Below, in pieces: positions 1 through 64,000 of a stretch of 64,000 bases of DNA. A program made the position numbers and the translations under genes. The notes beneath the pieces were generated by a model. The model ran no database searches, had not been told where the DNA came from, and saw only the letters and a list, made by a program, of their open reading frames with translations. The stretch comes from a virus. The DNA lies in IMG/VR virus record IMGVR_UViG_3300045988_081423; one strand, written 5' to 3'. Position 1 is the first letter of the stretch. Each line of letters opens with the position of its first letter.

Positions 1-108
1 AATAATAAGGGACTGGTAGATGAGTATGACATAAACATGAAAGCATTGGTTGTGGGGATTATTGAACATCGACTAACAAGTTTTGATATTATCGACATAC
101 TATTATGA
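1..108 (+). CDS. 3' end of an unidentified CDS (partial, start outside window)
   Basis: Frame 1 is open from the window edge to TGA at 106-108. It converges on the leftward operon and is followed by the shared hairpin 133-158. Confidence 0.25.
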   Translation, partial: NNKGLVDEYDINMKALVVGIIEHRLTSFDIIDILL

Positions 109-132
109 TATCACTTATTAAAACATAAAAAT

Positions 133-158
133 AAGACCGTAGTTAATTCTACGGTCTT
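133..158 (-). terminator. Rho-independent terminator of the leftward operon (possibly bidirectional)
   Basis: 10-bp stem AAGACCGTAG/CTACGGTCTT with a 6-nt loop. On the minus strand a T-rich run follows it, just downstream of the stop of CDS 183-596. Confidence 0.6.
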
Positions 159-182
159 TAATTGTACCTATGAGTTATTATA

Positions 183-596
183 TTATGATTCAATACTGTA
201 TGCAATTACTTCTTGACACATCAAAAAGACAAAAGCATCTCTAATAAATTTATTAATATTTAGAATAACTACTAGTTCCTGCATGAAATAACTAAAAGAA
301 TTTTTTGGTTCAGCAAGTGTCTTCGCATACCAAATACGCGGTGTGTATGGGAACCGTTCGCCTTCTATTTCTATGCAAACATATCCACCGTAATACGCAT
401 TGCCTTTATCTATGGCTTCTATATATTTATATTTACCGTTCGACTTATCACAAATTTCTTTTAGAATTTTAAAACATACTTGAACGTCTTTTTCAGATGG
501 GACATAAATATTGCACTTATGTTCGACTGCATATTCGCATAAGTCATAATCGCTACGCTCAGAACAGAACTTAATTAATTCTTTTGCATTCTCCAT
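183..596 (-). CDS. hypothetical protein
   Basis: 137-aa ORF, last gene of the leftward operon. It shares a short A-x-E-x-x-CNI-x-V segment with the 2687-3076 product; no family recognised. Confidence 0.6.
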   Translation of the reverse strand: MENAKELIKFCSERSDYDLCEYAVEHKCNIYVPSEKDVQVCFKILKEICDKSNGKYKYIEAIDKGNAYYGGYVCIEIEGERFPYTPRIWYAKTLAEPKNSFSYFMQELVVILNINKFIRDAFVFLMCQEVIAYSIES

Positions 597-605
597 AATT
601 ACTCC

Positions 606-1679
606 TTAATCATATCTGATAAAATCTTTACCCATTACTTCATTAACCATATCAAACATTTTACCCATTCCTAATCCTTTACTGTTAGGAACCCATATCT
701 TTTCAGGGTTCCAATAATCAGTACCAATTTTTGATACATCATATTCGGGATTATCAATCCATTGACCACCATTGATGCAATATTCATATTGTCTAAGATG
801 AGTTTTAGCTAACCTTTGGAATCTTGTTTCTCCTTTTTCAAGATGTGCTCCGTACCCGCAATACACGCACCCGGTTCTATCACAGCCTGTGCAACGATAT
901 TTATTGTTTTCATCAAGAACTATATCACCATATACACTAGGAATTTCAATATGATTATTAAAAATCAATCCTAGAATATCTTGCTCAGTGAAAATACTCA
1001 TAGGCTTTGATTTCGGGCGCTTTGCCCCGTTTGAAGAATAAGCATTACATCCTGTGCCAATCCAAGACCTAGCTCTAAGGATAGACTCTTCTGCCATTTC
1101 TGCTGTGATTGCATAATTGCCCGTTTCTTTCTCATATTGTTTAGCTGGTTTCTTTTTTAAATAGTTGCAACATTTATTGCTAAACATAATTGGCAATTCC
1201 ATAAGTGGCAAATATTTCTTATGGCTAAATTGAACTTTACCATTATGAGGGTTAATATATTCTCCGTGCATTCTAATATCTTGCGCTCCACCGGGACAGA
1301 CTCTTGCTTCACAGATACATTGAGATATTTCTTTTGAAATAATCGGGTATCCATATTTCAAAATACACTGAAAGAAATTTATTTCTGGTCTTCTAATGAT
1401 AATGTTATTATCAGATTTAACAAACTGTTTTACTTCTGGATATTCAAGACCAGTATCAAAATAGACAACTGGAATATTTAAAAGTTCTGGAAATAATTTT
1501 GCAGCCTTCGTATGAATAATCCATTTTAATACTGTGCTATCCTTCCCACCAGAATAACTTAAATAGCATTTCCCATTTTCGTTATGATAAAACTTGGCTA
1601 TCATATTTATACAATGCTGTAGTTTAAAATCAACAGATTGTGCTTGTAAATTTTGTAAATCTTCGTATGAATAATCCAT
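606..1679 (-). CDS. PAPS-reductase-like PP-loop ATP pyrophosphatase (DndC/IbrA-like) with C-terminal Cys cluster
   Basis: 357-aa ORF with the PP-loop motif SYSGGKDST near the N-terminus. The C-terminal cluster CTGCDRTGCVYCGYG suggests an Fe-S or Zn site. Confidence 0.7.
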   Translation of the reverse strand: MDYSYEDLQNLQAQSVDFKLQHCINMIAKFYHNENGKCYLSYSGGKDSTVLKWIIHTKAAKLFPELLNIPVVYFDTGLEYPEVKQFVKSDNNIIIRRPEINFFQCILKYGYPIISKEISQCICEARVCPGGAQDIRMHGEYINPHNGKVQFSHKKYLPLMELPIMFSNKCCNYLKKKPAKQYEKETGNYAITAEMAEESILRARSWIGTGCNAYSSNGAKRPKSKPMSIFTEQDILGLIFNNHIEIPSVYGDIVLDENNKYRCTGCDRTGCVYCGYGAHLEKGETRFQRLAKTHLRQYEYCINGGQWIDNPEYDVSKIGTDYWNPEKIWVPNSKGLGMGKMFDMVNEVMGKDFIRYD

Positions 1680-1808
1680 AACCGTCCATTAACCAAACTG
1701 ATTAGTGGACAGACTAGAAATCTTCCCATAGCACTTTCGTACCGCAATAACTCTAGCCTTTACGTTGTACTATCACATATTTACAACAACCCTGCTTACA
1801 GGGATTGG

Positions 1809-2462
1809 TTACTCCTTTCTAAAATCCTTATAAAATATATCACAAGCAATGTCTCTTAAATATTGCTTGTTAATCACTATATTAATTAGTTTCTCTGGTC
1901 TAATACACTCGCTATACACTAATTTCATATATTGATTGATAACAAAGTATCTTCGTCCTTTATAACTTGATTGATTTAACATAAATTCTTCTACATTATC
2001 AAAATGTATTTTGTGTTTTTGTATCTCTGGAAAAACTGCCTCTTGCAATTCTTTTGAGTTTAACAGAAATGCTTCTATGCTATCTAAATTATAAATATCA
2101 TTAGTAAAAGATTTCGGGTAAATTATATTATAATATGTCGTCAATTTATTCTTATCAACAAACCATCCGACGCTATTACGATACCCAGCTTTATATAATT
2201 CAAAACTAAACGTATTCAAATCTCTTGTTAAATATTTTATAGCCGCCTTTTCATCAACAAGATATTCTTTGTTATATCTATTTAATATAACATCAATACC
2301 AGAGATATCTTGTTCTTTTGTTGGTTGTTTAACAGAGAAACCATGCTCATCATAGAGCATGGTCATATATTGGTGAATTACATTTTCTTGTTTTAAATCA
2401 AGTTGTCTGTTAGAATAAATTATATCACTTTTTGACGAACCTTCCACAGTGACATTCACCAC
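1809..2462 (-). CDS. hypothetical protein (weak PD-(D/E)xK-like signature)
   Basis: 217-aa ORF. GIDVIL ... VDEKA resembles a D...(D/E)xK nuclease core, but the match is weak. Confidence 0.5.
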   Translation of the reverse strand: MVNVTVEGSSKSDIIYSNRQLDLKQENVIHQYMTMLYDEHGFSVKQPTKEQDISGIDVILNRYNKEYLVDEKAAIKYLTRDLNTFSFELYKAGYRNSVGWFVDKNKLTTYYNIIYPKSFTNDIYNLDSIEAFLLNSKELQEAVFPEIQKHKIHFDNVEEFMLNQSSYKGRRYFVINQYMKLVYSECIRPEKLINIVINKQYLRDIACDIFYKDFRKE

Positions 2463-2610
2463 TTTCTTGCTCTTTAAATTCCTTACACATACACTTCGTA
2501 TCTTCGTTCTTAATTAGAGAACAAGGACAATAACCATCGTTTGACTTAATAATATTAGCAAACTCAATATGTTCCTCATCTGTCCAAGTGGGGTTTTTAA
2601 TAACACTCAT
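2425..2610 (-). CDS. small CxC-rich protein resembling the ferredoxin:thioredoxin reductase catalytic subunit
   Basis: 61-aa ORF with CPC-x9-CMC-x10-CHC, close to the CPC/CPC/CHC pattern of FTR catalytic chains. It lies in the same leftward operon as nrdDG. Confidence 0.5.
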   Translation of the reverse strand: MSVIKNPTWTDEEHIEFANIIKSNDGYCPCSLIKNEDTKCMCKEFKEQESGECHCGRFVKK

Positions 2611-2686
2611 GAAATAACCTCCATTATAATAATTAAAATTATTACGGGTAAAAACAAGTTAAGAAATGCCACTATAAAACTCTTAT

Positions 2687-3076
2687 TCATTGACCTACTT
2701 CCATAGTAATACCTTTTAGTTTATAGGGTCTAAACAAATATTCTAACACTCTATCAGCGTCGTCAATTACTATATTTTCAGCGCCAGAAAGTTCTTTAAA
2801 TCTAATTGCATCACTAGCTGTATAAATCTTCACAGTATGCTGTTCAAGTTCAAATCTACGTCTAAAAATATAATAATAAGAATACCCATCGTCTGAGCCA
2901 TCTTGCTTATCAATCACATAACCATCAGACTTAAATACATCGTCAAGAATAGCCCTCATATATTTTACGCCATTATAATAAGCAACTAAAATATTACAAT
3001 TGTTTTCAATGGCATATCTTGCTATTTGATAACTACGTCCTGTGCCACGAGAAGAAAGAATTTTAATCATATTCAA
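2687..3076 (-). CDS. hypothetical protein
   Basis: 129-aa ORF with an N-terminal SSRGTGRS P-loop-like stretch; no firm family. Confidence 0.55.
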   Translation of the reverse strand: MNMIKILSSRGTGRSYQIARYAIENNCNILVAYYNGVKYMRAILDDVFKSDGYVIDKQDGSDDGYSYYYIFRRRFELEQHTVKIYTASDAIRFKELSGAENIVIDDADRVLEYLFRPYKLKGITMEVGQ

Positions 3077-3080
3077 CCTC

Positions 3081-3410
3081 TTAAAATTCTAAATATAAAT
3101 CGTCGCTCGATTTTTCTAGTAAATCACCAAGCCATTCCATTCTATCACAAACTAAGTCATTATATGCTATTGTGGCTTCTTGAATAGTATCGGCATACTT
3201 AAAAATATACGCAGGGGTGCTATCTGGTTCTGAACCGTCAAATTGATTATCGGGGTCAAAGCCATCTTTGTCAGAATAAAATTTATGGTTCTTTACAATA
3301 CCTTTCGTTGGAACTGCCGTAAACAATCTGTTAGTATCATGATTAAAAAATCTATATGCAAAACCATAAACGGTTGTATCTTCTGGAACTGTATCTATCG
3401 TATAAATCAC
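3081..3410 (-). CDS. hypothetical protein
   Basis: 109-aa ORF tightly packed in the operon. Confidence 0.55.
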   Translation of the reverse strand: MIYTIDTVPEDTTVYGFAYRFFNHDTNRLFTAVPTKGIVKNHKFYSDKDGFDPDNQFDGSEPDSTPAYIFKYADTIQEATIAYNDLVCDRMEWLGDLLEKSSDDLYLEF

Positions 3411-3425
3411 ATATCTTCACCTCAA

Positions 3426-4085
3426 TTAAATATATCCATTAAAGTAATCATCAACAAATTTCTGTAATGTATCATAGGCCGCACCATCTTGGTGTGAATA
3501 CAATTCATCAAGAGCATCAGTCAAATCCTGTCTATCATAAGAATTGTCCTTGCGTTGGTTGTACTTATCACTGGTATAATTATACCAAGCAGTAATCATC
3601 TTGTCCACGGCCATATTCTTTAGCTTGCTTTCACCAATATCTTCATAATTATAAACGGTGTGCATAATATATGTTATGTCGTCAATCTGTTCCTGTGTTA
3701 AATTAAAGGTGTATGGAACGCTACTGTCTTTATCTTCAATATAAAATTTAACAAAGATATACCAATCAGTCGTGTCTTCCTTCACGCAAAAATCTTTATC
3801 CCATTTCTGATTCAAAGCTTTTGTAAGATTTCTACGAACGCAATTTTCATATCCATTTTCTTCAACATTATCATAGAATTGTTTAATGATGTTCTTATAT
3901 CTTTCGACAGCTACATCAACACAGCTATTATCCCAAGCATCTCTTTCATCATGGTAACTATAACAACCACAACGATAATTATTTGTTCCTATTGGCGCAA
4001 CTTCCCAACGAAATTGGCAGTCTGACTCAAATTTAATATCAAGATAAAGTGTCTTCGTATCAAAAATCCTCCAATTCTTTCTCAT
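3426..4085 (-). CDS. hypothetical protein, tandem paralog A
   Basis: Shares the blocks LYLD.(K/E)F, W...P.GT, YK..I..F.DNV, KFYI(E/D) and T.EQ with the neighbouring gene. The start was moved to an internal ATG (MRKNW) to limit overlap. Confidence 0.55.
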   Translation of the reverse strand: MRKNWRIFDTKTLYLDIKFESDCQFRWEVAPIGTNNYRCGCYSYHDERDAWDNSCVDVAVERYKNIIKQFYDNVEENGYENCVRRNLTKALNQKWDKDFCVKEDTTDWYIFVKFYIEDKDSSVPYTFNLTQEQIDDITYIMHTVYNYEDIGESKLKNMAVDKMITAWYNYTSDKYNQRKDNSYDRQDLTDALDELYSHQDGAAYDTLQKFVDDYFNGYI

Positions 4086-4587
4086 ACTCATCATCAAAAT
4101 ACTTCTGACAAAGAGAAACAATGATATCAATTACACCTTCATTGATTTCTTCTTTGTTTTTGTTCTGATAATCTTCTACCTTGTACATCATAAGGTCAAG
4201 GATTCTCTTCTGTTCTGGTGTTACATAGAAAGTAACAGACTGTTTCTCAAGATGATTGTCAATATAAAATTTAATATGAATGTCACCATGACCGCTATAA
4301 TTTCTGATTTCAAAACTTTTATTCCAGTCACTATTTAAAACATCATTAAGTACATCTTGAACAATATTCGCCTCTACCCCTATTACATTATCCATAAACA
4401 ACTCAATAACTTTCTTGTACTTATCAATAATCCAAGAAGTGTCGTCTTTTAGTTTGCCGGTAGTATAAGTCTCTTCACAACCATGCCACTCAAACTTTTC
4501 GTATGAACATTTTGTTCCTGTTGGAACAAGACTCCAATCATAATGCTCATCCGTATTAAATTCGACATCAAGATAAAGCATCTTCAT
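4060..4587 (-). CDS. hypothetical protein, tandem paralog B
   Basis: Same conserved blocks as paralog A. The start at MKMLYLD abuts the stop of the upstream gene. Confidence 0.55.
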   Translation of the reverse strand: MKMLYLDVEFNTDEHYDWSLVPTGTKCSYEKFEWHGCEETYTTGKLKDDTSWIIDKYKKVIELFMDNVIGVEANIVQDVLNDVLNSDWNKSFEIRNYSGHGDIHIKFYIDNHLEKQSVTFYVTPEQKRILDLMMYKVEDYQNKNKEEINEGVIDIIVSLCQKYFDDEYEKELEDF

Positions 4588-4589
4588 AT

Positions 4590-5057
4590 TTAATCTCCAT
4601 AACGACAATAGTAATCTACGATTGATTTATGACTAATTTCATGGTCTATATTCCAAGTGCTATGATAAGCATTTTCCCAAGGGTCTTGTTTGATAACAAT
4701 TTGTACTAAAGCACTTGTGGAATATTTGGACATACAATCAAGCATATCATTCATAAGCTGTTCATCTTCCAGGTTATTAATCTTATTTTTGAATTTATCT
4801 GGTGGAATCACCCCACAGCCATAATAGAAATATTCGTGATAAACCTCTTTAACGACTGGGCCAAAATCCCAAGCAAGCAGCTTTTCATTATAGCATGGTT
4901 TTTTCTTGTTTGCAAGAAATGTCACCTGTAAAAAATACATTTGTTTTGCAAGACGAAGATTGTTGGTTAAACGTCCTTGGGTATTCTCGTACCAAATAAT
5001 ATATTCTGCGACATCAAGTGCTTTGTAAGCCATATTATTCTTTACTCCATAATGCAA
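4590..5057 (-). CDS. Panacea (DUF4065, SocA/GepA-like) domain protein
   Basis: 155-aa ORF. LRLAKQMYFLQ ... LLAWDFGPVVKEVY matches the L.KL.Y..Q ... AW..GPV...Y signature of Panacea domains. Confidence 0.7.
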   Translation of the reverse strand: MHYGVKNNMAYKALDVAEYIIWYENTQGRLTNNLRLAKQMYFLQVTFLANKKKPCYNEKLLAWDFGPVVKEVYHEYFYYGCGVIPPDKFKNKINNLEDEQLMNDMLDCMSKYSTSALVQIVIKQDPWENAYHSTWNIDHEISHKSIVDYYCRYGD

Positions 5058-5299
5058 CGATTACTTAGTTTCTTATAAACATCCTCGTATAGCTCCCCTT
5101 TATCTCCGTTAAATGTGTATTCTGCGAGAGTATTATCTACCTTATTACTAATAATACACTTCCAATTTTGGAGAGCTTTACAAGACCATACAACAAAAGT
5201 GTCGTTAAACGAAATCTTTGTATTGCCAAATTTATGATTCCAAAGAATATATTCTACACGGCACTTATCCTGAAACTCACTCATACTACTAATTTTCAT
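5042..5299 (-). CDS. hypothetical protein, overlaps the Panacea gene by 16 nt
   Basis: 85-aa ORF translationally coupled to 4590-5057. Confidence 0.5.
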   Translation of the reverse strand: MKISSMSEFQDKCRVEYILWNHKFGNTKISFNDTFVVWSCKALQNWKCIISNKVDNTLAEYTFNGDKGELYEDVYKKLSNRCIME

Positions 5300-5344
5300 A
5301 AATCACCATAATGCCAACCCACCCAATCCCTTACTTGAAATTAA

Positions 5345-5848
5345 TTATTCACAATATAACTTAACTAAACCGTCTCTTAGTGTCTCTTTTAAATCAATTA
5401 CTCTTTGATTTCTACTCCCACGCCATTTTAGAGTAATATCATGCTGAGATTTAATATATTCCCCATCTACTAAGACATCAATATATTTAACAATCTCTTG
5501 AGTATCACTTCTATTCATTACTTCCTCATACTCATATCCAGTCCAACACCAAATATCTTTTTGAGGGAACTTTTCTTTTACTAATTTGACAAGGCGTGTG
5601 AGTTCTGGAATATTCTCTTTCTTTAGTGGGTCTCCACCACTAAGAGTAAGACCAGAAATATAATCATGATTTAGAGAATTAAGAATCTCATTTACTGTGT
5701 CATTAGTAAACTTGCTCCCGTAATTGATGTCCCAAGTTTCAGGATTTTGACATTCATCACAACAATGGTCACAACCACTCACCCAGAGAACAACCCTTAC
5801 TCCCTCTCCATTTGCAATGTCGTATTTTGTTATCTTAGCATAATTCAT
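5345..5848 (-). CDS. nrdG: anaerobic ribonucleotide reductase activating protein (radical SAM)
   Basis: 167-aa ORF with the N-terminal Cys cluster GCDHCCDECQN and LSGGDP. Its start overlaps the nrdD stop. Confidence 0.85.
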   Translation of the reverse strand: MNYAKITKYDIANGEGVRVVLWVSGCDHCCDECQNPETWDINYGSKFTNDTVNEILNSLNHDYISGLTLSGGDPLKKENIPELTRLVKLVKEKFPQKDIWCWTGYEYEEVMNRSDTQEIVKYIDVLVDGEYIKSQHDITLKWRGSRNQRVIDLKETLRDGLVKLYCE

Positions 5849-8049
5849 TACTGGACTCCTAGATGAACAACTCGCTCTTTAATCTCTTGTGTGCGACCTT
5901 GATTCCAGTCATTAGTACCAAGATAACCACAAGTTCTACGCACGATGTTCATTTTTGATTTATCACGATTTTTACAATTTGGACATTCCCAAACTAGCTT
6001 ACCATCATCATCTTTTACGATTTGGATTTCTCCGTCATAACCACAGACCTGACAGTAATCACATTTGGTATTTAGTTCTGCATACATAATGTTGTCATAA
6101 ATAAACTTGATTACAGAGAGAACAGCCTCGACATTATTATTCAAGTTAGGTATTTCTATATAACTTATGGCACCACCCGGAGATAGTTTCTGAAATTCGC
6201 TTTCAAATTTCAGTTTTGTAAAGGCATCAATCTTTTCGGTTACAACAACATGATAAGAGTTTGTAATATAATTTCTATCTGTAATACCCGGAATAACACC
6301 AAAACGCCTCTTTAGGCACTTAGCAAACTTGTATGTAGTGGATTCGATTGGGGAGCCATACAAACTATAATCAATGTTTTCAGAGGCTTTCCATTCATTA
6401 CACTTATCATTCATGTGTTGCATGATTTCAAGTGCGAACGGTTTTGCTTCATCACTTGTATGACTCTTGCCAGTCATAGCAAGAACGCATTCGTAGAGAC
6501 CAGCATATCCTAGACTAATGGTTGAATAACCGTCATACAGGAGCTTATCAATCTTCTCTCCTTTCTTTAGACGAGCAAGACCTCCATGTTGCCAGTGAAT
6601 TGGAGATACATCTGATAGAGTACCAAGAAGTCTATTATGGCGAATCTGTAGCGCCCTGTGACACAACTCAAGACGTTCGTCAAAAATCTTCCAGAATTTA
6701 TTAAAATCTTTGTTTGCACTTAAACCGACATCTGAAAGATTAATAGTAACAACGCCTTGATTAAAACGTCCGTAATACTTCTTTCCCTTAACCCAGTTAT
6801 TAGCATTCGCTAAATTCTCTGTCGTGCGGTCAGGAGTTAGGAACGAGCGACACCCCATACAGGGGAAGCAATCACCCTTATATTCCAGCATTTTCTTTTC
6901 TGAAATATAATCTGGAACCATACGCTTTGCTGTACATTTAGCGGCAAGCTCTGTTAGATAATAATACTTATCTCCCTCATGGATATTATCTTCTTCTAGT
7001 ACATAAAGAATCTTTGGGAATGCAGGAGTAATCCATACACCCTGTTCATTTTTAGTTCCCTCAATTCTTTGCTTTAGAACCTCTTCAATGAGCATTGCGA
7101 AGTCGTCTTTTTCTCTACCATCCTTTACTTCATTTAAATAAAGGAAAATAGATACAAATGGTGTCTGCCCATTAGTCGTCATTAAAGTATTAATTTGATA
7201 CTGAATTGTCTGAACTCCGCGTTTAATTTCTTCTTTTAGACGACCCTCTGTAATCTCATTAATCTGTTCATCCGTAGCATTTGAATTTAACAGAGCAACC
7301 TCTTCCATTACTTGCTTTCTGATTTTCTTTCTGCTAACATCAATAAATGGAACAAGATGCGCTAACGATTCGCTCTGTCCCCCATATTGATTGCTTGCTA
7401 CTTGTGCCATCACCTGAGTCGCAATATTGCAAGCAGTTGCAAAACTATGAGGTTTTTCAATTAGAGTACCGTTAATCACAGTACCATTTTGAAGCATATC
7501 TTCCAGATTGATTAAACAGCAGTTGTGCATCCGCTGAATAGCATAGTCAGAGTCATGAAAATGAATCAAACCTTGCTCATGTGCTTCACGAATGTCCTTT
7601 GGAAGAATCAGACGATTTACAATATCACGGCTTACTTCACCAGCAATATAATCACGTTGCGTAGCTGCAATTTTAGGATTCTTATTACTATTTTCTTGAA
7701 TTACGTCTTCATTTACGCCATCAACAATAGACATGATTTTGCCATCAGTCGTATTTCCGTTTCTAGCAAGCTGGCGCTCATAACGATAACGAATATACGT
7801 TTTTGCGACATCATAATAACCGCGTTGCATCAGAAGTGACTCAATTGTATCTTGAATATTTTCGACAGATACGGCGCAATCTTGTGCTTTAAAATTATTA
7901 TATACTTCTGTGGCGATTGTCTGAATTGCAATCTGCGGCATTGCTTTCCCACCGCTTTTTTCTACTTCGTCGCTTGCTTTTTGAATTGCAAGCGTTATCT
8001 TTCCTTTTTGGAACTTGTCTTCACGACCATCACGCTTAATTACATTCAT
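5848..8049 (-). CDS. nrdD: anaerobic (class III) ribonucleoside-triphosphate reductase
   Basis: 733-aa ORF with an N-terminal ATP-cone (VIKRDGREDKF), a C-terminal Zn ribbon (CDYCQVCG ... CPNC) and the glycyl-radical motif RRTCGYLG. Confidence 0.92.
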   Translation of the reverse strand: MNVIKRDGREDKFQKGKITLAIQKASDEVEKSGGKAMPQIAIQTIATEVYNNFKAQDCAVSVENIQDTIESLLMQRGYYDVAKTYIRYRYERQLARNGNTTDGKIMSIVDGVNEDVIQENSNKNPKIAATQRDYIAGEVSRDIVNRLILPKDIREAHEQGLIHFHDSDYAIQRMHNCCLINLEDMLQNGTVINGTLIEKPHSFATACNIATQVMAQVASNQYGGQSESLAHLVPFIDVSRKKIRKQVMEEVALLNSNATDEQINEITEGRLKEEIKRGVQTIQYQINTLMTTNGQTPFVSIFLYLNEVKDGREKDDFAMLIEEVLKQRIEGTKNEQGVWITPAFPKILYVLEEDNIHEGDKYYYLTELAAKCTAKRMVPDYISEKKMLEYKGDCFPCMGCRSFLTPDRTTENLANANNWVKGKKYYGRFNQGVVTINLSDVGLSANKDFNKFWKIFDERLELCHRALQIRHNRLLGTLSDVSPIHWQHGGLARLKKGEKIDKLLYDGYSTISLGYAGLYECVLAMTGKSHTSDEAKPFALEIMQHMNDKCNEWKASENIDYSLYGSPIESTTYKFAKCLKRRFGVIPGITDRNYITNSYHVVVTEKIDAFTKLKFESEFQKLSPGGAISYIEIPNLNNNVEAVLSVIKFIYDNIMYAELNTKCDYCQVCGYDGEIQIVKDDDGKLVWECPNCKNRDKSKMNIVRRTCGYLGTNDWNQGRTQEIKERVVHLGVQ

Positions 8050-8080
8050 GCAACCAGCCTTTCTAAAATTTAACAGATAA

Positions 8081-8299
8081 TTAATCTTCTTTTAATTCTT
8101 GTTGAGCTAGTGCAACATTTGCCCACATAGTACATTCTTTGAGCTTTTCAAATGCAAGCTGCTTACTCTTACCCTTTGGAAGCTCACTTAGAATTTGACT
8201 TAGCTGATACGCTTCCTGAGAAATATCTTCATTCAGTTCACGGCTCTTATCTGAAAATTCTACTGAGTAAAATAAACTACTATCAAGCGACAATAGCAC
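8081..8299 (-). CDS. hypothetical protein, first gene of the leftward operon
   Basis: 72-aa ORF with an AAAGGAG RBS. The true start is probably the TTG at 8293. Confidence 0.5.
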   Translation of the reverse strand: MLLSLDSSLFYSVEFSDKSRELNEDISQEAYQLSQILSELPKGKSKQLAFEKLKECTMWANVALAQQELKED

Positions 8300-8381
8300 C
8301 AGCTCCTTTCAATTTAACAAGAAATAAATACTTGAAGAGAATCAGTCAGGCTCCCGACTTCCTTTCTGGCCCTCTACAAAT

Positions 8382-8442
8382 ATTATATCAAAACAGAATG
8401 ATTTTGTCAATATGCAAATTACACTTGTAACAGTTTTGTAAC
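8382..8442 (-). promoter_or_regulatory. leftward sigma-A-type promoter PL1 with upstream tandem heptamers
   Basis: Minus strand reads TTGACA (8410-8405), a 17-nt spacer, then TATAAT (8387-8382). A pair of GTTACAA heptamers 11 nt apart lies at 8425-8442, upstream of the -35. Confidence 0.7.
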
Positions 8443-8482
8443 TATTGTGCATACTTATCCATCATCTGTTATTCTATATAAT

Positions 8483-8542
8483 ATTATACTCAAGAAAAAA
8501 TATTTGTCAATAGGTTTTATGCAATTGTAATAATTTTGTAAT
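8483..8542 (-). promoter_or_regulatory. leftward sigma-A-type promoter PL2 with upstream tandem heptamers
   Basis: Minus strand reads TTGACA (8510-8505), a 16-nt spacer, then TATAAT (8488-8483). The heptamer pair is at 8525-8542. The unit repeats PL1 exactly 100 bp away. Confidence 0.65.
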
Positions 8543-8569
8543 CTTTATACGTTTCTATTAAATTTAAGA

Positions 8570-8800
8570 TGAATTATCTATTATATATTATTATTATATT
8601 ATATATATAATATAATAATTAAATATAAATATATATTATATAATTATTATTAAATATATTATTATTTATAATATATTTAATATAACTAATAAATATTATA
8701 ATAATTATTTAATATTATATACTAATAATATTAAATATATTCATATTTTAAGTTATAATATATTATATATACTAAGAATATTATATTTATATTATTTTCA
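8570..8800. repeat. near-pure A/T low-complexity tract (candidate DNA unwinding element)
   Basis: 8579-8685 contains no G or C at all, and the flanks carry only isolated C/G. The tract sits between divergent promoters. Confidence 0.8.
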
Positions 8801-8885
8801 TTATTAAGTTCAGTTGATTTAAGAATGAATCCGCCCATTCCATAGTATTATATCATAATTCTTGTTAAATTGCAAGACTATAATT

Positions 8886-8946
8886 GATTACAATTTGATT
8901 ACAAAGTAACAAAAACCTTGACTTTTTCTGTTAAATTTGATAAAAT
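8886..8946 (+). promoter_or_regulatory. rightward sigma-A-type promoter PR with upstream tandem heptamers
   Basis: TTGACT (8918-8923), a 17-nt spacer, TG-extended TAAAAT (8941-8946). GATTACAA heptamers at 8886-8893 and 8897-8904 have the same orientation relative to the promoter as at PL1 and PL2. Confidence 0.7.
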
Positions 8947-8970
8947 ACTTAAAAGAAAGGAGGTCTGCGA

Positions 8971-9162
8971 ATGGGTAAGTGTCATAGATGCGATGCTACT
9001 TGTAAGTATTTCCCAACAGAAGCCAGTAAGATTTTAGATGAATATTTTGATGCTTATGGTATCAAACATAGAGAGTCTATTTTTTCGTGTTGGTATGACG
9101 GACATCGTATTACGGAATATGAAGACTGCGTTAATTATAAATCAAGAAAGGGTAAGGTGTAA
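8971..9162 (+). CDS. small Cys-containing hypothetical protein
   Basis: 63-aa ORF with a strong RBS (AAAGGAGG). Confidence 0.6.
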   Translation: MGKCHRCDATCKYFPTEASKILDEYFDAYGIKHRESIFSCWYDGHRITEYEDCVNYKSRKGKV

Positions 9163-9164
9163 GC

Positions 9165-10841
9165 TTGTCAAAAATTGACCTATTCTATACTCTGAAATTA
9201 AACACGTCTGATATTTACGAACAAATTGCAAAAAATGGTTGTGTCGAAACCGATTTTAAAACAGCAAAGAATGCTGGTTGGGTAGTTGCTCTTGGTGATA
9301 ATCAACTACTAAGATTTATTCGTCAGATTAAGGACAAACCATTTGATAAAGAAAAGGTTCAAACTCTTTATGATAGGCGCAATATTCTAAAGCAAGACAA
9401 GAGTTCTAAGAAGAACGCAAGAGAAATTACAAAGATTCAGAACGAAATCAATGAACTGCTATTTGTTCCAGACCTTGTGACAGTTAGAACTGACACAACG
9501 CAGAAGGATTATAAGCAGCTATGCAAGACTGGATTCTCTGTTAAATTTAAAGTGAATGATGTAGAGTATGTAACAAAGTATAAGCGTTTATGTGCTGGCG
9601 CTGGTCAATTGAGAAAGAACTCTGCTAATTTTGTAAATGCAGAAATTTATGACCAGTTACTCAATATTATGCTTTGTGGTCTTGATGCAAAAAGCATAGG
9701 AAAGATTAATCTTGCTAAATTCGGAGCTTATCTTGCACTATCTACTTCTGCCACTAGAGTTGTTAAAACACCAAGAATTTGTGTTGTTGACGATTATGAA
9801 TATCCTTTGAAAGACCAAGTTGTTGATTGGATTTTCAAAAATGAAAAAGGCGAAGACGATATCAGAACCGAAAAAATTGATTTTACAATGAATGCTTTCG
9901 ACGGCGCTGGTATGGTCTGTCCTGAAATGGCTGAGAGATGGCAACAGGATTTAGAGCTTGACTATTTACCATCTAGTTTTATTGTGAGGGCAGCGTGGTT
10001 CAAAGGTCTCTGCTCAATTTTTGACTTTAGACGTTTTGCTCATGAGATAGCACATAAAGATACGATTACGGACATTTATGGGGTAACATATAATATTGAT
10101 GAAATTGACGTTATAGCTGGCTCATCAATGTTCAAACTTCATAAATGTTATCCTAATTTTCAAGTCTATCAGAGTTACTTTAAGCGTTACGGTCATGTCT
10201 TTGGGGTAGCAAGAGTATCTAAGAAAGCATCAAACCAACTTAGTACCCTCAATTATCAATATATTCAGAGCAATGATTTTACAGAAGAGTCAATTAAGAA
10301 CCTAGCAAATCCTACCATTGATTGGCTTCAAAAAGTAATGTCATGTGACCCGCTTTATGCTTCTCTTATGATGATTGGATGTCATGATAGAGATACACTA
10401 GAGCAGATAGAGAACAGCCTTGAGTCTCCAATCGCTAAATGTCTATTATATAATACGGATATATTAAATGATAGCTATGCCAAAAGTAAAGTAATGCGTC
10501 TAGTTCGTAAGAAGATAGACCAAGCAAAAATTGGTAAAATTTATGTTGAGGGTTCTTATGATTTTTTGATTCCAGATTTGTATGCTATGTGTGAACACGC
10601 ATTTGGCATGGAAGTACATGGGCTGCTACCTCCAAAATGTATGTACTCAAAACGCTGGGTAGATAAAGGAGCAAAGGTTGTAAGCACTCAACGTAGTCCT
10701 TTAGTTGCCCCTGCTGAAAATCAGCTGCTTAATGTTTATTCTGATGATAAATGTAAGGATTGGTTTGGGTATTTGGAGTGGGGAAACGTATATAGTATTT
10801 GGGATTTGACAATTATTAGTCAATCTGATGCAGATTTTGAT
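9165..10841 (+). CDS. single-subunit two-barrel RNA polymerase (YonO/RdRP-like), exon 1
   Basis: Ends ...TQRSPLVAPAENQLLNV...IISQSDADFD. Joined to exon 2 this gives DADFDGD, the Mg-binding motif of two-barrel RNAPs. The stop 9 nt later lies in intron sequence. Confidence 0.75.
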
Positions 10842-11789
10842 AAATATTAACTGTCCACAACTAAATTGTGAATTGTAGCGAACTAGCAAATGCTAGGTGT
10901 GTGATTGACGTTTAGGAATCGTAGGAAATGACGATTAGCAATCATACTAACAGGGAAACGCTAAGTCTTATGATATGCCAATCCTGTGCATTAAAGCGAA
11001 TTATAAATTTAAGAGAAAGGAGGTTTACTATGAAATATATAAATATTGATACAGAAGGTTTTTATGATATGAAAGACTTTGATGGAGAAGAGTGGAAAGA
11101 TTTAGCTGGATTTGAAGAATATTATAAAATTTCAAATTATAGCAGAATCAAAAGAAAGCCTAGGTCTTGGAGGTCTGGACGTAAGGGTGGCGCTTATAAA
11201 ACTCTTGGTTGGGGCATGGTTAAGCAACGTAGACTAAAAGGTGGATATGTAAAAGCCACTTTATGTAAGGATGGGGATAAAAGAAGCTATTCCGTCCATG
11301 TTCTTGAAGCGAAGACGTTCGTGCCAAATCCAAATAATTTACCTGTTGTAAACCATAAAGATTTAAACAAAGATAATAATTCCGCAGAAAATCTTGAATG
11401 GACGACATACTCTGAAAATACAAAACACTGGATTGAAAATACAGGTTACGACTTTAAGGGACATAAATTTGCAAAGAAATTAACGCAAGAACAAGAAATA
11501 CAAATTAAAGAATTTAAACAGAAAAACATGAGTATGACAACAAGACAGATTGCAAATGCGCTTGGTTTTACTTATAATCAGGTAAGAAGAGTTTTAAAAA
11601 TTTATAATTTGCTTTGATGTTAAACGACTATCCTTTAAGCTCGTCTGCTAAAATAAAGAGCAATAGGAGTAGGGCTGAGTGAAATTCTCAGTGGGTGAGA
11701 ACCCCTTAAATCGAAGTGCTACACATAGAAGATATAGTCTAATCCCCTTGGCATAGCCAGCAAATATCGGGAAACCGAGGGTATAAATG
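10842..11789 (+). mobile_element. group I intron (IA2-like core) carrying an HNH homing endonuclease
   Basis: It splits one codon-level motif, follows an exon U and ends in G. Conserved core blocks are AACGACTATCC (11623), CAATAGGAGTAGGGC (11661) and AAGATATAGTCT (11729), shared with the introns at 16951 and 51756. Confidence 0.75.
11030..11617 (+). CDS. intron-encoded HNH homing endonuclease
   Basis: Own RBS (AAAGGAGG). YKISNYSRIKRK and VNHKDLNKDNNSAENLEWTTYSENTKH form the HNH_3/NUMOD pattern, with a C-terminal HTH. Confidence 0.85.
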   Translation: MKYINIDTEGFYDMKDFDGEEWKDLAGFEEYYKISNYSRIKRKPRSWRSGRKGGAYKTLGWGMVKQRRLKGGYVKATLCKDGDKRSYSVHVLEAKTFVPNPNNLPVVNHKDLNKDNNSAENLEWTTYSENTKHWIENTGYDFKGHKFAKKLTQEQEIQIKEFKQKNMSMTTRQIANALGFTYNQVRRVLKIYNLL

Positions 11790-12935
11790 GGTGATATCAG
11801 CCTTACTTCTGATAATGAATATTTGGTAAACGCAATCAATCCAGATTTACCAATTATCACCTATGAAAAACAGAAAGTGAAGGCTCAAAAAATCAATTTT
11901 GATAATTTAGGTTCTTTTGATGTAAAGAGTTTCGACAGTCCTATTGGAGGTATTACGAATCTTGCAAGCAATCTTTATGCAATGAAAGATTTGTTTCCAA
12001 AAGATTCTAAAGAGCATCTTGAAATCGAAAAACGTATTCGTCTATTACGTCGGTGTCAGGGAGATGCTATCGACCACGCTAAAGGGGCTGTTTTTAAAAG
12101 CTACCCCAAGTATTGGTCACACCGGCAGAAGTATATCCCTATCACTGATGATATGACCGACGAACAGAAACAAGAAATTCAAAAACAAAATGAAGAAATT
12201 AAGTTCAATAATAGCATCTGCTGTGATAAGAAAACCTACTTTTTTGGTTATGTCTATCCAAAAGAAATGGCAAGACTCAAGCATTATAAGAAAAAACAAG
12301 GAGACCTCTGCCGTAAGAATTTTGGTTGTAAACTAAAAGACCTAAAGCAAAAACAAGATAAAACAGTAGAAGAAAAGCAATTCCTGCGTAATTATTACAA
12401 GTATATACCTCTGTTTAACTCTAACTGCACGATGAATAATCTGGCTAGATATGTAGAAGATTATGAATTTAAAGAGAATAAATCTAGTAAGTATTTTGAC
12501 TATTCTTACCTAATGTCTAACAAAGACAGAGAATTTAAGAAGAATATCTGCAAGCAGATTCAAGATGTCATTCATAAGTTCCAGCATAATTATCCTATTC
12601 TTCTAAAGAAGATTGGTCATGACCGTGATTGGGGTATTGAGGATGCTAATACCCTCGGTTCTGATAGAGAATCTTTCTTTGACGGTTTCTTTGATTATTA
12701 CAAGAACGAACTTATGAATATTCTATCCAATGAAGAAGAACTTGTTGATTATATCATTTATGTTTATTATGAACAATGTAAGTCTGCCGACAAATCTCTT
12801 CTTTGGGAACTGTATTCAGATGTCGTTCTAAATAATGTCAAAAATAATTCAGACCATTATTATAAGATTGTTGAGTCCGCAGATGGTCAAGAGTTCTTTG
12901 GCAAGAAGTTTGTTTTGCAGGAGGTAGCTAAATGA
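11790..12935 (+). CDS. single-subunit two-barrel RNA polymerase, exon 2
   Basis: In frame with exon 1 after splicing, starting GDISLTSDNEY. There is no RBS before the ATG at 11787, which lies in the intron 3' end. Confidence 0.75.
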   Translation, partial: GDISLTSDNEYLVNAINPDLPIITYEKQKVKAQKINFDNLGSFDVKSFDSPIGGITNLASNLYAMKDLFPKDSKEHLEIEKRIRLLRRCQGDAIDHAKGAVFKSYPKYWSHRQKYIPITDDMTDEQKQEIQKQNEEIKFNNSICCDKKTYFFGYVYPKEMARLKHYKKKQGDLCRKNFGCKLKDLKQKQDKTVEEKQFLRNYYKYIPLFNSNCTMNNLARYVEDYEFKENKSSKYFDYSYLMSNKDREFKKNICKQIQDVIHKFQHNYPILLKKIGHDRDWGIEDANTLGSDRESFFDGFFDYYKNELMNILSNEEELVDYIIYVYYEQCKSADKSLLWELYSDVVLNNVKNNSDHYYKIVESADGQEFFGKKFVLQEVAK

Positions 12936-13687
12936 TTTTTAATGAATACGAAAGAGCTGCCGAGATAGATGAGAAGCAAAAATTCTCAGCGGATATTATG
13001 ACAGATGGTATTCTTCTCGCTAGGTTCTATAAAACAAATGGTCTTAACAGAGAAGAGACGCAAGAAAAGATTAAAACGATTCTCTTTAAATTAGATGGTT
13101 GCTTTACCGATAAGTTCAAGGAAAAATCTTTAAGGGATATTATGTCTGGGTTTGATTCTTTTGAACTTATGGATAATGAGCCAGTATATTTTTATAAAGA
13201 AGAAATGGATATTATTAAACAGCTAAAGAATAAGACCGCAAGAAAAGTTTTGTTCGCTATGTTGTATATCCGTAAGGCTTCTGGTGAGAACGAGTTTGAA
13301 GCAGAAGCAAAAGACATCAATAGACTTTGCGTAAAGAGAATTTATCCGAACAGTCTTTATTTAGCATATCATGAGTTAAAAGAACTTGGATATGTTAAGT
13401 ATACGAACTTTAAAGGAGAGAATAAAACAGAGATTGTTTATCCCGCTCTAAATATTCAGTATACTTCTGAACCTGTTATTGTGATTCGTGATAAGCATAA
13501 TATAATGAATTATTATTGGAACTATGTCGGAGAAGGCAAATTTGCTATTTGCAAGAACTGCGGTAAATTAGTTCCGGTCACTTCATTTCATGTTGATTAT
13601 TGTGAAAAGTGTGCAAAAGAGAAGTACCTAGAGAAAAATATAAAATACAATAGGAAACGCAACAATTCCAAAACAACGACCGAGTAA
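12932..13687 (+). CDS. hypothetical protein with C-terminal zinc ribbon
   Basis: 251-aa ORF with CKNCG ... CEKC. Confidence 0.6.
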   Translation: MIFNEYERAAEIDEKQKFSADIMTDGILLARFYKTNGLNREETQEKIKTILFKLDGCFTDKFKEKSLRDIMSGFDSFELMDNEPVYFYKEEMDIIKQLKNKTARKVLFAMLYIRKASGENEFEAEAKDINRLCVKRIYPNSLYLAYHELKELGYVKYTNFKGENKTEIVYPALNIQYTSEPVIVIRDKHNIMNYYWNYVGEGKFAICKNCGKLVPVTSFHVDYCEKCAKEKYLEKNIKYNRKRNNSKTTTE

Positions 13688-13776
13688 TTTTCAAAAAACC
13701 TAGGTGTGAAGCCACTTTTCAGACTTCTTGCACATTTTCTCTAAATGAATAGGGAAATGTAGAAAATCTCTATTTT

Positions 13777-13809
13777 ACAGACCAGTATTTTGCTGGTCTG
13801 TTTTTTTTA
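13777..13809 (+). terminator. Rho-independent terminator
   Basis: Stem ACAGACCAG/CTGGTCTGT with a 7-nt loop, followed by a run of 8 T. Confidence 0.85.
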
Positions 13810-13812
13810 TTT

Positions 13813-13858
13813 ATGAGCAAGCGGAATTAAACAACCGCCCAAGTGAATTAAAAGGAAA
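13813..13858 (+). promoter_or_regulatory. conserved stem-loop motif, copy 1
   Basis: TGAGCAA-GCGG-loop-CCGC-CCAAGTGAATTAAAAGGAAAA. It matches copy 2 at 14680 with compensatory stem changes. Confidence 0.5.
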
Positions 13859-13861
13859 ATA

Positions 13862-14038
13862 ATGATTCAAGTATCACGAGCCGATATTGACGCACTACGC
13901 AAGGTTGGTCTTCTAAAAGAAGGTCGTGACCGTAATTATACGGTTATCAACCGTAAAAAGAAAAGTCGTCGTAAGAAGTATTGTGTCGTAGAGGAACCTA
14001 AGATTCTGGCATTTCTGAATCGCAAAAAGGAATACTAA
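13862..14038 (+). CDS. small basic hypothetical protein (58 aa)
   Basis: MIQVSRADIDALRKVGLL...KKKSRRKKY, with an AAGGAAA RBS. It falls below the 60-aa cut-off of the ORF track. Confidence 0.45.
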   Translation: MIQVSRADIDALRKVGLLKEGRDRNYTVINRKKKSRRKKYCVVEEPKILAFLNRKKEY

Positions 14039-14058
14039 TACGATTGGGGAATTGTAGA

Positions 14059-14682
14059 ATGAATTATAAAACTCCAATTCGTAATGATGGAGAAATGGTA
14101 GAGCAACAGATTCTACTGTCTGGCAATAACTCCATCAAGAAAAATCTAGCAATTTATCAACGTAAGATTTTGATTAATCAAGAAATTACGAATGAATCTG
14201 TCACAGAAGCTATATATTATCTATATACGCTTATGGACTTGGATAGAGAAGAGGGAGTAGAGAAGAGTCCAAAACCTATTGATATTCTTCTAAATACTCC
14301 GGGTGGTTCTGTATGGGACGGTCTCATTCTGGTTTCTCTGATTGAACAGATGAAAGACATGGGATACATTATCAATACAACTGCTATTGGTACTGCCGCT
14401 AGTATGGGTTTTATTATCTTTATTACTGGTTCCAATCGTTGCTCTTATCGTCATGCACAATTTATGTTACATGATATTTCTACAATGATGGGTGGCAAAG
14501 TAAAAGACCTAGAAGAATCTATGGAAGACCTAAAGAAGTGTCAAAAGCAAGTGTTTGACATTATTAAGAAATATACTCATATTCCAGATGAGCAACTAGA
14601 TGATTGGGTTAAGCACAAACGGGACGTTTTCTTTTACCCAGATGAAGCTGTTAAATGTGGTATTGCAGATAAGGTGCTTTGA
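14059..14682 (+). CDS. clpP: ClpP-family serine protease
   Basis: LNTPGGSVWDG, GTAASMGFII (Ser) and MLHD (His), plus a C-terminal Asp region, match ClpP/S14 motifs. It lies outside the head module. Confidence 0.8.
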   Translation: MNYKTPIRNDGEMVEQQILLSGNNSIKKNLAIYQRKILINQEITNESVTEAIYYLYTLMDLDREEGVEKSPKPIDILLNTPGGSVWDGLILVSLIEQMKDMGYIINTTAIGTAASMGFIIFITGSNRCSYRHAQFMLHDISTMMGGKVKDLEESMEDLKKCQKQVFDIIKKYTHIPDEQLDDWVKHKRDVFFYPDEAVKCGIADKVL

Positions 14683-15191
14683 GCAAGCGAGGACAAACTC
14701 TCGCCCAAGGGATTGAAAGGGATAAGTATTTGAATAATACTAAGAATACTCAAGATATTGAAAAAATTGAAACCATTGCTGTGGAAGATATGTCTAAGGA
14801 ACAACTAGTTCAGCTATTCTATAAGCTGGCTGACGAGGGCCGTTTTGATGATGAAGACATTGATGGTTGCTATTGTTGCGATGATGACGATGATGACATT
14901 GGTGATGTTGTAGACCCTGTTATCGGATTTAGCCTAGAGAACGTTATTGACTCTGAATTTGATGAAGAAGAATTTAACAAAGGTATTAAGTCGATGAGCT
15001 TTGTGGCTGGTCAACTGATGGCGCTACAAAACGCTGGTATCAAACCTCAGAATGCTCTTGAGTATCTACACGCTACTCATTCTCAGGACAGTGATTGCGA
15101 ATGTGCAAAGCGCGTCGCAGAACTACAAGCTGCTGTTAATGAAAAGGCTGAGAAGAAGAATTTAATTGAAAGTAAGAAAAATATAGCTTAA
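14679..15191 (+). CDS. acidic hypothetical protein (start uncertain)
   Basis: 170-aa ORF with a CCDDDDDD acidic run. The first ~45 nt coincide with conserved motif copy 2, so the real start may be the internal ATG (MSKEQL). Confidence 0.5.
   Translation: MSKRGQTLAQGIERDKYLNNTKNTQDIEKIETIAVEDMSKEQLVQLFYKLADEGRFDDEDIDGCYCCDDDDDDIGDVVDPVIGFSLENVIDSEFDEEEFNKGIKSMSFVAGQLMALQNAGIKPQNALEYLHATHSQDSDCECAKRVAELQAAVNEKAEKKNLIESKKNIA
14680..14725 (+). promoter_or_regulatory. conserved stem-loop motif, copy 2
   Basis: TGAGCAA-GCGAG-loop-CTCGC-CCAAGGGATTGAAAGGGATAA, starting at the clpP stop codon. Confidence 0.5.
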
Positions 15192-15256
15192 ATGCTATAT
15201 TAAATTTATATTATATAAGTGGCTATATGCCGCATGGATTAAAAGGAGTAAATATT

Positions 15257-15526
15257 ATGACTAGTTCTAGTATCGTAAAGATGATTGCTGACAACACTGA
15301 TTACACTCAGAAGGACATTAAGGCTTTTCTAGCTGCTGCCGAGCCTGTTCTACTAGAAGCACTAAAGGCTGGTGAGTCCTTTAAGATTATGGATGTCACT
15401 GTTTCTCTGGCTGATGTTGCAGAACGTACCGCTCGTAATCTACAGACTGGCGAAATGATGACTGTCCCTGCTCACAAGAAGGCTTCCTTTAAGCCCTCTA
15501 AGGCTCTCAAGGAAGCCGTAAAGTGA
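15257..15526 (+). CDS. HU/IHF-family DNA-binding protein
   Basis: 89 aa from the ATG with an AAAAGGAG RBS. The HU pattern includes the beta-arm ARNLQTGEMMTVPAHKKASFKPSKALKEAV. Confidence 0.85.
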   Translation: MTSSSIVKMIADNTDYTQKDIKAFLAAAEPVLLEALKAGESFKIMDVTVSLADVAERTARNLQTGEMMTVPAHKKASFKPSKALKEAVK

Positions 15527-15773
15527 TTTAACCAAAGATTGATATACTGGTGTTTCTCTACCATTAAGTGAGAGGCTGTAACATCAGGTGAGCCACTACC
15601 AATAAGTGTGGAATTAAAAAAGCGGTAATTCTGCCGTGTAAACTATTTCTTGAATTATTAGCGGGTGCAACGCTTAGAATATTGCACACTCGTTTGTATT
15701 CTACCGGATACTGCTGGACATGGTTTGCTAAAATGAATATCGCTGGCATACCGATTAAAGTATGCTTATATGT

Positions 15774-15850
15774 CGCAGAATAGCCCAATCAGGTACGGCG
15801 CTTGGTTCATACCCAAGAGATTCTTCGTTCAAATCGAAGTTCTGCACCCA
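15774..15850 (+). tRNA. tRNA with anticodon CAT (Met, initiator-like or Ile2), CCA encoded
   Basis: 77-nt cloverleaf. Acceptor GCAGAA/TTCTGC with a C1-A72 mismatch, U8, D-arm with GG loop. Anticodon stem CTTGG/CCAAG with loop TTCATAC, 5-nt variable loop, T-arm CTTCG-TTCAAAT-CGAAG, then C-CCA. Confidence 0.75.
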
Positions 15851-15909
15851 ATAACAGAGAAATAGGATTCTCTGTTAAATTTAAATAAAGAAAAAGAGGA
15901 TTTTCTATT

Positions 15910-16203
15910 ATGCGTTTTTATTCTGATGTATGTCACAAGCTATTTGAATCACAAGAAGAACTAGAAAAGGCTGAAAAAGCTCTGGCTCAAAAGAACAATG
16001 AAGAAGCTAAGAAAAAAGCTGAACGTAAGGCTGATGCCGATAAGGTTCAAAAAGCTCACGACGAAGTGTTTAAAAAGTATGACGAGTATTGCAAGCTAGT
16101 TGATGAGTTTGTAAAGAAGTACGGTTCTTATCATACTACGATTGACAAGCCAATTCATCTTAATGATGTACTACGGTCTTTTGCGGATGTATTTTGGTTT
16201 TAA
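15910..16203 (+). CDS. Lys/Glu-rich coiled-coil hypothetical protein
   Basis: 97-aa ORF with an AAAGAGGA RBS. Confidence 0.6.
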   Translation: MRFYSDVCHKLFESQEELEKAEKALAQKNNEEAKKKAERKADADKVQKAHDEVFKKYDEYCKLVDEFVKKYGSYHTTIDKPIHLNDVLRSFADVFWF

Positions 16204-16232
16204 TTATTAAAATTATAGAAGGAGGCTAAAGA

Positions 16233-16697
16233 ATGTCTGAAAAAGTCGAGATTTTTCACTTTGATGATATTGCTAATAGTTATCACGGTGAATCTCTATA
16301 TTGTGGGCTAAGTTCTTCACTAAGCCTCCAAGTTGATAAAGATTGCACAATTACTGTATATGGGCAAATCAATCCTCGTTCTGGCGAATATTTTCAATTG
16401 CAAGTTTTAAATGAAGAGACAATGAAAACTTCTCCAAATATTACTTCTGCTGGAAATTATTTTGTCCATATAGCTGGATGCTATCATGTTAAATTTCAAG
16501 TAGAAAACGCTACTGATGTAAAAGTCGCTGGTGTATTCGGGAAATATCATTATCCGTCTGCGGAAGTAGACTTGGACGACTATGCTTCTATCGAATATGT
16601 AGACAGCAAGTTGGGTTCTGCAACGGAAGAAGAATTTAGAGAAATGCTTGAAGAAGTTCTAAATGCCCTATCTACAAGTGCTGTATTTAAAGATTGA
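16233..16697 (+). CDS. hypothetical protein
   Basis: 154-aa ORF with a GAAGGAGG RBS. Confidence 0.65.
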   Translation: MSEKVEIFHFDDIANSYHGESLYCGLSSSLSLQVDKDCTITVYGQINPRSGEYFQLQVLNEETMKTSPNITSAGNYFVHIAGCYHVKFQVENATDVKVAGVFGKYHYPSAEVDLDDYASIEYVDSKLGSATEEEFREMLEEVLNALSTSAVFKD

Positions 16698-16896
16698 AAT
16701 TTAGTTATTAATGATTTTTCTTATGATGATAGCACAAAGAATTTTAATATTGAATAATTTAAAACAATACATTTAAACAAATGGCGGTTTTCCGAAAGGT
16801 TGTAATTAACGCCTATATTGCGTTCCCGCATTTTATATAAATTATAACATAATCTACATCTTCTAAGATATATCTTGGTTAATTGAAGGTGTTTTT

Positions 16897-16950
16897 ATGG
16901 AAATTGATGGTAAAAAGGTTGCTTCTACTGGGACTACTGCGCTTGGTATT
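16897..16950 (+). CDS. Gly/Cys-rich protein, mini exon 1 (17-18 codons)
   Basis: MEIDGKKVASTGTTALGI continues naturally into exon 2 (TVLGGTALAGVLGG). A splice after T16947 or T16950 keeps the frame in both cases. Confidence 0.55.
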
Positions 16951-17785
16951 GTGGGCTAACACCATATAACCCAAATAGCATTTTTCGTTTTGTCGAACGG
17001 ATGTAATTAGCTGAGTTTTTATTAAACTCGTAAGTAAAAAATACTAATTATGTTAACGGGGGAGTTTCTAAGACGCAATCCCGTGGGAAGGAAATTATAC
17101 GATGAAAGAATTTAGAAAAGTTCCTAGTTTAAAGTTTCTATACGAAATCAGTCAGGATGGTATTCTTCGTAATGTCAAGTCTAAAAAAGAGACTGCTTTT
17201 GAACCAGATAAGAATGGATATTACAGATGTACTATTCATAATAAAAGTATTGCTGATTCACCAAAACATTTTCTCAGGCATAGACTTGTTGCTGAATGTT
17301 GGTGTAATATTCCAGAAAGATTGGAAGATTACCCAATCAATAAACTACAAGTAAATCATATTGACGGAGATAAATCTAATAATAATTGCAAAAATCTTGA
17401 ATGGGTTCTCCCGTTTGAGAATGTTCGTCATGCTGTAAAAAATAATCTTTGGTATGAAAGTGAAAAATTTACAGAGCAGAAACATGAGAAGAAACCGATT
17501 ATGTGTATAGAAACTGGCGTTGTTTTTGAATCTTCTTACAAAGCAGCAGAATGGATTTGTGAAACTACTGGAAAATCTGCAAAGTATTTCAATATGTCAA
17601 ACCATATTCGTGAAGTTGCTAGAGGCAAGAAGTGGAAGAAAACAGCCTATGGATACCATTGGAAATTCGTATAAATTAAATCTGTACAGACTATCTCCTT
17701 AATAGGAGAGTAAGGGTTCTATTGACACGAATCTTGAAAAAGTGCTACCGCTTTTGCGGTAAGATATAGTCGATTAATTATAATG
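16951..17785 (+). mobile_element. group I intron carrying an HNH homing endonuclease
   Basis: Core blocks CAGACTATC (17687), AATAGGAGAGTAAGGG (17701) and AAGATATAGTC (17761) match the other introns. It ends in G before exon 2. Confidence 0.65.
17102..17674 (+). CDS. intron-encoded HNH homing endonuclease
   Basis: LYEISQDGILRNVKSKK and VNHIDGDKSNNNCKNLEWVLPFENVRH form the HNH_3/NUMOD pattern. Confidence 0.85.
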   Translation: MKEFRKVPSLKFLYEISQDGILRNVKSKKETAFEPDKNGYYRCTIHNKSIADSPKHFLRHRLVAECWCNIPERLEDYPINKLQVNHIDGDKSNNNCKNLEWVLPFENVRHAVKNNLWYESEKFTEQKHEKKPIMCIETGVVFESSYKAAEWICETTGKSAKYFNMSNHIREVARGKKWKKTAYGYHWKFV

Positions 17786-18388
17786 ACAGTCTTAGGTGGC
17801 ACCGCTCTTGCTGGCGTATTAGGCGGTAATGGTGGTGGCAGTGGCTCACCTAACGGTGGTGGACTACTAGGTGGTCTATTTGGCGGTGGCAATAACAATA
17901 CCTGTTATGTTACCGAAAAAGAGTTCTATCAGAACCAACTGGCTGATACCAATATTATGTATCAGAATCTAATGAATACAAATAGTGCTCTGTGTGAACT
18001 AAGCCAGCGTGTTGCAAGCGATGAAGTTTCTATCGCTAAGAACTTTGAAATTGCTGCACTAAATAGTGAATGGCAGCAGAAGATGAATGACAAGCAGTTT
18101 GCTTGTGTTGATGAAAAGATGCAGTGGATGGATAAGTTTATGAAGGCTTATGTTGATTCTACCACTTGCGACTTTATCAAGGCAAAGCATTATCTCTCTC
18201 CTTCTGACCTTGCTGACCCTTACACTAATACTTCTCAGGCAATTGTATCTGTTCCTACCTATCAGTTTACAACTACTGCTTGTGCAGCGAATTACTGCAA
18301 TCCTTATTTTGTAAGCGGCACTGCTTATGCAAATGGCCCTGCTTACACTAATACTGGTTGTGGTTGCAACGGTGGACTTACTTTCTGA
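17786..18388 (+). CDS. Gly/Cys-rich protein, exon 2
   Basis: Glycine-rich N-terminal run, several Cys, C-terminal GCGCNGG. There is no RBS before the ATG at 17783. Confidence 0.6.
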   Translation, partial: TVLGGTALAGVLGGNGGGSGSPNGGGLLGGLFGGGNNNTCYVTEKEFYQNQLADTNIMYQNLMNTNSALCELSQRVASDEVSIAKNFEIAALNSEWQQKMNDKQFACVDEKMQWMDKFMKAYVDSTTCDFIKAKHYLSPSDLADPYTNTSQAIVSVPTYQFTTTACAANYCNPYFVSGTAYANGPAYTNTGCGCNGGLTF

Positions 18389-18482
18389 TTAAGTTCTAAT
18401 TAATCTTTATTGTGGGACAAGTATTCCACAGAATAACATTATATACATTTTTACTTATTTTTTTACAAGCGGGTGAAGATTT

Positions 18483-19016
18483 ATGAACTTCACAAATCCA
18501 AGTCCTCTTATTGGAGGTATGCGTTCTCCACAGAATGTTATGCCAGTAGATGTGGGAGGAACACAAAATCAATATCAGAATCAATATCAAAGAAATATGT
18601 CGCCAGAACAGTGGGAGTATGTACAACAGGTTCGTAGAACTGGTTATGACCCAAGTATGATGCCTCAAGTACAGCAACCACAACAGCCAGAACAGTCTGA
18701 CCCTTATAATGATTTTATTACAGAGTTTAATCAGTGTTCTAATGTAGTTCAGGCGAGTATATTAGAAAATCCTGAATTTAAACAGTGCATGGCTGAATGC
18801 GACAAAAAGATTCAGGCAACTATGGAAGCCCTAGTACGTCCCCAAGTTATGCAGACACAAGATGGTCGTGTAGCTTTTGAGAGGCTGTTAGCGTCTTTCC
18901 GTGGTGTCAGAGACCAAGCAAAGCAGCAAGAAGCTCAGAATATGCAAAGAATACAAGCGCTAATGAATGATGATGTTGTTCGTAAGCGTATTGAAGAGTT
19001 AGAGAAGAATAAGTGA
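18483..19016 (+). CDS. Gln/Pro-rich hypothetical protein
   Basis: 177-aa ORF with QNQYQNQYQ and QVQQPQQPEQ low-complexity stretches. Confidence 0.6.
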   Translation: MNFTNPSPLIGGMRSPQNVMPVDVGGTQNQYQNQYQRNMSPEQWEYVQQVRRTGYDPSMMPQVQQPQQPEQSDPYNDFITEFNQCSNVVQASILENPEFKQCMAECDKKIQATMEALVRPQVMQTQDGRVAFERLLASFRGVRDQAKQQEAQNMQRIQALMNDDVVRKRIEELEKNK

Positions 19017-19026
19017 GGTGCTTGCT

Positions 19027-19326
19027 ATGATTTCTGATAAAGAACTTTTTAAACAGATGGCTGACCGTGATGTTGTAAATCTATATCGTTATCTTATTTA
19101 CCAGCTTGCTGGTGGTACAAGTATTGCCACTTATGCAAGTTTGTTTGAAGATAAGATTTTGGGATATGCTAATATTGGTGTGGATAAAGCCTGTGATTGG
19201 CTGTTTGGTAAAGATGTCGGTTGTGACATTGACGAGGCGGCTGATATCGCACAAGCTGTTGTTTCTGATAAAATTGAAGAATACCGCAAACGTGTTAAAG
19301 AACAACGTGCGGCTAAAAATGCGTAA
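19027..19326 (+). CDS. hypothetical protein
   Basis: ATG start after a GTGAGGTG RBS. Confidence 0.6.
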   Translation: MISDKELFKQMADRDVVNLYRYLIYQLAGGTSIATYASLFEDKILGYANIGVDKACDWLFGKDVGCDIDEAADIAQAVVSDKIEEYRKRVKEQRAAKNA

Positions 19327-19371
19327 TAACATTGTAACATAATTGATAGTCCTAATAAATAGGTGATTATT

Positions 19372-19740
19372 ATGAGATGGCCTATCGTGACCGTTACATC
19401 ACTTGATAGCTCTGGTGCTGGTGTGGACGTATTAAAGGCAAATCCTATATATACCATAGAAAGTTTGCCCTACCCGAGACGCTATTATTATTTTGCCTTG
19501 CTCATTAAGATTGGTTTTGAATTTAATGACAACAAATCTCTTTTACTGACAGATAATAATGAGGTCAACAAGTATCACCTTGTTGACCGTCTTGGCAATG
19601 CAGTTCTTGCTTCTCAGGCTATTGGATACTCTCAGAGCCAGAGATTAATGTACTGTATGTATGACGATGTAAAGAAAATTGTCCGCGTTTTAAGTCCTCT
19701 AGCTCCTACTGATTATTATATTGAGGGTTGGCTTACTTAA
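19372..19740 (+). CDS. hypothetical protein
   Basis: ATG start after an AGGTGA RBS. Confidence 0.6.
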   Translation: MRWPIVTVTSLDSSGAGVDVLKANPIYTIESLPYPRRYYYFALLIKIGFEFNDNKSLLLTDNNEVNKYHLVDRLGNAVLASQAIGYSQSQRLMYCMYDDVKKIVRVLSPLAPTDYYIEGWLT

Positions 19741-19763
19741 TAATATAATAAGGAGTGAAAGGA

Positions 19764-20300
19764 ATGGTATTAAATAACGGTATTGCCCCATGTGGTACGA
19801 TGTCAAGATGTTGCTGCTGTAATATGCGGCTTATTTGTGCTAAATCTCCTTACTGTGTTATAAATTCAGGAAGTTGTTCTTCTGATAAGAAACTGGAAGA
19901 AATTGAAAATCTTATCCAGCAACTAATTCAGTCACAAACACAAGCGCTTGCTGATTTTGAAGCAAAAGCTACTGCCGCTCAAACTAGTTTAAATACAATT
20001 GCTGCTAATATAGCAACATTGCAAACGACTAGTGATAATTTAACGACAACATTTGGTGAATTTTCACAAGATACAAAAACTAAGCTAGATGAAATCTATG
20101 CTAAAGTAGAAAACATACCAGCAACTAGTACAACTTCTATCAATGATTTAGATACGCCAATTGATGTAGATTCTTCTGATGTATCAGAGGATGATTCAAA
20201 ATCACTTGCTGTATTAAAACCAAAAGAAACAGAAGACACTATTTTGGTTGAAAAGAAAGGCTTATTTGGCAAGTCCAAATGGGTAGAACAAAAGAAGTAA
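19764..20300 (+). CDS. Cys-rich N-terminus plus coiled-coil hypothetical protein
   Basis: N-terminus CGTMSRCCCCNMRLICAKSPYCVINSGSCSS, followed by a heptad-like region. RBS AAGGAG. Confidence 0.6.
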   Translation: MVLNNGIAPCGTMSRCCCCNMRLICAKSPYCVINSGSCSSDKKLEEIENLIQQLIQSQTQALADFEAKATAAQTSLNTIAANIATLQTTSDNLTTTFGEFSQDTKTKLDEIYAKVENIPATSTTSINDLDTPIDVDSSDVSEDDSKSLAVLKPKETEDTILVEKKGLFGKSKWVEQKK

Positions 20301-20321
20301 TTTTAAGTTAAATTTTAGAAA

Positions 20322-20373
20322 TTATAGACTCTTTAGTAGGTATAAATTGTTATACTTAGTAAAGTGTCTATAA
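20322..20373. repeat. long imperfect inverted repeat (hairpin; terminator or operator)
   Basis: 24-nt arms TTATAGACTCTTTAGTAGGTATAA and TTATACTTAGTAAAGTGTCTATAA pair at 21 of 24 positions across a 4-nt spacer. A third TTATAGAC lies at 20381. Confidence 0.6.
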
Positions 20374-20507
20374 TATATTGTTATAGACATAATTTGAAAT
20401 TTAACTTACAGGTGTGCACCCGTATGTGCATGAAAGGAAAACATTATGACATTTGGTAAAAATGCGAAGAATAATCACCTTTATATCTGTAAAGAAGGTG
20501 ATGTAGT

Positions 20508-20693
20508 ATGAAGTATGAGAAGGAAAAATATTTCTCTTGCTATTCTCCTAATCTTAAAGAATATCTGGAAAGAAATGGTTTTAAGCCTATTACTTCGTTT
20601 GTACACATCAGAGAGAATAAGACTTGTTGGGTGTTTGAAAAAGTGCCTGAACTATCTATATATCTTGAGCAGTGGACTCGTAATCGCAAGTAA
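20508..20693 (+). CDS. small hypothetical protein
   Basis: 61-aa ORF with an AGAAGGTGA RBS. The alternative frame 20515-20700 is judged spurious. Confidence 0.5.
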   Translation: MKYEKEKYFSCYSPNLKEYLERNGFKPITSFVHIRENKTCWVFEKVPELSIYLEQWTRNRK

Positions 20694-20705
20694 AGGGTAA
20701 ATTAT

Positions 20706-21086
20706 ATGAAAAACATTGTAAGAAATTTTTCTGTTGCTATCGTAGTATTTGTGACTGCATTTATCACAGTTTATTATTCTGTTGTGTATGCAACAAAGAA
20801 ACAGATTATATTTGATGGCTCGGATATTCTAATAATTATTTTCTTTTGCTTATTATCTTTGATGGTCGTGTTTATGCTACTTTATATCAATTCTAAATTA
20901 AACTCATTCTCTAATGCTCTATCTGACATATCCAATAAAATTGATATATCAGAAGAAAACATGATAAATTTAGAAAAGAGTACACAGAGAATTATATTAA
21001 AGGAAGTAAAGGAAAATAGGGAATTTAAGGGAAAAATTTTAGAAAGGATTGAGCATGAAGAGAAATCCGAACAGCAATCGGAGTAA
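20706..21086 (+). CDS. membrane protein (two predicted TM helices plus coiled coil)
   Basis: 126-aa ORF with hydrophobic segments VAIVVFVTAFITVYYSVVY and ILIIIFFCLLSLMVVFMLLYI. It contains direct-repeat copy 1. Confidence 0.6.
   Translation: MKNIVRNFSVAIVVFVTAFITVYYSVVYATKKQIIFDGSDILIIIFFCLLSLMVVFMLLYINSKLNSFSNALSDISNKIDISEENMINLEKSTQRIILKEVKENREFKGKILERIEHEEKSEQQSE
20906..20976 (+). repeat. 71-bp perfect direct repeat, copy 1 (coding)
   Basis: ATTCTCTAATGCTCTATCTGACATATCCAATAAAATTGATATATCAGAAGAAAACATGATAAATTTAGAAA is identical to 21328-21398. Confidence 0.9.
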
Positions 21087-21336
21087 AAGATGGGCAGAAA
21101 GAAATTGTCTATCCTCTGATAGATGTGTGTCTTATGTAAAGGATTTATGTGAAGCTTATGGCCTTAAATATAAAATTTCTGGTGATAAGCTTTTTGTGGA
21201 TTCTGATGGGATTTCCTATCGGGTTTATCCTGACTATGAAAATATATGTATAATTGCAGTTAATAAAATAACTGGTGAGAAAAAATGGTATGATGGGGAT
21301 TCATGTTGGGTTGATTTTGTACTAGATATTCTCTAA
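21055..21336 (+). CDS. hypothetical protein bracketed by the 71-bp repeats
   Basis: 93 aa from the ATG at 21055. Its stop codon lies inside repeat copy 2. Confidence 0.55.
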   Translation: MKRNPNSNRSKRWAERNCLSSDRCVSYVKDLCEAYGLKYKISGDKLFVDSDGISYRVYPDYENICIIAVNKITGEKKWYDGDSCWVDFVLDIL

Positions 21337-21398
21337 TGCTCTATCTGACATATCCAATAAAATTGATATATCAGAAGAAAACATGATAAATTTAGAAA
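21328..21398 (+). repeat. 71-bp perfect direct repeat, copy 2 (mostly non-coding)
   Basis: Identical to 20906-20976, 422 bp downstream. Confidence 0.9.
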
Positions 21399-21404
21399 GA
21401 ACTC

Positions 21405-21433
21405 TTGACAATTTCTATATATTGTGCTATATT
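21405..21433 (+). promoter_or_regulatory. sigma-A-type promoter of the agr-like cassette
   Basis: TTGACA, a 17-nt spacer, then TG-extended TATATT, immediately after repeat copy 2. Confidence 0.65.
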
Positions 21434-21481
21434 AACAATGGAAGCAAATAATTCCATAAAATAACATAAGGAGATATTGTT

Positions 21482-21979
21482 ATGAATATTCCACTAAGTT
21501 TGTTAATTTATAATCCGATTGAAGCGTATACATTAATTTTATTGGGCGATATTATTACAGGCAATGATACGAAATTTAACAAGAAGAGCATTGTGGCTTT
21601 ATGGGTATTTGGAACTGTTAATTTTGTGATACAGTTTTTGCCAAATTTAGTATATGGTGAAAACTGCTTCCTTTTTGTTTCTTTTATTTCAAATTATTTA
21701 ATTATACCAGTATCAATGCTATTTTTCTATAATTTGGTTTCTTTTAAAATTAATTATTTTACTTGTTTAATGTGTCAAATAATAAATTGTTTGTTTATAT
21801 TAATTATAGTAAGTATATTTAATAGTATTGCATATTCTTATAATTTGTTTTGTCCTGCAAACAGATTTCATGAGTTTATTTCTAATTTTGTAATATTCTT
21901 CATGCAAATCATGTTATATACTATTATAAAACATAGGAGATTTTACTATGAAAAATGTTGTAAAAATCATCGCAAATAA
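21482..21979 (+). CDS. polytopic membrane protein (about 5 TM), no soluble domain
   Basis: 165-aa very hydrophobic ORF. Its 3' end overlaps the AgrD-like ORF. It could be an AgrC-sensor-like or immunity/export protein, but this is unproven. Confidence 0.6.
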   Translation: MNIPLSLLIYNPIEAYTLILLGDIITGNDTKFNKKSIVALWVFGTVNFVIQFLPNLVYGENCFLFVSFISNYLIIPVSMLFFYNLVSFKINYFTCLMCQIINCLFILIIVSIFNSIAYSYNLFCPANRFHEFISNFVIFFMQIMLYTIIKHRRFYYEKCCKNHRK

Positions 21980-22079
21980 TTCTGTTGAGAAGGCTTTTAC
22001 ATCTTTTAATTATTATCAGCCTAAAATGCCAAATTCTCTAATGGAAAAGGCTATTAACGAAAATAAGAAGGAGAACTAA
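21948..22079 (+). CDS. agrD: AgrD-like autoinducing peptide precursor (43 aa)
   Basis: AGGAG RBS with 8-nt spacing. MKNVVKIIANNSVEKAFTSFNYYQPKMPNSLMEKAINENKKEN has an amphipathic leader, a candidate 5-residue ring SFNYY, then QPKMPNSL, which resembles the clostridial QPEEPKSL recognition tail. Confidence 0.55.
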   Translation: MKNVVKIIANNSVEKAFTSFNYYQPKMPNSLMEKAINENKKEN

Positions 22080-22118
22080 TCCGACTTATATTATTATAGA
22101 CATTATAGAATAATATAG

Positions 22119-22153
22119 GGGAGTCGGCTTGTTAGCTGGCTCCCTATTTTTTT
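22119..22153 (+). terminator. Rho-independent terminator between the agrD-like and agrB genes
   Basis: Stem GGGAGTCGGC/GCTGGCTCCC (two G-U pairs) with a 6-nt loop, then TATTTTTTT. Confidence 0.75.
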
Positions 22154-22174
22154 GTAAATAAGGAATATTCTGTT

Positions 22175-22780
22175 ATGGATATTTTTAGATATATTGAAGA
22201 CATATCTTATAAACTCGGTTTAAAGGTTGCGAACTATTTCCATGAGGACAGTGATGGAATTGAAGAGACGCAATACGGTATGTTTGCTATTTTAAGCTTT
22301 TTGTTTGAATTTGGAACTGGGCTTATTATATCGCTTATTTTTGGATATGTCAAGTATTTTCTTGTATTTCAAATTACTTATTGTTTTCTACGTTCTGTTT
22401 GCGGTGGTGAACACTGTAAGACATTTGCTTCTTGTTGGGCAGTAACAAACATTATCTCATTTATTGGAAGTATGATGGCTATTTTATTATCCGTAAATAA
22501 TATGTTTGTAATGATTGGAGTTATTATTACATTTCTGTCATCTGTTGATATGTTTTATATTATTCCAAAGCCAAGCGAAAATTCTCCTAGTAGAGGAAGT
22601 AGAGATATTGAGTTTAAAAGACGTTATATTAAGGGAACTTGTGTGCTAATTTTCTTATCTTGTATTTTGGTGTTTTTTAATATGCAATTTGTTTCTGCTT
22701 CTATTTGCTCTGCCTATATTATGTGTTATATTATGCTTTCCAAATATGGAAAGAAATTTATGAATATGTTTAAGTTTTAA
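22175..22780 (+). CDS. agrB: AgrB-family membrane peptidase
   Basis: 201-aa polytopic ORF. LRSVCGGEHCKTFASCW matches the AgrB R-x3-G-x-H-x6-C catalytic His/Cys spacing (S. aureus RRHAHGAHAPSSFWC). The later PKPSENSP...KRRY loop also fits. Confidence 0.8.
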   Translation: MDIFRYIEDISYKLGLKVANYFHEDSDGIEETQYGMFAILSFLFEFGTGLIISLIFGYVKYFLVFQITYCFLRSVCGGEHCKTFASCWAVTNIISFIGSMMAILLSVNNMFVMIGVIITFLSSVDMFYIIPKPSENSPSRGSRDIEFKRRYIKGTCVLIFLSCILVFFNMQFVSASICSAYIMCYIMLSKYGKKFMNMFKF

Positions 22781-22877
22781 TTAATTAAAGACCAGAGGAT
22801 AGAAACATTAAGCTGCTATCACCCATTGTTAGGAGATACAGGTTCTTTGGCTTGCCTGTCTGGTCTTTATTATTTAT

Positions 22878-23225
22878 AATTGTAGTCGTACAATTGTGGG
22901 ACGCTATAGGCTCTTTGTGTTCTATGATTGTAGGTATCTACAAACTATAAGAGTTTGTAGTTTCCATTAAATAGCCTACCAGACTTAGTTACCAGAAATG
23001 ATAACTACGATATTTAGGTTATGACACCCTCGGTTGACGCAACAGACCGTCGCTCTGTCGTATATATTTAAGTTAGGTTGGAGTAATAGTAGCCTTGTGA
23101 TATATACGCTAAAGCCTTTATATCATTGTCGAGTTGAGGTCGGAAAAGCTATGTGGTAATAGTATAGCAATACGCACAACCATTACATAAGTAATGGAGT
23201 TATTTTTACGAAAGGGGTGTCTAGT
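22878..23225 (+). ncRNA. candidate IscB omega-RNA (guide plus scaffold)
   Basis: About 350 nt without a credible ORF, directly 5' of iscB on the same strand and dense in hairpins (22938-22960, 22986-23007, 23098-23125, 23181-23196). Its position matches known IscB omega-RNAs. Confidence 0.6.
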
Positions 23226-24482
23226 ATGGTATATGTATTGAATATTGATGGACAACCGCTTATGCCAACTACTAGGCACGGTAAAGTCAAACATCTTCTA
23301 AAAGATGGTAAGGCTAAAGTAGTTAAGCGTTGTCCATTCACAATTAAACTTCTATACGAGACTCCTAATTGCACACAAGATTTAACTCTTGGGATTGATA
23401 CAGGAAGTGGCGCAATAGGAACTGCCGTTTCTACCGATGATGGCGAAATAGTTTATATGTCGGAAGTAGTTGTTAGAAATGACATTACTGACAAAATGAC
23501 TCAAAGGGCCAAATACCGCAGAAATAGACGTAGCAGAAAAACTCGTTATAGAAAAGCAAGATGGCTAAATCGCAAAAATTCAATTAAGAAGGATAGATTT
23601 AGTCCCACGATGGTAAGTAAACTCCATAGCCACGTTAAAGAAATAGAATATATCAAATCTATTCTCCCTATAACTACTATGGTCTTTGAAACAGGAACAT
23701 TTGATACTTACCTTATGAAAAATCCAAGCCTTGTAAATGAAAATGTAAGACATTGGGGATACCAAAAAGGAACAAATTATGGGTTTGAAAATACCAAGGC
23801 TATGGTTTTAAATCGAGATAATTATACTTGTCAGTATTGCAAAGGTAAACATAAAGATAGTAAACTGGAAGTTCATCATATTGTGTTTCGCAGCAAACAT
23901 GGTTCAGACGAAGAAAGTAATTTGATTACACTTTGTCATACTTGCCATAAGGCGTTGCATAGTGGTAAAATTAGTCTTAAATTAGAAGGTAAGGTCAAAG
24001 GGAATCTAAAATATGCTACACAGATGAATAGTATTCGTAAACAATTATTTAGAATCTACTCGGAAGCAATTGAAACTTTTGGTTATATAACAAAGGCAAA
24101 TCGTCTAAAACTTGGAGTAGATAAAGAGCATTTTTATGACGCTTGTGTTATTGCAACACATGGAAATAAATTTAGCGTAAGATGCAATTTATACAAAAAG
24201 AAATGTGTTTCAGATGGGGATTTTCAACAGACTAAGGGAGTTCGTTCTGAGCAGCGCATTCCAACGTGTAAAATTCAGGGGTTCAGAAAGTTTGATAAGG
24301 TGAGATATTTTGGTAAAGAATATTTTATAAAAGGAAGGCTTTCTACTGGGTATGCAATACTTATGGATATAGATGGTAATAAATCCGATTTTTCTTATAT
24401 GCCGAAAGGTTTTAAAACGCCTAAAATTATAAATCTAAAAAGATTAGAAGCTCGTTCATCGTGGATAGTAATTTTTAAATGA
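23226..24482 (+). CDS. iscB: IscB RNA-guided endonuclease (PLMP, split RuvC, HNH)
   Basis: DGQPLMPT; LGIDTGSG; RAKYRRNRRSRKTRYRKARWLNR; MVFETGTFD; CQYC..EVHHIVFRSKHGSDEESNLITLCHTCHKALH; HFYDACVIA; C-terminal FDKVRYFGKEYFIKGR..GY. RBS AAAGGGG. Confidence 0.88.
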   Translation: MVYVLNIDGQPLMPTTRHGKVKHLLKDGKAKVVKRCPFTIKLLYETPNCTQDLTLGIDTGSGAIGTAVSTDDGEIVYMSEVVVRNDITDKMTQRAKYRRNRRSRKTRYRKARWLNRKNSIKKDRFSPTMVSKLHSHVKEIEYIKSILPITTMVFETGTFDTYLMKNPSLVNENVRHWGYQKGTNYGFENTKAMVLNRDNYTCQYCKGKHKDSKLEVHHIVFRSKHGSDEESNLITLCHTCHKALHSGKISLKLEGKVKGNLKYATQMNSIRKQLFRIYSEAIETFGYITKANRLKLGVDKEHFYDACVIATHGNKFSVRCNLYKKKCVSDGDFQQTKGVRSEQRIPTCKIQGFRKFDKVRYFGKEYFIKGRLSTGYAILMDIDGNKSDFSYMPKGFKTPKIINLKRLEARSSWIVIFK

Positions 24483-24522
24483 CATAAAAATAATTGTACG
24501 ACTATTTTTGTGAGGTGGTCGT

Positions 24523-24789
24523 ATGATTATAAATGATTTAGCAACAATAGCAAATTCTGATTTAATATCAGGAGCTGCAAACATTAGTCAATTTATAAAT
24601 GTCTATCAAGCGACTAAAGGTGCGACATCATCTCAGTTAAATACAGAGCTAATCAAGCAAAACCAGCATATTGAAAATAAACTTGACGAACAAACGAATA
24701 TGTTGCTTGAAAAATTATTGTCTGAATTAAAGATTATAGAAGAACAAAATATTGAAATAATTAAACTTCTGGATGGTGGCGTCAAATGA
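24523..24789 (+). CDS. hypothetical coiled-coil protein (paralog pair with the next gene)
   Basis: 88-aa ORF. Its C-terminal EEQNIEIIKLLDGG resembles NENEKTIISLLQGI of the next ORF. Confidence 0.55.
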   Translation: MIINDLATIANSDLISGAANISQFINVYQATKGATSSQLNTELIKQNQHIENKLDEQTNMLLEKLLSELKIIEEQNIEIIKLLDGGVK

Positions 24790-25010
24790 TTCTTAATACT
24801 AATGCAGAATTAGGTGGATTAGATGCTATTGGTGTTGCAGACACGATTATTGCTTCATTGTTATTGAATTATTCAGAGAAATCTTATAAGTTAAATCTTG
24901 ATAACACCTCGGAAAATAAAAAGGTTATTTCTCTATTAAACGAAATAAATGAAAATGAAAAAACTATTATTTCCTTATTACAAGGAATAATAGAAGATAA
25001 TAAGCATTAG
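24786..25010 (+). CDS. hypothetical protein
   Basis: 74-aa ORF with a 4-nt overlap on the previous gene. Confidence 0.55.
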   Translation: MILNTNAELGGLDAIGVADTIIASLLLNYSEKSYKLNLDNTSENKKVISLLNEINENEKTIISLLQGIIEDNKH

Positions 25011-25152
25011 TCTTGTCTTATCGGTAAAATAATCCAGACTGAAATAAACGAGTGACGGTTTTGACTCGTTGTAAAAATAAAAATTGACCGAGCGATGATT
25101 CACGATATGGAATAAAAGGGGTCAAAAATATTATAGAAAGTAGTGGGTATCA

Positions 25153-25623
25153 ATGGATGTATTGCAAATTATTATTAATATTTGCTCTACTTTTGGTGTG
25201 TCTGGACTTCTTTTGTTCTTTGTGAAAAGGCACTATGAAAAGGAAGACGGGGCTTTAAAAGAGGAAAAACAGGAGAGAAGAGAAATTAAGGATGCGATTG
25301 ATAAAATTGCTAAACAAAACGAAGAGCAGTATGCAATGATTGCATTTCAAAATGATAAGATAAGTTCTCTTTCTGATGACGTAAAGGCTTTAAGAGAACA
25401 AGGAAGTCAAAATTCTCAGGCAGACAGAGATATGCTTCGGGATGCTATGCTAAGAACATATCATAACTGTTATGAGGTAAAAGGATGGATTTCTGTTAAT
25501 GACTTAGAAAGTTTTCAACATATGTTTGAGAGCTACACGGCATTACATGGGAATGGTATGATTCCGAGTGTGCGTGAAAAAATTATGAGTTTACCAACTA
25601 TCCCTCCTGAGAACAAAACATAA
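25153..25623 (+). CDS. membrane-anchored coiled-coil protein
   Basis: 156-aa ORF with the N-terminal TM segment ICSTFGVSGLLLFFV. Confidence 0.6.
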   Translation: MDVLQIIINICSTFGVSGLLLFFVKRHYEKEDGALKEEKQERREIKDAIDKIAKQNEEQYAMIAFQNDKISSLSDDVKALREQGSQNSQADRDMLRDAMLRTYHNCYEVKGWISVNDLESFQHMFESYTALHGNGMIPSVREKIMSLPTIPPENKT

Positions 25624-25646
25624 TAAGAAATACTTAAATTTAAAGA

Positions 25647-28433
25647 ATGGAGGTATCCGATGTGATAGAACAAGAAATTACGTTGCTTACTAATGGTAGA
25701 ATTTCTTTCCAGAAATGCGGGAATGGTCTACAGTTTGGATATTCTAAAAATCGTGGTGTATACAGTATAAAAGTAAAAACTTCTGGTGAATGGAATGGTT
25801 TAACGATTCGCGCATTTTGGCATATCCCGGACATTAAAGAGCCAATCACCTCTTTATTAGTAGACAATGTTATTAGAGTTCCTGCATTGGTTACTAGTTA
25901 TAAAGGTGAGGGGAGGATTGTATTTGAGGGTTCCGATGGAGTCAAAACTGTAACGAGTGCAGACATTCGCTATTATGTAAACAAAAATAGCGGAACCTGT
26001 GACGGTACAATTCCAGAACCGGGAACGCCAGCTTGGCAAGAGCTTGTTGGCACTGTAAAGAAATATTCCGATACTGCTGTTGAAGCAAAGGAGTCTGCTA
26101 AAAAATCAGCGGATGAAGCAAAACAAGCTCTTGAAGATACAAAAGATGTAAAGAGTCAGGCTATTGAAGAAATTAATTCTTCAAAAACTGCGGTAATCGA
26201 AGAGATTGAGAACAAAAAAAATTTATCAATTGAAGAAATTAACAGTGTAAAAGAAGATGCAAAAGGAGAGCTAGAGACCCTTTGTGATTCTACCCGGGAT
26301 TTTGCAAATCAGGCAAAAGAAGCCGCAGACAGAGCAAAAGCAAGCGAACTTGCCGCAAAAGACTCTGAATTAAAATCTAAAGAAAGCGAAAGACTGGCAA
26401 GTGAATACAAAAATTCAGCTAATGAAAGTGCAAACGCTGCATTAAAATCAGAAGAGAACGCTTCAATAAGCGAATCTAATGCGACCGAGGCAGCCAATAG
26501 AGCATTGATATCTGAAAATAATGCAAAATTATCTGAGACAGCCAGTGATAATAGCTCTAAAAAAGCATTTGATAGCGAAACAAAAGCAAAAGCATCCGAA
26601 ATAAATTCTTCAAATAACGCTGTCAACGCAGAACACTCTGCAATAAATGCTGCGGCATCGGCTGATGCCGCAAAAGGCTCTGAGGACAAAGCAAAAACAA
26701 GTGAAATTATTAGCACAGCAAATACGGCAGAAGTAGCAAAAAATCTTGAAACAGTCAGGGATATTAAAGCCGAGATTGACATCTTAGACGCTAATGTGTC
26801 GGCTAATGCGGCAAGTTCAAATGAAAATGCGAACAATGCAAGAATCAGTGCGGAGGCAGCAAAACAATCTGAGACGAATGCTGCATTAAGCGAGGCGTCT
26901 GCTTTAGAGAGCAAAAATGCTTCTGCGGAAAATGCTGCAAAATCTCAAAATAACGCCTCTAACGCAAAAAATAGTGCAGATAGCGCAAAAGAAAGTGAAA
27001 CAAAGGCACAAGAATATTCTAATTTATCTCAGTCCAACGCTAATGCTTCGAGTGAGTCTGCAAGTAATGCAAAAGCAAGCGAAGGTGCTTCAAAAAAGAA
27101 CGCAGACGATTCTGCGGCTACCCTACAAGAACTGAAAGACGGAATTGCATCTGGAAACTTTAAAGGCGAGAAAGGTGACAAAGGCGACCCCGGCCCGGCA
27201 GGCAAAGATGCCCCGCAAATTGATGATACCACCGTGAACGACTCTGCCCCATGGAGCAGCAAGCACATCGTGGATGTGCTCTGCCCACCGATGGAGGAGA
27301 CCGGAAACCCCGTGACGTGCTACCCGGTGGAAAGTTATCCGCTGGGGGTGACTGCCAGCTGGGAACCGACGCAGGAAGGCAGCGGTGACCCATCGCCTGA
27401 CAATGTTCGCCCAATTAAGGGCAGGGACAGCGTGACAGTGGAGCGGTGCGGGAAGAATCTGCTAAAATTAAATGAACGAATTATCGACAAAGAAACAGTG
27501 ATACTCAAAGAAAACGACCTTGTTTTCCTGTCAAAATGTTTTCACGGCAAGGACGTGACGCTCACATTTGCCTGTGACACGAAAGATATTGTTTTCTCGG
27601 ACACAGCGGAAAAATGGAGAAAAAGAATCGGATATGAATGTCATGGTTTTTTGGACGATGGAACTGAGGTATGGTCTCTCCAATGCTGGCTGACTGATGG
27701 ACAAGACAACCTTACAAGAAATGGAAAGCATAAAAAAACTGTTACTTTGAAGATGCCGAACATTGTGAAAGGCACGATTAACTTTTATGCTCAAAATATA
27801 AAATCCGGCACCTTCACAGCGTATGATTTTGGAATCTACGCGGGCGGCACATTGCCAGATAATCTTGCACAATACAACGGTGTATCTGTGCCACTAGCCT
27901 TCCCCTCCACCATCTACGGCGGGACGGTGGATGCAGTGAGCGGTGAGAGCAGTAGAACATGGCGAACTATTACTTTGACAGGCGAAGAAAGCTCTCATAT
28001 TTATTCGACAATTTTCTATCTTGATTTCAATAAAGACAGTTCCTTTGTGGCAGAAGAACCTGTTGACTTAGCAACTGGCAAAAGCAGCCACTATCGCTAT
28101 ACGACATATGCGAATGATTCAGTAGGAGTCACATTAGATGGATATTCCGTGGTGTATTCCAGCAATGGCAAGTATCCTATATCTGATGAGGGTTTACGAG
28201 AATGGAAATCCTACCTCGCCGCCCAGTACGCGGCAGGAACACCTGTCCAAATCGCCTACAAGCTGGCAACTCCAACGCCTTTCACCGCAACCGGCGCACA
28301 GCCTATCTCTTCTCTGAGCGGCGTGAACACCCTAATGACCGACGCGAACAATGTAACCGTTACCGGCAGAGCAGACCCCATCAAGCGCATCACTGACCTT
28401 GAGGACGCTGTGGCATCAATGACCAACACATAA
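25647..28433 (+). CDS. tail fibre / receptor-binding protein with Ala/Ser-rich coiled repeats and a collagen-like stretch
   Basis: 928-aa ORF. About 350 aa of A/S/E/N/K heptad-like repeats, then GEKGDKGDPGPAGKD, then a GC-rich C-terminal domain. The likely true start is GTG 25662, 8 nt after GGAGG. Confidence 0.75.
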   Translation: MEVSDVIEQEITLLTNGRISFQKCGNGLQFGYSKNRGVYSIKVKTSGEWNGLTIRAFWHIPDIKEPITSLLVDNVIRVPALVTSYKGEGRIVFEGSDGVKTVTSADIRYYVNKNSGTCDGTIPEPGTPAWQELVGTVKKYSDTAVEAKESAKKSADEAKQALEDTKDVKSQAIEEINSSKTAVIEEIENKKNLSIEEINSVKEDAKGELETLCDSTRDFANQAKEAADRAKASELAAKDSELKSKESERLASEYKNSANESANAALKSEENASISESNATEAANRALISENNAKLSETASDNSSKKAFDSETKAKASEINSSNNAVNAEHSAINAAASADAAKGSEDKAKTSEIISTANTAEVAKNLETVRDIKAEIDILDANVSANAASSNENANNARISAEAAKQSETNAALSEASALESKNASAENAAKSQNNASNAKNSADSAKESETKAQEYSNLSQSNANASSESASNAKASEGASKKNADDSAATLQELKDGIASGNFKGEKGDKGDPGPAGKDAPQIDDTTVNDSAPWSSKHIVDVLCPPMEETGNPVTCYPVESYPLGVTASWEPTQEGSGDPSPDNVRPIKGRDSVTVERCGKNLLKLNERIIDKETVILKENDLVFLSKCFHGKDVTLTFACDTKDIVFSDTAEKWRKRIGYECHGFLDDGTEVWSLQCWLTDGQDNLTRNGKHKKTVTLKMPNIVKGTINFYAQNIKSGTFTAYDFGIYAGGTLPDNLAQYNGVSVPLAFPSTIYGGTVDAVSGESSRTWRTITLTGEESSHIYSTIFYLDFNKDSSFVAEEPVDLATGKSSHYRYTTYANDSVGVTLDGYSVVYSSNGKYPISDEGLREWKSYLAAQYAAGTPVQIAYKLATPTPFTATGAQPISSLSGVNTLMTDANNVTVTGRADPIKRITDLEDAVASMTNT

Positions 28434-28443
28434 GGAGGTACAT

Positions 28444-28674
28444 ATGGCAATTAAATCCAAAGCCCGCCATGACCTGACGCTGCGCAGCATCAAGCGGGAA
28501 ATTGCAGCAGGACGCGATGTTGCATACTGGTTGGATAAGGCGTACACCCATCTGGACAACGGCTTGTTGACCGAGGACGACATCGCAGAGGTGGAAGCCC
28601 TTGCGCAGGCGTACTACGATGCGCTAGACGCGGAGGACAAGGCGAACTCTGAACAGCAGCAGACTCAAAGGTAA
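28444..28674 (+). CDS. small protein of the GC-rich fibre module (possible fibre accessory)
   Basis: 76-aa ORF with an AAGGAGG RBS and the same high-GC composition as the fibre 3' end. Confidence 0.55.
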   Translation: MAIKSKARHDLTLRSIKREIAAGRDVAYWLDKAYTHLDNGLLTEDDIAEVEALAQAYYDALDAEDKANSEQQQTQR

Positions 28675-28887
28675 TAGGAGAAGCCATTAGGGAGCTAAAG
28701 TCTTCTTGCGTTACTGGAATTTTACAATCTAAATTTGGAAAGATAATGTTGACTTATGCTGACGGTTATACATCCGAGATAGTGATTTATGCCGTTCTTG
28801 CATAATTTATAAATAGTTGTTTTAATTAAACACATATTATACATTTTGTTAAATTATAGAATCACTTTTAACAAATAGGTGATTATT

Positions 28888-29217
28888 ATGACGGTAAATG
28901 AATCGAAATTTATTATTCAGAAATTAATCAAGTATTCTATGGAAGAACTTGAAATGGCAGAACATTATCAAAAAATGATGGCCCACATGGAGGATTCTTC
29001 TGCGTTCTCTAAATTTAAAGAATTTGCGAACCAAGAACTTGCTCACCATGAATACGATTTTTCAATGGCAATGTCTATGGCACAGAAACTAAAAGATGAA
29101 AATGAGATTGCAGATGTGGACGAGTTTATAAATGGTATTTATAAGCAGAATCAGACACATTGGAAGGAAAAGATTGTTTGGAAAATTGCAAACGCAAAGC
29201 CAAAAACCTCTCGTTAA
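28888..29217 (+). CDS. hypothetical protein
   Basis: ATG after an AGGTGA RBS; His/Met-rich helical protein. Confidence 0.55.
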   Translation: MTVNESKFIIQKLIKYSMEELEMAEHYQKMMAHMEDSSAFSKFKEFANQELAHHEYDFSMAMSMAQKLKDENEIADVDEFINGIYKQNQTHWKEKIVWKIANAKPKTSR

Positions 29218-29427
29218 ATGATGCTGGGCGAAGGGACTAGAGGTCGTTAAACAGCGACGATAAATGTTAAAGGTGTTGGAATAATACCACGGTATTATAC
29301 AGTATCTTTGATTTTAAATGTTTATTGCTATGGCAACTATCCATGAGTAGAAATGCTTGTGGATAGTAACGATGGCAATAAAGTCATCGTGGAATTAAAG
29401 GAGTCATTTGGAGTGAAAGGAGTACAC

Positions 29428-30603
29428 ATGGAAGATAGTCTACTTAAATGTAAAGACGAAACCGATAAGGAATATGGTTTGCGTTTAGCTATGAATAAAG
29501 ACATCTATGGTATTAGCTGGACTAAGATTTGTGACCTTATGTTTGAAGCAACTGGCGTAAGAAAAGACGAAAGTGCTTATCGTAAATATTATATGGCGTT
29601 CCTTGATGGAGTTGATTATCAAAAGAATAAAGACCCGTCTGAACAAATGGACGAGTTAATGAATAAAGAGCTAGATATTAAATTGAAAACTGTCAAAATG
29701 CGTGATTATAGAGCGGCTCTCAACCGTGATGTTAATAAGATTGCTCGTTTTGATATGCTTAAACAAGATATTTCAGACTATGTTATTAAAAACCATTTGG
29801 AGTTTAATGATAATAAAAGTAACTTTTCATCAACCGAGAAGAGCGCTATTTTATGCCTATCTGATTTCCATTATGGTATGGTAACTGATAATTATCTTAA
29901 TAAATATAATCCTGAAATCTTCCATAAGCGCATGACCAAACTTTTTGACGCAGTTGTTAAGAAGATTTATTCTGAAAAGATTGGTACTCTGTACGTTATT
30001 AATTTAAACGATGCTATTTCTGGATATATTCATAATACTGTTCGGATTGAGAATCGTAAAAATGTTATTGAACAGGTAATGGAAGTTTCTAATGCTTTGG
30101 CAGAGTTTCTAAATGGGCTTTCTCAACATTGCAATATTGAATACTATTCTGTTATTGATAATCATTCTCGTTGTATGGCTAATAAATATGATAGCTTGCA
30201 AAATGAAAATTTTTCTCTTCTTGTTGACTGGTATTTGAAAGCAGCTCTACGTTATGTCCATAATATTCATATTAATGATAATGAACTTGATAATGATATT
30301 CTAACGTTCAGTATTTATAACTGGAATTATTTAGGTTCCCATGGAGATAAAGATAGCATTCATGATATAGTTCAGAATATGACACTTCTAACCCATAAGT
30401 TCTATGATGCAATGTTTATCGCACATAAACACCATGTAGAGTCTAAAGAAGTTGATGGAACTATGGTTTTTATGAATGGTTCTCTTTGTGGTACAGATAA
30501 TTATGCTAAATCTTTGCGTATTACTTCTCACCCTTCCCAGACTATGTATATTGTCACTCCTGATAATCCTTATGAATCTATAAATATTATCCGTTTGGAC
30601 TAA
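29428..30603 (+). CDS. calcineurin-like metallophosphoesterase with N-terminal HTH-like region
   Basis: Motifs LSDFHYG (DxH), NLNDAISG, IDNHSR (GNH-like), GSHGDKD and AHKHH. RBS AAAGGAG. Confidence 0.65.
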   Translation: MEDSLLKCKDETDKEYGLRLAMNKDIYGISWTKICDLMFEATGVRKDESAYRKYYMAFLDGVDYQKNKDPSEQMDELMNKELDIKLKTVKMRDYRAALNRDVNKIARFDMLKQDISDYVIKNHLEFNDNKSNFSSTEKSAILCLSDFHYGMVTDNYLNKYNPEIFHKRMTKLFDAVVKKIYSEKIGTLYVINLNDAISGYIHNTVRIENRKNVIEQVMEVSNALAEFLNGLSQHCNIEYYSVIDNHSRCMANKYDSLQNENFSLLVDWYLKAALRYVHNIHINDNELDNDILTFSIYNWNYLGSHGDKDSIHDIVQNMTLLTHKFYDAMFIAHKHHVESKEVDGTMVFMNGSLCGTDNYAKSLRITSHPSQTMYIVTPDNPYESINIIRLD

Positions 30604-30615
30604 GGTGGTGGTTAC

Positions 30616-31671
30616 ATGGCTATTGCTAAAAAAGGAAAACAAATCGGAGAAGAGACGAAAAAGAAACTGATTTGCATTAGTTGTGGCTGTGGAGTTCAAA
30701 ATAATTTCAATGCCACAAAAGATGAATATCATAAGTTCTTTAATAAGATACCATATTGTAAGGATTGTGTCAAGTCTATTTATAAAGGATACTTGGTAAA
30801 ATACAACGGCAATACAAACCTCGCTATTTATTTTACTTGTAGGAAAATTGATATTCCGTACATTCATCAAGCGTATTTGGCGGCTATGAAAGAATCTCAG
30901 AATGAAAACTCTGTGTTAAATGGAGAAGAAAACCTATTGCCAATTTATCTAAAGAATCTTGCATTCGCAGATAAAAATGGTTGGGGTTCGAGCTTTGACG
31001 ATTCTCAAGGCGAAAATAATATCGAAGGTCTTAGTAACTATGATGTTTATACAAAGATTAAACGTCCCAAGAAAGTTACTGGCGAGCTTGACGATGACGA
31101 TAATTATGAAGATATTGAATTTAGTACAGCATATTTGCAAAGTGTATGGGGAAGGTTTGATAATGATGACCTAGCATATCTTCAAAATGAATATATGGAT
31201 TGGGAATCTAAACTGGGTCAAATTGATACTAAAGATATTGATGTTATTGTAAAGCAAATCTGTCATACGACTCTTCAAATTAATAAAGCTCGTGAAAATG
31301 GGCAAGATGTTACAAAAATGATAAACTCTCTAACATCACTTATGAATAATGGCGGCTTGCTTGAAAAGCAGAACAAGGCTGTTCAAAATTCTAAGGTTGT
31401 TGGTCAGCGCATTGAGGATATTGAGACCTTTAGACCTGTTAAGAAGGTTGACCCTGAATTAGCTGATGTTGATAGCAACCAAATGCTATTCGATGCGTTT
31501 GTTGGTTGTACAGCAAGAGCTTTGGGTAAGAATAATAAATATGTTGAAAGATTTGAAAAAGAGTTTGAACCTTATAGTATTGATATAATTGAAAACGGTA
31601 AGGCTCAACTTCTTGGAACGGAGGGTGATGAAGAATGTCAGAATCAGACAAAATCGTCATCCGAAGATTGA
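30616..31671 (+). CDS. hypothetical protein, possible small terminase subunit by position
   Basis: 351-aa ORF directly upstream of terL and overlapping it. N-terminal Cys4 (CISCGC...CKDC). No family recognised. Confidence 0.35.
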   Translation: MAIAKKGKQIGEETKKKLICISCGCGVQNNFNATKDEYHKFFNKIPYCKDCVKSIYKGYLVKYNGNTNLAIYFTCRKIDIPYIHQAYLAAMKESQNENSVLNGEENLLPIYLKNLAFADKNGWGSSFDDSQGENNIEGLSNYDVYTKIKRPKKVTGELDDDDNYEDIEFSTAYLQSVWGRFDNDDLAYLQNEYMDWESKLGQIDTKDIDVIVKQICHTTLQINKARENGQDVTKMINSLTSLMNNGGLLEKQNKAVQNSKVVGQRIEDIETFRPVKKVDPELADVDSNQMLFDAFVGCTARALGKNNKYVERFEKEFEPYSIDIIENGKAQLLGTEGDEECQNQTKSSSED

Positions 31672-32878
31672 AAAAGAAACGTGTTACGCTCCAAGAACAA
31701 TACAATGAAAACTTTGAAGCATGGGTGGGATATTGGAGGGCAAACCCTCAAAGATTTATAACTGAATACCTAGGCTTACCACTGTATGATTTCCAAAAGG
31801 TTTTAATTTGGGAAATGAATAATACTGCGAACTATATATTTATAGGTAGTCGCGGAATTGCGAAGTCTTCTCTTACGCTAGACTTTTGTTGTCAAATGGC
31901 AATTCTTTATCCCGGTCTCAAAATCCTTGTAGTTTGTCCTGTTAAATCCCAAAGTAAACAATTTGTCAAAAAGATTTATGAATATATGCGTATGAGCAAA
32001 AATCTTGAGCAAGAAATCAAGATTGATGAAATAAAAATTGGTGTTAATGAATGCCAAATCCCATTCAAAAATGGTTCTACAATTTTTACTGCAACTTACG
32101 GTGAAAATGCTTTGGGCATTCGCGCCCACATACTAATCGTTGACGAATTTGTTCGTACAGAAAAAGAAGTTATCACTCGTGTCTTTGACCCAATGCTTTC
32201 AGACTCAAGAAAACCAAGATATCTCGATTTAACTCCTGCGCAAAGAGCAGAAGAATATAAACATGAAGAGTTAAGAAAGGTTTATCTATCTTCTATCAGA
32301 CGAGCAGATGAATGGTCTTATAAAACTTTTGAAGACTATGTTGATTGGATGACGGATGGGAACAGAGATTACTGTGCGACTGTCATTAGTTATGTATTGG
32401 GCGTAAAGAATGGATTTATTAGTAAAAAGAAAGTAGAAGATACTTTTAAATCCAATCTTGAAAATATGAATATTTTACAGGCTGAATACAATGGTATCCC
32501 TGAACGTGGTACTGGTAACTCTTATTTTACATATAAAATGATGGATAGAGTCAGAACTAACTCTAAAGCATTCTGCTGTATGTCTGATGAAGAATATATT
32601 CAGTATAAAGATTGTAGAGAAAAGTATCCATACTATCAAGAAAAACTACCTAATGAAATTAGGTTACTATGTATGGACGTTGCTGTTATTGAATCTAGCA
32701 AGAACGACAATACTGCATTTTTTATTATTAGGTTAATTCCTGATAGTGGAAGATATACAATTATTGTGCCATACGCAGATAGTATGCACGGTCTAAACTC
32801 AATTGCTCAAACTAAGAGAATGAAACAATTATTTTATGAGTTTGAATGCGATTACATGATACTTGATACACAAGGCGT
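31635..32878 (+). CDS. terL: terminase large subunit, exon 1
   Basis: Walker A-like GSRGIAKSS, Walker B ILIVDEF, nuclease Asp CMDVAV. The reading frame breaks after ...YMILDTQGV. Confidence 0.8.
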
Positions 32879-33141
32879 GAAATGCTTGCGCCAATTATAT
32901 AGTAATATATAATTAAGTATTGCGGAAAAAACTGGAAGGCTGAAACGCTAATCAGAGTGGAAGTTATATAATAATATATATAACACACGCAACGCATAGA
33001 GATTGAAACTATTTATAGAATATAACATCTCCAAGAGTCCGCAACTCCTATTTAAATTTAGGATGAAAAGATATGCTGAACTAATACGAATGGTAAGTGT
33101 TAGAATTTAGAGATAAAAAGCTCTAAAGATAACAAATGAGG
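32879..33141 (+). mobile_element. ORF-less self-splicing (group I-like) intron in terL; boundaries within a few nt
   Basis: About 263 nt with stops in the terL frame. GAAACGCTAA and AAGATATGCTGAAC resemble the core blocks of the other introns. Hairpins CTAA/TTAG and TTTAGAG/CTCTAAA lie near the 3' end, which ends in G. Confidence 0.55.
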
Positions 33142-33670
33142 TATTTCTATTTTTGACTACGCTACCACGGAAACCTATGATGAAAACCGTGGCGTTACTT
33201 ACCCTGCATGGACGGTAGTTAACCCAGAAGATATTAAGATGGTTAACCGTACAATTGATAGAAATGCAGTCCCCGTAATTTATTCTGTTAAAACTCCAAT
33301 CCAGTTGAAGTCTGCTATGTTCAGTAATATGCGTGATTTGATTACTGATGGACGAGTTAATTTACTTGTTGATAGTCAAGAGGGTCTTGATTATATGATA
33401 AAAAACTATCAGTATTATAAGATTGAAGATGAGGATTTAAAGAAACGTCTTATGAATCCTTATGTACAAACTAATCGGCTTGTTGATGAGGCAATTAGTT
33501 TGGAACAGGTGGTTACTCAGGGCTATATTAACCTAAAGGAAAAAGCTGGGAATCGTAAAGACCGTGTTATGTCTTTGGCTTATGGTCTTTGGTATGCCAA
33601 GTTATTAGAAGACCAATACATTAATAAACAAGAAACCAACAGTTTATTAGACTGGACATTCTTTGGTTAA
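33142..33670 (+). CDS. terL: terminase large subunit, exon 2
   Basis: The in-frame sequence upstream of the annotated ATG (ISIFDYATTETYDENRGVTYPAWTVVNPEDIK) continues exon 1. No RBS precedes the ATG at 33239. Confidence 0.7.
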
Positions 33671-33688
33671 ACTATAATAGAAAGGTAG

Positions 33689-35371
33689 GTGAGATGTTTG
33701 CCAAGAAAAAAGAAAGTTGAACAAGAAACATTATCTGAAAAACAAGTTAATGATGTTCTAAATGCGTATGATTATTTTATGAATTTCTCTGATTCTTATA
33801 ATCGTAGCTATTATAGTGGCGGCGCTGATTATAATACGCCAGATACTATTAATAGAAGGCTAAAAGACATTAACTTAACACAAGTTGATACTACCGTAGC
33901 GGATATTGAAAAGGCTTTAAAGAACGCGAAGGATTCAGAGGAAATTCTTTCTAATTATGCACAGACGCTTGAGATTACAAATATGTCCTTTAAGCGTCTA
34001 ACGCAATATTTGCCAAATCTGGCGGCATTTAACTTAACTTTTGACCCAATCAATGTCACAAAAGAATCTGAGCTAAAATCTAAAGAATTTAAGAAAGATT
34101 TAGCTAAAGTAGATGAGTTTTGTAACAAGTTCGATTATCGCACAGAATTTGCGACTGCTATGCGTCAGTGTTTTAGACAAGGTGCAATGTTTAGTGTTCT
34201 CCGTGATGAAGGAGACAAATATACTCTTCAAGAGCTTCCAAAACAATTTTGCAAGATTACTGGGCGTTTTGACTATGGTTATTTGTACGACTTTGATATG
34301 ACATGGTTTCTAAATATGGATGGTGTAGATATTGATATGTACCCCACTATCTTCAAACGTATGCTAAATCGGATTCAAAAAAGCCATAACAAACCTTATG
34401 ACCCTGCAAGGCGTTTGCAATCAAGAAATACTGGTTTTAATTATTGGCAACAGACTTCTCCTGAAAATGGGTTTTGGTGTTTTAAGCTCGACCCAGAACT
34501 AGCAACTATTTTACCTTATTATTCTGGTATTCTTGGTAATGCTAGTTTCCAGCCTGTTGTTAGAGGTCTACAACAGGATAAATACTTTATTGATGCTTCC
34601 AAGATTCTAGTTGGTATCCTTGGATTCAATAAAGAACAGAAGAGTGGTCAGGTTGCCAACTCTATCAATATGACACCTGAGATGATTGGTAAATTCTTAG
34701 GCGTTGCTCGTAAAGGGCTGAATAGCCAGATTGGCCTAGCTGTGCTGCCCACTGACGATGTTAAAGCTGTAGATTTTAGTATTTCAAATACCAATTCCGA
34801 TGTTGACTATGCAAGCTCTGTTGTTAAGCAGAGTGTTGCGTCTAGTGAAGCACTGTTTGGAACTGAGAAGCTAAATAGTCACCAGTCTAAACTTGCGTCT
34901 GCTATTGATAATAATGTCATTGAAGCCCTGTATCCTGCTTTTGCTAATTTCATGGAGTTTTTCATTAACCAGCGAACCGAGAAATATAAATTCAAGATTC
35001 GTTTCCATGATGAAAATGTTCCAGACCAAAAAGCAGAACGAAAGGCACTATTCAATGATTTTTCTAAAATTGGATTTGTAGATATGCAGCTTGCTGCAAG
35101 ATGTAATGATATGAACGTCTTTGAGTATGCAAGACATCTACAAATTTCTAAGAGTTGTTTTGATGTTAAGGGAATGGTTATTCCTCTAAATCAATATCTA
35201 ACTCCCCCTGTTCAAACTAGAACTGGCACTAGCACAACAACAAAGCCACCAGAGAATCCTCTTACTAAAGGTAGCGTTGGTAGACCACCAAAACCGGAGA
35301 GTGATTCTGAGTCTACGGAAGCAAGTTGGGCTAGGGGTTCTAATGAACTCAAACAAGAATTTAACGAATAA
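33689..35371 (+). CDS. portal protein (by position and size)
   Basis: 560-aa ORF immediately after terL. The start codon is uncertain (GTG 33689 or TTG 33698). Confidence 0.55.
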   Translation: MRCLPRKKKVEQETLSEKQVNDVLNAYDYFMNFSDSYNRSYYSGGADYNTPDTINRRLKDINLTQVDTTVADIEKALKNAKDSEEILSNYAQTLEITNMSFKRLTQYLPNLAAFNLTFDPINVTKESELKSKEFKKDLAKVDEFCNKFDYRTEFATAMRQCFRQGAMFSVLRDEGDKYTLQELPKQFCKITGRFDYGYLYDFDMTWFLNMDGVDIDMYPTIFKRMLNRIQKSHNKPYDPARRLQSRNTGFNYWQQTSPENGFWCFKLDPELATILPYYSGILGNASFQPVVRGLQQDKYFIDASKILVGILGFNKEQKSGQVANSINMTPEMIGKFLGVARKGLNSQIGLAVLPTDDVKAVDFSISNTNSDVDYASSVVKQSVASSEALFGTEKLNSHQSKLASAIDNNVIEALYPAFANFMEFFINQRTEKYKFKIRFHDENVPDQKAERKALFNDFSKIGFVDMQLAARCNDMNVFEYARHLQISKSCFDVKGMVIPLNQYLTPPVQTRTGTSTTTKPPENPLTKGSVGRPPKPESDSESTEASWARGSNELKQEFNE

Positions 35372-35385
35372 CCGAGGTGATATAA

Positions 35386-35646
35386 TTGGCACTATCTAAA
35401 GAAGTAATTAAGGCTCTAAATAGCTCTAATGGTCTAACTCAGTCTCTAAATGTAGGTCAAGCTATTTCTGACGCTATTGATGAATGTGGCGGTTCTACTA
35501 CCAATGTGCAGAACGTCACTAATGTAATTGATGCGCCTAAGATTGCGCACCACGATAAGCTAGATGGTAATGTTACAATTGCTACTCTAAAGAGCGCTTA
35601 CAATTCTCTGGTGGACGACCTGATTAAGGCTGGCCTAATGGAGTAA
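35386..35646 (+). CDS. hypothetical small structural-module protein
   Basis: 86-aa ORF with a TTG start after GAGGTGA. Confidence 0.5.
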   Translation: MALSKEVIKALNSSNGLTQSLNVGQAISDAIDECGGSTTNVQNVTNVIDAPKIAHHDKLDGNVTIATLKSAYNSLVDDLIKAGLME

Positions 35647-35681
35647 TAATATATGTTAAATTTTAATTGAATGGGGGTGAC

Positions 35682-37319
35682 ATGAGATTGGAGAATAAAA
35701 GTTTATATTTCACATTTGGTATTGACGACGTAAATGTTATTGAAGATGATGATAGGTTTGCTATCACTAAGATTCGTGCATTTGCAGAAAAAGAGAATAG
35801 TCATACTCAGCCAATTTCTTTTGATTCTCTTAAAATGACTGCTAATACTATTTATAATGTTCCTGTTGTGGTTGAGTTCACTGATTGGAATGATGATGGT
35901 ATTGGCACTCACTCTAAGGCAGAAATCCCGGTTGGGTTTGTTTACTCTGAAAACAACCCTGTCACCTTTGAATATGATGAAGAGCGAGACAAGAATTTCT
36001 TGACTATTAAAGCTCTTATTTGGAAAAACTATTCTAAAAATATTGTTGATATTATTCATAGTTCCAATGACAGAAAGAAAGTATCTGTTGAAATGACTAC
36101 TACTGATTATCAAGATAATGGCCCATTTGATAAACCAGATGTTTATAGCTGGAAATATCAAGCTATTACTATTTTGTCAGACCAAGTTGCAGAGGCTTGT
36201 AAAGGAAGTAATGTTCAGCTTATGAAATTCTCTGAGGATAAAGAAAATTATATTAAAGAAAACTTTGCTGACAAAATTTCTATTGATAATTCTAAAGAAG
36301 CAGCTACAAGTGGCGAGTGGTCTAATCCCGGTCAGAAGCTATTCAAACCAATTACAGAAGCGTCTAACGCAAAGTCTTTGCTAAAAGAAGCGTATTTAAT
36401 TGGTGATTTCTCCGACAATGAGTACGAAATTACGAAATTCAAGTATCCACATCACATTGTTCGTGATGGTAAACTTATTGTTCATAAAGATGGCTTGCAG
36501 TCCGCATTTTCTAGGGCTGCACAGCAGGGAATTGTTAAAGGAGACGTGAAGTCCCACTTGCTGAAACACTATCATGAGCTTGGTTTGGATACACAAAATT
36601 TTGCAGAATTTGGTTTCTCGCAAGATGAGTTCAATCAGTATTTTGCAGAAGATTATAAACAGGACGAGGGTGAAAACGTGGAAGAAGAGAAGAAAGTAAC
36701 AGAAGCCGAAGTTACTGAAACCAAGAAGGAAGAGGAAACTAAGGTGGAGGAAGCGGAAGCAGCCAAAGAAAAGACCGAGGAAAAGGTTGAAGAGGCTTGC
36801 GAAACCGAAATGGGTCGTGACAAGAAAATGGCTGACGATGAAGACGATAAAGATGATGATTCCGATGAGCGTCATGATGAGTCTGACAAGGACGATGAGT
36901 CTGATAAGGAAAATATGTCTCTTGAAGAAGCTATGTCTGAAATTTCTAATCTGACTACTGAAAATGAAAAGCTAAAAAAGGATAATGAAGCATATATGGC
37001 TAAATTTGAAGCCATGTCTGATTATGATGAACTAAAGGCTTTTAAGTTTGCAGCAGAAGAAAAAGAAAAGCAAGAAGCTAATATGGTTAAAATGTGTGAA
37101 GTCCTAGACGAAATCTCTGAAAAGGGCGTTGAAATGTCTGAGGATGAACGTAATGCTTATATCGCTAAATTTAGCGAATATGATAGTGTAGCCGCATGGA
37201 GTAACATGGTAAAAGCCGCAGAGTTTGACCGAGTTGGTGCTCCCTCTGGCAACATTCACAAGATTGGTCTACCTTATGGAGAGAAGAAGAAATCTACTGG
37301 TTCCATTTGGGATAATTAA
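35682..37319 (+). CDS. putative prohead protease-like N-domain fused to an acidic coiled-coil scaffold-like region
   Basis: GTHSKAEIPVGFV ... KKVSVEMT resembles HK97-type protease His/Ser blocks. The C-terminal half is Glu/Asp/Lys-rich coiled coil. Confidence 0.4.
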   Translation: MRLENKSLYFTFGIDDVNVIEDDDRFAITKIRAFAEKENSHTQPISFDSLKMTANTIYNVPVVVEFTDWNDDGIGTHSKAEIPVGFVYSENNPVTFEYDEERDKNFLTIKALIWKNYSKNIVDIIHSSNDRKKVSVEMTTTDYQDNGPFDKPDVYSWKYQAITILSDQVAEACKGSNVQLMKFSEDKENYIKENFADKISIDNSKEAATSGEWSNPGQKLFKPITEASNAKSLLKEAYLIGDFSDNEYEITKFKYPHHIVRDGKLIVHKDGLQSAFSRAAQQGIVKGDVKSHLLKHYHELGLDTQNFAEFGFSQDEFNQYFAEDYKQDEGENVEEEKKVTEAEVTETKKEEETKVEEAEAAKEKTEEKVEEACETEMGRDKKMADDEDDKDDDSDERHDESDKDDESDKENMSLEEAMSEISNLTTENEKLKKDNEAYMAKFEAMSDYDELKAFKFAAEEKEKQEANMVKMCEVLDEISEKGVEMSEDERNAYIAKFSEYDSVAAWSNMVKAAEFDRVGAPSGNIHKIGLPYGEKKKSTGSIWDN

Positions 37320-37349
37320 AAATTATTAATTTTAGGAGGAAATTTTACT

Positions 37350-37892
37350 ATGTATGATGTTCTAATTAAGAGCGGCTACGCGGCTCTAAATGTTGATAAC
37401 TGGAACCGTACTGTCGTATGCGAAGAGGACGTACCCAACGGTGCAGTTTTTGCTCTAAGTGAGTATTCTACCGATGCTGATAGCAAGATTGTTTGGAAGG
37501 CTGGCAAGCCTGCCGCAGAAGCAAAGAATCTATGGATGGCATCTAGCCCAGAAGTCGTTATTACTACTCTACCCGATGGCACTGAGCTAAAGGGTATTGA
37601 CAATAATATCCGCGACTTCGTAAATATCAAGGGTCATCCTATTGATGCTTTCAAGCTAATTGAAGACGATGTTCTTACTATTGTTCCTAGCACAGCTAAT
37701 GCAACTGCAATGGCTACTGCAAAGTTCCTAATTCCTGATACTACTAAGTTCGCCCTAAAGGCAAGCACTAAGACTGCTCCTACTGCTGGTATGTATCTAA
37801 AGGCACTGGGTGCTACTACAGCTCACATTGGCGATGGCAACCTAGTCAAGAAGGCAGTTACCGCTTACAAGTTTGTTGTCTGCGTAGCTTGA
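37350..37892 (+). CDS. head-module protein (decoration or scaffold candidate)
   Basis: 180-aa ORF with a TAGGAGGA RBS, just upstream of the capsid gene. Confidence 0.4.
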   Translation: MYDVLIKSGYAALNVDNWNRTVVCEEDVPNGAVFALSEYSTDADSKIVWKAGKPAAEAKNLWMASSPEVVITTLPDGTELKGIDNNIRDFVNIKGHPIDAFKLIEDDVLTIVPSTANATAMATAKFLIPDTTKFALKASTKTAPTAGMYLKALGATTAHIGDGNLVKKAVTAYKFVVCVA

Positions 37893-37921
37893 TGATATTT
37901 TAAGAAAAGGAGAATAATACT

Positions 37922-39013
37922 ATGAATGAGAAGACTCTAGCTTTCTCCGGCGATATGACTGCCGAAGTAAAGATTAAGGATTATTTTAATGACTATGCAA
38001 AGCAGCGTGGTCAGTATGATGGCTATGTTGATACCTCTATCTCTTTTGCAGAGAAGGAGAAGAAGATTAACGACCTACTGATGGCAGAAGTTAAAAAGCT
38101 ATCTGGTCTGGATTTTAACAATTCTTTTGCTTCCATTGAGATGATGGCTAAGAATCCCACTTTCCAGTGGGCTTACATGGCTGTAGTTAATGCGGCTATT
38201 GACATGGTTCTACCTGACTTTGTAGACCGTACCACCAGTGTTTACACTGAAATGCGTAATGGTGCTATTGGTGATAGCTTCAAGTTTGATGTTGAATCTA
38301 ACGATTTGTTCGTTGTATCTAAAGCTGGTCGGAATCAGCGTAATACTGAGTTCCAGCGCGAAGATATTGGTCAGCGCTCTATCATTCCCTTCAATCACAA
38401 TATCTCTGTTTCTTCCAATAAGTATAAGGCTCTGTGTGGTAAGGAATCCATCGCTCGTTTCCTGATGAAGGCAGTTCTATCTATGGAAGCAGAACTAACC
38501 AAGGAAATTGCTCTAGCATTTGCTACCGCCATGGATGATGTTAAGGATAATGGCGCAGAGGCTCTACACGTTGCTGGTCTAGCGGATAAGAGCGTTATTA
38601 AGCTAATTCAGACTGTCTCTGCTTATAACCGTGCCCCCGCTATTCTAATGGGTACTATGAGTGCTGTTCATGACCTACTGCCTCAGTCTGCTAATCTGCG
38701 CATGATGGTTGATTCCGATTACGTTCGCGTTGGCTATATTTCCAACATTTATGGTACTGACGTAATGGTTATGCCTCAGTATGCCGATTATGCCGCTGCT
38801 GACCAGTACAAGCTGGCTCTACCTGATGATAAGATTTATGTCATCAGCCCCTCTGCCCAGAAGCCTGTTAAGCTGTGCCTAGAGGGTGCTACCACCTCTA
38901 ACACTGTTGATAGCAATGCAGATGCAGACCTAACCACCAATACTACCATTAACAAGAGCTGGGGTATTGGTGTCATCACCAATGCTATTGCTGGTGTCAT
39001 CACTGTCGGCTAA
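37922..39013 (+). CDS. major capsid protein (by position and expression signals)
   Basis: 363-aa ORF with an AAAAGGAGA RBS and a terminator hairpin downstream. Its position after the protease/scaffold genes fits. Confidence 0.6.
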   Translation: MNEKTLAFSGDMTAEVKIKDYFNDYAKQRGQYDGYVDTSISFAEKEKKINDLLMAEVKKLSGLDFNNSFASIEMMAKNPTFQWAYMAVVNAAIDMVLPDFVDRTTSVYTEMRNGAIGDSFKFDVESNDLFVVSKAGRNQRNTEFQREDIGQRSIIPFNHNISVSSNKYKALCGKESIARFLMKAVLSMEAELTKEIALAFATAMDDVKDNGAEALHVAGLADKSVIKLIQTVSAYNRAPAILMGTMSAVHDLLPQSANLRMMVDSDYVRVGYISNIYGTDVMVMPQYADYAAADQYKLALPDDKIYVISPSAQKPVKLCLEGATTSNTVDSNADADLTTNTTINKSWGIGVITNAIAGVITVG

Positions 39014-39036
39014 TTGCTTGTTAAATTTTGAATAAT

Positions 39037-39062
39037 TACCCTACTCTTTTGGGAGTAGGGTA
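39037..39062 (+). terminator. hairpin terminator/attenuator after the capsid gene
   Basis: Stem TACCCTACTC/GAGTAGGGTA with a short T-rich loop; the trailing T-run is weak. Confidence 0.5.
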
Positions 39063-39095
39063 TATATTATTCATAAGGATTGAAAGGGGTATGAA

Positions 39096-39725
39096 ATGGC
39101 AACCAACACAGAGAGAATTGAAAACCTTGAAAAAGGTATGTCAGAAATGCAGGGTACGCTTGGTGAGATTCTTGCTACACTACGCGGTTTTTCTACTTCC
39201 TCTGCTCAAAATGAATCTGTTACAGTTGTACACGAGGATAGCCCATCCGAAGAAGATTATACAGAACCAGAGGACGGAAAGAGCATTCGTGTTCGCAGTC
39301 TGTTTAATGGGACTCTTAATCTTACTTATGGGGACAGACGCTTTGTTACTTTTAATAAGTACGGTGACGAAAATCGTGTGCTATATCGTGACTTGATTCA
39401 AATTGTGAATATGAATCATAAGTTCGCAGAAGAAGGATACTTTGAAATTGAGGATGCAAGTGCTGTTTATTTTCTTGGTATGACTTATGCTTATAATAAT
39501 ATTATTAAGTATAAGGATATCGAAAATATTTGCAGTTATTCCGATGATAAAGTGAAAACTCTAATTGAGAACGCAAGTGATTATCAGAAAAGCCTAGTAG
39601 CAAATCGCGTTGCTCATCAAATTGTTGATGGCAAGAACGTAGACTACAATAAGGTCAATTTGATTAACAAGTTGTGTTCCGTAGATATTAGTAAGCGTGC
39701 AGAGTCTATTCGCTCACTTGCTTAA
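39096..39725 (+). CDS. hypothetical structural-module protein
   Basis: 209-aa ORF. The overlapping ORF 39028-39396 is judged spurious. Confidence 0.55.
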   Translation: MATNTERIENLEKGMSEMQGTLGEILATLRGFSTSSAQNESVTVVHEDSPSEEDYTEPEDGKSIRVRSLFNGTLNLTYGDRRFVTFNKYGDENRVLYRDLIQIVNMNHKFAEEGYFEIEDASAVYFLGMTYAYNNIIKYKDIENICSYSDDKVKTLIENASDYQKSLVANRVAHQIVDGKNVDYNKVNLINKLCSVDISKRAESIRSLA

Positions 39726-39751
39726 ATTATTTTAAATAAGAAAGGCGGTGA

Positions 39752-40303
39752 ATGGGATTGAACAATATTAGTTTATTTAATAATGAAATAGAAAATAAAC
39801 CTGTTGAAGAACCAGACGCTCCACCAGAGCAAACACAACCTTCTGGAACTAACTTTAATGAGATTTATAAACTATTTTTAATTTCATTACAAGATTATGA
39901 GCTAAAACGACTATTTAATGATAATCCAGAAGCAGCCGATGATTTGCTTATGTGCTTCTTACTAAGAGCCATTCCTCTTTTTATAAATTGTCAAAAAGAT
40001 ATTGAACAATATCATCAAAATGAATTAGGAGAATATGAATTTAACGACACATTGACATTAACAGAAAAGACTATTCTTTCAGATTTAATGGTTCAATGTT
40101 GGCTTGATTTTATAATTTCTGATACTACTCAACTTGGTGGTTTGCAAGATACTGACTTCAAGCGTGAATCCGCTTCTAATAATTTAAAAGAAAAAGCAAA
40201 TTATGCTGACAGATGGCGTGAGAAAACAAATCAAAAAATTATTAATTACGGCCTGAAAAATACCCCATTTGCTGAGTGGGCGGTGGGAAATTATGGACTT
40301 TAA
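39752..40303 (+). CDS. head-tail connector candidate
   Basis: 183-aa ORF in the neck-gene position. Confidence 0.35.
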   Translation: MGLNNISLFNNEIENKPVEEPDAPPEQTQPSGTNFNEIYKLFLISLQDYELKRLFNDNPEAADDLLMCFLLRAIPLFINCQKDIEQYHQNELGEYEFNDTLTLTEKTILSDLMVQCWLDFIISDTTQLGGLQDTDFKRESASNNLKEKANYADRWREKTNQKIINYGLKNTPFAEWAVGNYGL

Positions 40304-40595
40304 TGGAATTAATTTTTCTGACAAAGAAATTCAAGAGTATAAACAATCTGTAATCAATAAATTATTTGCAATTCTTGGAATTTTTGAGGATTGCGAAGCT
40401 ATAGATGATTATTCCGGGTATACTGCTTACATCAAGAGGTTAACAAGGGAATTTAACGGGTTGTACAATATGTTCGGTATTGTAAATTTCCTTTCTATTG
40501 TTAGTATTCTTGAGGGTTCGCAAGTACCCATTGAACATTCAGAGGTTAAACAGCTAGTGTTCCATTGTATCTCTCTGGTCAAAAAGGCTAGGTGA
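40293..40595 (+). CDS. neck-module hypothetical protein
   Basis: ATG at 40293 after GGTGGGAAA. Confidence 0.4.
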   Translation: MDFNGINFSDKEIQEYKQSVINKLFAILGIFEDCEAIDDYSGYTAYIKRLTREFNGLYNMFGIVNFLSIVSILEGSQVPIEHSEVKQLVFHCISLVKKAR

Positions 40596-40600
40596 TATAT

Positions 40601-41593
40601 ATGTCATACTATGATACTTTTATGAATGTTAATAAGCACCCTGCTCAAAGATGGAGAAATCAGCTTCAAGATACGGTTGATAAGGTCTTTGAGAATGCGT
40701 CTACTTGGTGGGACGACGTATGGGAAGAAAAAAAATTTGGTTCTAATGGTCTTGAAACAATTACAACAGACGAAGAAAAAAGAGATGAGCTATTTAATAA
40801 AATAGATATCAGAATTACATCACTTGTTGATGCCAAAACCGGGCAGCGTGTAAACGATGACTATAAGAAATTAATTTACAAAGATTTAGATTATAGGCCA
40901 AAGCTAGGACAGAGATATTTCTTTGATGATAATATCTGGATAATTTACTCAAGGGATAATATTCGCAAGAGTTCATCTAGTGCTTATGTTAGACGTTGTA
41001 ATAATACAATCAATACTCTAGCAGAGGACGAGAAAACAATCCATCGTGAGCCATGCTATATTGAGTATAAAATTATTGAAGACCAAATTTCCACATCGGA
41101 AGTTATTGACGTAGCTAAAGATAAAATTGAAGTTGTTTGCCAGTATAACGATTGGACAAGTCAGTACAGAATTAATACTCGTTTTATGTTAAATGGTGTA
41201 ACATATAAGATTAGACAGTTTGTCAATTTCTTAAATATGAATACGTTCCAAGATAATCCGGGCTTGCTAAAATTCTATGCAGACTTTGAAAATTACAATG
41301 TCGCAGACAATCCCGAGAATGACTTGGCTAATGACGATAAAGAACCAAAAGAGCCGGAAGAATTTACTATTCTTTTAAATGGCTCGAAAACGTTTGTTCT
41401 TGATGGCGATAACTATACGTTTGAGTGCAACAAGGATGAAACAGTGTCTAAAGATTATTATTCTTTCACATTCACAAATAACAGTTTCAAAATCAAAAAC
41501 CATCATCAAAGTACCAATCCGCTTATTGTGAATTGTTACCAAGACGGCGTACTAATAAAAACGTTTAATATTAAATTAGGAGGTGTTATATAG
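40601..41593 (+). CDS. neck/tail-module hypothetical protein
   Basis: ATG after AGGTGA. Confidence 0.45.
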   Translation: MSYYDTFMNVNKHPAQRWRNQLQDTVDKVFENASTWWDDVWEEKKFGSNGLETITTDEEKRDELFNKIDIRITSLVDAKTGQRVNDDYKKLIYKDLDYRPKLGQRYFFDDNIWIIYSRDNIRKSSSSAYVRRCNNTINTLAEDEKTIHREPCYIEYKIIEDQISTSEVIDVAKDKIEVVCQYNDWTSQYRINTRFMLNGVTYKIRQFVNFLNMNTFQDNPGLLKFYADFENYNVADNPENDLANDDKEPKEPEEFTILLNGSKTFVLDGDNYTFECNKDETVSKDYYSFTFTNNSFKIKNHHQSTNPLIVNCYQDGVLIKTFNIKLGGVI

Positions 41594-42208
41594 TTGTATT
41601 ACGAAGAGCTTAGTCCTATCGTTTTCGCAGTTATTTATAACAGACTTCTAAGAAGTGAACGTTTGGTTAGGTTGTTGACTTGTTACAAGCGAAATACTTC
41701 TCCTTATCTTGATAAATCTTTTGACAAAGAGATTGATAGAATTGGTGGCGTAAATAATCTCGTTTATATGGGGCAAGACCTAGATAAATGCACAGACGTC
41801 CATATTTATCCACTAGAGCATATTCCTGACGCAAAATTAGACCAAAAGACATATTTAACTGTAACACTTAATGGTGGGTACACCACAGAGGTCGCACAGT
41901 ATAAAAAAGTTGTTGTGTGTGTTGATGTGGTAGTTCACGATGAGCAAAGCGTTATTCTGTCTGATAATCCCGACTATCCGATAGCTTATCGTCTTTACGA
42001 TATCGTGCATGAAATTGATGCAATCATTAATGACAAAAGGCTGGAAGACTTTTCTCCCGGACGTATGAGCCTAATAGGATTTCAACGTCGTTATTATAAT
42101 GGTTATTTTAATGGTTTGCAGCTTCAATATCAACTAACACTAAACAGCACAATTGGTTGTGATGGTGGTTCTACAAATCTACTACCTAAATTTATTCTAA
42201 AAAATTGA
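41594..42208 (+). CDS. neck/tail-module hypothetical protein
   Basis: 204-aa ORF with a TTG start after AGGAGGTG. Confidence 0.45.
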   Translation: MYYEELSPIVFAVIYNRLLRSERLVRLLTCYKRNTSPYLDKSFDKEIDRIGGVNNLVYMGQDLDKCTDVHIYPLEHIPDAKLDQKTYLTVTLNGGYTTEVAQYKKVVVCVDVVVHDEQSVILSDNPDYPIAYRLYDIVHEIDAIINDKRLEDFSPGRMSLIGFQRRYYNGYFNGLQLQYQLTLNSTIGCDGGSTNLLPKFILKN

Positions 42209-43089
42209 ACGCTTTACAGTTGTATAGCGGGAGACCGCTAAAATTAGCAGAAAACGTATATGTAGAACACCCAAAAGTTAATAAATTATTTAGCGACGAT
42301 GTGGGAAAAGATGTCTATAGTGAATATATGAAAAATCTGACTCTTATTATTACGCAGTCGAAAGACATTGCTGATATTTTATGGGTTGAAAATAAGATAT
42401 GGTATGAAGATATCAAAAGCGAATACGAGTTTTTCATTCAAGAATGTCTAGCGGATAGCACATCAAATAATGTTTTTATTAGAGATGGTGAACTTGTCTC
42501 AGAAAAGGACGAAGAGTGTATCGTTATCAATAATGATATGTCTAATGCGCTTAATTACTTTTTAAATTTGGATGGTAAGTGGATTGTACTAGGCAGAACC
42601 ATTGGAGGAAACACACAAATATTCCTTTTGAGCGTTAAATGTGAAAATGATAAGTTATATATAGAGTCTGATTCTGTTAAATTTAACGAACAGACTTATC
42701 ATATATTGGTAGAATATTTAAAAGATGTAAATTGGATTCATCCTAAATATGAATTTCTTAAAGGTGCCACCAAAAAAGCGAAAAAAATAATCTTACAAAG
42801 GAACTATGAAGAAAGAGAGTACGAGGCAAGAAAAAATAAAAGCAGAGATAAAGAACAAGAAGATTTTCAATGTATATTATCTTGTCTCGTAACTTTTAAA
42901 ATATTTTCATACGAAGAACTTTTCAGCAAACCAATATATGTGATTTACGATTCGTATTTTAGATATATTCAAGCTGACAATTATAGAAATACAATGGATG
43001 CTTTACACTCCGGGTGTATTGATACAAAGAAAACCCCGATTGATATAAATAAAATTCATTGGTCTTCTATTATAAATAATGAAAGTTAA
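42205..43089 (+). CDS. hypothetical protein
   Basis: 294-aa ORF with a 4-nt overlap on the previous gene. Confidence 0.45.
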   Translation: MNALQLYSGRPLKLAENVYVEHPKVNKLFSDDVGKDVYSEYMKNLTLIITQSKDIADILWVENKIWYEDIKSEYEFFIQECLADSTSNNVFIRDGELVSEKDEECIVINNDMSNALNYFLNLDGKWIVLGRTIGGNTQIFLLSVKCENDKLYIESDSVKFNEQTYHILVEYLKDVNWIHPKYEFLKGATKKAKKIILQRNYEEREYEARKNKSRDKEQEDFQCILSCLVTFKIFSYEELFSKPIYVIYDSYFRYIQADNYRNTMDALHSGCIDTKKTPIDINKIHWSSIINNES

Positions 43090-43110
43090 TTATTTAAGGA
43101 GGAAATAGTT

Positions 43111-43965
43111 ATGGCAAAAGGAACACCTAAGAACTTTGTTATTCAACAGGTGTATGAAATTCTAATGCAGAAGCCATCTGATGAAAGCATCATTGGATAC
43201 TTAAAGCATTGCAAGACTTCTAGCATTGAGAATACACAAGAGATGGTGTACCCTAGTGGCGGCAAGGGTAACTCCTATATCGGTCGTGGCTTTGGGCACT
43301 CAAAGCACGCTACCTTTAATATTGAAAGTGCAACTTGGAATACTGATGTGCTTGCAGCACAGAATGGTACTGACGTTGTTATGGGCGAGACCACTTATAC
43401 TAAGTATGTTCAGATTGACCTAAAGGAAGGTACTACTGAGTATGAACTGGAACTGCCAGCAGTAAAAAAGACCGGCGCAACTCTGTATATCGGCACTATT
43501 TATGGTACTCAAAAAGATGGTGACTATATAAAGGTTTTAACCGAGGATAGCGCAGCCTCTACTGGCAAGTTTAGTTATACCGCAGAGGTTACTACTAGTC
43601 CCGCTAAAAAGGCTAAGATTACTCTTGACGATAGCGATGTAACTGCAATGATTGGAACTCTTGGCTGTACTAAGATATCTATGGCTTATACCATTAAGTC
43701 TAAGGCAACAGCACAGCGTATTAATATCAAGACTAATACAATGCCCGATACCGCACTAGTAACTGCCTATGGTCTAGTTGCAGATATTTGTGATGGTAGC
43801 TTGTATCCCTGTATCGTTCATGGCATGGCTCAGATTGATGGTAACTGGACTTGGGATTTAACTGCTGACGGAGGCCCAGCCGTGCATAATATCTCTATGG
43901 AGTTTGTTGCTGGTTGTGAATCTGACGACCTGTATTCTATTATTATTGATACTGACGAAGAGTAA
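43111..43965 (+). CDS. major tail (tube) protein candidate
   Basis: 284-aa ORF with an AAGGAGGA RBS and a strong terminator downstream. No sheath gene is seen. Confidence 0.5.
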   Translation: MAKGTPKNFVIQQVYEILMQKPSDESIIGYLKHCKTSSIENTQEMVYPSGGKGNSYIGRGFGHSKHATFNIESATWNTDVLAAQNGTDVVMGETTYTKYVQIDLKEGTTEYELELPAVKKTGATLYIGTIYGTQKDGDYIKVLTEDSAASTGKFSYTAEVTTSPAKKAKITLDDSDVTAMIGTLGCTKISMAYTIKSKATAQRINIKTNTMPDTALVTAYGLVADICDGSLYPCIVHGMAQIDGNWTWDLTADGGPAVHNISMEFVAGCESDDLYSIIIDTDEE

Positions 43966-43979
43966 TTCTTTACAATTAA

Positions 43980-44016
43980 ATGTAGGTAACGTATTAACGT
44001 TACCTACATTTTCTAT
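43980..44016 (+). terminator. Rho-independent terminator
   Basis: 13-bp perfect stem ATGTAGGTAACGT/ACGTTACCTACAT with loop ATTA, then TTTCTATATTT. Confidence 0.8.
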
Positions 44017-44044
44017 ATTTAAAATTTTATGAAAGGAGGATTTT

Positions 44045-45667
44045 ATGGCTTATGATGTAAGTAAGAAAATAAACGTAGGTTTGGCAAAAATATATGTTCA
44101 TCTTACCGATTCTCTATACCTCCGAAAAATTGATGCACAAAAAGAGTATCTTTCCTTATCTGGTGGTACTCTGACAGGTGATACAACATTAGATAATAGC
44201 TCATTGTATCTCAAGAAAAATTCCAATGTATCTAAATTTAGTCAAAACTCAAATAATAACCTAGATATTTATAGTGATAAAAATATACAGTTCAGTACAA
44301 ATGGTTCTACCTATTTCGTTGCAAATCCAAGCTATATATCTTTAGAAAATAAGCACAATAATGTGTCTGTCGAACTTGTAAACGAAGACGGCTCTGGTTC
44401 TCCTTATGGTGGGCTTACAATTTACAGTACCAAAAACGGAGTCCCTGAGATGACAAGTGCCATTAGCTCTGGCTATATAAATGAAACTCCGTACCAAGAT
44501 TTTACAGTTGAAGATGGTGGTCTTTTTTCTTGGAATGTCGTTGACGGAGATAATATAAACGGCGTTGCAAAGATTGACAAGGGTGGATTGACGTTATCAA
44601 ACCCAGACTCAACTTCTGGTAAGTTTTCTATGCTTAAATTTGAGAGTGGAAACAATGGATTTGTATCTATATTTAGCCCAGAAGAGAATACGCTGACACT
44701 ATCTGCTTCGGATTGTATTATGCTAAATAATAATCTGGGCATTTCCGATACGGCTGTTATGTTATATCAAGAAAACAAAATTCATTTTGATGGAGGTCAC
44801 GATAATGGTGTGGTTATGTACAGTAAAACAGGGTCACACGAACTAAGTATCGACTTAGAAGATAAGCATTTTGTGATTAACAAAGATGGGTTTAGCGGAA
44901 ACGCAAATACAGCAACATCGGCATTGAAATTGTCCCAAGAAAGAACTGTAAATGGTGGCACGGACATCATGTTAAATTACAAATATGATGGGAGTAATGA
45001 TTCTGAGGCAGAAGTAGGTTTTTACGCTTGTAATGCAAAAGTTGGCAATCAAAATAACTATCCATATCATCGTATTGCAAGAATTGACCTGACATCGGAG
45101 AATTATAAAGATTGGTCAACAACCCTATACATTTCTCAGGGATATCTCGGTGGAGGCTTTGGCATTTGTAGAATTGCGATGAGAACTAATGGTACTGGCG
45201 CTAGGTCTGGCGTTGAAGTAAAATGGCTTGCAAGAAACAATCTCTCTACAGACTTCGTTCAAATTGCGGTTGATGATACTATTAATGCGACATACGCAGA
45301 TGTGTTTGTAAAGATTGAATCTTCTTATGCATCTACTACAATCAGAGCTTTTGCGTCTGAATCTCGTGGGTTTATCAAGAGAACATGGGTTCTCGTTGAA
45401 TCTGAGGAAGTGGACAACACTACAGAAGATTCTAAAAATGGCTCTGTTGAATGTTATAAATCAATTTCCGATGCTGGAAATGAAATTCATAATGCACAAT
45501 ATACAGCTATTATAACCGGAAGTGATACGATGGCTGAGAGGGCAAATCGTGACTCTAACGGGCAACATATAGCGTCTACTTATATTACAAAGATTGAATT
45601 GTCTGGCGAAAATACGCTTAAAATTACTTATGGAGACGGTCACCATGATACGGTGGTCGTACAATAA
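44045..45667 (+). CDS. tail fibre-like protein
   Basis: 540-aa ORF with the fibre-type N-terminal motif LSLSGGTLTGD and a beta-rich repetitive body. Confidence 0.55.
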   Translation: MAYDVSKKINVGLAKIYVHLTDSLYLRKIDAQKEYLSLSGGTLTGDTTLDNSSLYLKKNSNVSKFSQNSNNNLDIYSDKNIQFSTNGSTYFVANPSYISLENKHNNVSVELVNEDGSGSPYGGLTIYSTKNGVPEMTSAISSGYINETPYQDFTVEDGGLFSWNVVDGDNINGVAKIDKGGLTLSNPDSTSGKFSMLKFESGNNGFVSIFSPEENTLTLSASDCIMLNNNLGISDTAVMLYQENKIHFDGGHDNGVVMYSKTGSHELSIDLEDKHFVINKDGFSGNANTATSALKLSQERTVNGGTDIMLNYKYDGSNDSEAEVGFYACNAKVGNQNNYPYHRIARIDLTSENYKDWSTTLYISQGYLGGGFGICRIAMRTNGTGARSGVEVKWLARNNLSTDFVQIAVDDTINATYADVFVKIESSYASTTIRAFASESRGFIKRTWVLVESEEVDNTTEDSKNGSVECYKSISDAGNEIHNAQYTAIITGSDTMAERANRDSNGQHIASTYITKIELSGENTLKITYGDGHHDTVVVQ

Positions 45668-45693
45668 ATGGAATATAGGAAGGGGAATTTATT

Positions 45694-46023
45694 ATGATGG
45701 AAGCTATGACTCCTGTTATCGTTAATCTGGTTCGTATTGTTATTGCGGGCGGTTTCGCACTGCTTTGCAAATCTATTATCCCTGCTGTAACCCCTTGGTT
45801 GAAGCAGGTCGGCCTATATCAGGTTATCCGTTACTTTGTAAATGCGGCTGAAAAGATGGCTGCTACCAACCAGATTCCAAAGGAAGCAAAGAAACAATGG
45901 GTAAAAGATATCCTCGCAAAGGTCGGTATTGAAGACAACGAGATTGTAGATGCTCTTATTGAGGGCGCTGTCGAAGAGCTAGACAATCAGAAAGGTAAAG
46001 TTGGGGACGCTTTTAATAAGTAA
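45694..46023 (+). CDS. holin (LL-H-like family)
   Basis: 109-aa ORF. N-terminal TM segment VRIVIAGGFALLCKSIIPAV, then the charged tail ...KQWVKDILAKVGIEDNEIVDALIEGAVEEL, typical of Holin_LLH. Confidence 0.6.
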   Translation: MMEAMTPVIVNLVRIVIAGGFALLCKSIIPAVTPWLKQVGLYQVIRYFVNAAEKMAATNQIPKEAKKQWVKDILAKVGIEDNEIVDALIEGAVEELDNQKGKVGDAFNK

Positions 46024-46049
46024 TTCCTTGTTAAATTTAAGGGACAAAA

Positions 46050-46484
46050 ATGAAACATAATAGAATTTGCGCTTATTGTGGACGCTCTTATTATGTTTGT
46101 CTGTCTTGCGTTTCTGTTGGTTCATATAAGAACTCCTATTGTTCTGAGGATTGCTTTCGCAGAAGCGTAATGGACAATAAGGGCTTTCAACCAATAATTA
46201 TAGAAGGAGAAGAAATGAAGACTTTATTAAGAGGCAAACTCGCCAACTCTGATATCTTTGTTGATATTGTAGGCTACGACTTAGAGCTTGGTAAATTTGA
46301 TTGCCATGATGGGATTACTCGTACTCCTGGCGATTTTAGATATTTCGTTGTTCCTTGTGATGAAATGAAAAACATCAACAAGTATGTGTCTGAATTAAAC
46401 GAGAAAAAGGCTAAGACTTCTGGTCGTACTTCTACCCAGAAGAAGACTGAAACAGAAAAGCCGAAGCATGAGATTAAGCCTTAA
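46050..46484 (+). CDS. zinc-ribbon hypothetical protein
   Basis: CAYCG...CLSC...CSEDC at the N-terminus and a basic C-terminal tail. Confidence 0.55.
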   Translation: MKHNRICAYCGRSYYVCLSCVSVGSYKNSYCSEDCFRRSVMDNKGFQPIIIEGEEMKTLLRGKLANSDIFVDIVGYDLELGKFDCHDGITRTPGDFRYFVVPCDEMKNINKYVSELNEKKAKTSGRTSTQKKTETEKPKHEIKP

Positions 46485-46499
46485 ATTGTAGAATACTCG

Positions 46500-46545
46500 A
46501 AAATGAGCTATTTATCCGTATATTTATGGATTTTTAGCTCATTTT
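46500..46545 (+). terminator. Rho-independent terminator
   Basis: 11-bp stem AAAATGAGCTA/TAGCTCATTTT with a long loop, then CATTTTT. Confidence 0.6.
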
Positions 46546-46667
46546 CATTTTTAGATGTATGACAATGAAAGTGAAATTTTATTGCTAAATAAAGTTCTGT
46601 AAACATGGGGATTTTTAAGGGTGGGTTGTGGTTGTTTACAGGATTTCGGATTGAAAGGGATAAAAAT

Positions 46668-47090
46668 ATGGATAAATGTTTCAAAATGTATATCAAAGAT
46701 GTTACACACGAACAGCTAATTGGTGTATATGACTCTAAAAATTTAAACGTGAAGAGTTTATATACATCTGTAACAAATGATGAAAATAGTTTTACTCTAA
46801 CTTTTTCAGACGACCAACTTGTTGAATATCTACAATTTAACAAGAATATTATGCTACGGTTTATTATCATTTATGAACAGTATTGTTTTAATCTGCCCGA
46901 CCCGATGTATCGTCTTGAAAAGTATAGCACAATCAATTATTATCTGTCAAGAGATGATAACCCAGCAGATGAAAAATATTGGGAATTGATGCTAAATAAT
47001 GTCGTAAAAAGTAATCGCAACGAATATTTCTTTACTGAAAATGGCAGGAAGCCGGAGATTAACATTGATGAATGTTGGAAAGATTTTTGA
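46668..47090 (+). CDS. hypothetical protein
   Basis: ATG at 46668 after GAAAGGGA. Confidence 0.5.
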   Translation: MDKCFKMYIKDVTHEQLIGVYDSKNLNVKSLYTSVTNDENSFTLTFSDDQLVEYLQFNKNIMLRFIIIYEQYCFNLPDPMYRLEKYSTINYYLSRDDNPADEKYWELMLNNVVKSNRNEYFFTENGRKPEINIDECWKDF

Positions 47091-47610
47091 ACAAAAGTTC
47101 AAAGAGAGTATTCCTAAAGATGTGGCAGTAATTAGACTGCATGATAGCGCAAGTGGTTTTGGACAAGATAGTAGGTCAACAAGATTTTCTATGAAATCTC
47201 CGTTTGACTTTATCTTGTTCAAAACTCCTTGTATGTATTGTTTAGAACTAAAATCAACAGACAAGAAAAGTTTTTCTTTTGAACGTGAGAAACCAACGAA
47301 AGAAAATCCTACTAAACGAGAAATTCATTGGCATCAAATTCAAGCTCTTACTGAGTATAATAAATATTGTAATTGTATATGTGGTTTTGTGTTAGACTTT
47401 AGAAATGATGGAACTTATTTCTTGAGTATCAAAGATTTTAATAAATTTAAAGAAGAATCAACTAAGGTTTCAATAAATATTCAGGACTGTATTGCGCATG
47501 GTGCTGTTCAAATAGATAAAAAATTAAAAAAGAAATATTATAGCTACGATGTGGCAAAGTTATTAGATAAGATTGGAAGTGACGAAATTGGGAAGAAGAA
47601 CCGTATATAA
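47041..47610 (+). CDS. RecU-like Holliday junction resolvase (PD-(D/E)xK)
   Basis: FEQKFKESIPK..., SPFDFILF ... CLELKST gives a D...E-x-K core typical of RecU. Confidence 0.6.
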   Translation: MAGSRRLTLMNVGKIFEQKFKESIPKDVAVIRLHDSASGFGQDSRSTRFSMKSPFDFILFKTPCMYCLELKSTDKKSFSFEREKPTKENPTKREIHWHQIQALTEYNKYCNCICGFVLDFRNDGTYFLSIKDFNKFKEESTKVSINIQDCIAHGAVQIDKKLKKKYYSYDVAKLLDKIGSDEIGKKNRI

Positions 47611-48631
47611 TAGGATTTATACAGAAGAAATTTGGGCAAAGGTTAACGAAGACAATAAAAACTTGTTGAAAGATTATCTTGCATATAAGACTACTGGCGG
47701 TCGTTCTCCACAGACGATTTATCAATATGAACAAATGATTCGTCTGTTTTTCTGTTGGAATTATTTGCATAATAAAGACACGTTCTTTGTAGATTTGAAG
47801 AAGCGGCAACTCGTTAGTTTCTTTAATTACGCAATCACAGAAATGGGATGGTCTAGTAATAGAATCTCTACTATTAAATCATCTCTATCTTCTATGTCAG
47901 ATTATATTGAAAATGTTCTTGATGATGAGTTTCCTGATTTTAGAAATATTGTTGTCAAACTGGAAACTCCTGTAAAGCAGACTGTTCGTGAAAAGACTGT
48001 TATGAGCGAAGAGCAGATTCAAGATTGTCTTGACAAACTAGTTGCTGCTAAACGATATCAGGCTGCTTGCTATCTTGCACTTGCCGTTAGTTGCGGTGCG
48101 AGAAAAGCAGAGCTTATTCAGTTTAAGACAAACTGGTTTACTGATGAAAATATTGTTTATGGCTGTATGTGGAAAACACCTGAACAGATTCGTACTAAAG
48201 GGCATGGTAAACAGGGCAAGTTGCTCTATAAGTTTACCTTTATTAAGTCATTTAAACCATATTATGAGATGTGGATGAAATATCGTAAAGAAAATAATAT
48301 CGAAAGCGAATGGTTGTTTATTGTGAAAAATGATGATGACACTTATCGTCAAGCAAGTATTTCAACAGCAGATAGTATTTGCAGAACAATCTCAGCCTTT
48401 ATGAATACGGATTTCTATAGTCACTGCTGTAGGCATCGTTACGTTACTATGATGAAAGAATCTAAACTGCCAGACGATGTTATTATTGCTCTTGTGGGCT
48501 GGGAAGCTGGGTCAGGAGGGGCTATGTGCGCAACTTATTGCGATTTAGACACCGCCGACACACTTGGTGATTATTTTGATGAGAACGGTATTAAGCAAGA
48601 TATTAAAACTGGTACTCTGAATGATATTTAA
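47573..48631 (+). CDS. tyrosine recombinase (phage integrase / XerC-D-like)
   Basis: SAM-like N-domain (SPQTIYQYEQMIRLFF), box I GARKAELIQF, HCCRHRYVT (HxxR) and LVGW...ATYCD (catalytic Tyr). The start is non-ATG. Confidence 0.8.
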   Translation: MEVTKLGRRTVYNRIYTEEIWAKVNEDNKNLLKDYLAYKTTGGRSPQTIYQYEQMIRLFFCWNYLHNKDTFFVDLKKRQLVSFFNYAITEMGWSSNRISTIKSSLSSMSDYIENVLDDEFPDFRNIVVKLETPVKQTVREKTVMSEEQIQDCLDKLVAAKRYQAACYLALAVSCGARKAELIQFKTNWFTDENIVYGCMWKTPEQIRTKGHGKQGKLLYKFTFIKSFKPYYEMWMKYRKENNIESEWLFIVKNDDDTYRQASISTADSICRTISAFMNTDFYSHCCRHRYVTMMKESKLPDDVIIALVGWEAGSGGAMCATYCDLDTADTLGDYFDENGIKQDIKTGTLNDI

Positions 48632-48652
48632 GGATTAAAAGGAGTTGAAATT

Positions 48653-49321
48653 ATGACACTAAAGACTGTTATTGATAAACTAAACCAATACAAAAACAAG
48701 CTGATTAATAAAGAATCTCTTGACGGTTGGCTATTTGAGAATATCAATATTACTAATTATATTTCTATTGGTAATAAGTACGCTTATATCCACAAGATTA
48801 ATGAAATTTTCTCAGAAGAGATTGCTGAGATTCTAAGCAATAAACTAGATATTGAACTTGTATTTATGCGTTATGATATGCACGTCTTGTTTGATATTCT
48901 TCTTAAATATACCGATATTGAAGTAGCAAAGGAGGATAAGTCTCCTGAGTATTATGATATTATGGTAGAAGCTGAATTTGACCGTTATCTAAAACTATCC
49001 ATTGGTAATGATTGCATTAAATTTATGGATGCTTTTGAGAAGGCTTCTGGCATTAACGAAATTAATACTATGAATATTATTAAGGGTGCTATTGACAATA
49101 ATATTACTCAGGATAAGATTGACGCTCTTGATAAGGTATTTAAGAAGCTAAATACTAAGAAGAATAAAGACTTCATAGAAGATGTAATGGCATACTCAAA
49201 CCCTGCCGTTAAGGAACTAATGGACGGTATGCGTAAGTCCGCTATGGAAGATGCTAATAAGAAAATGAAGGAGAAATATTCTAAGCCGGACGGTGATTCA
49301 AATGGCAAAACAAACAGTTGA
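48653..49321 (+). CDS. tail assembly chaperone candidate (by position)
   Basis: 222-aa ORF, the first of two genes preceding tmp. Confidence 0.4.
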   Translation: MTLKTVIDKLNQYKNKLINKESLDGWLFENINITNYISIGNKYAYIHKINEIFSEEIAEILSNKLDIELVFMRYDMHVLFDILLKYTDIEVAKEDKSPEYYDIMVEAEFDRYLKLSIGNDCIKFMDAFEKASGINEINTMNIIKGAIDNNITQDKIDALDKVFKKLNTKKNKDFIEDVMAYSNPAVKELMDGMRKSAMEDANKKMKEKYSKPDGDSNGKTNS

Positions 49322-49922
49322 TAATAGGAAACTGCAAGATGCGATTGGCGTAAAAATAAAAAGAATCCAAAATGGTTTTTATGAATCCTACGAAAGAGAG
49401 GCTAGAAATATTTTAATGGCTATCGCTCAAGAAGGGGTCAAAAAAATTAAGGAATATATAAAAAAGTATTTTTACGATGATACTTCTGAATCTCCTTATT
49501 ATGAAAGATTAGCAGAACAAGGCGGTTTTTTAGCAACTATTAGTTATACTATTATTGACAAACATGGTATGCCAAATCAAATTAGAATTTACTGTGATTG
49601 GGACAAGCTCAAACGTGTCATTCGTCCGTATAGCCCCGGTCAAACTCCACAATTTGACGCTCACAACGGTTTCGATAATAAGAAATTTACAGAAGGATTG
49701 TACGACTACATAATGGATGGCACTTGGAACTCACCATACGGCAACCCTAGAACAAACGGAATTGGAGAGGGTGTCAACGATGAACTTTCTAATCTTCTTA
49801 CTGGTAGAGCAAGACAAGAAATTGCAGCTTATATGAAGAAATATTTCAAAGATACTACCATTAAACACCGTGTTGCTGGCGGTCTTTCTGTTAGCAGAGA
49901 TACAAAGAGACATAAGAAATAA
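49302..49922 (+). CDS. hypothetical tail-module protein
   Basis: ATG at 49302, directly upstream of tmp. Confidence 0.4.
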   Translation: MAKQTVDNRKLQDAIGVKIKRIQNGFYESYEREARNILMAIAQEGVKKIKEYIKKYFYDDTSESPYYERLAEQGGFLATISYTIIDKHGMPNQIRIYCDWDKLKRVIRPYSPGQTPQFDAHNGFDNKKFTEGLYDYIMDGTWNSPYGNPRTNGIGEGVNDELSNLLTGRARQEIAAYMKKYFKDTTIKHRVAGGLSVSRDTKRHKK

Positions 49923-49934
49923 GGAGGTGGGTAA

Positions 49935-51755
49935 ATGGCACAAGCACAAAGCGATTTATTTAGTTTTCTAATTACACCAGAATTTGATACAAAAGATGTT
50001 ACAGATAGCGCACAAATACTACAAAAAGAGCTTGAAAAAGTTGCAGAAAAAATATCAATACAAATAAGTAAAGCAATGGGAAAGGGTTTTTCGTTCCCAT
50101 CTGGTTTTCAACCAAAAGATATTAATGAAGTAACAAAATATATCGAAACCCTTGGGGGCAGCGTCAAACGTGTTGGAACTGTCATAACTTCTTCTTTCAA
50201 AGATGCAAGCGGAACAGTAACAACCCTAAAACAAAACATCAACGACGCTATAAATTCTGCTCAGTTGGCAAGCCTACAATCTATGAGTGGAAATCCTAAG
50301 AATATAGATATTATAAATAAACAGTATGCTCAACTAAGAAGTTCTAGTGCTACATACACTGGAACGGAACAGGTTAAGCAACAAAACGAATTAGAACAAC
50401 AGATTATTAAATCTTTGCAAGAGCGATATAGCTTAGAGGGTAAAATATCAGACGCAAAAGCAAGCGGAAACAAGATTACAGAAACTTATTATACGCAACT
50501 AAGAGATATTGCTGTTGCAGAAGAACAACAATTAGAATCACAATATAAAGGTTCTCAAACACGAATAAATTCCGTGAAACAGCAGTTGTCTCTTGAACAA
50601 CAATTGCGACAACAAAAGGCACAATCTACTGCGGAAGAAAATAAAGCTGTTGAGGCCATAAAACAATACGCAAAACAATATCAGACTGTCAAGCAATTAG
50701 AGAGCAAAGGTCAACAAAACACTCAGGCTTATACTGATGCTAAAAATGCTTTACAGCAGTTAACAAATACTTTAACAACGTATGGTGTTAAAGTTGTAAC
50801 AAGCTCCGACGGCACAACAAAACTTGTAGCACAACAAAATTCAATGGCTGACAGCTCCAATAAGGTTAAAACAGCGTTGGACAATGCCAATGGCAGTTTA
50901 GTAAAAACTGATACTGCACAAAATTCCCTATCGCAATCTATTCAGTCTAGTGTAGAGAACTTTATTAAATATCAGGTGGCTATGGAAGCCATCAACAAAA
51001 TCACTAGCGAATTCACATCTGCAATTTATGATATGAACGAAGCCATGACACAGGTTCGTATGGTTACAATGGGTAGCTATGAAGATACTGTGGCATTGGC
51101 TGATAGTTATACTAAATTGGCAAAGCAACTTGGTACTACTACGACCACAGTTGCAGAAGGTGCAGATGCTTGGTTAAGACAGGGTTATAATGCTCAAGAA
51201 GCAATGGAGATGCTAAAACAGTCAACTACGTTGGCTGTTGTTGGTCAATTGGACGCAAGCGAGGCGACTGACCAACTCACTGCAATCACAAAATCCTATA
51301 ATGTAGCTGTAGACGATACAAGCAAAATCGTAGATAAACTTGTGCAAGTAGACCTTTCCTACGCGGCCAGCACAGGTGAAATTTCTACAGCATTACAGAA
51401 AGTCGCTAGTTCTGCTGGACAGGCGGGGTTAGGACTTGATAAACTAATCGGTCTAATTACTATTTCTGAGGAAAAGACTCGACAAGCGCCAGAAGTTATT
51501 GGGTCTGCTTGGCAGAGTATCATCTCGCGTATATCAAAAATCACGGCAAAAGTAGATTTGGATGACCTCGTTGATGAGCAAGGTATAACCCACACAATCA
51601 ATGATGCAGATAAAGTTCTATCCAAATACGGAATTACACTAGTTGATACAAACGGTAAAATGCGCGAAATTGGTACTGTTCTTGATGAAATCGGTGCAAA
51701 ATGGAACAGCATGAGCACTCTTGAACAGAACCAGTTGGCTTATGTTGTCGCCGGT
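49935..51755 (+). CDS. tape measure protein, exon 1 (3' end within about 5 nt)
   Basis: Gln/Ala-rich coiled coil followed by the conserved TMP core (...LGTTTTTVAEGADAWLRQGY...EQNQLAYVVAG). Exon end GCCGGT can pair with GCTGGC at 51765-51770 (P1 with a U-G pair). Confidence 0.7.
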
Positions 51756-53138
51756 TCGATAAGTGCTGGCGTAAAACGTACTTAATTGACGGGAAACCCC
51801 TTTAGAGTCTTGACAACTAAGTTATTATAGTGATATAATAATGGTTGGAAGTAATCAATCCAAGTATAGTAAAATAGTCAAGAATTGGGCAACCCGCAAC
51901 CAAGCAACTATGAAAATAGTTGAAGGCTCAACGACTATCCAGTTAGCGTTAAATTAACGCAATAGGAGTAGGGCGCAATTCGCTACTGCGTGGGTGAAAA
52001 CCCCTTAAATCGAAATGGTACGGCATATCATAGATATGCAAGATATAGTCTATTCTCATGCAAAAGCATGAGCATTTTTATGTTATATTGAGGTTATAAA
52101 TGGGAAAAGTAATCAGATGGACAGACGAAGAAATTCAATTATTAAAAGAGCATTATCCTAATGATTCATGGGATAATATTTTATCTTTTATTCATAGAGA
52201 AAAAGGAAATATTATTACCAAAGCAAGTAAACTTGGAATCGTAAGGAATAGTCCAAATAAAAAGATTGAATGGTCTGACGAAGAGGTTGAAATTCTTAGA
52301 GGTGTTTATCTAACAACAAGGCTAGAAGACATTCCGAGACTGCATTTACCAAATAAATCCAAAGATGCCATTATTAGAAAAATGGGAGAACTAAGGTTGC
52401 TAAAATCAAAACCTTGGACACAAGGAGAAATAGAAAAATTTATCAAATTATATCCAAACACAGACAATAAAGAACTTTGTAAAATATTTGGAAGAACAAA
52501 GAATGCCATAATCAACGAATCTCAAAAACTTAATTTATATAAAAGCAATAGATTCACAGAGGAAGATATTGCTTTTATAAGAAACAACTATCTTAAAATG
52601 TCAGATTTTGAAATCGGAGAAATTCTCGGCCATCATTGGAGAGTCGTAAAGGATAAGCGTTTGTCTTACGGATGGAAACATTCTGAACCAATCTTAGGAC
52701 AAGGATATAAAAGTATTGTTGAATTTTGTCGTAAAAGCACACCCGGTTGGAGAAATGAGAGTATTGCATATTGTAATCATAAATGTGTAATCACAGGAGA
52801 AGAATTTGACGACGTTCATCATCTTTATTCTGCGAATCTCATTATAAAAGAAGTCGCAGACATTATTCCTCTTGAACCAAACGCTTCTCCCGAAATGTAT
52901 GACGAGGAATATCTTGGAGAGATTCTTGACTTATTTGATAAGAAACAGCGAGAGTATGGACACGGAGTTTGTTTGACAAAAGAAATTCATACGATGTTTC
53001 ATAAAGAATATGGATTCGGGAATAATACAAAAGGACAGTTTCTTGATTTCGTAGATAAACATAGTTTTAAATTATTAGTCGATATAACATAATATACAAA
53101 GATAGCAACTTTGTGAAATAAATAACAAAACAAGACAG
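51756..53138 (+). mobile_element. group I intron in tmp carrying an HNH-type endonuclease in its 3' part
   Basis: Core blocks AACGACTATCC (51930), CAATAGGAGTAGGGC (51960), GTGGGTGAAAACCCCTTAAATCGAA and AAGATATAGTCT (52040) are nearly identical to the rnap intron. Confidence 0.7.
52100..53092 (+). CDS. intron-encoded endonuclease: three W(T/S)DEE Myb/SANT-like repeats plus C-terminal HNH-like motif
   Basis: WTDEEIQLL, WSDEEVEIL and WTQGEIEKF repeats. C-terminal CVITGEEFDDVHHLYS ... CLTKEIHTMFHKEYG. Confidence 0.65.
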   Translation: MGKVIRWTDEEIQLLKEHYPNDSWDNILSFIHREKGNIITKASKLGIVRNSPNKKIEWSDEEVEILRGVYLTTRLEDIPRLHLPNKSKDAIIRKMGELRLLKSKPWTQGEIEKFIKLYPNTDNKELCKIFGRTKNAIINESQKLNLYKSNRFTEEDIAFIRNNYLKMSDFEIGEILGHHWRVVKDKRLSYGWKHSEPILGQGYKSIVEFCRKSTPGWRNESIAYCNHKCVITGEEFDDVHHLYSANLIIKEVADIIPLEPNASPEMYDEEYLGEILDLFDKKQREYGHGVCLTKEIHTMFHKEYGFGNNTKGQFLDFVDKHSFKLLVDIT

Positions 53139-56100
53139 CGCAACGTCTTTATTGCTGCTATGGAGGATTATAACCGTGTATTAGAAGCAACTGAAGTTGC
53201 AGAAAATGCAAACGGTGTTGCCGCTGAAAAGATGACGGTTTATAACGAGTCTCTTGAAGCTGCACAAAATAGATTAACCGCAAGTGTTCAACAATTTGCA
53301 CAGGATTCTAACCTTGATAGAACCCTTGCATTAGCCTACGACGGTCTGTCCAAAATCGTAGAAATTCTAAATATTTTACTAAATAAAATTCCAGTTTTAA
53401 GTCCACTAATTAAAGCCCTTGGTGTTGCTCTAGCAACAGCTTTCGCAGGCAATATACTTAAAAATATATGGGAGACATCCAATTTAATCGGGCAACTTCC
53501 AAGTCTTGCGATGACTGCCACAAGTGCGATTGGGGCGCTAAATACAACATTATTTACAATAGGTTCTGTTGCAGTACCAATATGGGGTGTAGTAGCAGCC
53601 ATTACCGCCATTGGAGCTGTTGCGAAAGTTGCATGGAACGCTTGGAAAGATGCTCAACCAGAGGCACAAATCAAAAAAGCAAACGAAGCCTTGCAAGAGA
53701 GCCAACAGAGTCTTGATGAGACAAATAATAAAATAACTGAAATTAACAAACAAATCTCAGAAATCAACTCTAAAGGTACTTTAACTTTAGCAGATGAGCA
53801 ACAAAAAGAGAACCTTCAAGAGCAACTTGATTTGCTCGAAGAAATTAAAACAACACAAGAAGCTATAAATAAAGAAAAATCTGCACAGGCATTATCTGCC
53901 GAACAAGCAAAAGCTAAAAAAATGACACCATATAGTTCAGAAGATGTGTCTCAGTATCAAGCAGGGCTTCAATCTACACAAAATTATGCGACCGCAATAT
54001 CTACTGAAAATATAAACGAATTGATTGCGGCATATCAACAACTTGAGAAAGAAAAGAAAAATCTGAACTCAGCAGACGAAGATTATGCAGAACAATTAAA
54101 AACCAACGAACAACTAACATCTTCTTTTACCACAAAGTTGTTAGAGCAAAAACAGTCTTACCTAGATGAGATGAAGGCTCTTTCAAATTTAGGAGATACA
54201 AGTTCAGAAACATATAAGGCGTTACAGCAAGCTGTTGACATGATAAATGTCACACTTGACCCGTCTAATTTTGAAACACTTAAAGTCCAAAATCTAATTG
54301 ACACATCTGGAATTGAAGACAAAATTAAAGAGGCTGTTCAGGCTGGCGATAAAGCCGGTGGCGAAATGGCTACGGCATACGCTAAGAGTTTCGCAGAAAA
54401 AATATTAAAAGATACTAGCATGAAACAATCGTTTGCTGAGGCAATGGGTGTCAACGTAAACGAGTTAAATATAGACAATTTAACACAAGAAATCCTCAGC
54501 AAATTCCAACAGATGTATAATAATATTTCTGATGGATACAATGATGTTGTACAGAATGTTTTTAGTAAAACAGATGTTGTTAGTGCTTATGCTAGTATTC
54601 TTGAAAAAGTAAACGAAAAGACAAAGGTTTTGTCAAAAGCATACAAAGAATTGACGAAACAGGGTAGCTTAACGACTGACACAACTCAAAAACTTATCGA
54701 ACTATACCCAGACCTTGCAAAACAACTTGATTTTACAAGTGGTAAAATTACTCTCAATGTAAACGTTCTTAAAGACCTCTATAATGCAGAATACAAGTCC
54801 GCAGAAGCAACGGTTAAGGCAGAAATTCAAAAAACAAAAGCTACTATTGCTGGCGTAGAAGCAAGAATTGCGGCACTAGAAGCAGAGAAACAAAAACTTC
54901 TGCAAACTTTAGATGCGGGTGTTTTAAGCGGTCGAGATGAGGCGTTTGCCGAAAAGCAAATGTTGCTTCTTGAGCAATCTGGTTCTAAAGCTAATGCGAA
55001 TTTGGAAAAAGCGGAAGAGCATTTAAAAGATTTAAATAGTTTACTTGGTCTTGTTCAAAACACTGCAAAATCTGGGCTAGGCTCCGGTACAAAGGATAGC
55101 TCTTCTGGGAAATCTGGTAAATCTGCCGCTGATAAAGCTGCAAAAGAATTTGAGAATGAAATCAAAGAAAAGGTTCAAAACCTAAAGAGTATTGTACAGT
55201 TGTATTCTGAGAATGCTAACTGGGATGACCCAACTGTCATCAAAGAGTTCCAAGACAGATACGACAAAATCTTAAATGAAGTCATAAACGACCCAAAAGC
55301 CAGAAAAGTTCTAGCTGATGCGTTTAATCTTGATATAAGCAATATGCCAGTTGAACAACAAATTCAAGAACTAACAACGCTATGGCAAAAACAAGCTGGT
55401 ACAATTCAAGAATCGTATCAAAAACTTCTAAAGAATCTAGCTAAAGAAGATTTGAGTTCTGCCAAGGCTGTTATAGAAAAATATAAAAATGGTATTTATG
55501 GCGCTTGGAGTTCTGACGAAGCACTGAATGCAGCAAAAGCTGATTATCAGAAGTTTATTGACAAAATCACCAATGACGCAGATTACAGAGCTGCTATGGC
55601 AGAAGCGTTAAACCTTGGGGATATTAGTGGAGAACCAGTAGAGAAACAAGTAGAAGCTGTTATAAACGCCTTACTAAAGTCTACTGGTACACTTGATAAC
55701 ACCCAGCAAGACCTATATGATGACGCTTCTAAGAATATCAAAGCATTACAAGATGAAATCGAGGACATGATTGATACAGCAATCGGTTTGCTTGAAAAGG
55801 CTGGCGATTTTCTGTTTGATATGTTGGATAAGATTTCTGACAGATATGATGCTCAGATTGACAATCTTGATAAGATTTCTGACGAACTTGATGACCAAAA
55901 AGATGCCTTTGAAGATAAGATTGACCAGCAAAAAGAACTCCTGAAACTTCAAAAAGAAGAGATGGATAACGCTGACGAGCTTGCTGAAAAGAATAAATCT
56001 ATTGCAGATATTGATGCCCAATTGATGGAATTGCAATATGACAATTCAGCGGAAGCACAGGCTAAACGTCTTAAACTTCTCGATGAAAGAGCACAAAAAG

Positions 56101-57470
56101 AAAAAGACCTTGCTGATTGGCAAAAAGATAACGATTATAATACCAAGATTGACGCCCTTGATAAAGAAAAATCAGAATATGAAAAGACAATTGAAGCAGA
56201 AAAGAAAGCAATAGAAGCACAAAAACAAACTTTGCAAGATGCTCAGAAACAATTTGAAACTACTCTGGGGAATATCCAAAATGGTTTCAATACATTTATT
56301 AAAATTCTTAGTAGTGATTTTGTCAAGAACCTAATTAGCAAAGCACTAATTGGCACTGGTCAAGATACAGTGACACAATTGCTTACTGGTTATAATAAAT
56401 TATTTGGTACTGGTATTGATTCTGACGTAACTGGGATAATCAAAGAAGGATATAAAAGTCTAGCAGATATTGGTAGTGACACGCTAAATAATGTTTCAAA
56501 TTATAATAACAGAATTGTCAAGAGTGCGACAAAAGGTATAAAAAGTATTATCAGCAATACGACAAATGGCGTTAAGTCTATTTTTGATTCCAGTAATGGA
56601 TTTATGAAAAGATTAACATCTAATGGTATATCTTCGCTAAATACGATTGGGACAAATGGCAAGGGAATTATTTCCAGTCTAGCTGGAACGGCAAATAGTT
56701 TACTGAGCAATTTGAATAGATTTGCCAGTGGGATAGGGCAGATTGCAACCAAAGGCATATCTGGTATATTCTCTGGTATTGGAGGAATGACTAGTGGAGT
56801 TGCAGGCGGTATGGGAGGCATTGGTTTAGCTGGTGCTGGCCTATCTAGCGCACTTCCAATCGCTGCAATAGGAGCGGGTGTTTTGTCTGGTGCTTTGGCA
56901 AATGTTAGTACATGGTACAATAACATCAAGCTCTGGAAAGACAAAGACAAATCTACTGGTAAAAAAATACTTGGAACAATCGGAAATCTGATACTCCCTT
57001 TCTTGCCCGGTGGTATGCTGATATCAGCCGGGAAAGCCCTATCTAGTCTATTTAAAAAACACCATACTGGTGCTGATTATGTAAAAAAACAGAATCCTAT
57101 GTTGGACAAAATGTTAGGACTCGGAAGTGACGAGACTGTATCCATTCTAAAAGTTGGAGAGGCTATTGTGCCCACATGGGCAAATGGAGCAAATAGTTCC
57201 GGCAGCAGTAATAGATTTACGGGAAGTCCATTTGGAAGTGCTGTAGACTCTGCCGTTAAAACCGCAAGAGTAAATACCAGAACGTACTCTAGTTCCAACA
57301 GCTCTTCTATTAATATCTCTATGCCTATTAATATTCAGGGAGACGCAGATGCTTCTACTGTAAACTCTTTGAGGAAAGAGGCAGACAACATTGTGAATAA
57401 AGTTCTAAAAACTATCAATAACCAAACTAGAATTGGTGGCTATAGAAATATAAAAGCAGCAACGATTTAA
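53139..57470 (+). CDS. tape measure protein, exon 2 (5' end within about 5 nt)
   Basis: The frame is open upstream of ATG 53160 (..RQRNVFIAAMEDY) and continues the TMP core. No RBS precedes the ATG. Long coiled coils, TM-like segments and Gly-rich regions are typical of TMPs. Confidence 0.75.
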   Translation, partial: RNVFIAAMEDYNRVLEATEVAENANGVAAEKMTVYNESLEAAQNRLTASVQQFAQDSNLDRTLALAYDGLSKIVEILNILLNKIPVLSPLIKALGVALATAFAGNILKNIWETSNLIGQLPSLAMTATSAIGALNTTLFTIGSVAVPIWGVVAAITAIGAVAKVAWNAWKDAQPEAQIKKANEALQESQQSLDETNNKITEINKQISEINSKGTLTLADEQQKENLQEQLDLLEEIKTTQEAINKEKSAQALSAEQAKAKKMTPYSSEDVSQYQAGLQSTQNYATAISTENINELIAAYQQLEKEKKNLNSADEDYAEQLKTNEQLTSSFTTKLLEQKQSYLDEMKALSNLGDTSSETYKALQQAVDMINVTLDPSNFETLKVQNLIDTSGIEDKIKEAVQAGDKAGGEMATAYAKSFAEKILKDTSMKQSFAEAMGVNVNELNIDNLTQEILSKFQQMYNNISDGYNDVVQNVFSKTDVVSAYASILEKVNEKTKVLSKAYKELTKQGSLTTDTTQKLIELYPDLAKQLDFTSGKITLNVNVLKDLYNAEYKSAEATVKAEIQKTKATIAGVEARIAALEAEKQKLLQTLDAGVLSGRDEAFAEKQMLLLEQSGSKANANLEKAEEHLKDLNSLLGLVQNTAKSGLGSGTKDSSSGKSGKSAADKAAKEFENEIKEKVQNLKSIVQLYSENANWDDPTVIKEFQDRYDKILNEVINDPKARKVLADAFNLDISNMPVEQQIQELTTLWQKQAGTIQESYQKLLKNLAKEDLSSAKAVIEKYKNGIYGAWSSDEALNAAKADYQKFIDKITNDADYRAAMAEALNLGDISGEPVEKQVEAVINALLKSTGTLDNTQQDLYDDASKNIKALQDEIEDMIDTAIGLLEKAGDFLFDMLDKISDRYDAQIDNLDKISDELDDQKDAFEDKIDQQKELLKLQKEEMDNADELAEKNKSIADIDAQLMELQYDNSAEAQAKRLKLLDERAQKEKDLADWQKDNDYNTKIDALDKEKSEYEKTIEAEKKAIEAQKQTLQDAQKQFETTLGNIQNGFNTFIKILSSDFVKNLISKALIGTGQDTVTQLLTGYNKLFGTGIDSDVTGIIKEGYKSLADIGSDTLNNVSNYNNRIVKSATKGIKSIISNTTNGVKSIFDSSNGFMKRLTSNGISSLNTIGTNGKGIISSLAGTANSLLSNLNRFASGIGQIATKGISGIFSGIGGMTSGVAGGMGGIGLAGAGLSSALPIAAIGAGVLSGALANVSTWYNNIKLWKDKDKSTGKKILGTIGNLILPFLPGGMLISAGKALSSLFKKHHTGADYVKKQNPMLDKMLGLGSDETVSILKVGEAIVPTWANGANSSGSSNRFTGSPFGSAVDSAVKTARVNTRTYSSSNSSSINISMPINIQGDADASTVNSLRKEADNIVNKVLKTINNQTRIGGYRNIKAATI

Positions 57471-57538
57471 TTGTTAAATTGCCGATACTATTGAGCGTGC
57501 TTAATAAGTCGGCTTTATTTATAAAGAGGTGATATTTA

Positions 57539-58468
57539 ATGCCGATGGGATATCCTTTTGTTTTCAATGGCATTCAAAGTGAGTTGCGAAATGTCTCTTT
57601 GGTATTTATTGACAACTCTTATACAAATCGAACTTCTGGTGGAGACAAAAGTCTTGTTACAGCCTCTATTAGAAGAAATCCAAATAAACAATATCTTGAC
57701 ACAGAATATGACAGCGTGTTGCAGTTTCCTGTCGAAATTGTTTATGACCAAGCAGTTGATATTTATGAGTTAACCGACTTAAAGAACTGGTTAACTTCTC
57801 CTGTTGGGTATGAACAGCTTCAAATCTGTGCAGAAAACTTTGACCGGTTCTATTATAACTGCATTATCCATTTAAATGAAGATTTAATTTATGCTGACGG
57901 ATATCGTGGAGTATCTGCCACAGTAGAATGTGATGCTCCATATGCACATGAGTTTGACAGAATCCAAAAGTATACTCTAAATTCAGATGTAACAAAAGTT
58001 GACACATTTCAATTTGTGAATTATTCAGACGATTTTGAGCTTATGAAGCCAGTTCTTAAATTTCATATGGCAAAAGACGGCAATTTCAGCATTAACGTAA
58101 AACATTATAGTGAAGGTAAATACATGGTTGAGAAAGATGGAAGTATTCTGTTAAATAATTCAACATATAATGAATGCAGCTGTTATTGCAGAATGAATAA
58201 TCTTCCTATTTCTTGCATTACAAAGGCTTTGGATTATAACGTTACAACCAATTTCTCTAATTTATCTGCAAATGACACTGTTTATCTTGATAATAAGAAC
58301 TGTATCATGATGCTAAATGATTCATACTCAGAAGATTTATTCTCTAAATTTAACAAGAATTTTCTTAAAATTCCTAGAGGGTTAAGTGTGCTATCTGTAT
58401 ATGGGGTTGCAGACAGTATGTATATAGTCTATCAAAATGCTAAACGGTTAGGGGGGAGTTACTATTAA
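57539..58468 (+). CDS. distal tail protein (Dit) candidate
   Basis: 309-aa ORF immediately after tmp. The N-terminus PFVFNGIQS resembles siphovirus tail-family proteins. Confidence 0.5.
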   Translation: MPMGYPFVFNGIQSELRNVSLVFIDNSYTNRTSGGDKSLVTASIRRNPNKQYLDTEYDSVLQFPVEIVYDQAVDIYELTDLKNWLTSPVGYEQLQICAENFDRFYYNCIIHLNEDLIYADGYRGVSATVECDAPYAHEFDRIQKYTLNSDVTKVDTFQFVNYSDDFELMKPVLKFHMAKDGNFSINVKHYSEGKYMVEKDGSILLNNSTYNECSCYCRMNNLPISCITKALDYNVTTNFSNLSANDTVYLDNKNCIMMLNDSYSEDLFSKFNKNFLKIPRGLSVLSVYGVADSMYIVYQNAKRLGGSYY

Positions 58469-61400
58469 TTTTACTTTTGATTTAAATAAAAGGTATGAAT
58501 ACCCATTTATTGAATTATGTAACCCAAATAAAAAAACAATTGGAATTGTTTCTGGTATTTCCGAGCTAGTAATCTCTCCTAAATGGGGTTCTTGTTCAGA
58601 AGTTACCTTTACAATGTATCGCAAGACAAACAATAAAGTTAACCCCTGTTACAAAAGACTAAAGAAGAATAAGCTCATTCATATTGATGGGTTTGGCTAC
58701 TTCACTATTGTTAGTGATGATGAAGAATTTGAAGACAAAGTTCCTCATAAATCAATTGTTGCTTATTCTGCTGAATATCTTTTAAATAATAAAGGAATCA
58801 ATCTAACCTTTATAACAACTGCTGGCGATATCAACGATACATCAAGCACTACAATTGTCACAAGTAATTATTTCTTTTATCGAGAATCTCAACCCGAAAA
58901 ATCTTTGCTTCATCAGCTAATCGAAGTAGCGCCTCAATGGTCTATTGGTTATATTAGTCCTTCCCTAAAAAGCAAATCTCGCTCTTTTAGCGAAACAGAC
59001 AAAGGCTTATATGGTTTTTTGACGAATGAAGTATCTCAGTCCTACGAGGCTTTGTTTGTATTTGATAACGAAAATTATGTCGTAAACGCATATGATACTT
59101 CTGAGGTTATCAAAAATACAAGTATTGTGTTGTCTTTCGATAACCTTCTAAAAAGCGCCACCGTTAGTGAGCTATCAGATGACATCTTCACCGTTTTAAA
59201 CGTGTCTGGCGCAGAAGACCTAAGTATTGCGAAAGTAAACCCGAACGGCACGAAGAAGATTTTCTGTCTTGATTATTATACTGGCGTTCTTGATAAAACC
59301 GCAAGTAATTATTACGAGAATTACAATGAGTGGATTACAAATAACGCCCTAAAGAAAAAGGTTCTTGAGTGGGAGAAAGCAAATAAAGAGGCTATTTATG
59401 ATAAATCCACTGGCTCTTATGGTTATTGGACTTCCTTGCAAAAGAAATTTAACCTACTACTCTTGACCCAGAAAGCTATGCTAACACAAATGCAGACCTA
59501 TTATGATTCTGCTCAACAAAATATGTCTCTATATACTGACTATTCTGATGTTGATAATCTACAGGTCTACGCTAAATGGTCTAGTTTTCTAAGTTCTAAA
59601 GAAGGATATGTCACTTTTGGAGAAGCTAAAAAGAATAACTACACTATCATAGACTACTATCAAGTTGCGGAATATACAACAGATAGCAACCATAATATTA
59701 CTCTGTACGCTTATTGGAAGAATTATTCACAGGCTTGCGAAGCTAATATGAATATTCTAAAAAATGGTGGTAAGCTATATACAGTCAAAAAAGAAGACTT
59801 TACTGATATCGGAGATACAGAAACTCCGTCAAGAAACCAAGACTATAACGTTCCCGCAAATTCTGCTCTTGTGGCAAATGGAGATTCTATTTCTGATAAT
59901 GTTGTAGACCATAGTATAACTCCGGAAACAGGATATGCTAAATATTCTATCGAAGCTCTAACGAGGGAAATTGAAAATATTCAGAATGAACGAGACAAAC
60001 TTGTAAAACAGTATTCTTACGAGACTAATTTTACTGACGAAGAAAAGCTAGAACTTGACCCGTTTATTATTGAAGGTAGTTTTTCAGACGATTCTTTTAT
60101 TGTAACTGACAGTATGCAGACAAAGGATTATTCTAATACTTCAACAAAAGTAGAGGTTGTCCAAGCAAATGGCGATATGGTTATCAAAACAATTGAAGAA
60201 CTAAGCCAAGATGACGTTATTATGGATGATATCTATGTTGCCAATCAGCTTGTAGACGCTGGTTATGAAAAACTAAAGGTAGTAAGTCAGCCTAGTTTTA
60301 GCTTTAAACTGGATAGTACAAATTTCCTGTTCATAGAAAAATTTAAGCCATTCATCGACCAGCTACTCTCTATCGAAAAAAATAAAGGAAGTTTATTTGG
60401 TTCTATTTTAAATGTACAACTAGAAGACGACAACTGGGTTTATCCATACCTTCAAGAAATGGAAATTCAATATGATGACCCAGATAGTTTTTCTATGACG
60501 TTTGGTAACAGATTTAGACTATCTGATGAAACGTATACCTTTAATGAACTTCACAATGAAACAACAAGCGCAGTTTCTAGCGTTGGTTCTTTGTTATCTG
60601 CCGTCTCTCAACCAGTTACTAATGGTACAATTGATGCGGTCACAAAATACACTAAGACTGCTCTAGTTGCCGCTAACCAAGCTATTAAGTCCACAGAAGA
60701 TAACGAATTTACATTTGGTAGTTATGGCATTAAAGGACGTAAAAAATCGTCAGAAGATGACAATATCAACGGGTTCGACCCTGAACAACTCTGGATATCC
60801 AACAATAAGATTTGTTTTACGACTGACGGCTGGGCTACTACGAAAGCAGTATTCGGCAAGACTATTGTTGATGGAGTTGAATCTTATGGTTTGATTGCAG
60901 ATAGTATTGTTGGTAAGCTAATTATGGGTAATAACCTCATCATTTCTAATTCTTCTAATACTTTTGAAGTAAATGAAAACGGCATGTCAATCAGTAATGA
61001 CAATATGAGTATTCGGATGAGTCCTGACATTGGTCTTGATATTGCCCGTAAAACAGCTGGTGATGATTTGAGCGTATTTAAAGTTGACGAAAATGGTAAT
61101 TTAACAATCACTGGCGGTAAGATTATTGTTGGTGATGGAGCTAATAGTGGTTATATCATTGATGGCAACAATGGTTCTATTACGTCCATAATGAAAGACG
61201 CAAATGGCGACCCGCTATTCTCACTTACTAGAGATGGGCACATGAATACTTCTGGCGTTAGAATTGATGGCAACGAAGTACCAAAACCAAGTGGAGAAAT
61301 TACGCCAATTAAAGGCAATGACGGTGTTGTAGAGGACTCTGGTAATGGGCTTACTGGCGGCATTTGGGATTGCATCAAAACTCTTGTTACGTTTTTCTTC

Positions 61401-61787
61401 GCTGGCCCATATATCGCTATTCTAAATCTTGTAGGGCGAAAAGACTCTGATGGATGGCGTAACATTTGGAATTACTATTCAAGAAGAACCATAGACCAGA
61501 TGATGACAGATATTAGAGAAATCGGGCATTACGAACTAGCGGATAAAACCATTGTTTCTGATATGATTTCTAAGAACAACGACACACTATACCAGTCTTT
61601 CGTAAGTATAAATACGAGCAACCTTACTTATTACAAAACTTGGACTGATACATTGCAGTATTTACAAGATAATTACTATACAAAGGGCGATATTAACATA
61701 AAATTTAACATAGACGCTTCTACTTCTCTAAGCTGGAAAACAATTACAGTTAATGGAGAGAGTATGAATGTTCTTGTTAAATCATAA
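58464..61787 (+). CDS. tail-associated (Tal-like) baseplate hub / minor structural protein; start unresolved
   Basis: The frame is open from 58452, and conserved-looking N-terminal sequence (INFTFDLNKRYEYPFIELCNPNKKTIG...) precedes the first ATG at 58614. AGGGGGGAG lies 5 nt before ATT 58464. Confidence 0.55.
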   Translation: MNFTFDLNKRYEYPFIELCNPNKKTIGIVSGISELVISPKWGSCSEVTFTMYRKTNNKVNPCYKRLKKNKLIHIDGFGYFTIVSDDEEFEDKVPHKSIVAYSAEYLLNNKGINLTFITTAGDINDTSSTTIVTSNYFFYRESQPEKSLLHQLIEVAPQWSIGYISPSLKSKSRSFSETDKGLYGFLTNEVSQSYEALFVFDNENYVVNAYDTSEVIKNTSIVLSFDNLLKSATVSELSDDIFTVLNVSGAEDLSIAKVNPNGTKKIFCLDYYTGVLDKTASNYYENYNEWITNNALKKKVLEWEKANKEAIYDKSTGSYGYWTSLQKKFNLLLLTQKAMLTQMQTYYDSAQQNMSLYTDYSDVDNLQVYAKWSSFLSSKEGYVTFGEAKKNNYTIIDYYQVAEYTTDSNHNITLYAYWKNYSQACEANMNILKNGGKLYTVKKEDFTDIGDTETPSRNQDYNVPANSALVANGDSISDNVVDHSITPETGYAKYSIEALTREIENIQNERDKLVKQYSYETNFTDEEKLELDPFIIEGSFSDDSFIVTDSMQTKDYSNTSTKVEVVQANGDMVIKTIEELSQDDVIMDDIYVANQLVDAGYEKLKVVSQPSFSFKLDSTNFLFIEKFKPFIDQLLSIEKNKGSLFGSILNVQLEDDNWVYPYLQEMEIQYDDPDSFSMTFGNRFRLSDETYTFNELHNETTSAVSSVGSLLSAVSQPVTNGTIDAVTKYTKTALVAANQAIKSTEDNEFTFGSYGIKGRKKSSEDDNINGFDPEQLWISNNKICFTTDGWATTKAVFGKTIVDGVESYGLIADSIVGKLIMGNNLIISNSSNTFEVNENGMSISNDNMSIRMSPDIGLDIARKTAGDDLSVFKVDENGNLTITGGKIIVGDGANSGYIIDGNNGSITSIMKDANGDPLFSLTRDGHMNTSGVRIDGNEVPKPSGEITPIKGNDGVVEDSGNGLTGGIWDCIKTLVTFFFAGPYIAILNLVGRKDSDGWRNIWNYYSRRTIDQMMTDIREIGHYELADKTIVSDMISKNNDTLYQSFVSINTSNLTYYKTWTDTLQYLQDNYYTKGDINIKFNIDASTSLSWKTITVNGESMNVLVKS

Positions 61788-61805
61788 GGAATAAAAGGAG
61801 TAAAT

Positions 61806-62108
61806 ATGAATACACAAGATTTAATTTCTCAGGCTGAAAAAATCAAGCAGGCACTAAATGTTATTTCTGTTTCTGGTTATGGCAATATTAAAACACTCGG
61901 CAATTGTCTCGATGCTATGACGCAGCTTGAAAATGACATTGCATCCTACGAAAAAAACGTACAGGAAGCTATGCAAAAGCAAATTCAGGATATGGTAGAG
62001 TCTATCAAGGAAGAAGTAAAAAGTAACCAAGAAATTATTCCGGTTGACTCTTCTAAGCCTAAACCTAAACGTGTAAGAAAAGAGGGCGATGATATTGCAG
62101 AGAATTGA
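61806..62108 (+). CDS. hypothetical protein
   Basis: 100-aa ORF with an AAAGGAG RBS. Confidence 0.55.
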   Translation: MNTQDLISQAEKIKQALNVISVSGYGNIKTLGNCLDAMTQLENDIASYEKNVQEAMQKQIQDMVESIKEEVKSNQEIIPVDSSKPKPKRVRKEGDDIAEN

Positions 62109-62529
62109 TTCAAGTCAATTTAAAGTATTCGTTCAACAGATTGACGATATTGAATTTTTTCAAGGGGACACTGTAACAATCCCAATCCAATTTATTGATT
62201 ACAATGAACATGAAATTCCTCTCGTTAAATCTGATACTGATACGACCACTGTTGAGTGGCGTCTATGTCCATATGGACAGCCACAGAACCCCTTGCTTCA
62301 ACTAGAGTCTACTCAAGATAACGCCAAAACGGATGATGTATATATCGACCCTGACACAAACGTTGTCTATGTAAATTTAAGTGACGAAAATACAAAATCT
62401 CTTATTTACGGCAAATATATGCAACAGATTATCCTGCATTATGACTTTGGCGATGGAAGCCCCAGAAAAGACTTCCTCCGTGCGCAAGGGTTCGTATTAT
62501 TTAAAGAAAAAATTCAAGATTACTTCTGA
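62089..62529 (+). CDS. hypothetical baseplate-module protein
   Basis: 146-aa ORF overlapping the previous gene by 20 nt. Confidence 0.5.
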   Translation: MILQRIDSSQFKVFVQQIDDIEFFQGDTVTIPIQFIDYNEHEIPLVKSDTDTTTVEWRLCPYGQPQNPLLQLESTQDNAKTDDVYIDPDTNVVYVNLSDENTKSLIYGKYMQQIILHYDFGDGSPRKDFLRAQGFVLFKEKIQDYF

Positions 62530-62544
62530 TAAGGAGGATTATAT

Positions 62545-62973
62545 ATGATTTCTAAAGACTTTGCGAATAAGATTAACGCTGAAATTTTTGGTGGGCAGAA
62601 CTACATTCCACCCTCTAACTGGTATTTTGGTCTATCTACTCAGCCCATCTCTGATGGTGTAATCCCTTCCGGTGCAGAGCCTACTAATCCCGGTTATTCT
62701 CGTGCACAGATTGCAAACAACCAGACCAATTTTACTACCCCAAACTATAATAGCACTTATACTTTGAGCTTTGTCTCTAACCGTAATGCTATTGCTATGA
62801 GCGAGATTACAGGCGGCAACCAGATTACCGTCCCTTATTTCTTTCTATCTAGTTCTGCCAGCGGTAATACTTGTGAGATTTGGGGAACTTTTGCCAATGC
62901 AAGAATCCTGACTCCCGACTCTCAGCTTATTGTTAAATCTGGCGGTGCGATTTTCTCTCTTGAGAACGTTTGA
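62545..62973 (+). CDS. hypothetical baseplate-module protein
   Basis: 142-aa ORF with an AAGGAGGA RBS. Confidence 0.55.
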   Translation: MISKDFANKINAEIFGGQNYIPPSNWYFGLSTQPISDGVIPSGAEPTNPGYSRAQIANNQTNFTTPNYNSTYTLSFVSNRNAIAMSEITGGNQITVPYFFLSSSASGNTCEIWGTFANARILTPDSQLIVKSGGAIFSLENV

Positions 62974-62999
62974 TTATTTAAAGAAAATGAGGTGACATA

Positions 63000-63668
63000 A
63001 TGATTTCACCTATTAAAATAAAAATCTGTGATAGAGATTATCACATGAATACTTCTTACGGAGAAAGAGAAGCAAGAGTAGAAACCGTAGACGGGGTTGT
63101 CGTAATAAAAAAGAAGGAAGACATCCTGCCAACAGATAGAATTATTTCTTACATTTCTAACGACTTTATTCAGCCTATTAAAATAAAGATAGTAGATTTA
63201 AATATTGTCTATACATTTTTGCTTGGAGCTGTTGCTAGAGTTGCGTTTTATTGCGGTGTACAAAAAACGTATTTGTTTATCCTAAGTTACGGGAAATTTG
63301 TTTCTAAATTGGCTTTCTTCTCAGAAACCGACAGAGCATTTTTTAAGTATTACATGCAGTCTGAAATTCCACTTTATAGCAAAATAGAATCTTACGACTC
63401 TTTTAGTAGATATACTGCTTCGATGAAGTCATCTAAAATAAAGGTAAGATTCTTGTCTAAAATGACAACTAGAGTTTCAGAGGGATATCTGCCATTAGAA
63501 AAAGTTGGTATCGGTATTCAAAAAATTGCTAACGTCATTATTACAAAGATTACTTATAAAAAGATAAAAGATATTACACAAAACACGCTCGAAGAAGATT
63601 TCTTCGGAGATAAAACCATAGACAATTTAATTGAAATAAGACAAGACACGAGAAGTGTAAAAGAATAA
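63000..63668 (+). CDS. hypothetical protein
   Basis: 222-aa ORF with a GAGGTGA RBS. Confidence 0.5.
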   Translation: MISPIKIKICDRDYHMNTSYGEREARVETVDGVVVIKKKEDILPTDRIISYISNDFIQPIKIKIVDLNIVYTFLLGAVARVAFYCGVQKTYLFILSYGKFVSKLAFFSETDRAFFKYYMQSEIPLYSKIESYDSFSRYTASMKSSKIKVRFLSKMTTRVSEGYLPLEKVGIGIQKIANVIITKITYKKIKDITQNTLEEDFFGDKTIDNLIEIRQDTRSVKE

Positions 63669-63687
63669 TTTAAATAGAGGTGATAAA

Positions 63688-64000
63688 ATGCCTAAATCTA
63701 CGACAAATTTAAGTCTTTCTACATATGATTCTACTATAGACAAAGACAATCTGTCTAAGATGTGGTTTGATGAAACGTTTGGCTATAGTAATAGCAACAT
63801 GACTAAAATTGATGACGCATATGGAGAGCTAAAGGAGTCTGCTCCTACCAAGACAGGCGAGGGCGCTTCTGGTGATTGGAATATCAACATTACCGGTACT
63901 GCTCAAACAGCTATTCATGATGGTGTCGGTAACGACATTAATTCTACTTATGTAAAAGATATCGAAGCAAAAGACGGAACGCTTACAGTTAGAAAGGGTA
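63688..64000 (+). CDS. tail fibre-like protein, 5' part (runs off the window)
   Basis: ATG after AGAGGTGA. MPKSTTNLSLSTYDSTIDKDN ... GASGDWNINITGTAQTA resembles fibre N-termini. The frame is open to the window end. Confidence 0.5.
   Translation, partial: MPKSTTNLSLSTYDSTIDKDNLSKMWFDETFGYSNSNMTKIDDAYGELKESAPTKTGEGASGDWNINITGTAQTAIHDGVGNDINSTYVKDIEAKDGTLTVRKG

Follow-up and report, generated by a model that had tools for sequence, protein, structure and literature searches.

The RNA-guided nucleases IscB and TnpB are regarded as aids to the retention of transposons. IscB itself is known already. Meers et al. located the omega-RNA to the RE of the transposon and found the target-adjacent motif (TAM) to be common to TnpA and IscB (PMC10055086). 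For OgeuIscB, cleavage is abolished by mismatches at guide positions 1-14 and mismatches are tolerated at positions 15-16 (PMC9640706), while the gut enzyme OrufIscB has a short effective guide of ~13-14 nt and an optimum TAM of ATAAA (PMC13180657). A TnpB-driven "gene drive" of IS605 among plasmids ("transposon non-restorative homing") is attributed to Mears et al. 2025 in a review (PMC13565253), which treats non-restorative homing in phages as a theoretical possibility only.

The locus described here lies in a 64-kb stretch of viral DNA, referred to as the window. It carries an iscB gene and its omega-RNA between duplicated stretches of phage sequence, in an arrangement (the cassette) that is occupied in some members of a phage family and empty in others. 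The cassette is probably a TnpA-independent, fixed-guide, RNA-guided homing element derived from an IscB(-TnpA) element of the IS200/IS605 type. Its features, and those of the phage DNA that adjoins it, are as follows.

22852..22880, + strand: native sigma-70-like promoter, TTGCCT-17-TATAAT, matching the consensus at 10 of 12 positions and conserved in empty sites
22876-24528: cassette, 1653 bp, with target copies on both sides of the element
22876..22929, + strand: left target copy, 54 nt, made up of ATAATTGTAG, a 30-nt cassette-specific segment and TGTGTTCTATGATT
22914..22929, + strand: predicted guide, TTTGTGTTCTATGATT, placed by the scaffold start and by its match to the empty allele
22930..23207, + strand: omega-RNA scaffold, consisting of a HEARO core (22930-23144), two further helices and a terminator-like hairpin (23180-23197) with a T-run
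23226..24482, + strand: iscB, 418 aa, with PLMP, RuvC-I, bridge helix, RuvC-II, HNH, RuvC-III and a C-terminal TAM-interaction region
24483..24489, + strand: CATAAAA, the junction at which the truncated element meets the right target copy
24490..24528, + strand: right target copy, 39 nt, ATAATTGTAC...GTGAGGTGGTCGTATGATT, the guide-mismatched GGTCGT allele
24523..24789, + strand: downstream 88-aa phage gene, its first two codons apparently split off by the original insertion and restored via the right copy
24529..24533, + strand: ATAAA target-adjacent motif at the predicted original insertion point, from codon 3 onward of the downstream gene

The iscB gene and its omega-RNA

Judged by its sequence, the product of 23226-24482 is IscB, an identity that a first-pass annotation of this DNA had proposed from the order of the domains. 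The profile-HMM search which that annotation had suggested placed the protein in the IscB family, with a split RuvC and an HNH domain: the match to guided_IscB (NCBIfam NF040563) reaches 335 bits against a cutoff of 175 (E 4e-100, positions 1-313 of the 314 in the model), Pfam finds RRXRR (173 bits, E 7e-51) and HNH (45.9 bits), and OgeuIscB matches the phage protein with E~5e-42. The diagnostic motifs are PLMP (residues 11-14), LGIDTG (55-60), an Arg-rich helix (94-116), VFETG (153-157), CQYC (202-205), EVHHIV (215-220), CHTCH (237-241) and EHFYDAC (301-307). Motif positions and the alignment with OgeuIscB, which pairs LGIDTG with LGIDPG, VFETG with VLELN, EVHHIV with HYHHVV and EHFYDAC with DHYLDAY, indicate that the catalytic residues of RuvC and HNH (D58, E155, H217/H218 and H302/D305) are all kept. 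The protein thus exceeds the family cutoff, has the domain order and catalytic residues of an IscB, and is encoded downstream of a cognate omega-RNA on the same strand. The reading frame has an alternative GTG start at 23217. At its other end, homology to the genes of relatives stops at ~24473; the last few codons are new, and the C-terminal tail is ~6-10 residues shorter than in the relatives.

The presence of an omega-RNA directly upstream of iscB, also predicted in the first-pass annotation, is borne out by a covariance model and by base-pair conservation. The HEARO model of Rfam (RF02033) matches over its full length (1-211) at 22930-23144 with 76.3 bits (E 6e-15), a score that is below the Rfam gathering score (GA 83) and within the range of 72-109 spanned by nine relatives. 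In an alignment of 10 sequences, compensatory changes were found in 39 of the 69 consensus pairs; the single-sequence fold has z = -1.7, a value that says little by itself. The HEARO, NCBIfam and Pfam matches are all far beyond chance. Four hairpins noted earlier in this region were confirmed, at 22938-22960 (9 bp), 22986-23007 (paired columns 63-82 of the RNA alignment), 23098-23125 and 23180-23197, and the predicted RNA extends to about 23207. The structured upstream RNA had originally been taken to cover the region from near 22788 on; the omega-RNA accounts for the part from 22930, and 22788-22867 is a separate RNA, a skipping-rope RNA (RF02924) that is present in relatives without IscB too and, on this comparison, is a native phage RNA unrelated to the IscB element. 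A scan of the whole window at Rfam gathering thresholds misses both, HEARO because it falls below GA and skipping-rope because it is lost to filters, and the local scan is the relevant one. Transcription of the omega-RNA and iscB probably starts from the promoter at 22852..22880.

Element ends and missing transposon parts

The guide-side boundary of the element falls at 22929/22930, at the first HEARO base. The start of the scaffold is conserved among relatives and the sequence 5' of it varies; the left junction reads ...TATGATT|GTAGGT in the window, compared with ...TATGATT|ATAAATG in empty sites. The same boundary is seen when a canonical relative (L010/L011/L036) is aligned with its empties (L115-L121), where the insertion starts at the first HEARO base, 5' of ATAAAT, and is made without duplication. 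Since the relatives and the canonical relative with its empties both place the boundary here, the guide should correspond to 22914-22929. ATAAA-like motifs adjoin the conserved right end in many relatives, and the window locus resembles ISC elements of the IS200/IS605 family in having its RE boundary at the scaffold start and its insertion beside a TAM.

The features that the first-pass annotation described, including the repeats, are all present in the sequence at the positions it gave, but its interpretation of the repeats was not upheld. The ends had been sought in a palindrome (AATTGTA-GTCG-TACAATT at 22878-22895) with a 13-nt perfect inverted match at 24492-24504, and in the direct repeat ATAATTGTA at 22876 and 24490. 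These are ruled out as IS ends because ATAATTGTAG occurs in every empty site; they represent phage target sequence that is duplicated on both sides of the element. Alignment with empty relatives, proposed in that annotation as the way to fix the ends, gave the guide-side end just described and not those it had suggested. Its view that the guide is taken from flanking phage DNA holds, with the guide located at the scaffold start rather than by the palindrome.

The two target copies differ in what they have kept of the native site. In the left copy GGCTCTT stands where the native site has its RBS, and the 30-nt segment is found in occupied contigs only; a simple inversion or fold-back was considered for this segment and rejected, for although pieces of it match in reverse complement, their order is incompatible with a single inversion. 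The right copy, whose sequence is likewise confined to occupied contigs, supplies the RBS and ATG ATT to the downstream 88-aa gene, for which family searches gave no assignment. The CATAAAA junction that precedes it may combine what is left of the outermost element terminus with an ATAAA motif.

Much of what would be needed for transposition appears to be missing. In relatives the iscB stop is followed by CGCCATTCATCCCATCACCTAAAGGTAATGGG...TTT, and in the window instead by CATAAAA and then phage sequence. The second (LE) end, a conserved hairpin end of ~55 nt in the relatives, is absent from the window, and a second copy of the 22938-22960 hairpin was not found either. Relatives in one subclade have a Y1_Tnp gene after iscB; the TnpAs of two relatives score 112-119 bits with Pfam Y1_Tnp, and a tblastn search with both gave no significant match in the 64-kb window, in agreement with the earlier remark that TnpA is absent. 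Compared with the relatives, the far-end hairpin and TnpA are deleted here. Thus the window lacks the second hairpin end and the Y1 (HUH) TnpA of ISC elements, and where these insert without target duplication and at multiple sites, the phage element is flanked by target copies of 39 and 54 nt and occupies one locus.

These observations bear on the possibility that this is an ordinary non-autonomous element of the IS200/IS605 type, moved by a TnpA supplied from elsewhere, with IscB restoring the donor site ("peel, paste, cut, copy"). The guide-side junction is indeed canonical, as is the ATAAA motif, and most iscB genes have no tnpA nearby (PMC10055086). We nevertheless consider this very unlikely: the far-end hairpin that TnpA needs is missing, TnpA was not found in the window, the element has a single locus and always the same junctions, and no observed empty allele could be regenerated by its precise excision. 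Moreover, a search of 185,579 species-representative genomes for a near-identical host or IS copy found none, the best match being 81% identical at the amino acid level among a handful of 68-81% relatives, in MAGs.

Guide, target alleles and spread among related phages

Three natural target alleles were observed, GGTGTGTTCTATGATT, GGTGCGTTCTATGATT and AGGTGGTCGTATGATT, each followed by ATAAATG. When the guide was compared with phage sequences, as had been recommended, its positions 1-14 (TAM side) proved identical to the commonest empty allele, in which ATAAA then follows. The other two alleles in the population differ from the guide at position 12 in one case and at positions 8, 9 and 12-14 in the other, and the polymorphism falls in the spacer between RBS and ATG. 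The guide is invariant among occupied contigs, and no further guide matches within 3 mismatches occur in the window. The right copy is mismatched to the guide at positions 8, 9 and 12-16. Under known IscB rules neither target copy in the cassette is predicted to be cleavable, the left because the TAM is absent and the right because it is mismatched inside positions 1-14, the mismatch rules being those of OgeuIscB, a distant relative of the phage IscB. The right copy does keep TATGATT and ATAAA, i.e., a 7-nt seed and the motif over the start codon, which would suit a domesticated regulator that binds there without cutting and tunes the downstream genes, all the more as binding by dIscB in the work of Meers et al. 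was TAM-driven with little seed requirement (PMC10055086). Such a role is most improbable for a protein that has kept all of its nuclease residues, unlike the known nuclease-dead regulatory derivatives.

The related contigs include ~11 that are occupied and 24 that are empty, counts that do not represent independent samples as IMG/VR and ENA contigs may overlap. No second locus with the element was found, and its junctions are the same in every occupied contig. Cassettes from at least 3-4 phage backgrounds share 99.3-99.9% identity and are far less diverged than their flanks: identity forms a plateau of 98.7-100% over 22839-24638, drops to 90-96% in the adjacent 150-bp bins and is 70-81% in the 1.5-kb flanks. 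The flanks of occupied contigs share haplotypes with empties; on the right side this agreement comes within <50 nt of the cassette in one case (L098) and within ~80 nt in the others, and on the left side within ~25 nt. Some of the occupied backgrounds exist in empty form as well. The window and one other occupied contig (L005) have the same flanks and differ at 8 cassette sites. On another background (L002), the isogenic empties carry the position-12 mismatch and may not be cleavable. The locus thus combines a presence/absence polymorphism with an empty allele whose sequence matches the guide and with occupied copies that, by sequence, either lack the TAM or are mismatched. A role in homing or in cutting competitors, raised in the first-pass annotation, fits the empty alleles, the flank haplotypes and the cassette identity alike.

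We infer cleavage and homing from sequence and population comparison, and envisage the following history. An IscB(-TnpA) element would have inserted canonically between ...TGTGTTCTATGATT and ATAAATG..., just past codon 2 of the small phage gene, and would then have lost TnpA and the far-end hairpin, gaining in their place a second copy of the phage upstream region with a different target allele, which gave the interrupted gene an RBS and a start codon again. In a cell containing both occupied and empty phage genomes, IscB-omegaRNA would cut the empty allele near the start codon, and repair of the break from the occupied genome would copy the whole cassette, including its fixed, self-carried guide; alternatively, the competitor genome might simply be lost. 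This history is weakened by the lack of intermediates: neither the canonical element at this site nor the duplicated site without an element was found in viral and metagenome contigs, where every match had either the familiar occupied structure or a plain empty site. Cassette loss by recombination between the ATAATTGTA repeats was also considered and rejected, as the empty allele with right-copy sequence that it predicts was not found.

Ordinary recombination combined with selection or hitch-hiking could also place the cassette on several backgrounds, and the flanks of this phage family are strongly mosaic. In its extreme form this explanation would make the cassette a stranded and functionally irrelevant remnant, an insertion rescued by duplication that hitch-hikes and is shuffled by general recombination, with which the mosaic flanks and the loss of TnpA and one end would agree. 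We regard a remnant as quite unlikely, given that the reading frame is intact in 8 of 8 occupied contigs and its SNPs are more often synonymous (13) than non-synonymous (8), that catalytic residues, omega-RNA helices and guide have been preserved, and that the sharp plateau of near-identity, confined to the cassette, calls for a recent spread between backgrounds, something not expected under neutral hitch-hiking. A weapon of phage against phage, in which the RNP destroys co-infecting or resident relatives with the unoccupied allele and the cassette is copied incidentally or not at all, has the same target logic as homing and is compatible with it; escape selection would fit the three alleles in the RBS-ATG spacer, two of them mismatched within positions 1-14. 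On its own it seems rather unlikely, since exclusion alone leaves unexplained why the cassette occurs on several backgrounds with flanks that agree with empties to within tens of bases. Homing may also be put in a stronger form, which we offer tentatively and consider possible rather than probable: a natural RNA-guided gene drive in human-gut phages, with a frozen guide and a guide-resistant target copy that repairs the gene, cutting the unoccupied allele of co-infecting relatives. If so, the alleles mismatched at position 12 and at positions 8/9/12-14 would be drive-resistance alleles.

The first-pass annotation held that an IscB is not a standard feature of phages. This was overstated, as IscB-like proteins form a large family annotated as "HNH endonuclease" (PHROG 119), with 374 confirmed stretches in IMG/VR, and many such phage endonucleases are really IscBs; among deposited phage genomes, though, they are rare (8 of 50,697 records).

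Comparison with known systems

Among the closest described systems are the IscB-omegaRNA systems of ISC elements (OgeuIscB, PDB 7UTN/7XHT; the IscB of ISGst5), with which the phage locus has in common the domain order and catalytic motifs, a HEARO-type omega-RNA directly upstream, a guide from RE-flanking DNA and an AT-rich TAM 3' of the target. It differs in being without TnpA and a second (LE) hairpin end, and in having one locus within a phage family instead of the multiple copies of an IS. Furthermore, the guide flank and the mismatched target copy travel with the phage element, so the guide is fixed and not re-specified at each transposition. With OrufIscB and the human-gut IscB clade (Kannan et al. 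2025, PMC13180657) it shares the human gut, ATAAA as the motif at the insertion site and a predicted effective guide that is likewise short; OrufIscB is only moderately close to the phage IscB (9NVU chain, E-value 4.5e-31, a weaker match than OgeuIscB), and that study was not concerned with its natural context or biology.

In its proposed behaviour the cassette resembles the IS605 TnpB drive, which, as the review recounts it, likewise needs the nuclease and not TnpA to enter the vacant orthologous site on another replicon in the same cell, there with laboratory plasmids and an otherwise intact IS. Here the nuclease is IscB, the setting is a natural phage population, the transposition parts are deleted and the target is duplicated. 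The locus is a natural system in which non-restorative homing can be tested directly: it has occupied and empty genomes that are near-isogenic, a target defined as 14 nt followed by ATAAA, a resistant copy within the cassette, and natural alleles that are candidates for resistance. A further point of interest is the route it exemplifies, by which a transposon-borne OMEGA nuclease would become a homing endonuclease of fixed specificity; this bears on the domestication of RNA-guided nucleases. The free-standing homing genes of the T-even phages (SegA-G and Mob; "intronless homing") are similar in several respects: they too are nuclease genes situated between conserved phage genes, polymorphic in presence or absence among relatives, with short co-conversion tracts, and differences in target sequence separate self from non-self. 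In contrast to these, recognition by the phage IscB would depend on a guide RNA and a TAM rather than on the protein, and the self copy would be protected by guide mismatches together with the separation of target and TAM.

The IscB nuclease and its omega-RNA

It is essentially certain that the reading frame at 23226-24482 and the RNA upstream of it are an IscB nuclease and its omega-RNA, as the first-pass annotation had proposed; the frame, every protein motif and the hairpins that it listed are present where it placed them. A profile-HMM search covers the whole of the NCBIfam equivalog NF040563 (RNA-guided endonuclease IscB) at 335 bits (cutoff 175), Pfam RRXRR (173 bits) and HNH also match, and the top hits among solved structures are IscBs (OgeuIscB, E about 5e-42). 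In alignment with OgeuIscB the RuvC-I Asp, RuvC-II Glu, HNH His-His and RuvC-III His/Asp are identical residues (D58, E155, H217/H218 and H302/D305), and the NF040563 match together with these aligned RuvC and HNH residues rules out a simple HNH homing endonuclease.

Features of the IscB locus, in window coordinates
22788-22867, + strand: skipping-rope RNA (RF02924), 47.7 bits against a gathering score of 36.7
22876-22929: left target copy, ATAATTGTAG + 30 cassette-specific nt + TGTGTTCTATGATT
22914-22929: guide, TTTGTGTTCTATGATT
22930-23144, + strand: omega-RNA HEARO core (RF02033), full-length match, E 6e-15
23226-24482, + strand: iscB reading frame, 418 aa
24490-24528: right target copy, ATAATTGTAC...GTGAGGTGGTCGTATGATT, adjoining ATAAATGATT

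The HEARO match scores 76.3 bits, under the gathering score of 83, and those of nine relatives in viral contigs, lying at an equal distance from the iscB start, score 72-109 bits. In a 10-sequence alignment from scaffold start to start codon, 39 of the 69 consensus pairs retain pairing through two-sided changes, and the window keeps every helix of the consensus. Two more helices lie beyond the HEARO core, the final one a terminator-like hairpin at 23180-23197; the Rfam model is described as lacking downstream elements (Meers et al., PMC10055086).

The structured span of the annotation thus divides into the omega-RNA and, at 22788-22867, a separate skipping-rope RNA, which is found conserved in relatives with and without IscB alike; its score comes from outside the whole-window gathering-threshold scan, in which it did not appear, presumably because of filters. 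Skipping-rope is an orphan RNA class. Here it sits directly 3' of a gene for an AgrB homologue (22175-22780, + strand; PF04647, 91 bits), and its 3' stem and the -35 of a promoter-like site (22852-22880) overlap. Just upstream of agrB, a 43-aa ORF (21948-22079, + strand) might be a candidate AgrD-like propeptide.

Element ends and the duplicated target

Across 37 IscB loci of viral contigs, conservation starts exactly at HEARO base 1, with unrelated sequence further upstream; the scaffold begins GTGAAC... in relatives and GTAGGT, at 22930, in the window. For a canonical relative (L010/L011/L036, 79% amino acid identity) seven empty sites were found, reading ...GCGAACTTATA|ATAAATAAGAAC, and the occupied form reads ...GCGAACTTATA[GTGAAC...omegaRNA...iscB...hairpin...GAATATTT]ATAAATAAGAAC. 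Insertion in this clade is therefore precise, places the element immediately 5' of ATAAA(T) and duplicates nothing, and the guide is the flank 5' of the scaffold. The omega-RNA is placed at the guide-side transposon end (RE) and one target-adjacent motif (TAM) is common to TnpA and IscB (Meers et al., PMC10055086); the gut enzyme OrufIscB has ATAAA as its optimum TAM (PMC13180657).

The left junction in the window is a canonical RE junction. On the other side, relatives carry a conserved end of ~55 nt directly after the stop codon, with a hairpin resembling the scaffold's, and members of the window's own subclade have a Y1 transposase after iscB (Pfam Y1_Tnp, 112-119 bits) or its remnants. Homology of the window to these relatives ends at about 24473, within the last iscB codons, and past the stop codon come CATAAAA and, next to it, phage sequence; as the annotation had noted, there is no TnpA, and none was found anywhere in the 64 kb.

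The same site lacks the element in a deposited gut phage that is about 90% identical (MT835481) and in 23 further contigs, viral or metagenomic, from this phage family, while the window and about 10 other contigs share the same 1653-bp replacement, counts in which contigs of the two collections may overlap. In the empty order the skipping-rope RNA is followed by TTATTTATAATTGTAGAACCNGTTTNAAAGAGGTG(TGTTCT / CGTTCT / GTCGT)ATGATT|ATAAATGATT..., with ATGATT starting an 88-aa gene. The cassette (22876-24528) consists of left copy, omega-RNA and iscB, CATAAAA and right copy; the interrupted gene regains its RBS and first two codons from the right copy, and unrelated sequence replaces the RBS in the left copy. 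The palindrome at 22878-22895, its 13-nt inverted match at 24492-24504 and the direct repeat ATAATTGTA, which the annotation had read as element ends, all exist, and copies of the target region flank the element on both sides; they are duplicated phage target rather than IS ends.

The 13-nt inverted repeat (22883-22895 and 24492-24504) is perfect and connects the two target copies, and the 30-nt segment specific to the left copy (22886-22915, TCGTACAATTGTGGGACGCTATAGGCTCTT) occurs in occupied contigs only; both may be scars of repair left when the cassette was assembled. In one occupied contig (L104, ERZ1034768) about 126 nt are missing from the 88-aa gene (right flank, +89 to about +215), so this gene may tolerate internal deletion.

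Guide matches, probable origin and evidence of spread

Numbered from the TAM side, the guide matches the commonest empty allele at 14 of 14 TAM-proximal positions and differs at 15-16 only; a second empty allele adds a mismatch at position 12, and a third, like the cassette's right copy, is mismatched at 8, 9 and 12-16. The left copy is followed 3' by scaffold, with no TAM, and the window holds no further guide match with three or fewer mismatches. Mismatches at 1-14 abolish cleavage by OgeuIscB and those at 15-16 are tolerated (PMC9640706), and the effective guide length of gut IscBs is about 13-14 nt (PMC13180657). By these rules, taken from a distant relative, the IscB-omega-RNA complex is predicted to cleave sister phages at their unoccupied allele and to leave the genome that encodes it uncut.

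A likely history starts with canonical transposition of an IscB(-TnpA) element, possibly at the prophage stage, into the ATGATT|ATAAA site of a phage genome bearing the TGTGTTCT allele. One unequal crossover, with a genome of the GGTCGT type, would next have joined the iscB 3' end to just upstream of ATAATTGTA and in the same step deleted TnpA and the far end, restored the downstream gene and left a target copy that resists the guide. In agreement with such a history, the left side of the cassette is A-type (ATTATT, TGTGTTCT) and its right side B-type (GGTCGT); no intermediate form was found among viral and metagenome contigs.

The cassettes of eight occupied contigs are equal in length and 99.3-99.9% identical, on 1.5-kb flanks that are 70-81% identical between backgrounds; in 150-bp bins, between-background identity is 98.7-100% over 22839-24638 and falls to 90-96% in the bins next to this stretch, left and right. 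Flank haplotypes are common to occupied contigs and particular empties (the window with L106; L002/L080 with L089/L101/L103/L113), and on the right the match reaches to <50 nt (L098) or ~80 nt (others) from the cassette, on the left to about 25 nt from it. The window and L005 share essentially identical 2.6-kb flanks and differ at eight sites in the cassette. In all eight contigs iscB is intact (13 of 21 coding polymorphisms are synonymous), and neither the guide nor either target copy varies. Together, these patterns agree with recent entry of a cassette under purifying selection into several genomes that had already diverged, through recombination with short conversion tracts. The phage family is mosaic, and general recombination among its members, rather than an IscB cut, is compatible with these patterns as the cause of the spread; on the sequence comparisons, homing or the cutting of competitors is the best-supported mechanism, and we consider it somewhat probable.

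Across 20300-27100, L005 (IMGVR_UViG_3300029230_000006) has flanks about 100% identical to the window's and is only 90-95% identical at 22091-22388, the 5' part of agrB, which looks like local segment replacement independent of the backbone. The phage also carries another element of homing type, a group I intron (51731-52072, + strand; RF00028, 54.8 bits) with a 330-aa ORF 3' of it (52100-53092, + strand) bearing an HNH-like motif; together they interrupt an apparent tape-measure gene (49935-51785 / 53160-57470). The window has a single tRNA gene (15774-15847, + strand, 53 bits), and tRNA gene arrays surround several IscB relatives in large viral contigs (L007, L016 and L018, with tRNA genes flanking iscB). 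One locus (L009) also has a Pistol ribozyme at 174-246 (57 bits), about 2.5 kb upstream.

Comparison with known systems

The annotation's remark that a phage-resident IscB in such a position is not a standard feature is overstated: in viral metagenomes IscB-like genes are not rare (374 confirmed IMG/VR stretches and the large PHROG 119), and HEARO is listed in annotations of Staphylococcus phages. Among deposited phage records, only 8 of 50,697 contain a relative. IscB and its omega-RNA, HEARO, the TAM logic and donor-site restoration are already established. For TnpB on plasmids, spread has been shown to need the nuclease and not TnpA, the phage case being so far a proposal only (PMC13565253); the main interest of the present locus is that it makes phage-to-phage RNA-guided homing directly testable. 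Its departure from canonical IscB transposons is one of architecture and implied lifestyle: unlike them it has neither TnpA nor a second end, its guide is fixed and travels with the element, its duplicated target mends the host gene and is also predicted to provide immunity, and at this single locus occupied, predicted susceptible and mismatched alleles segregate within one phage family.
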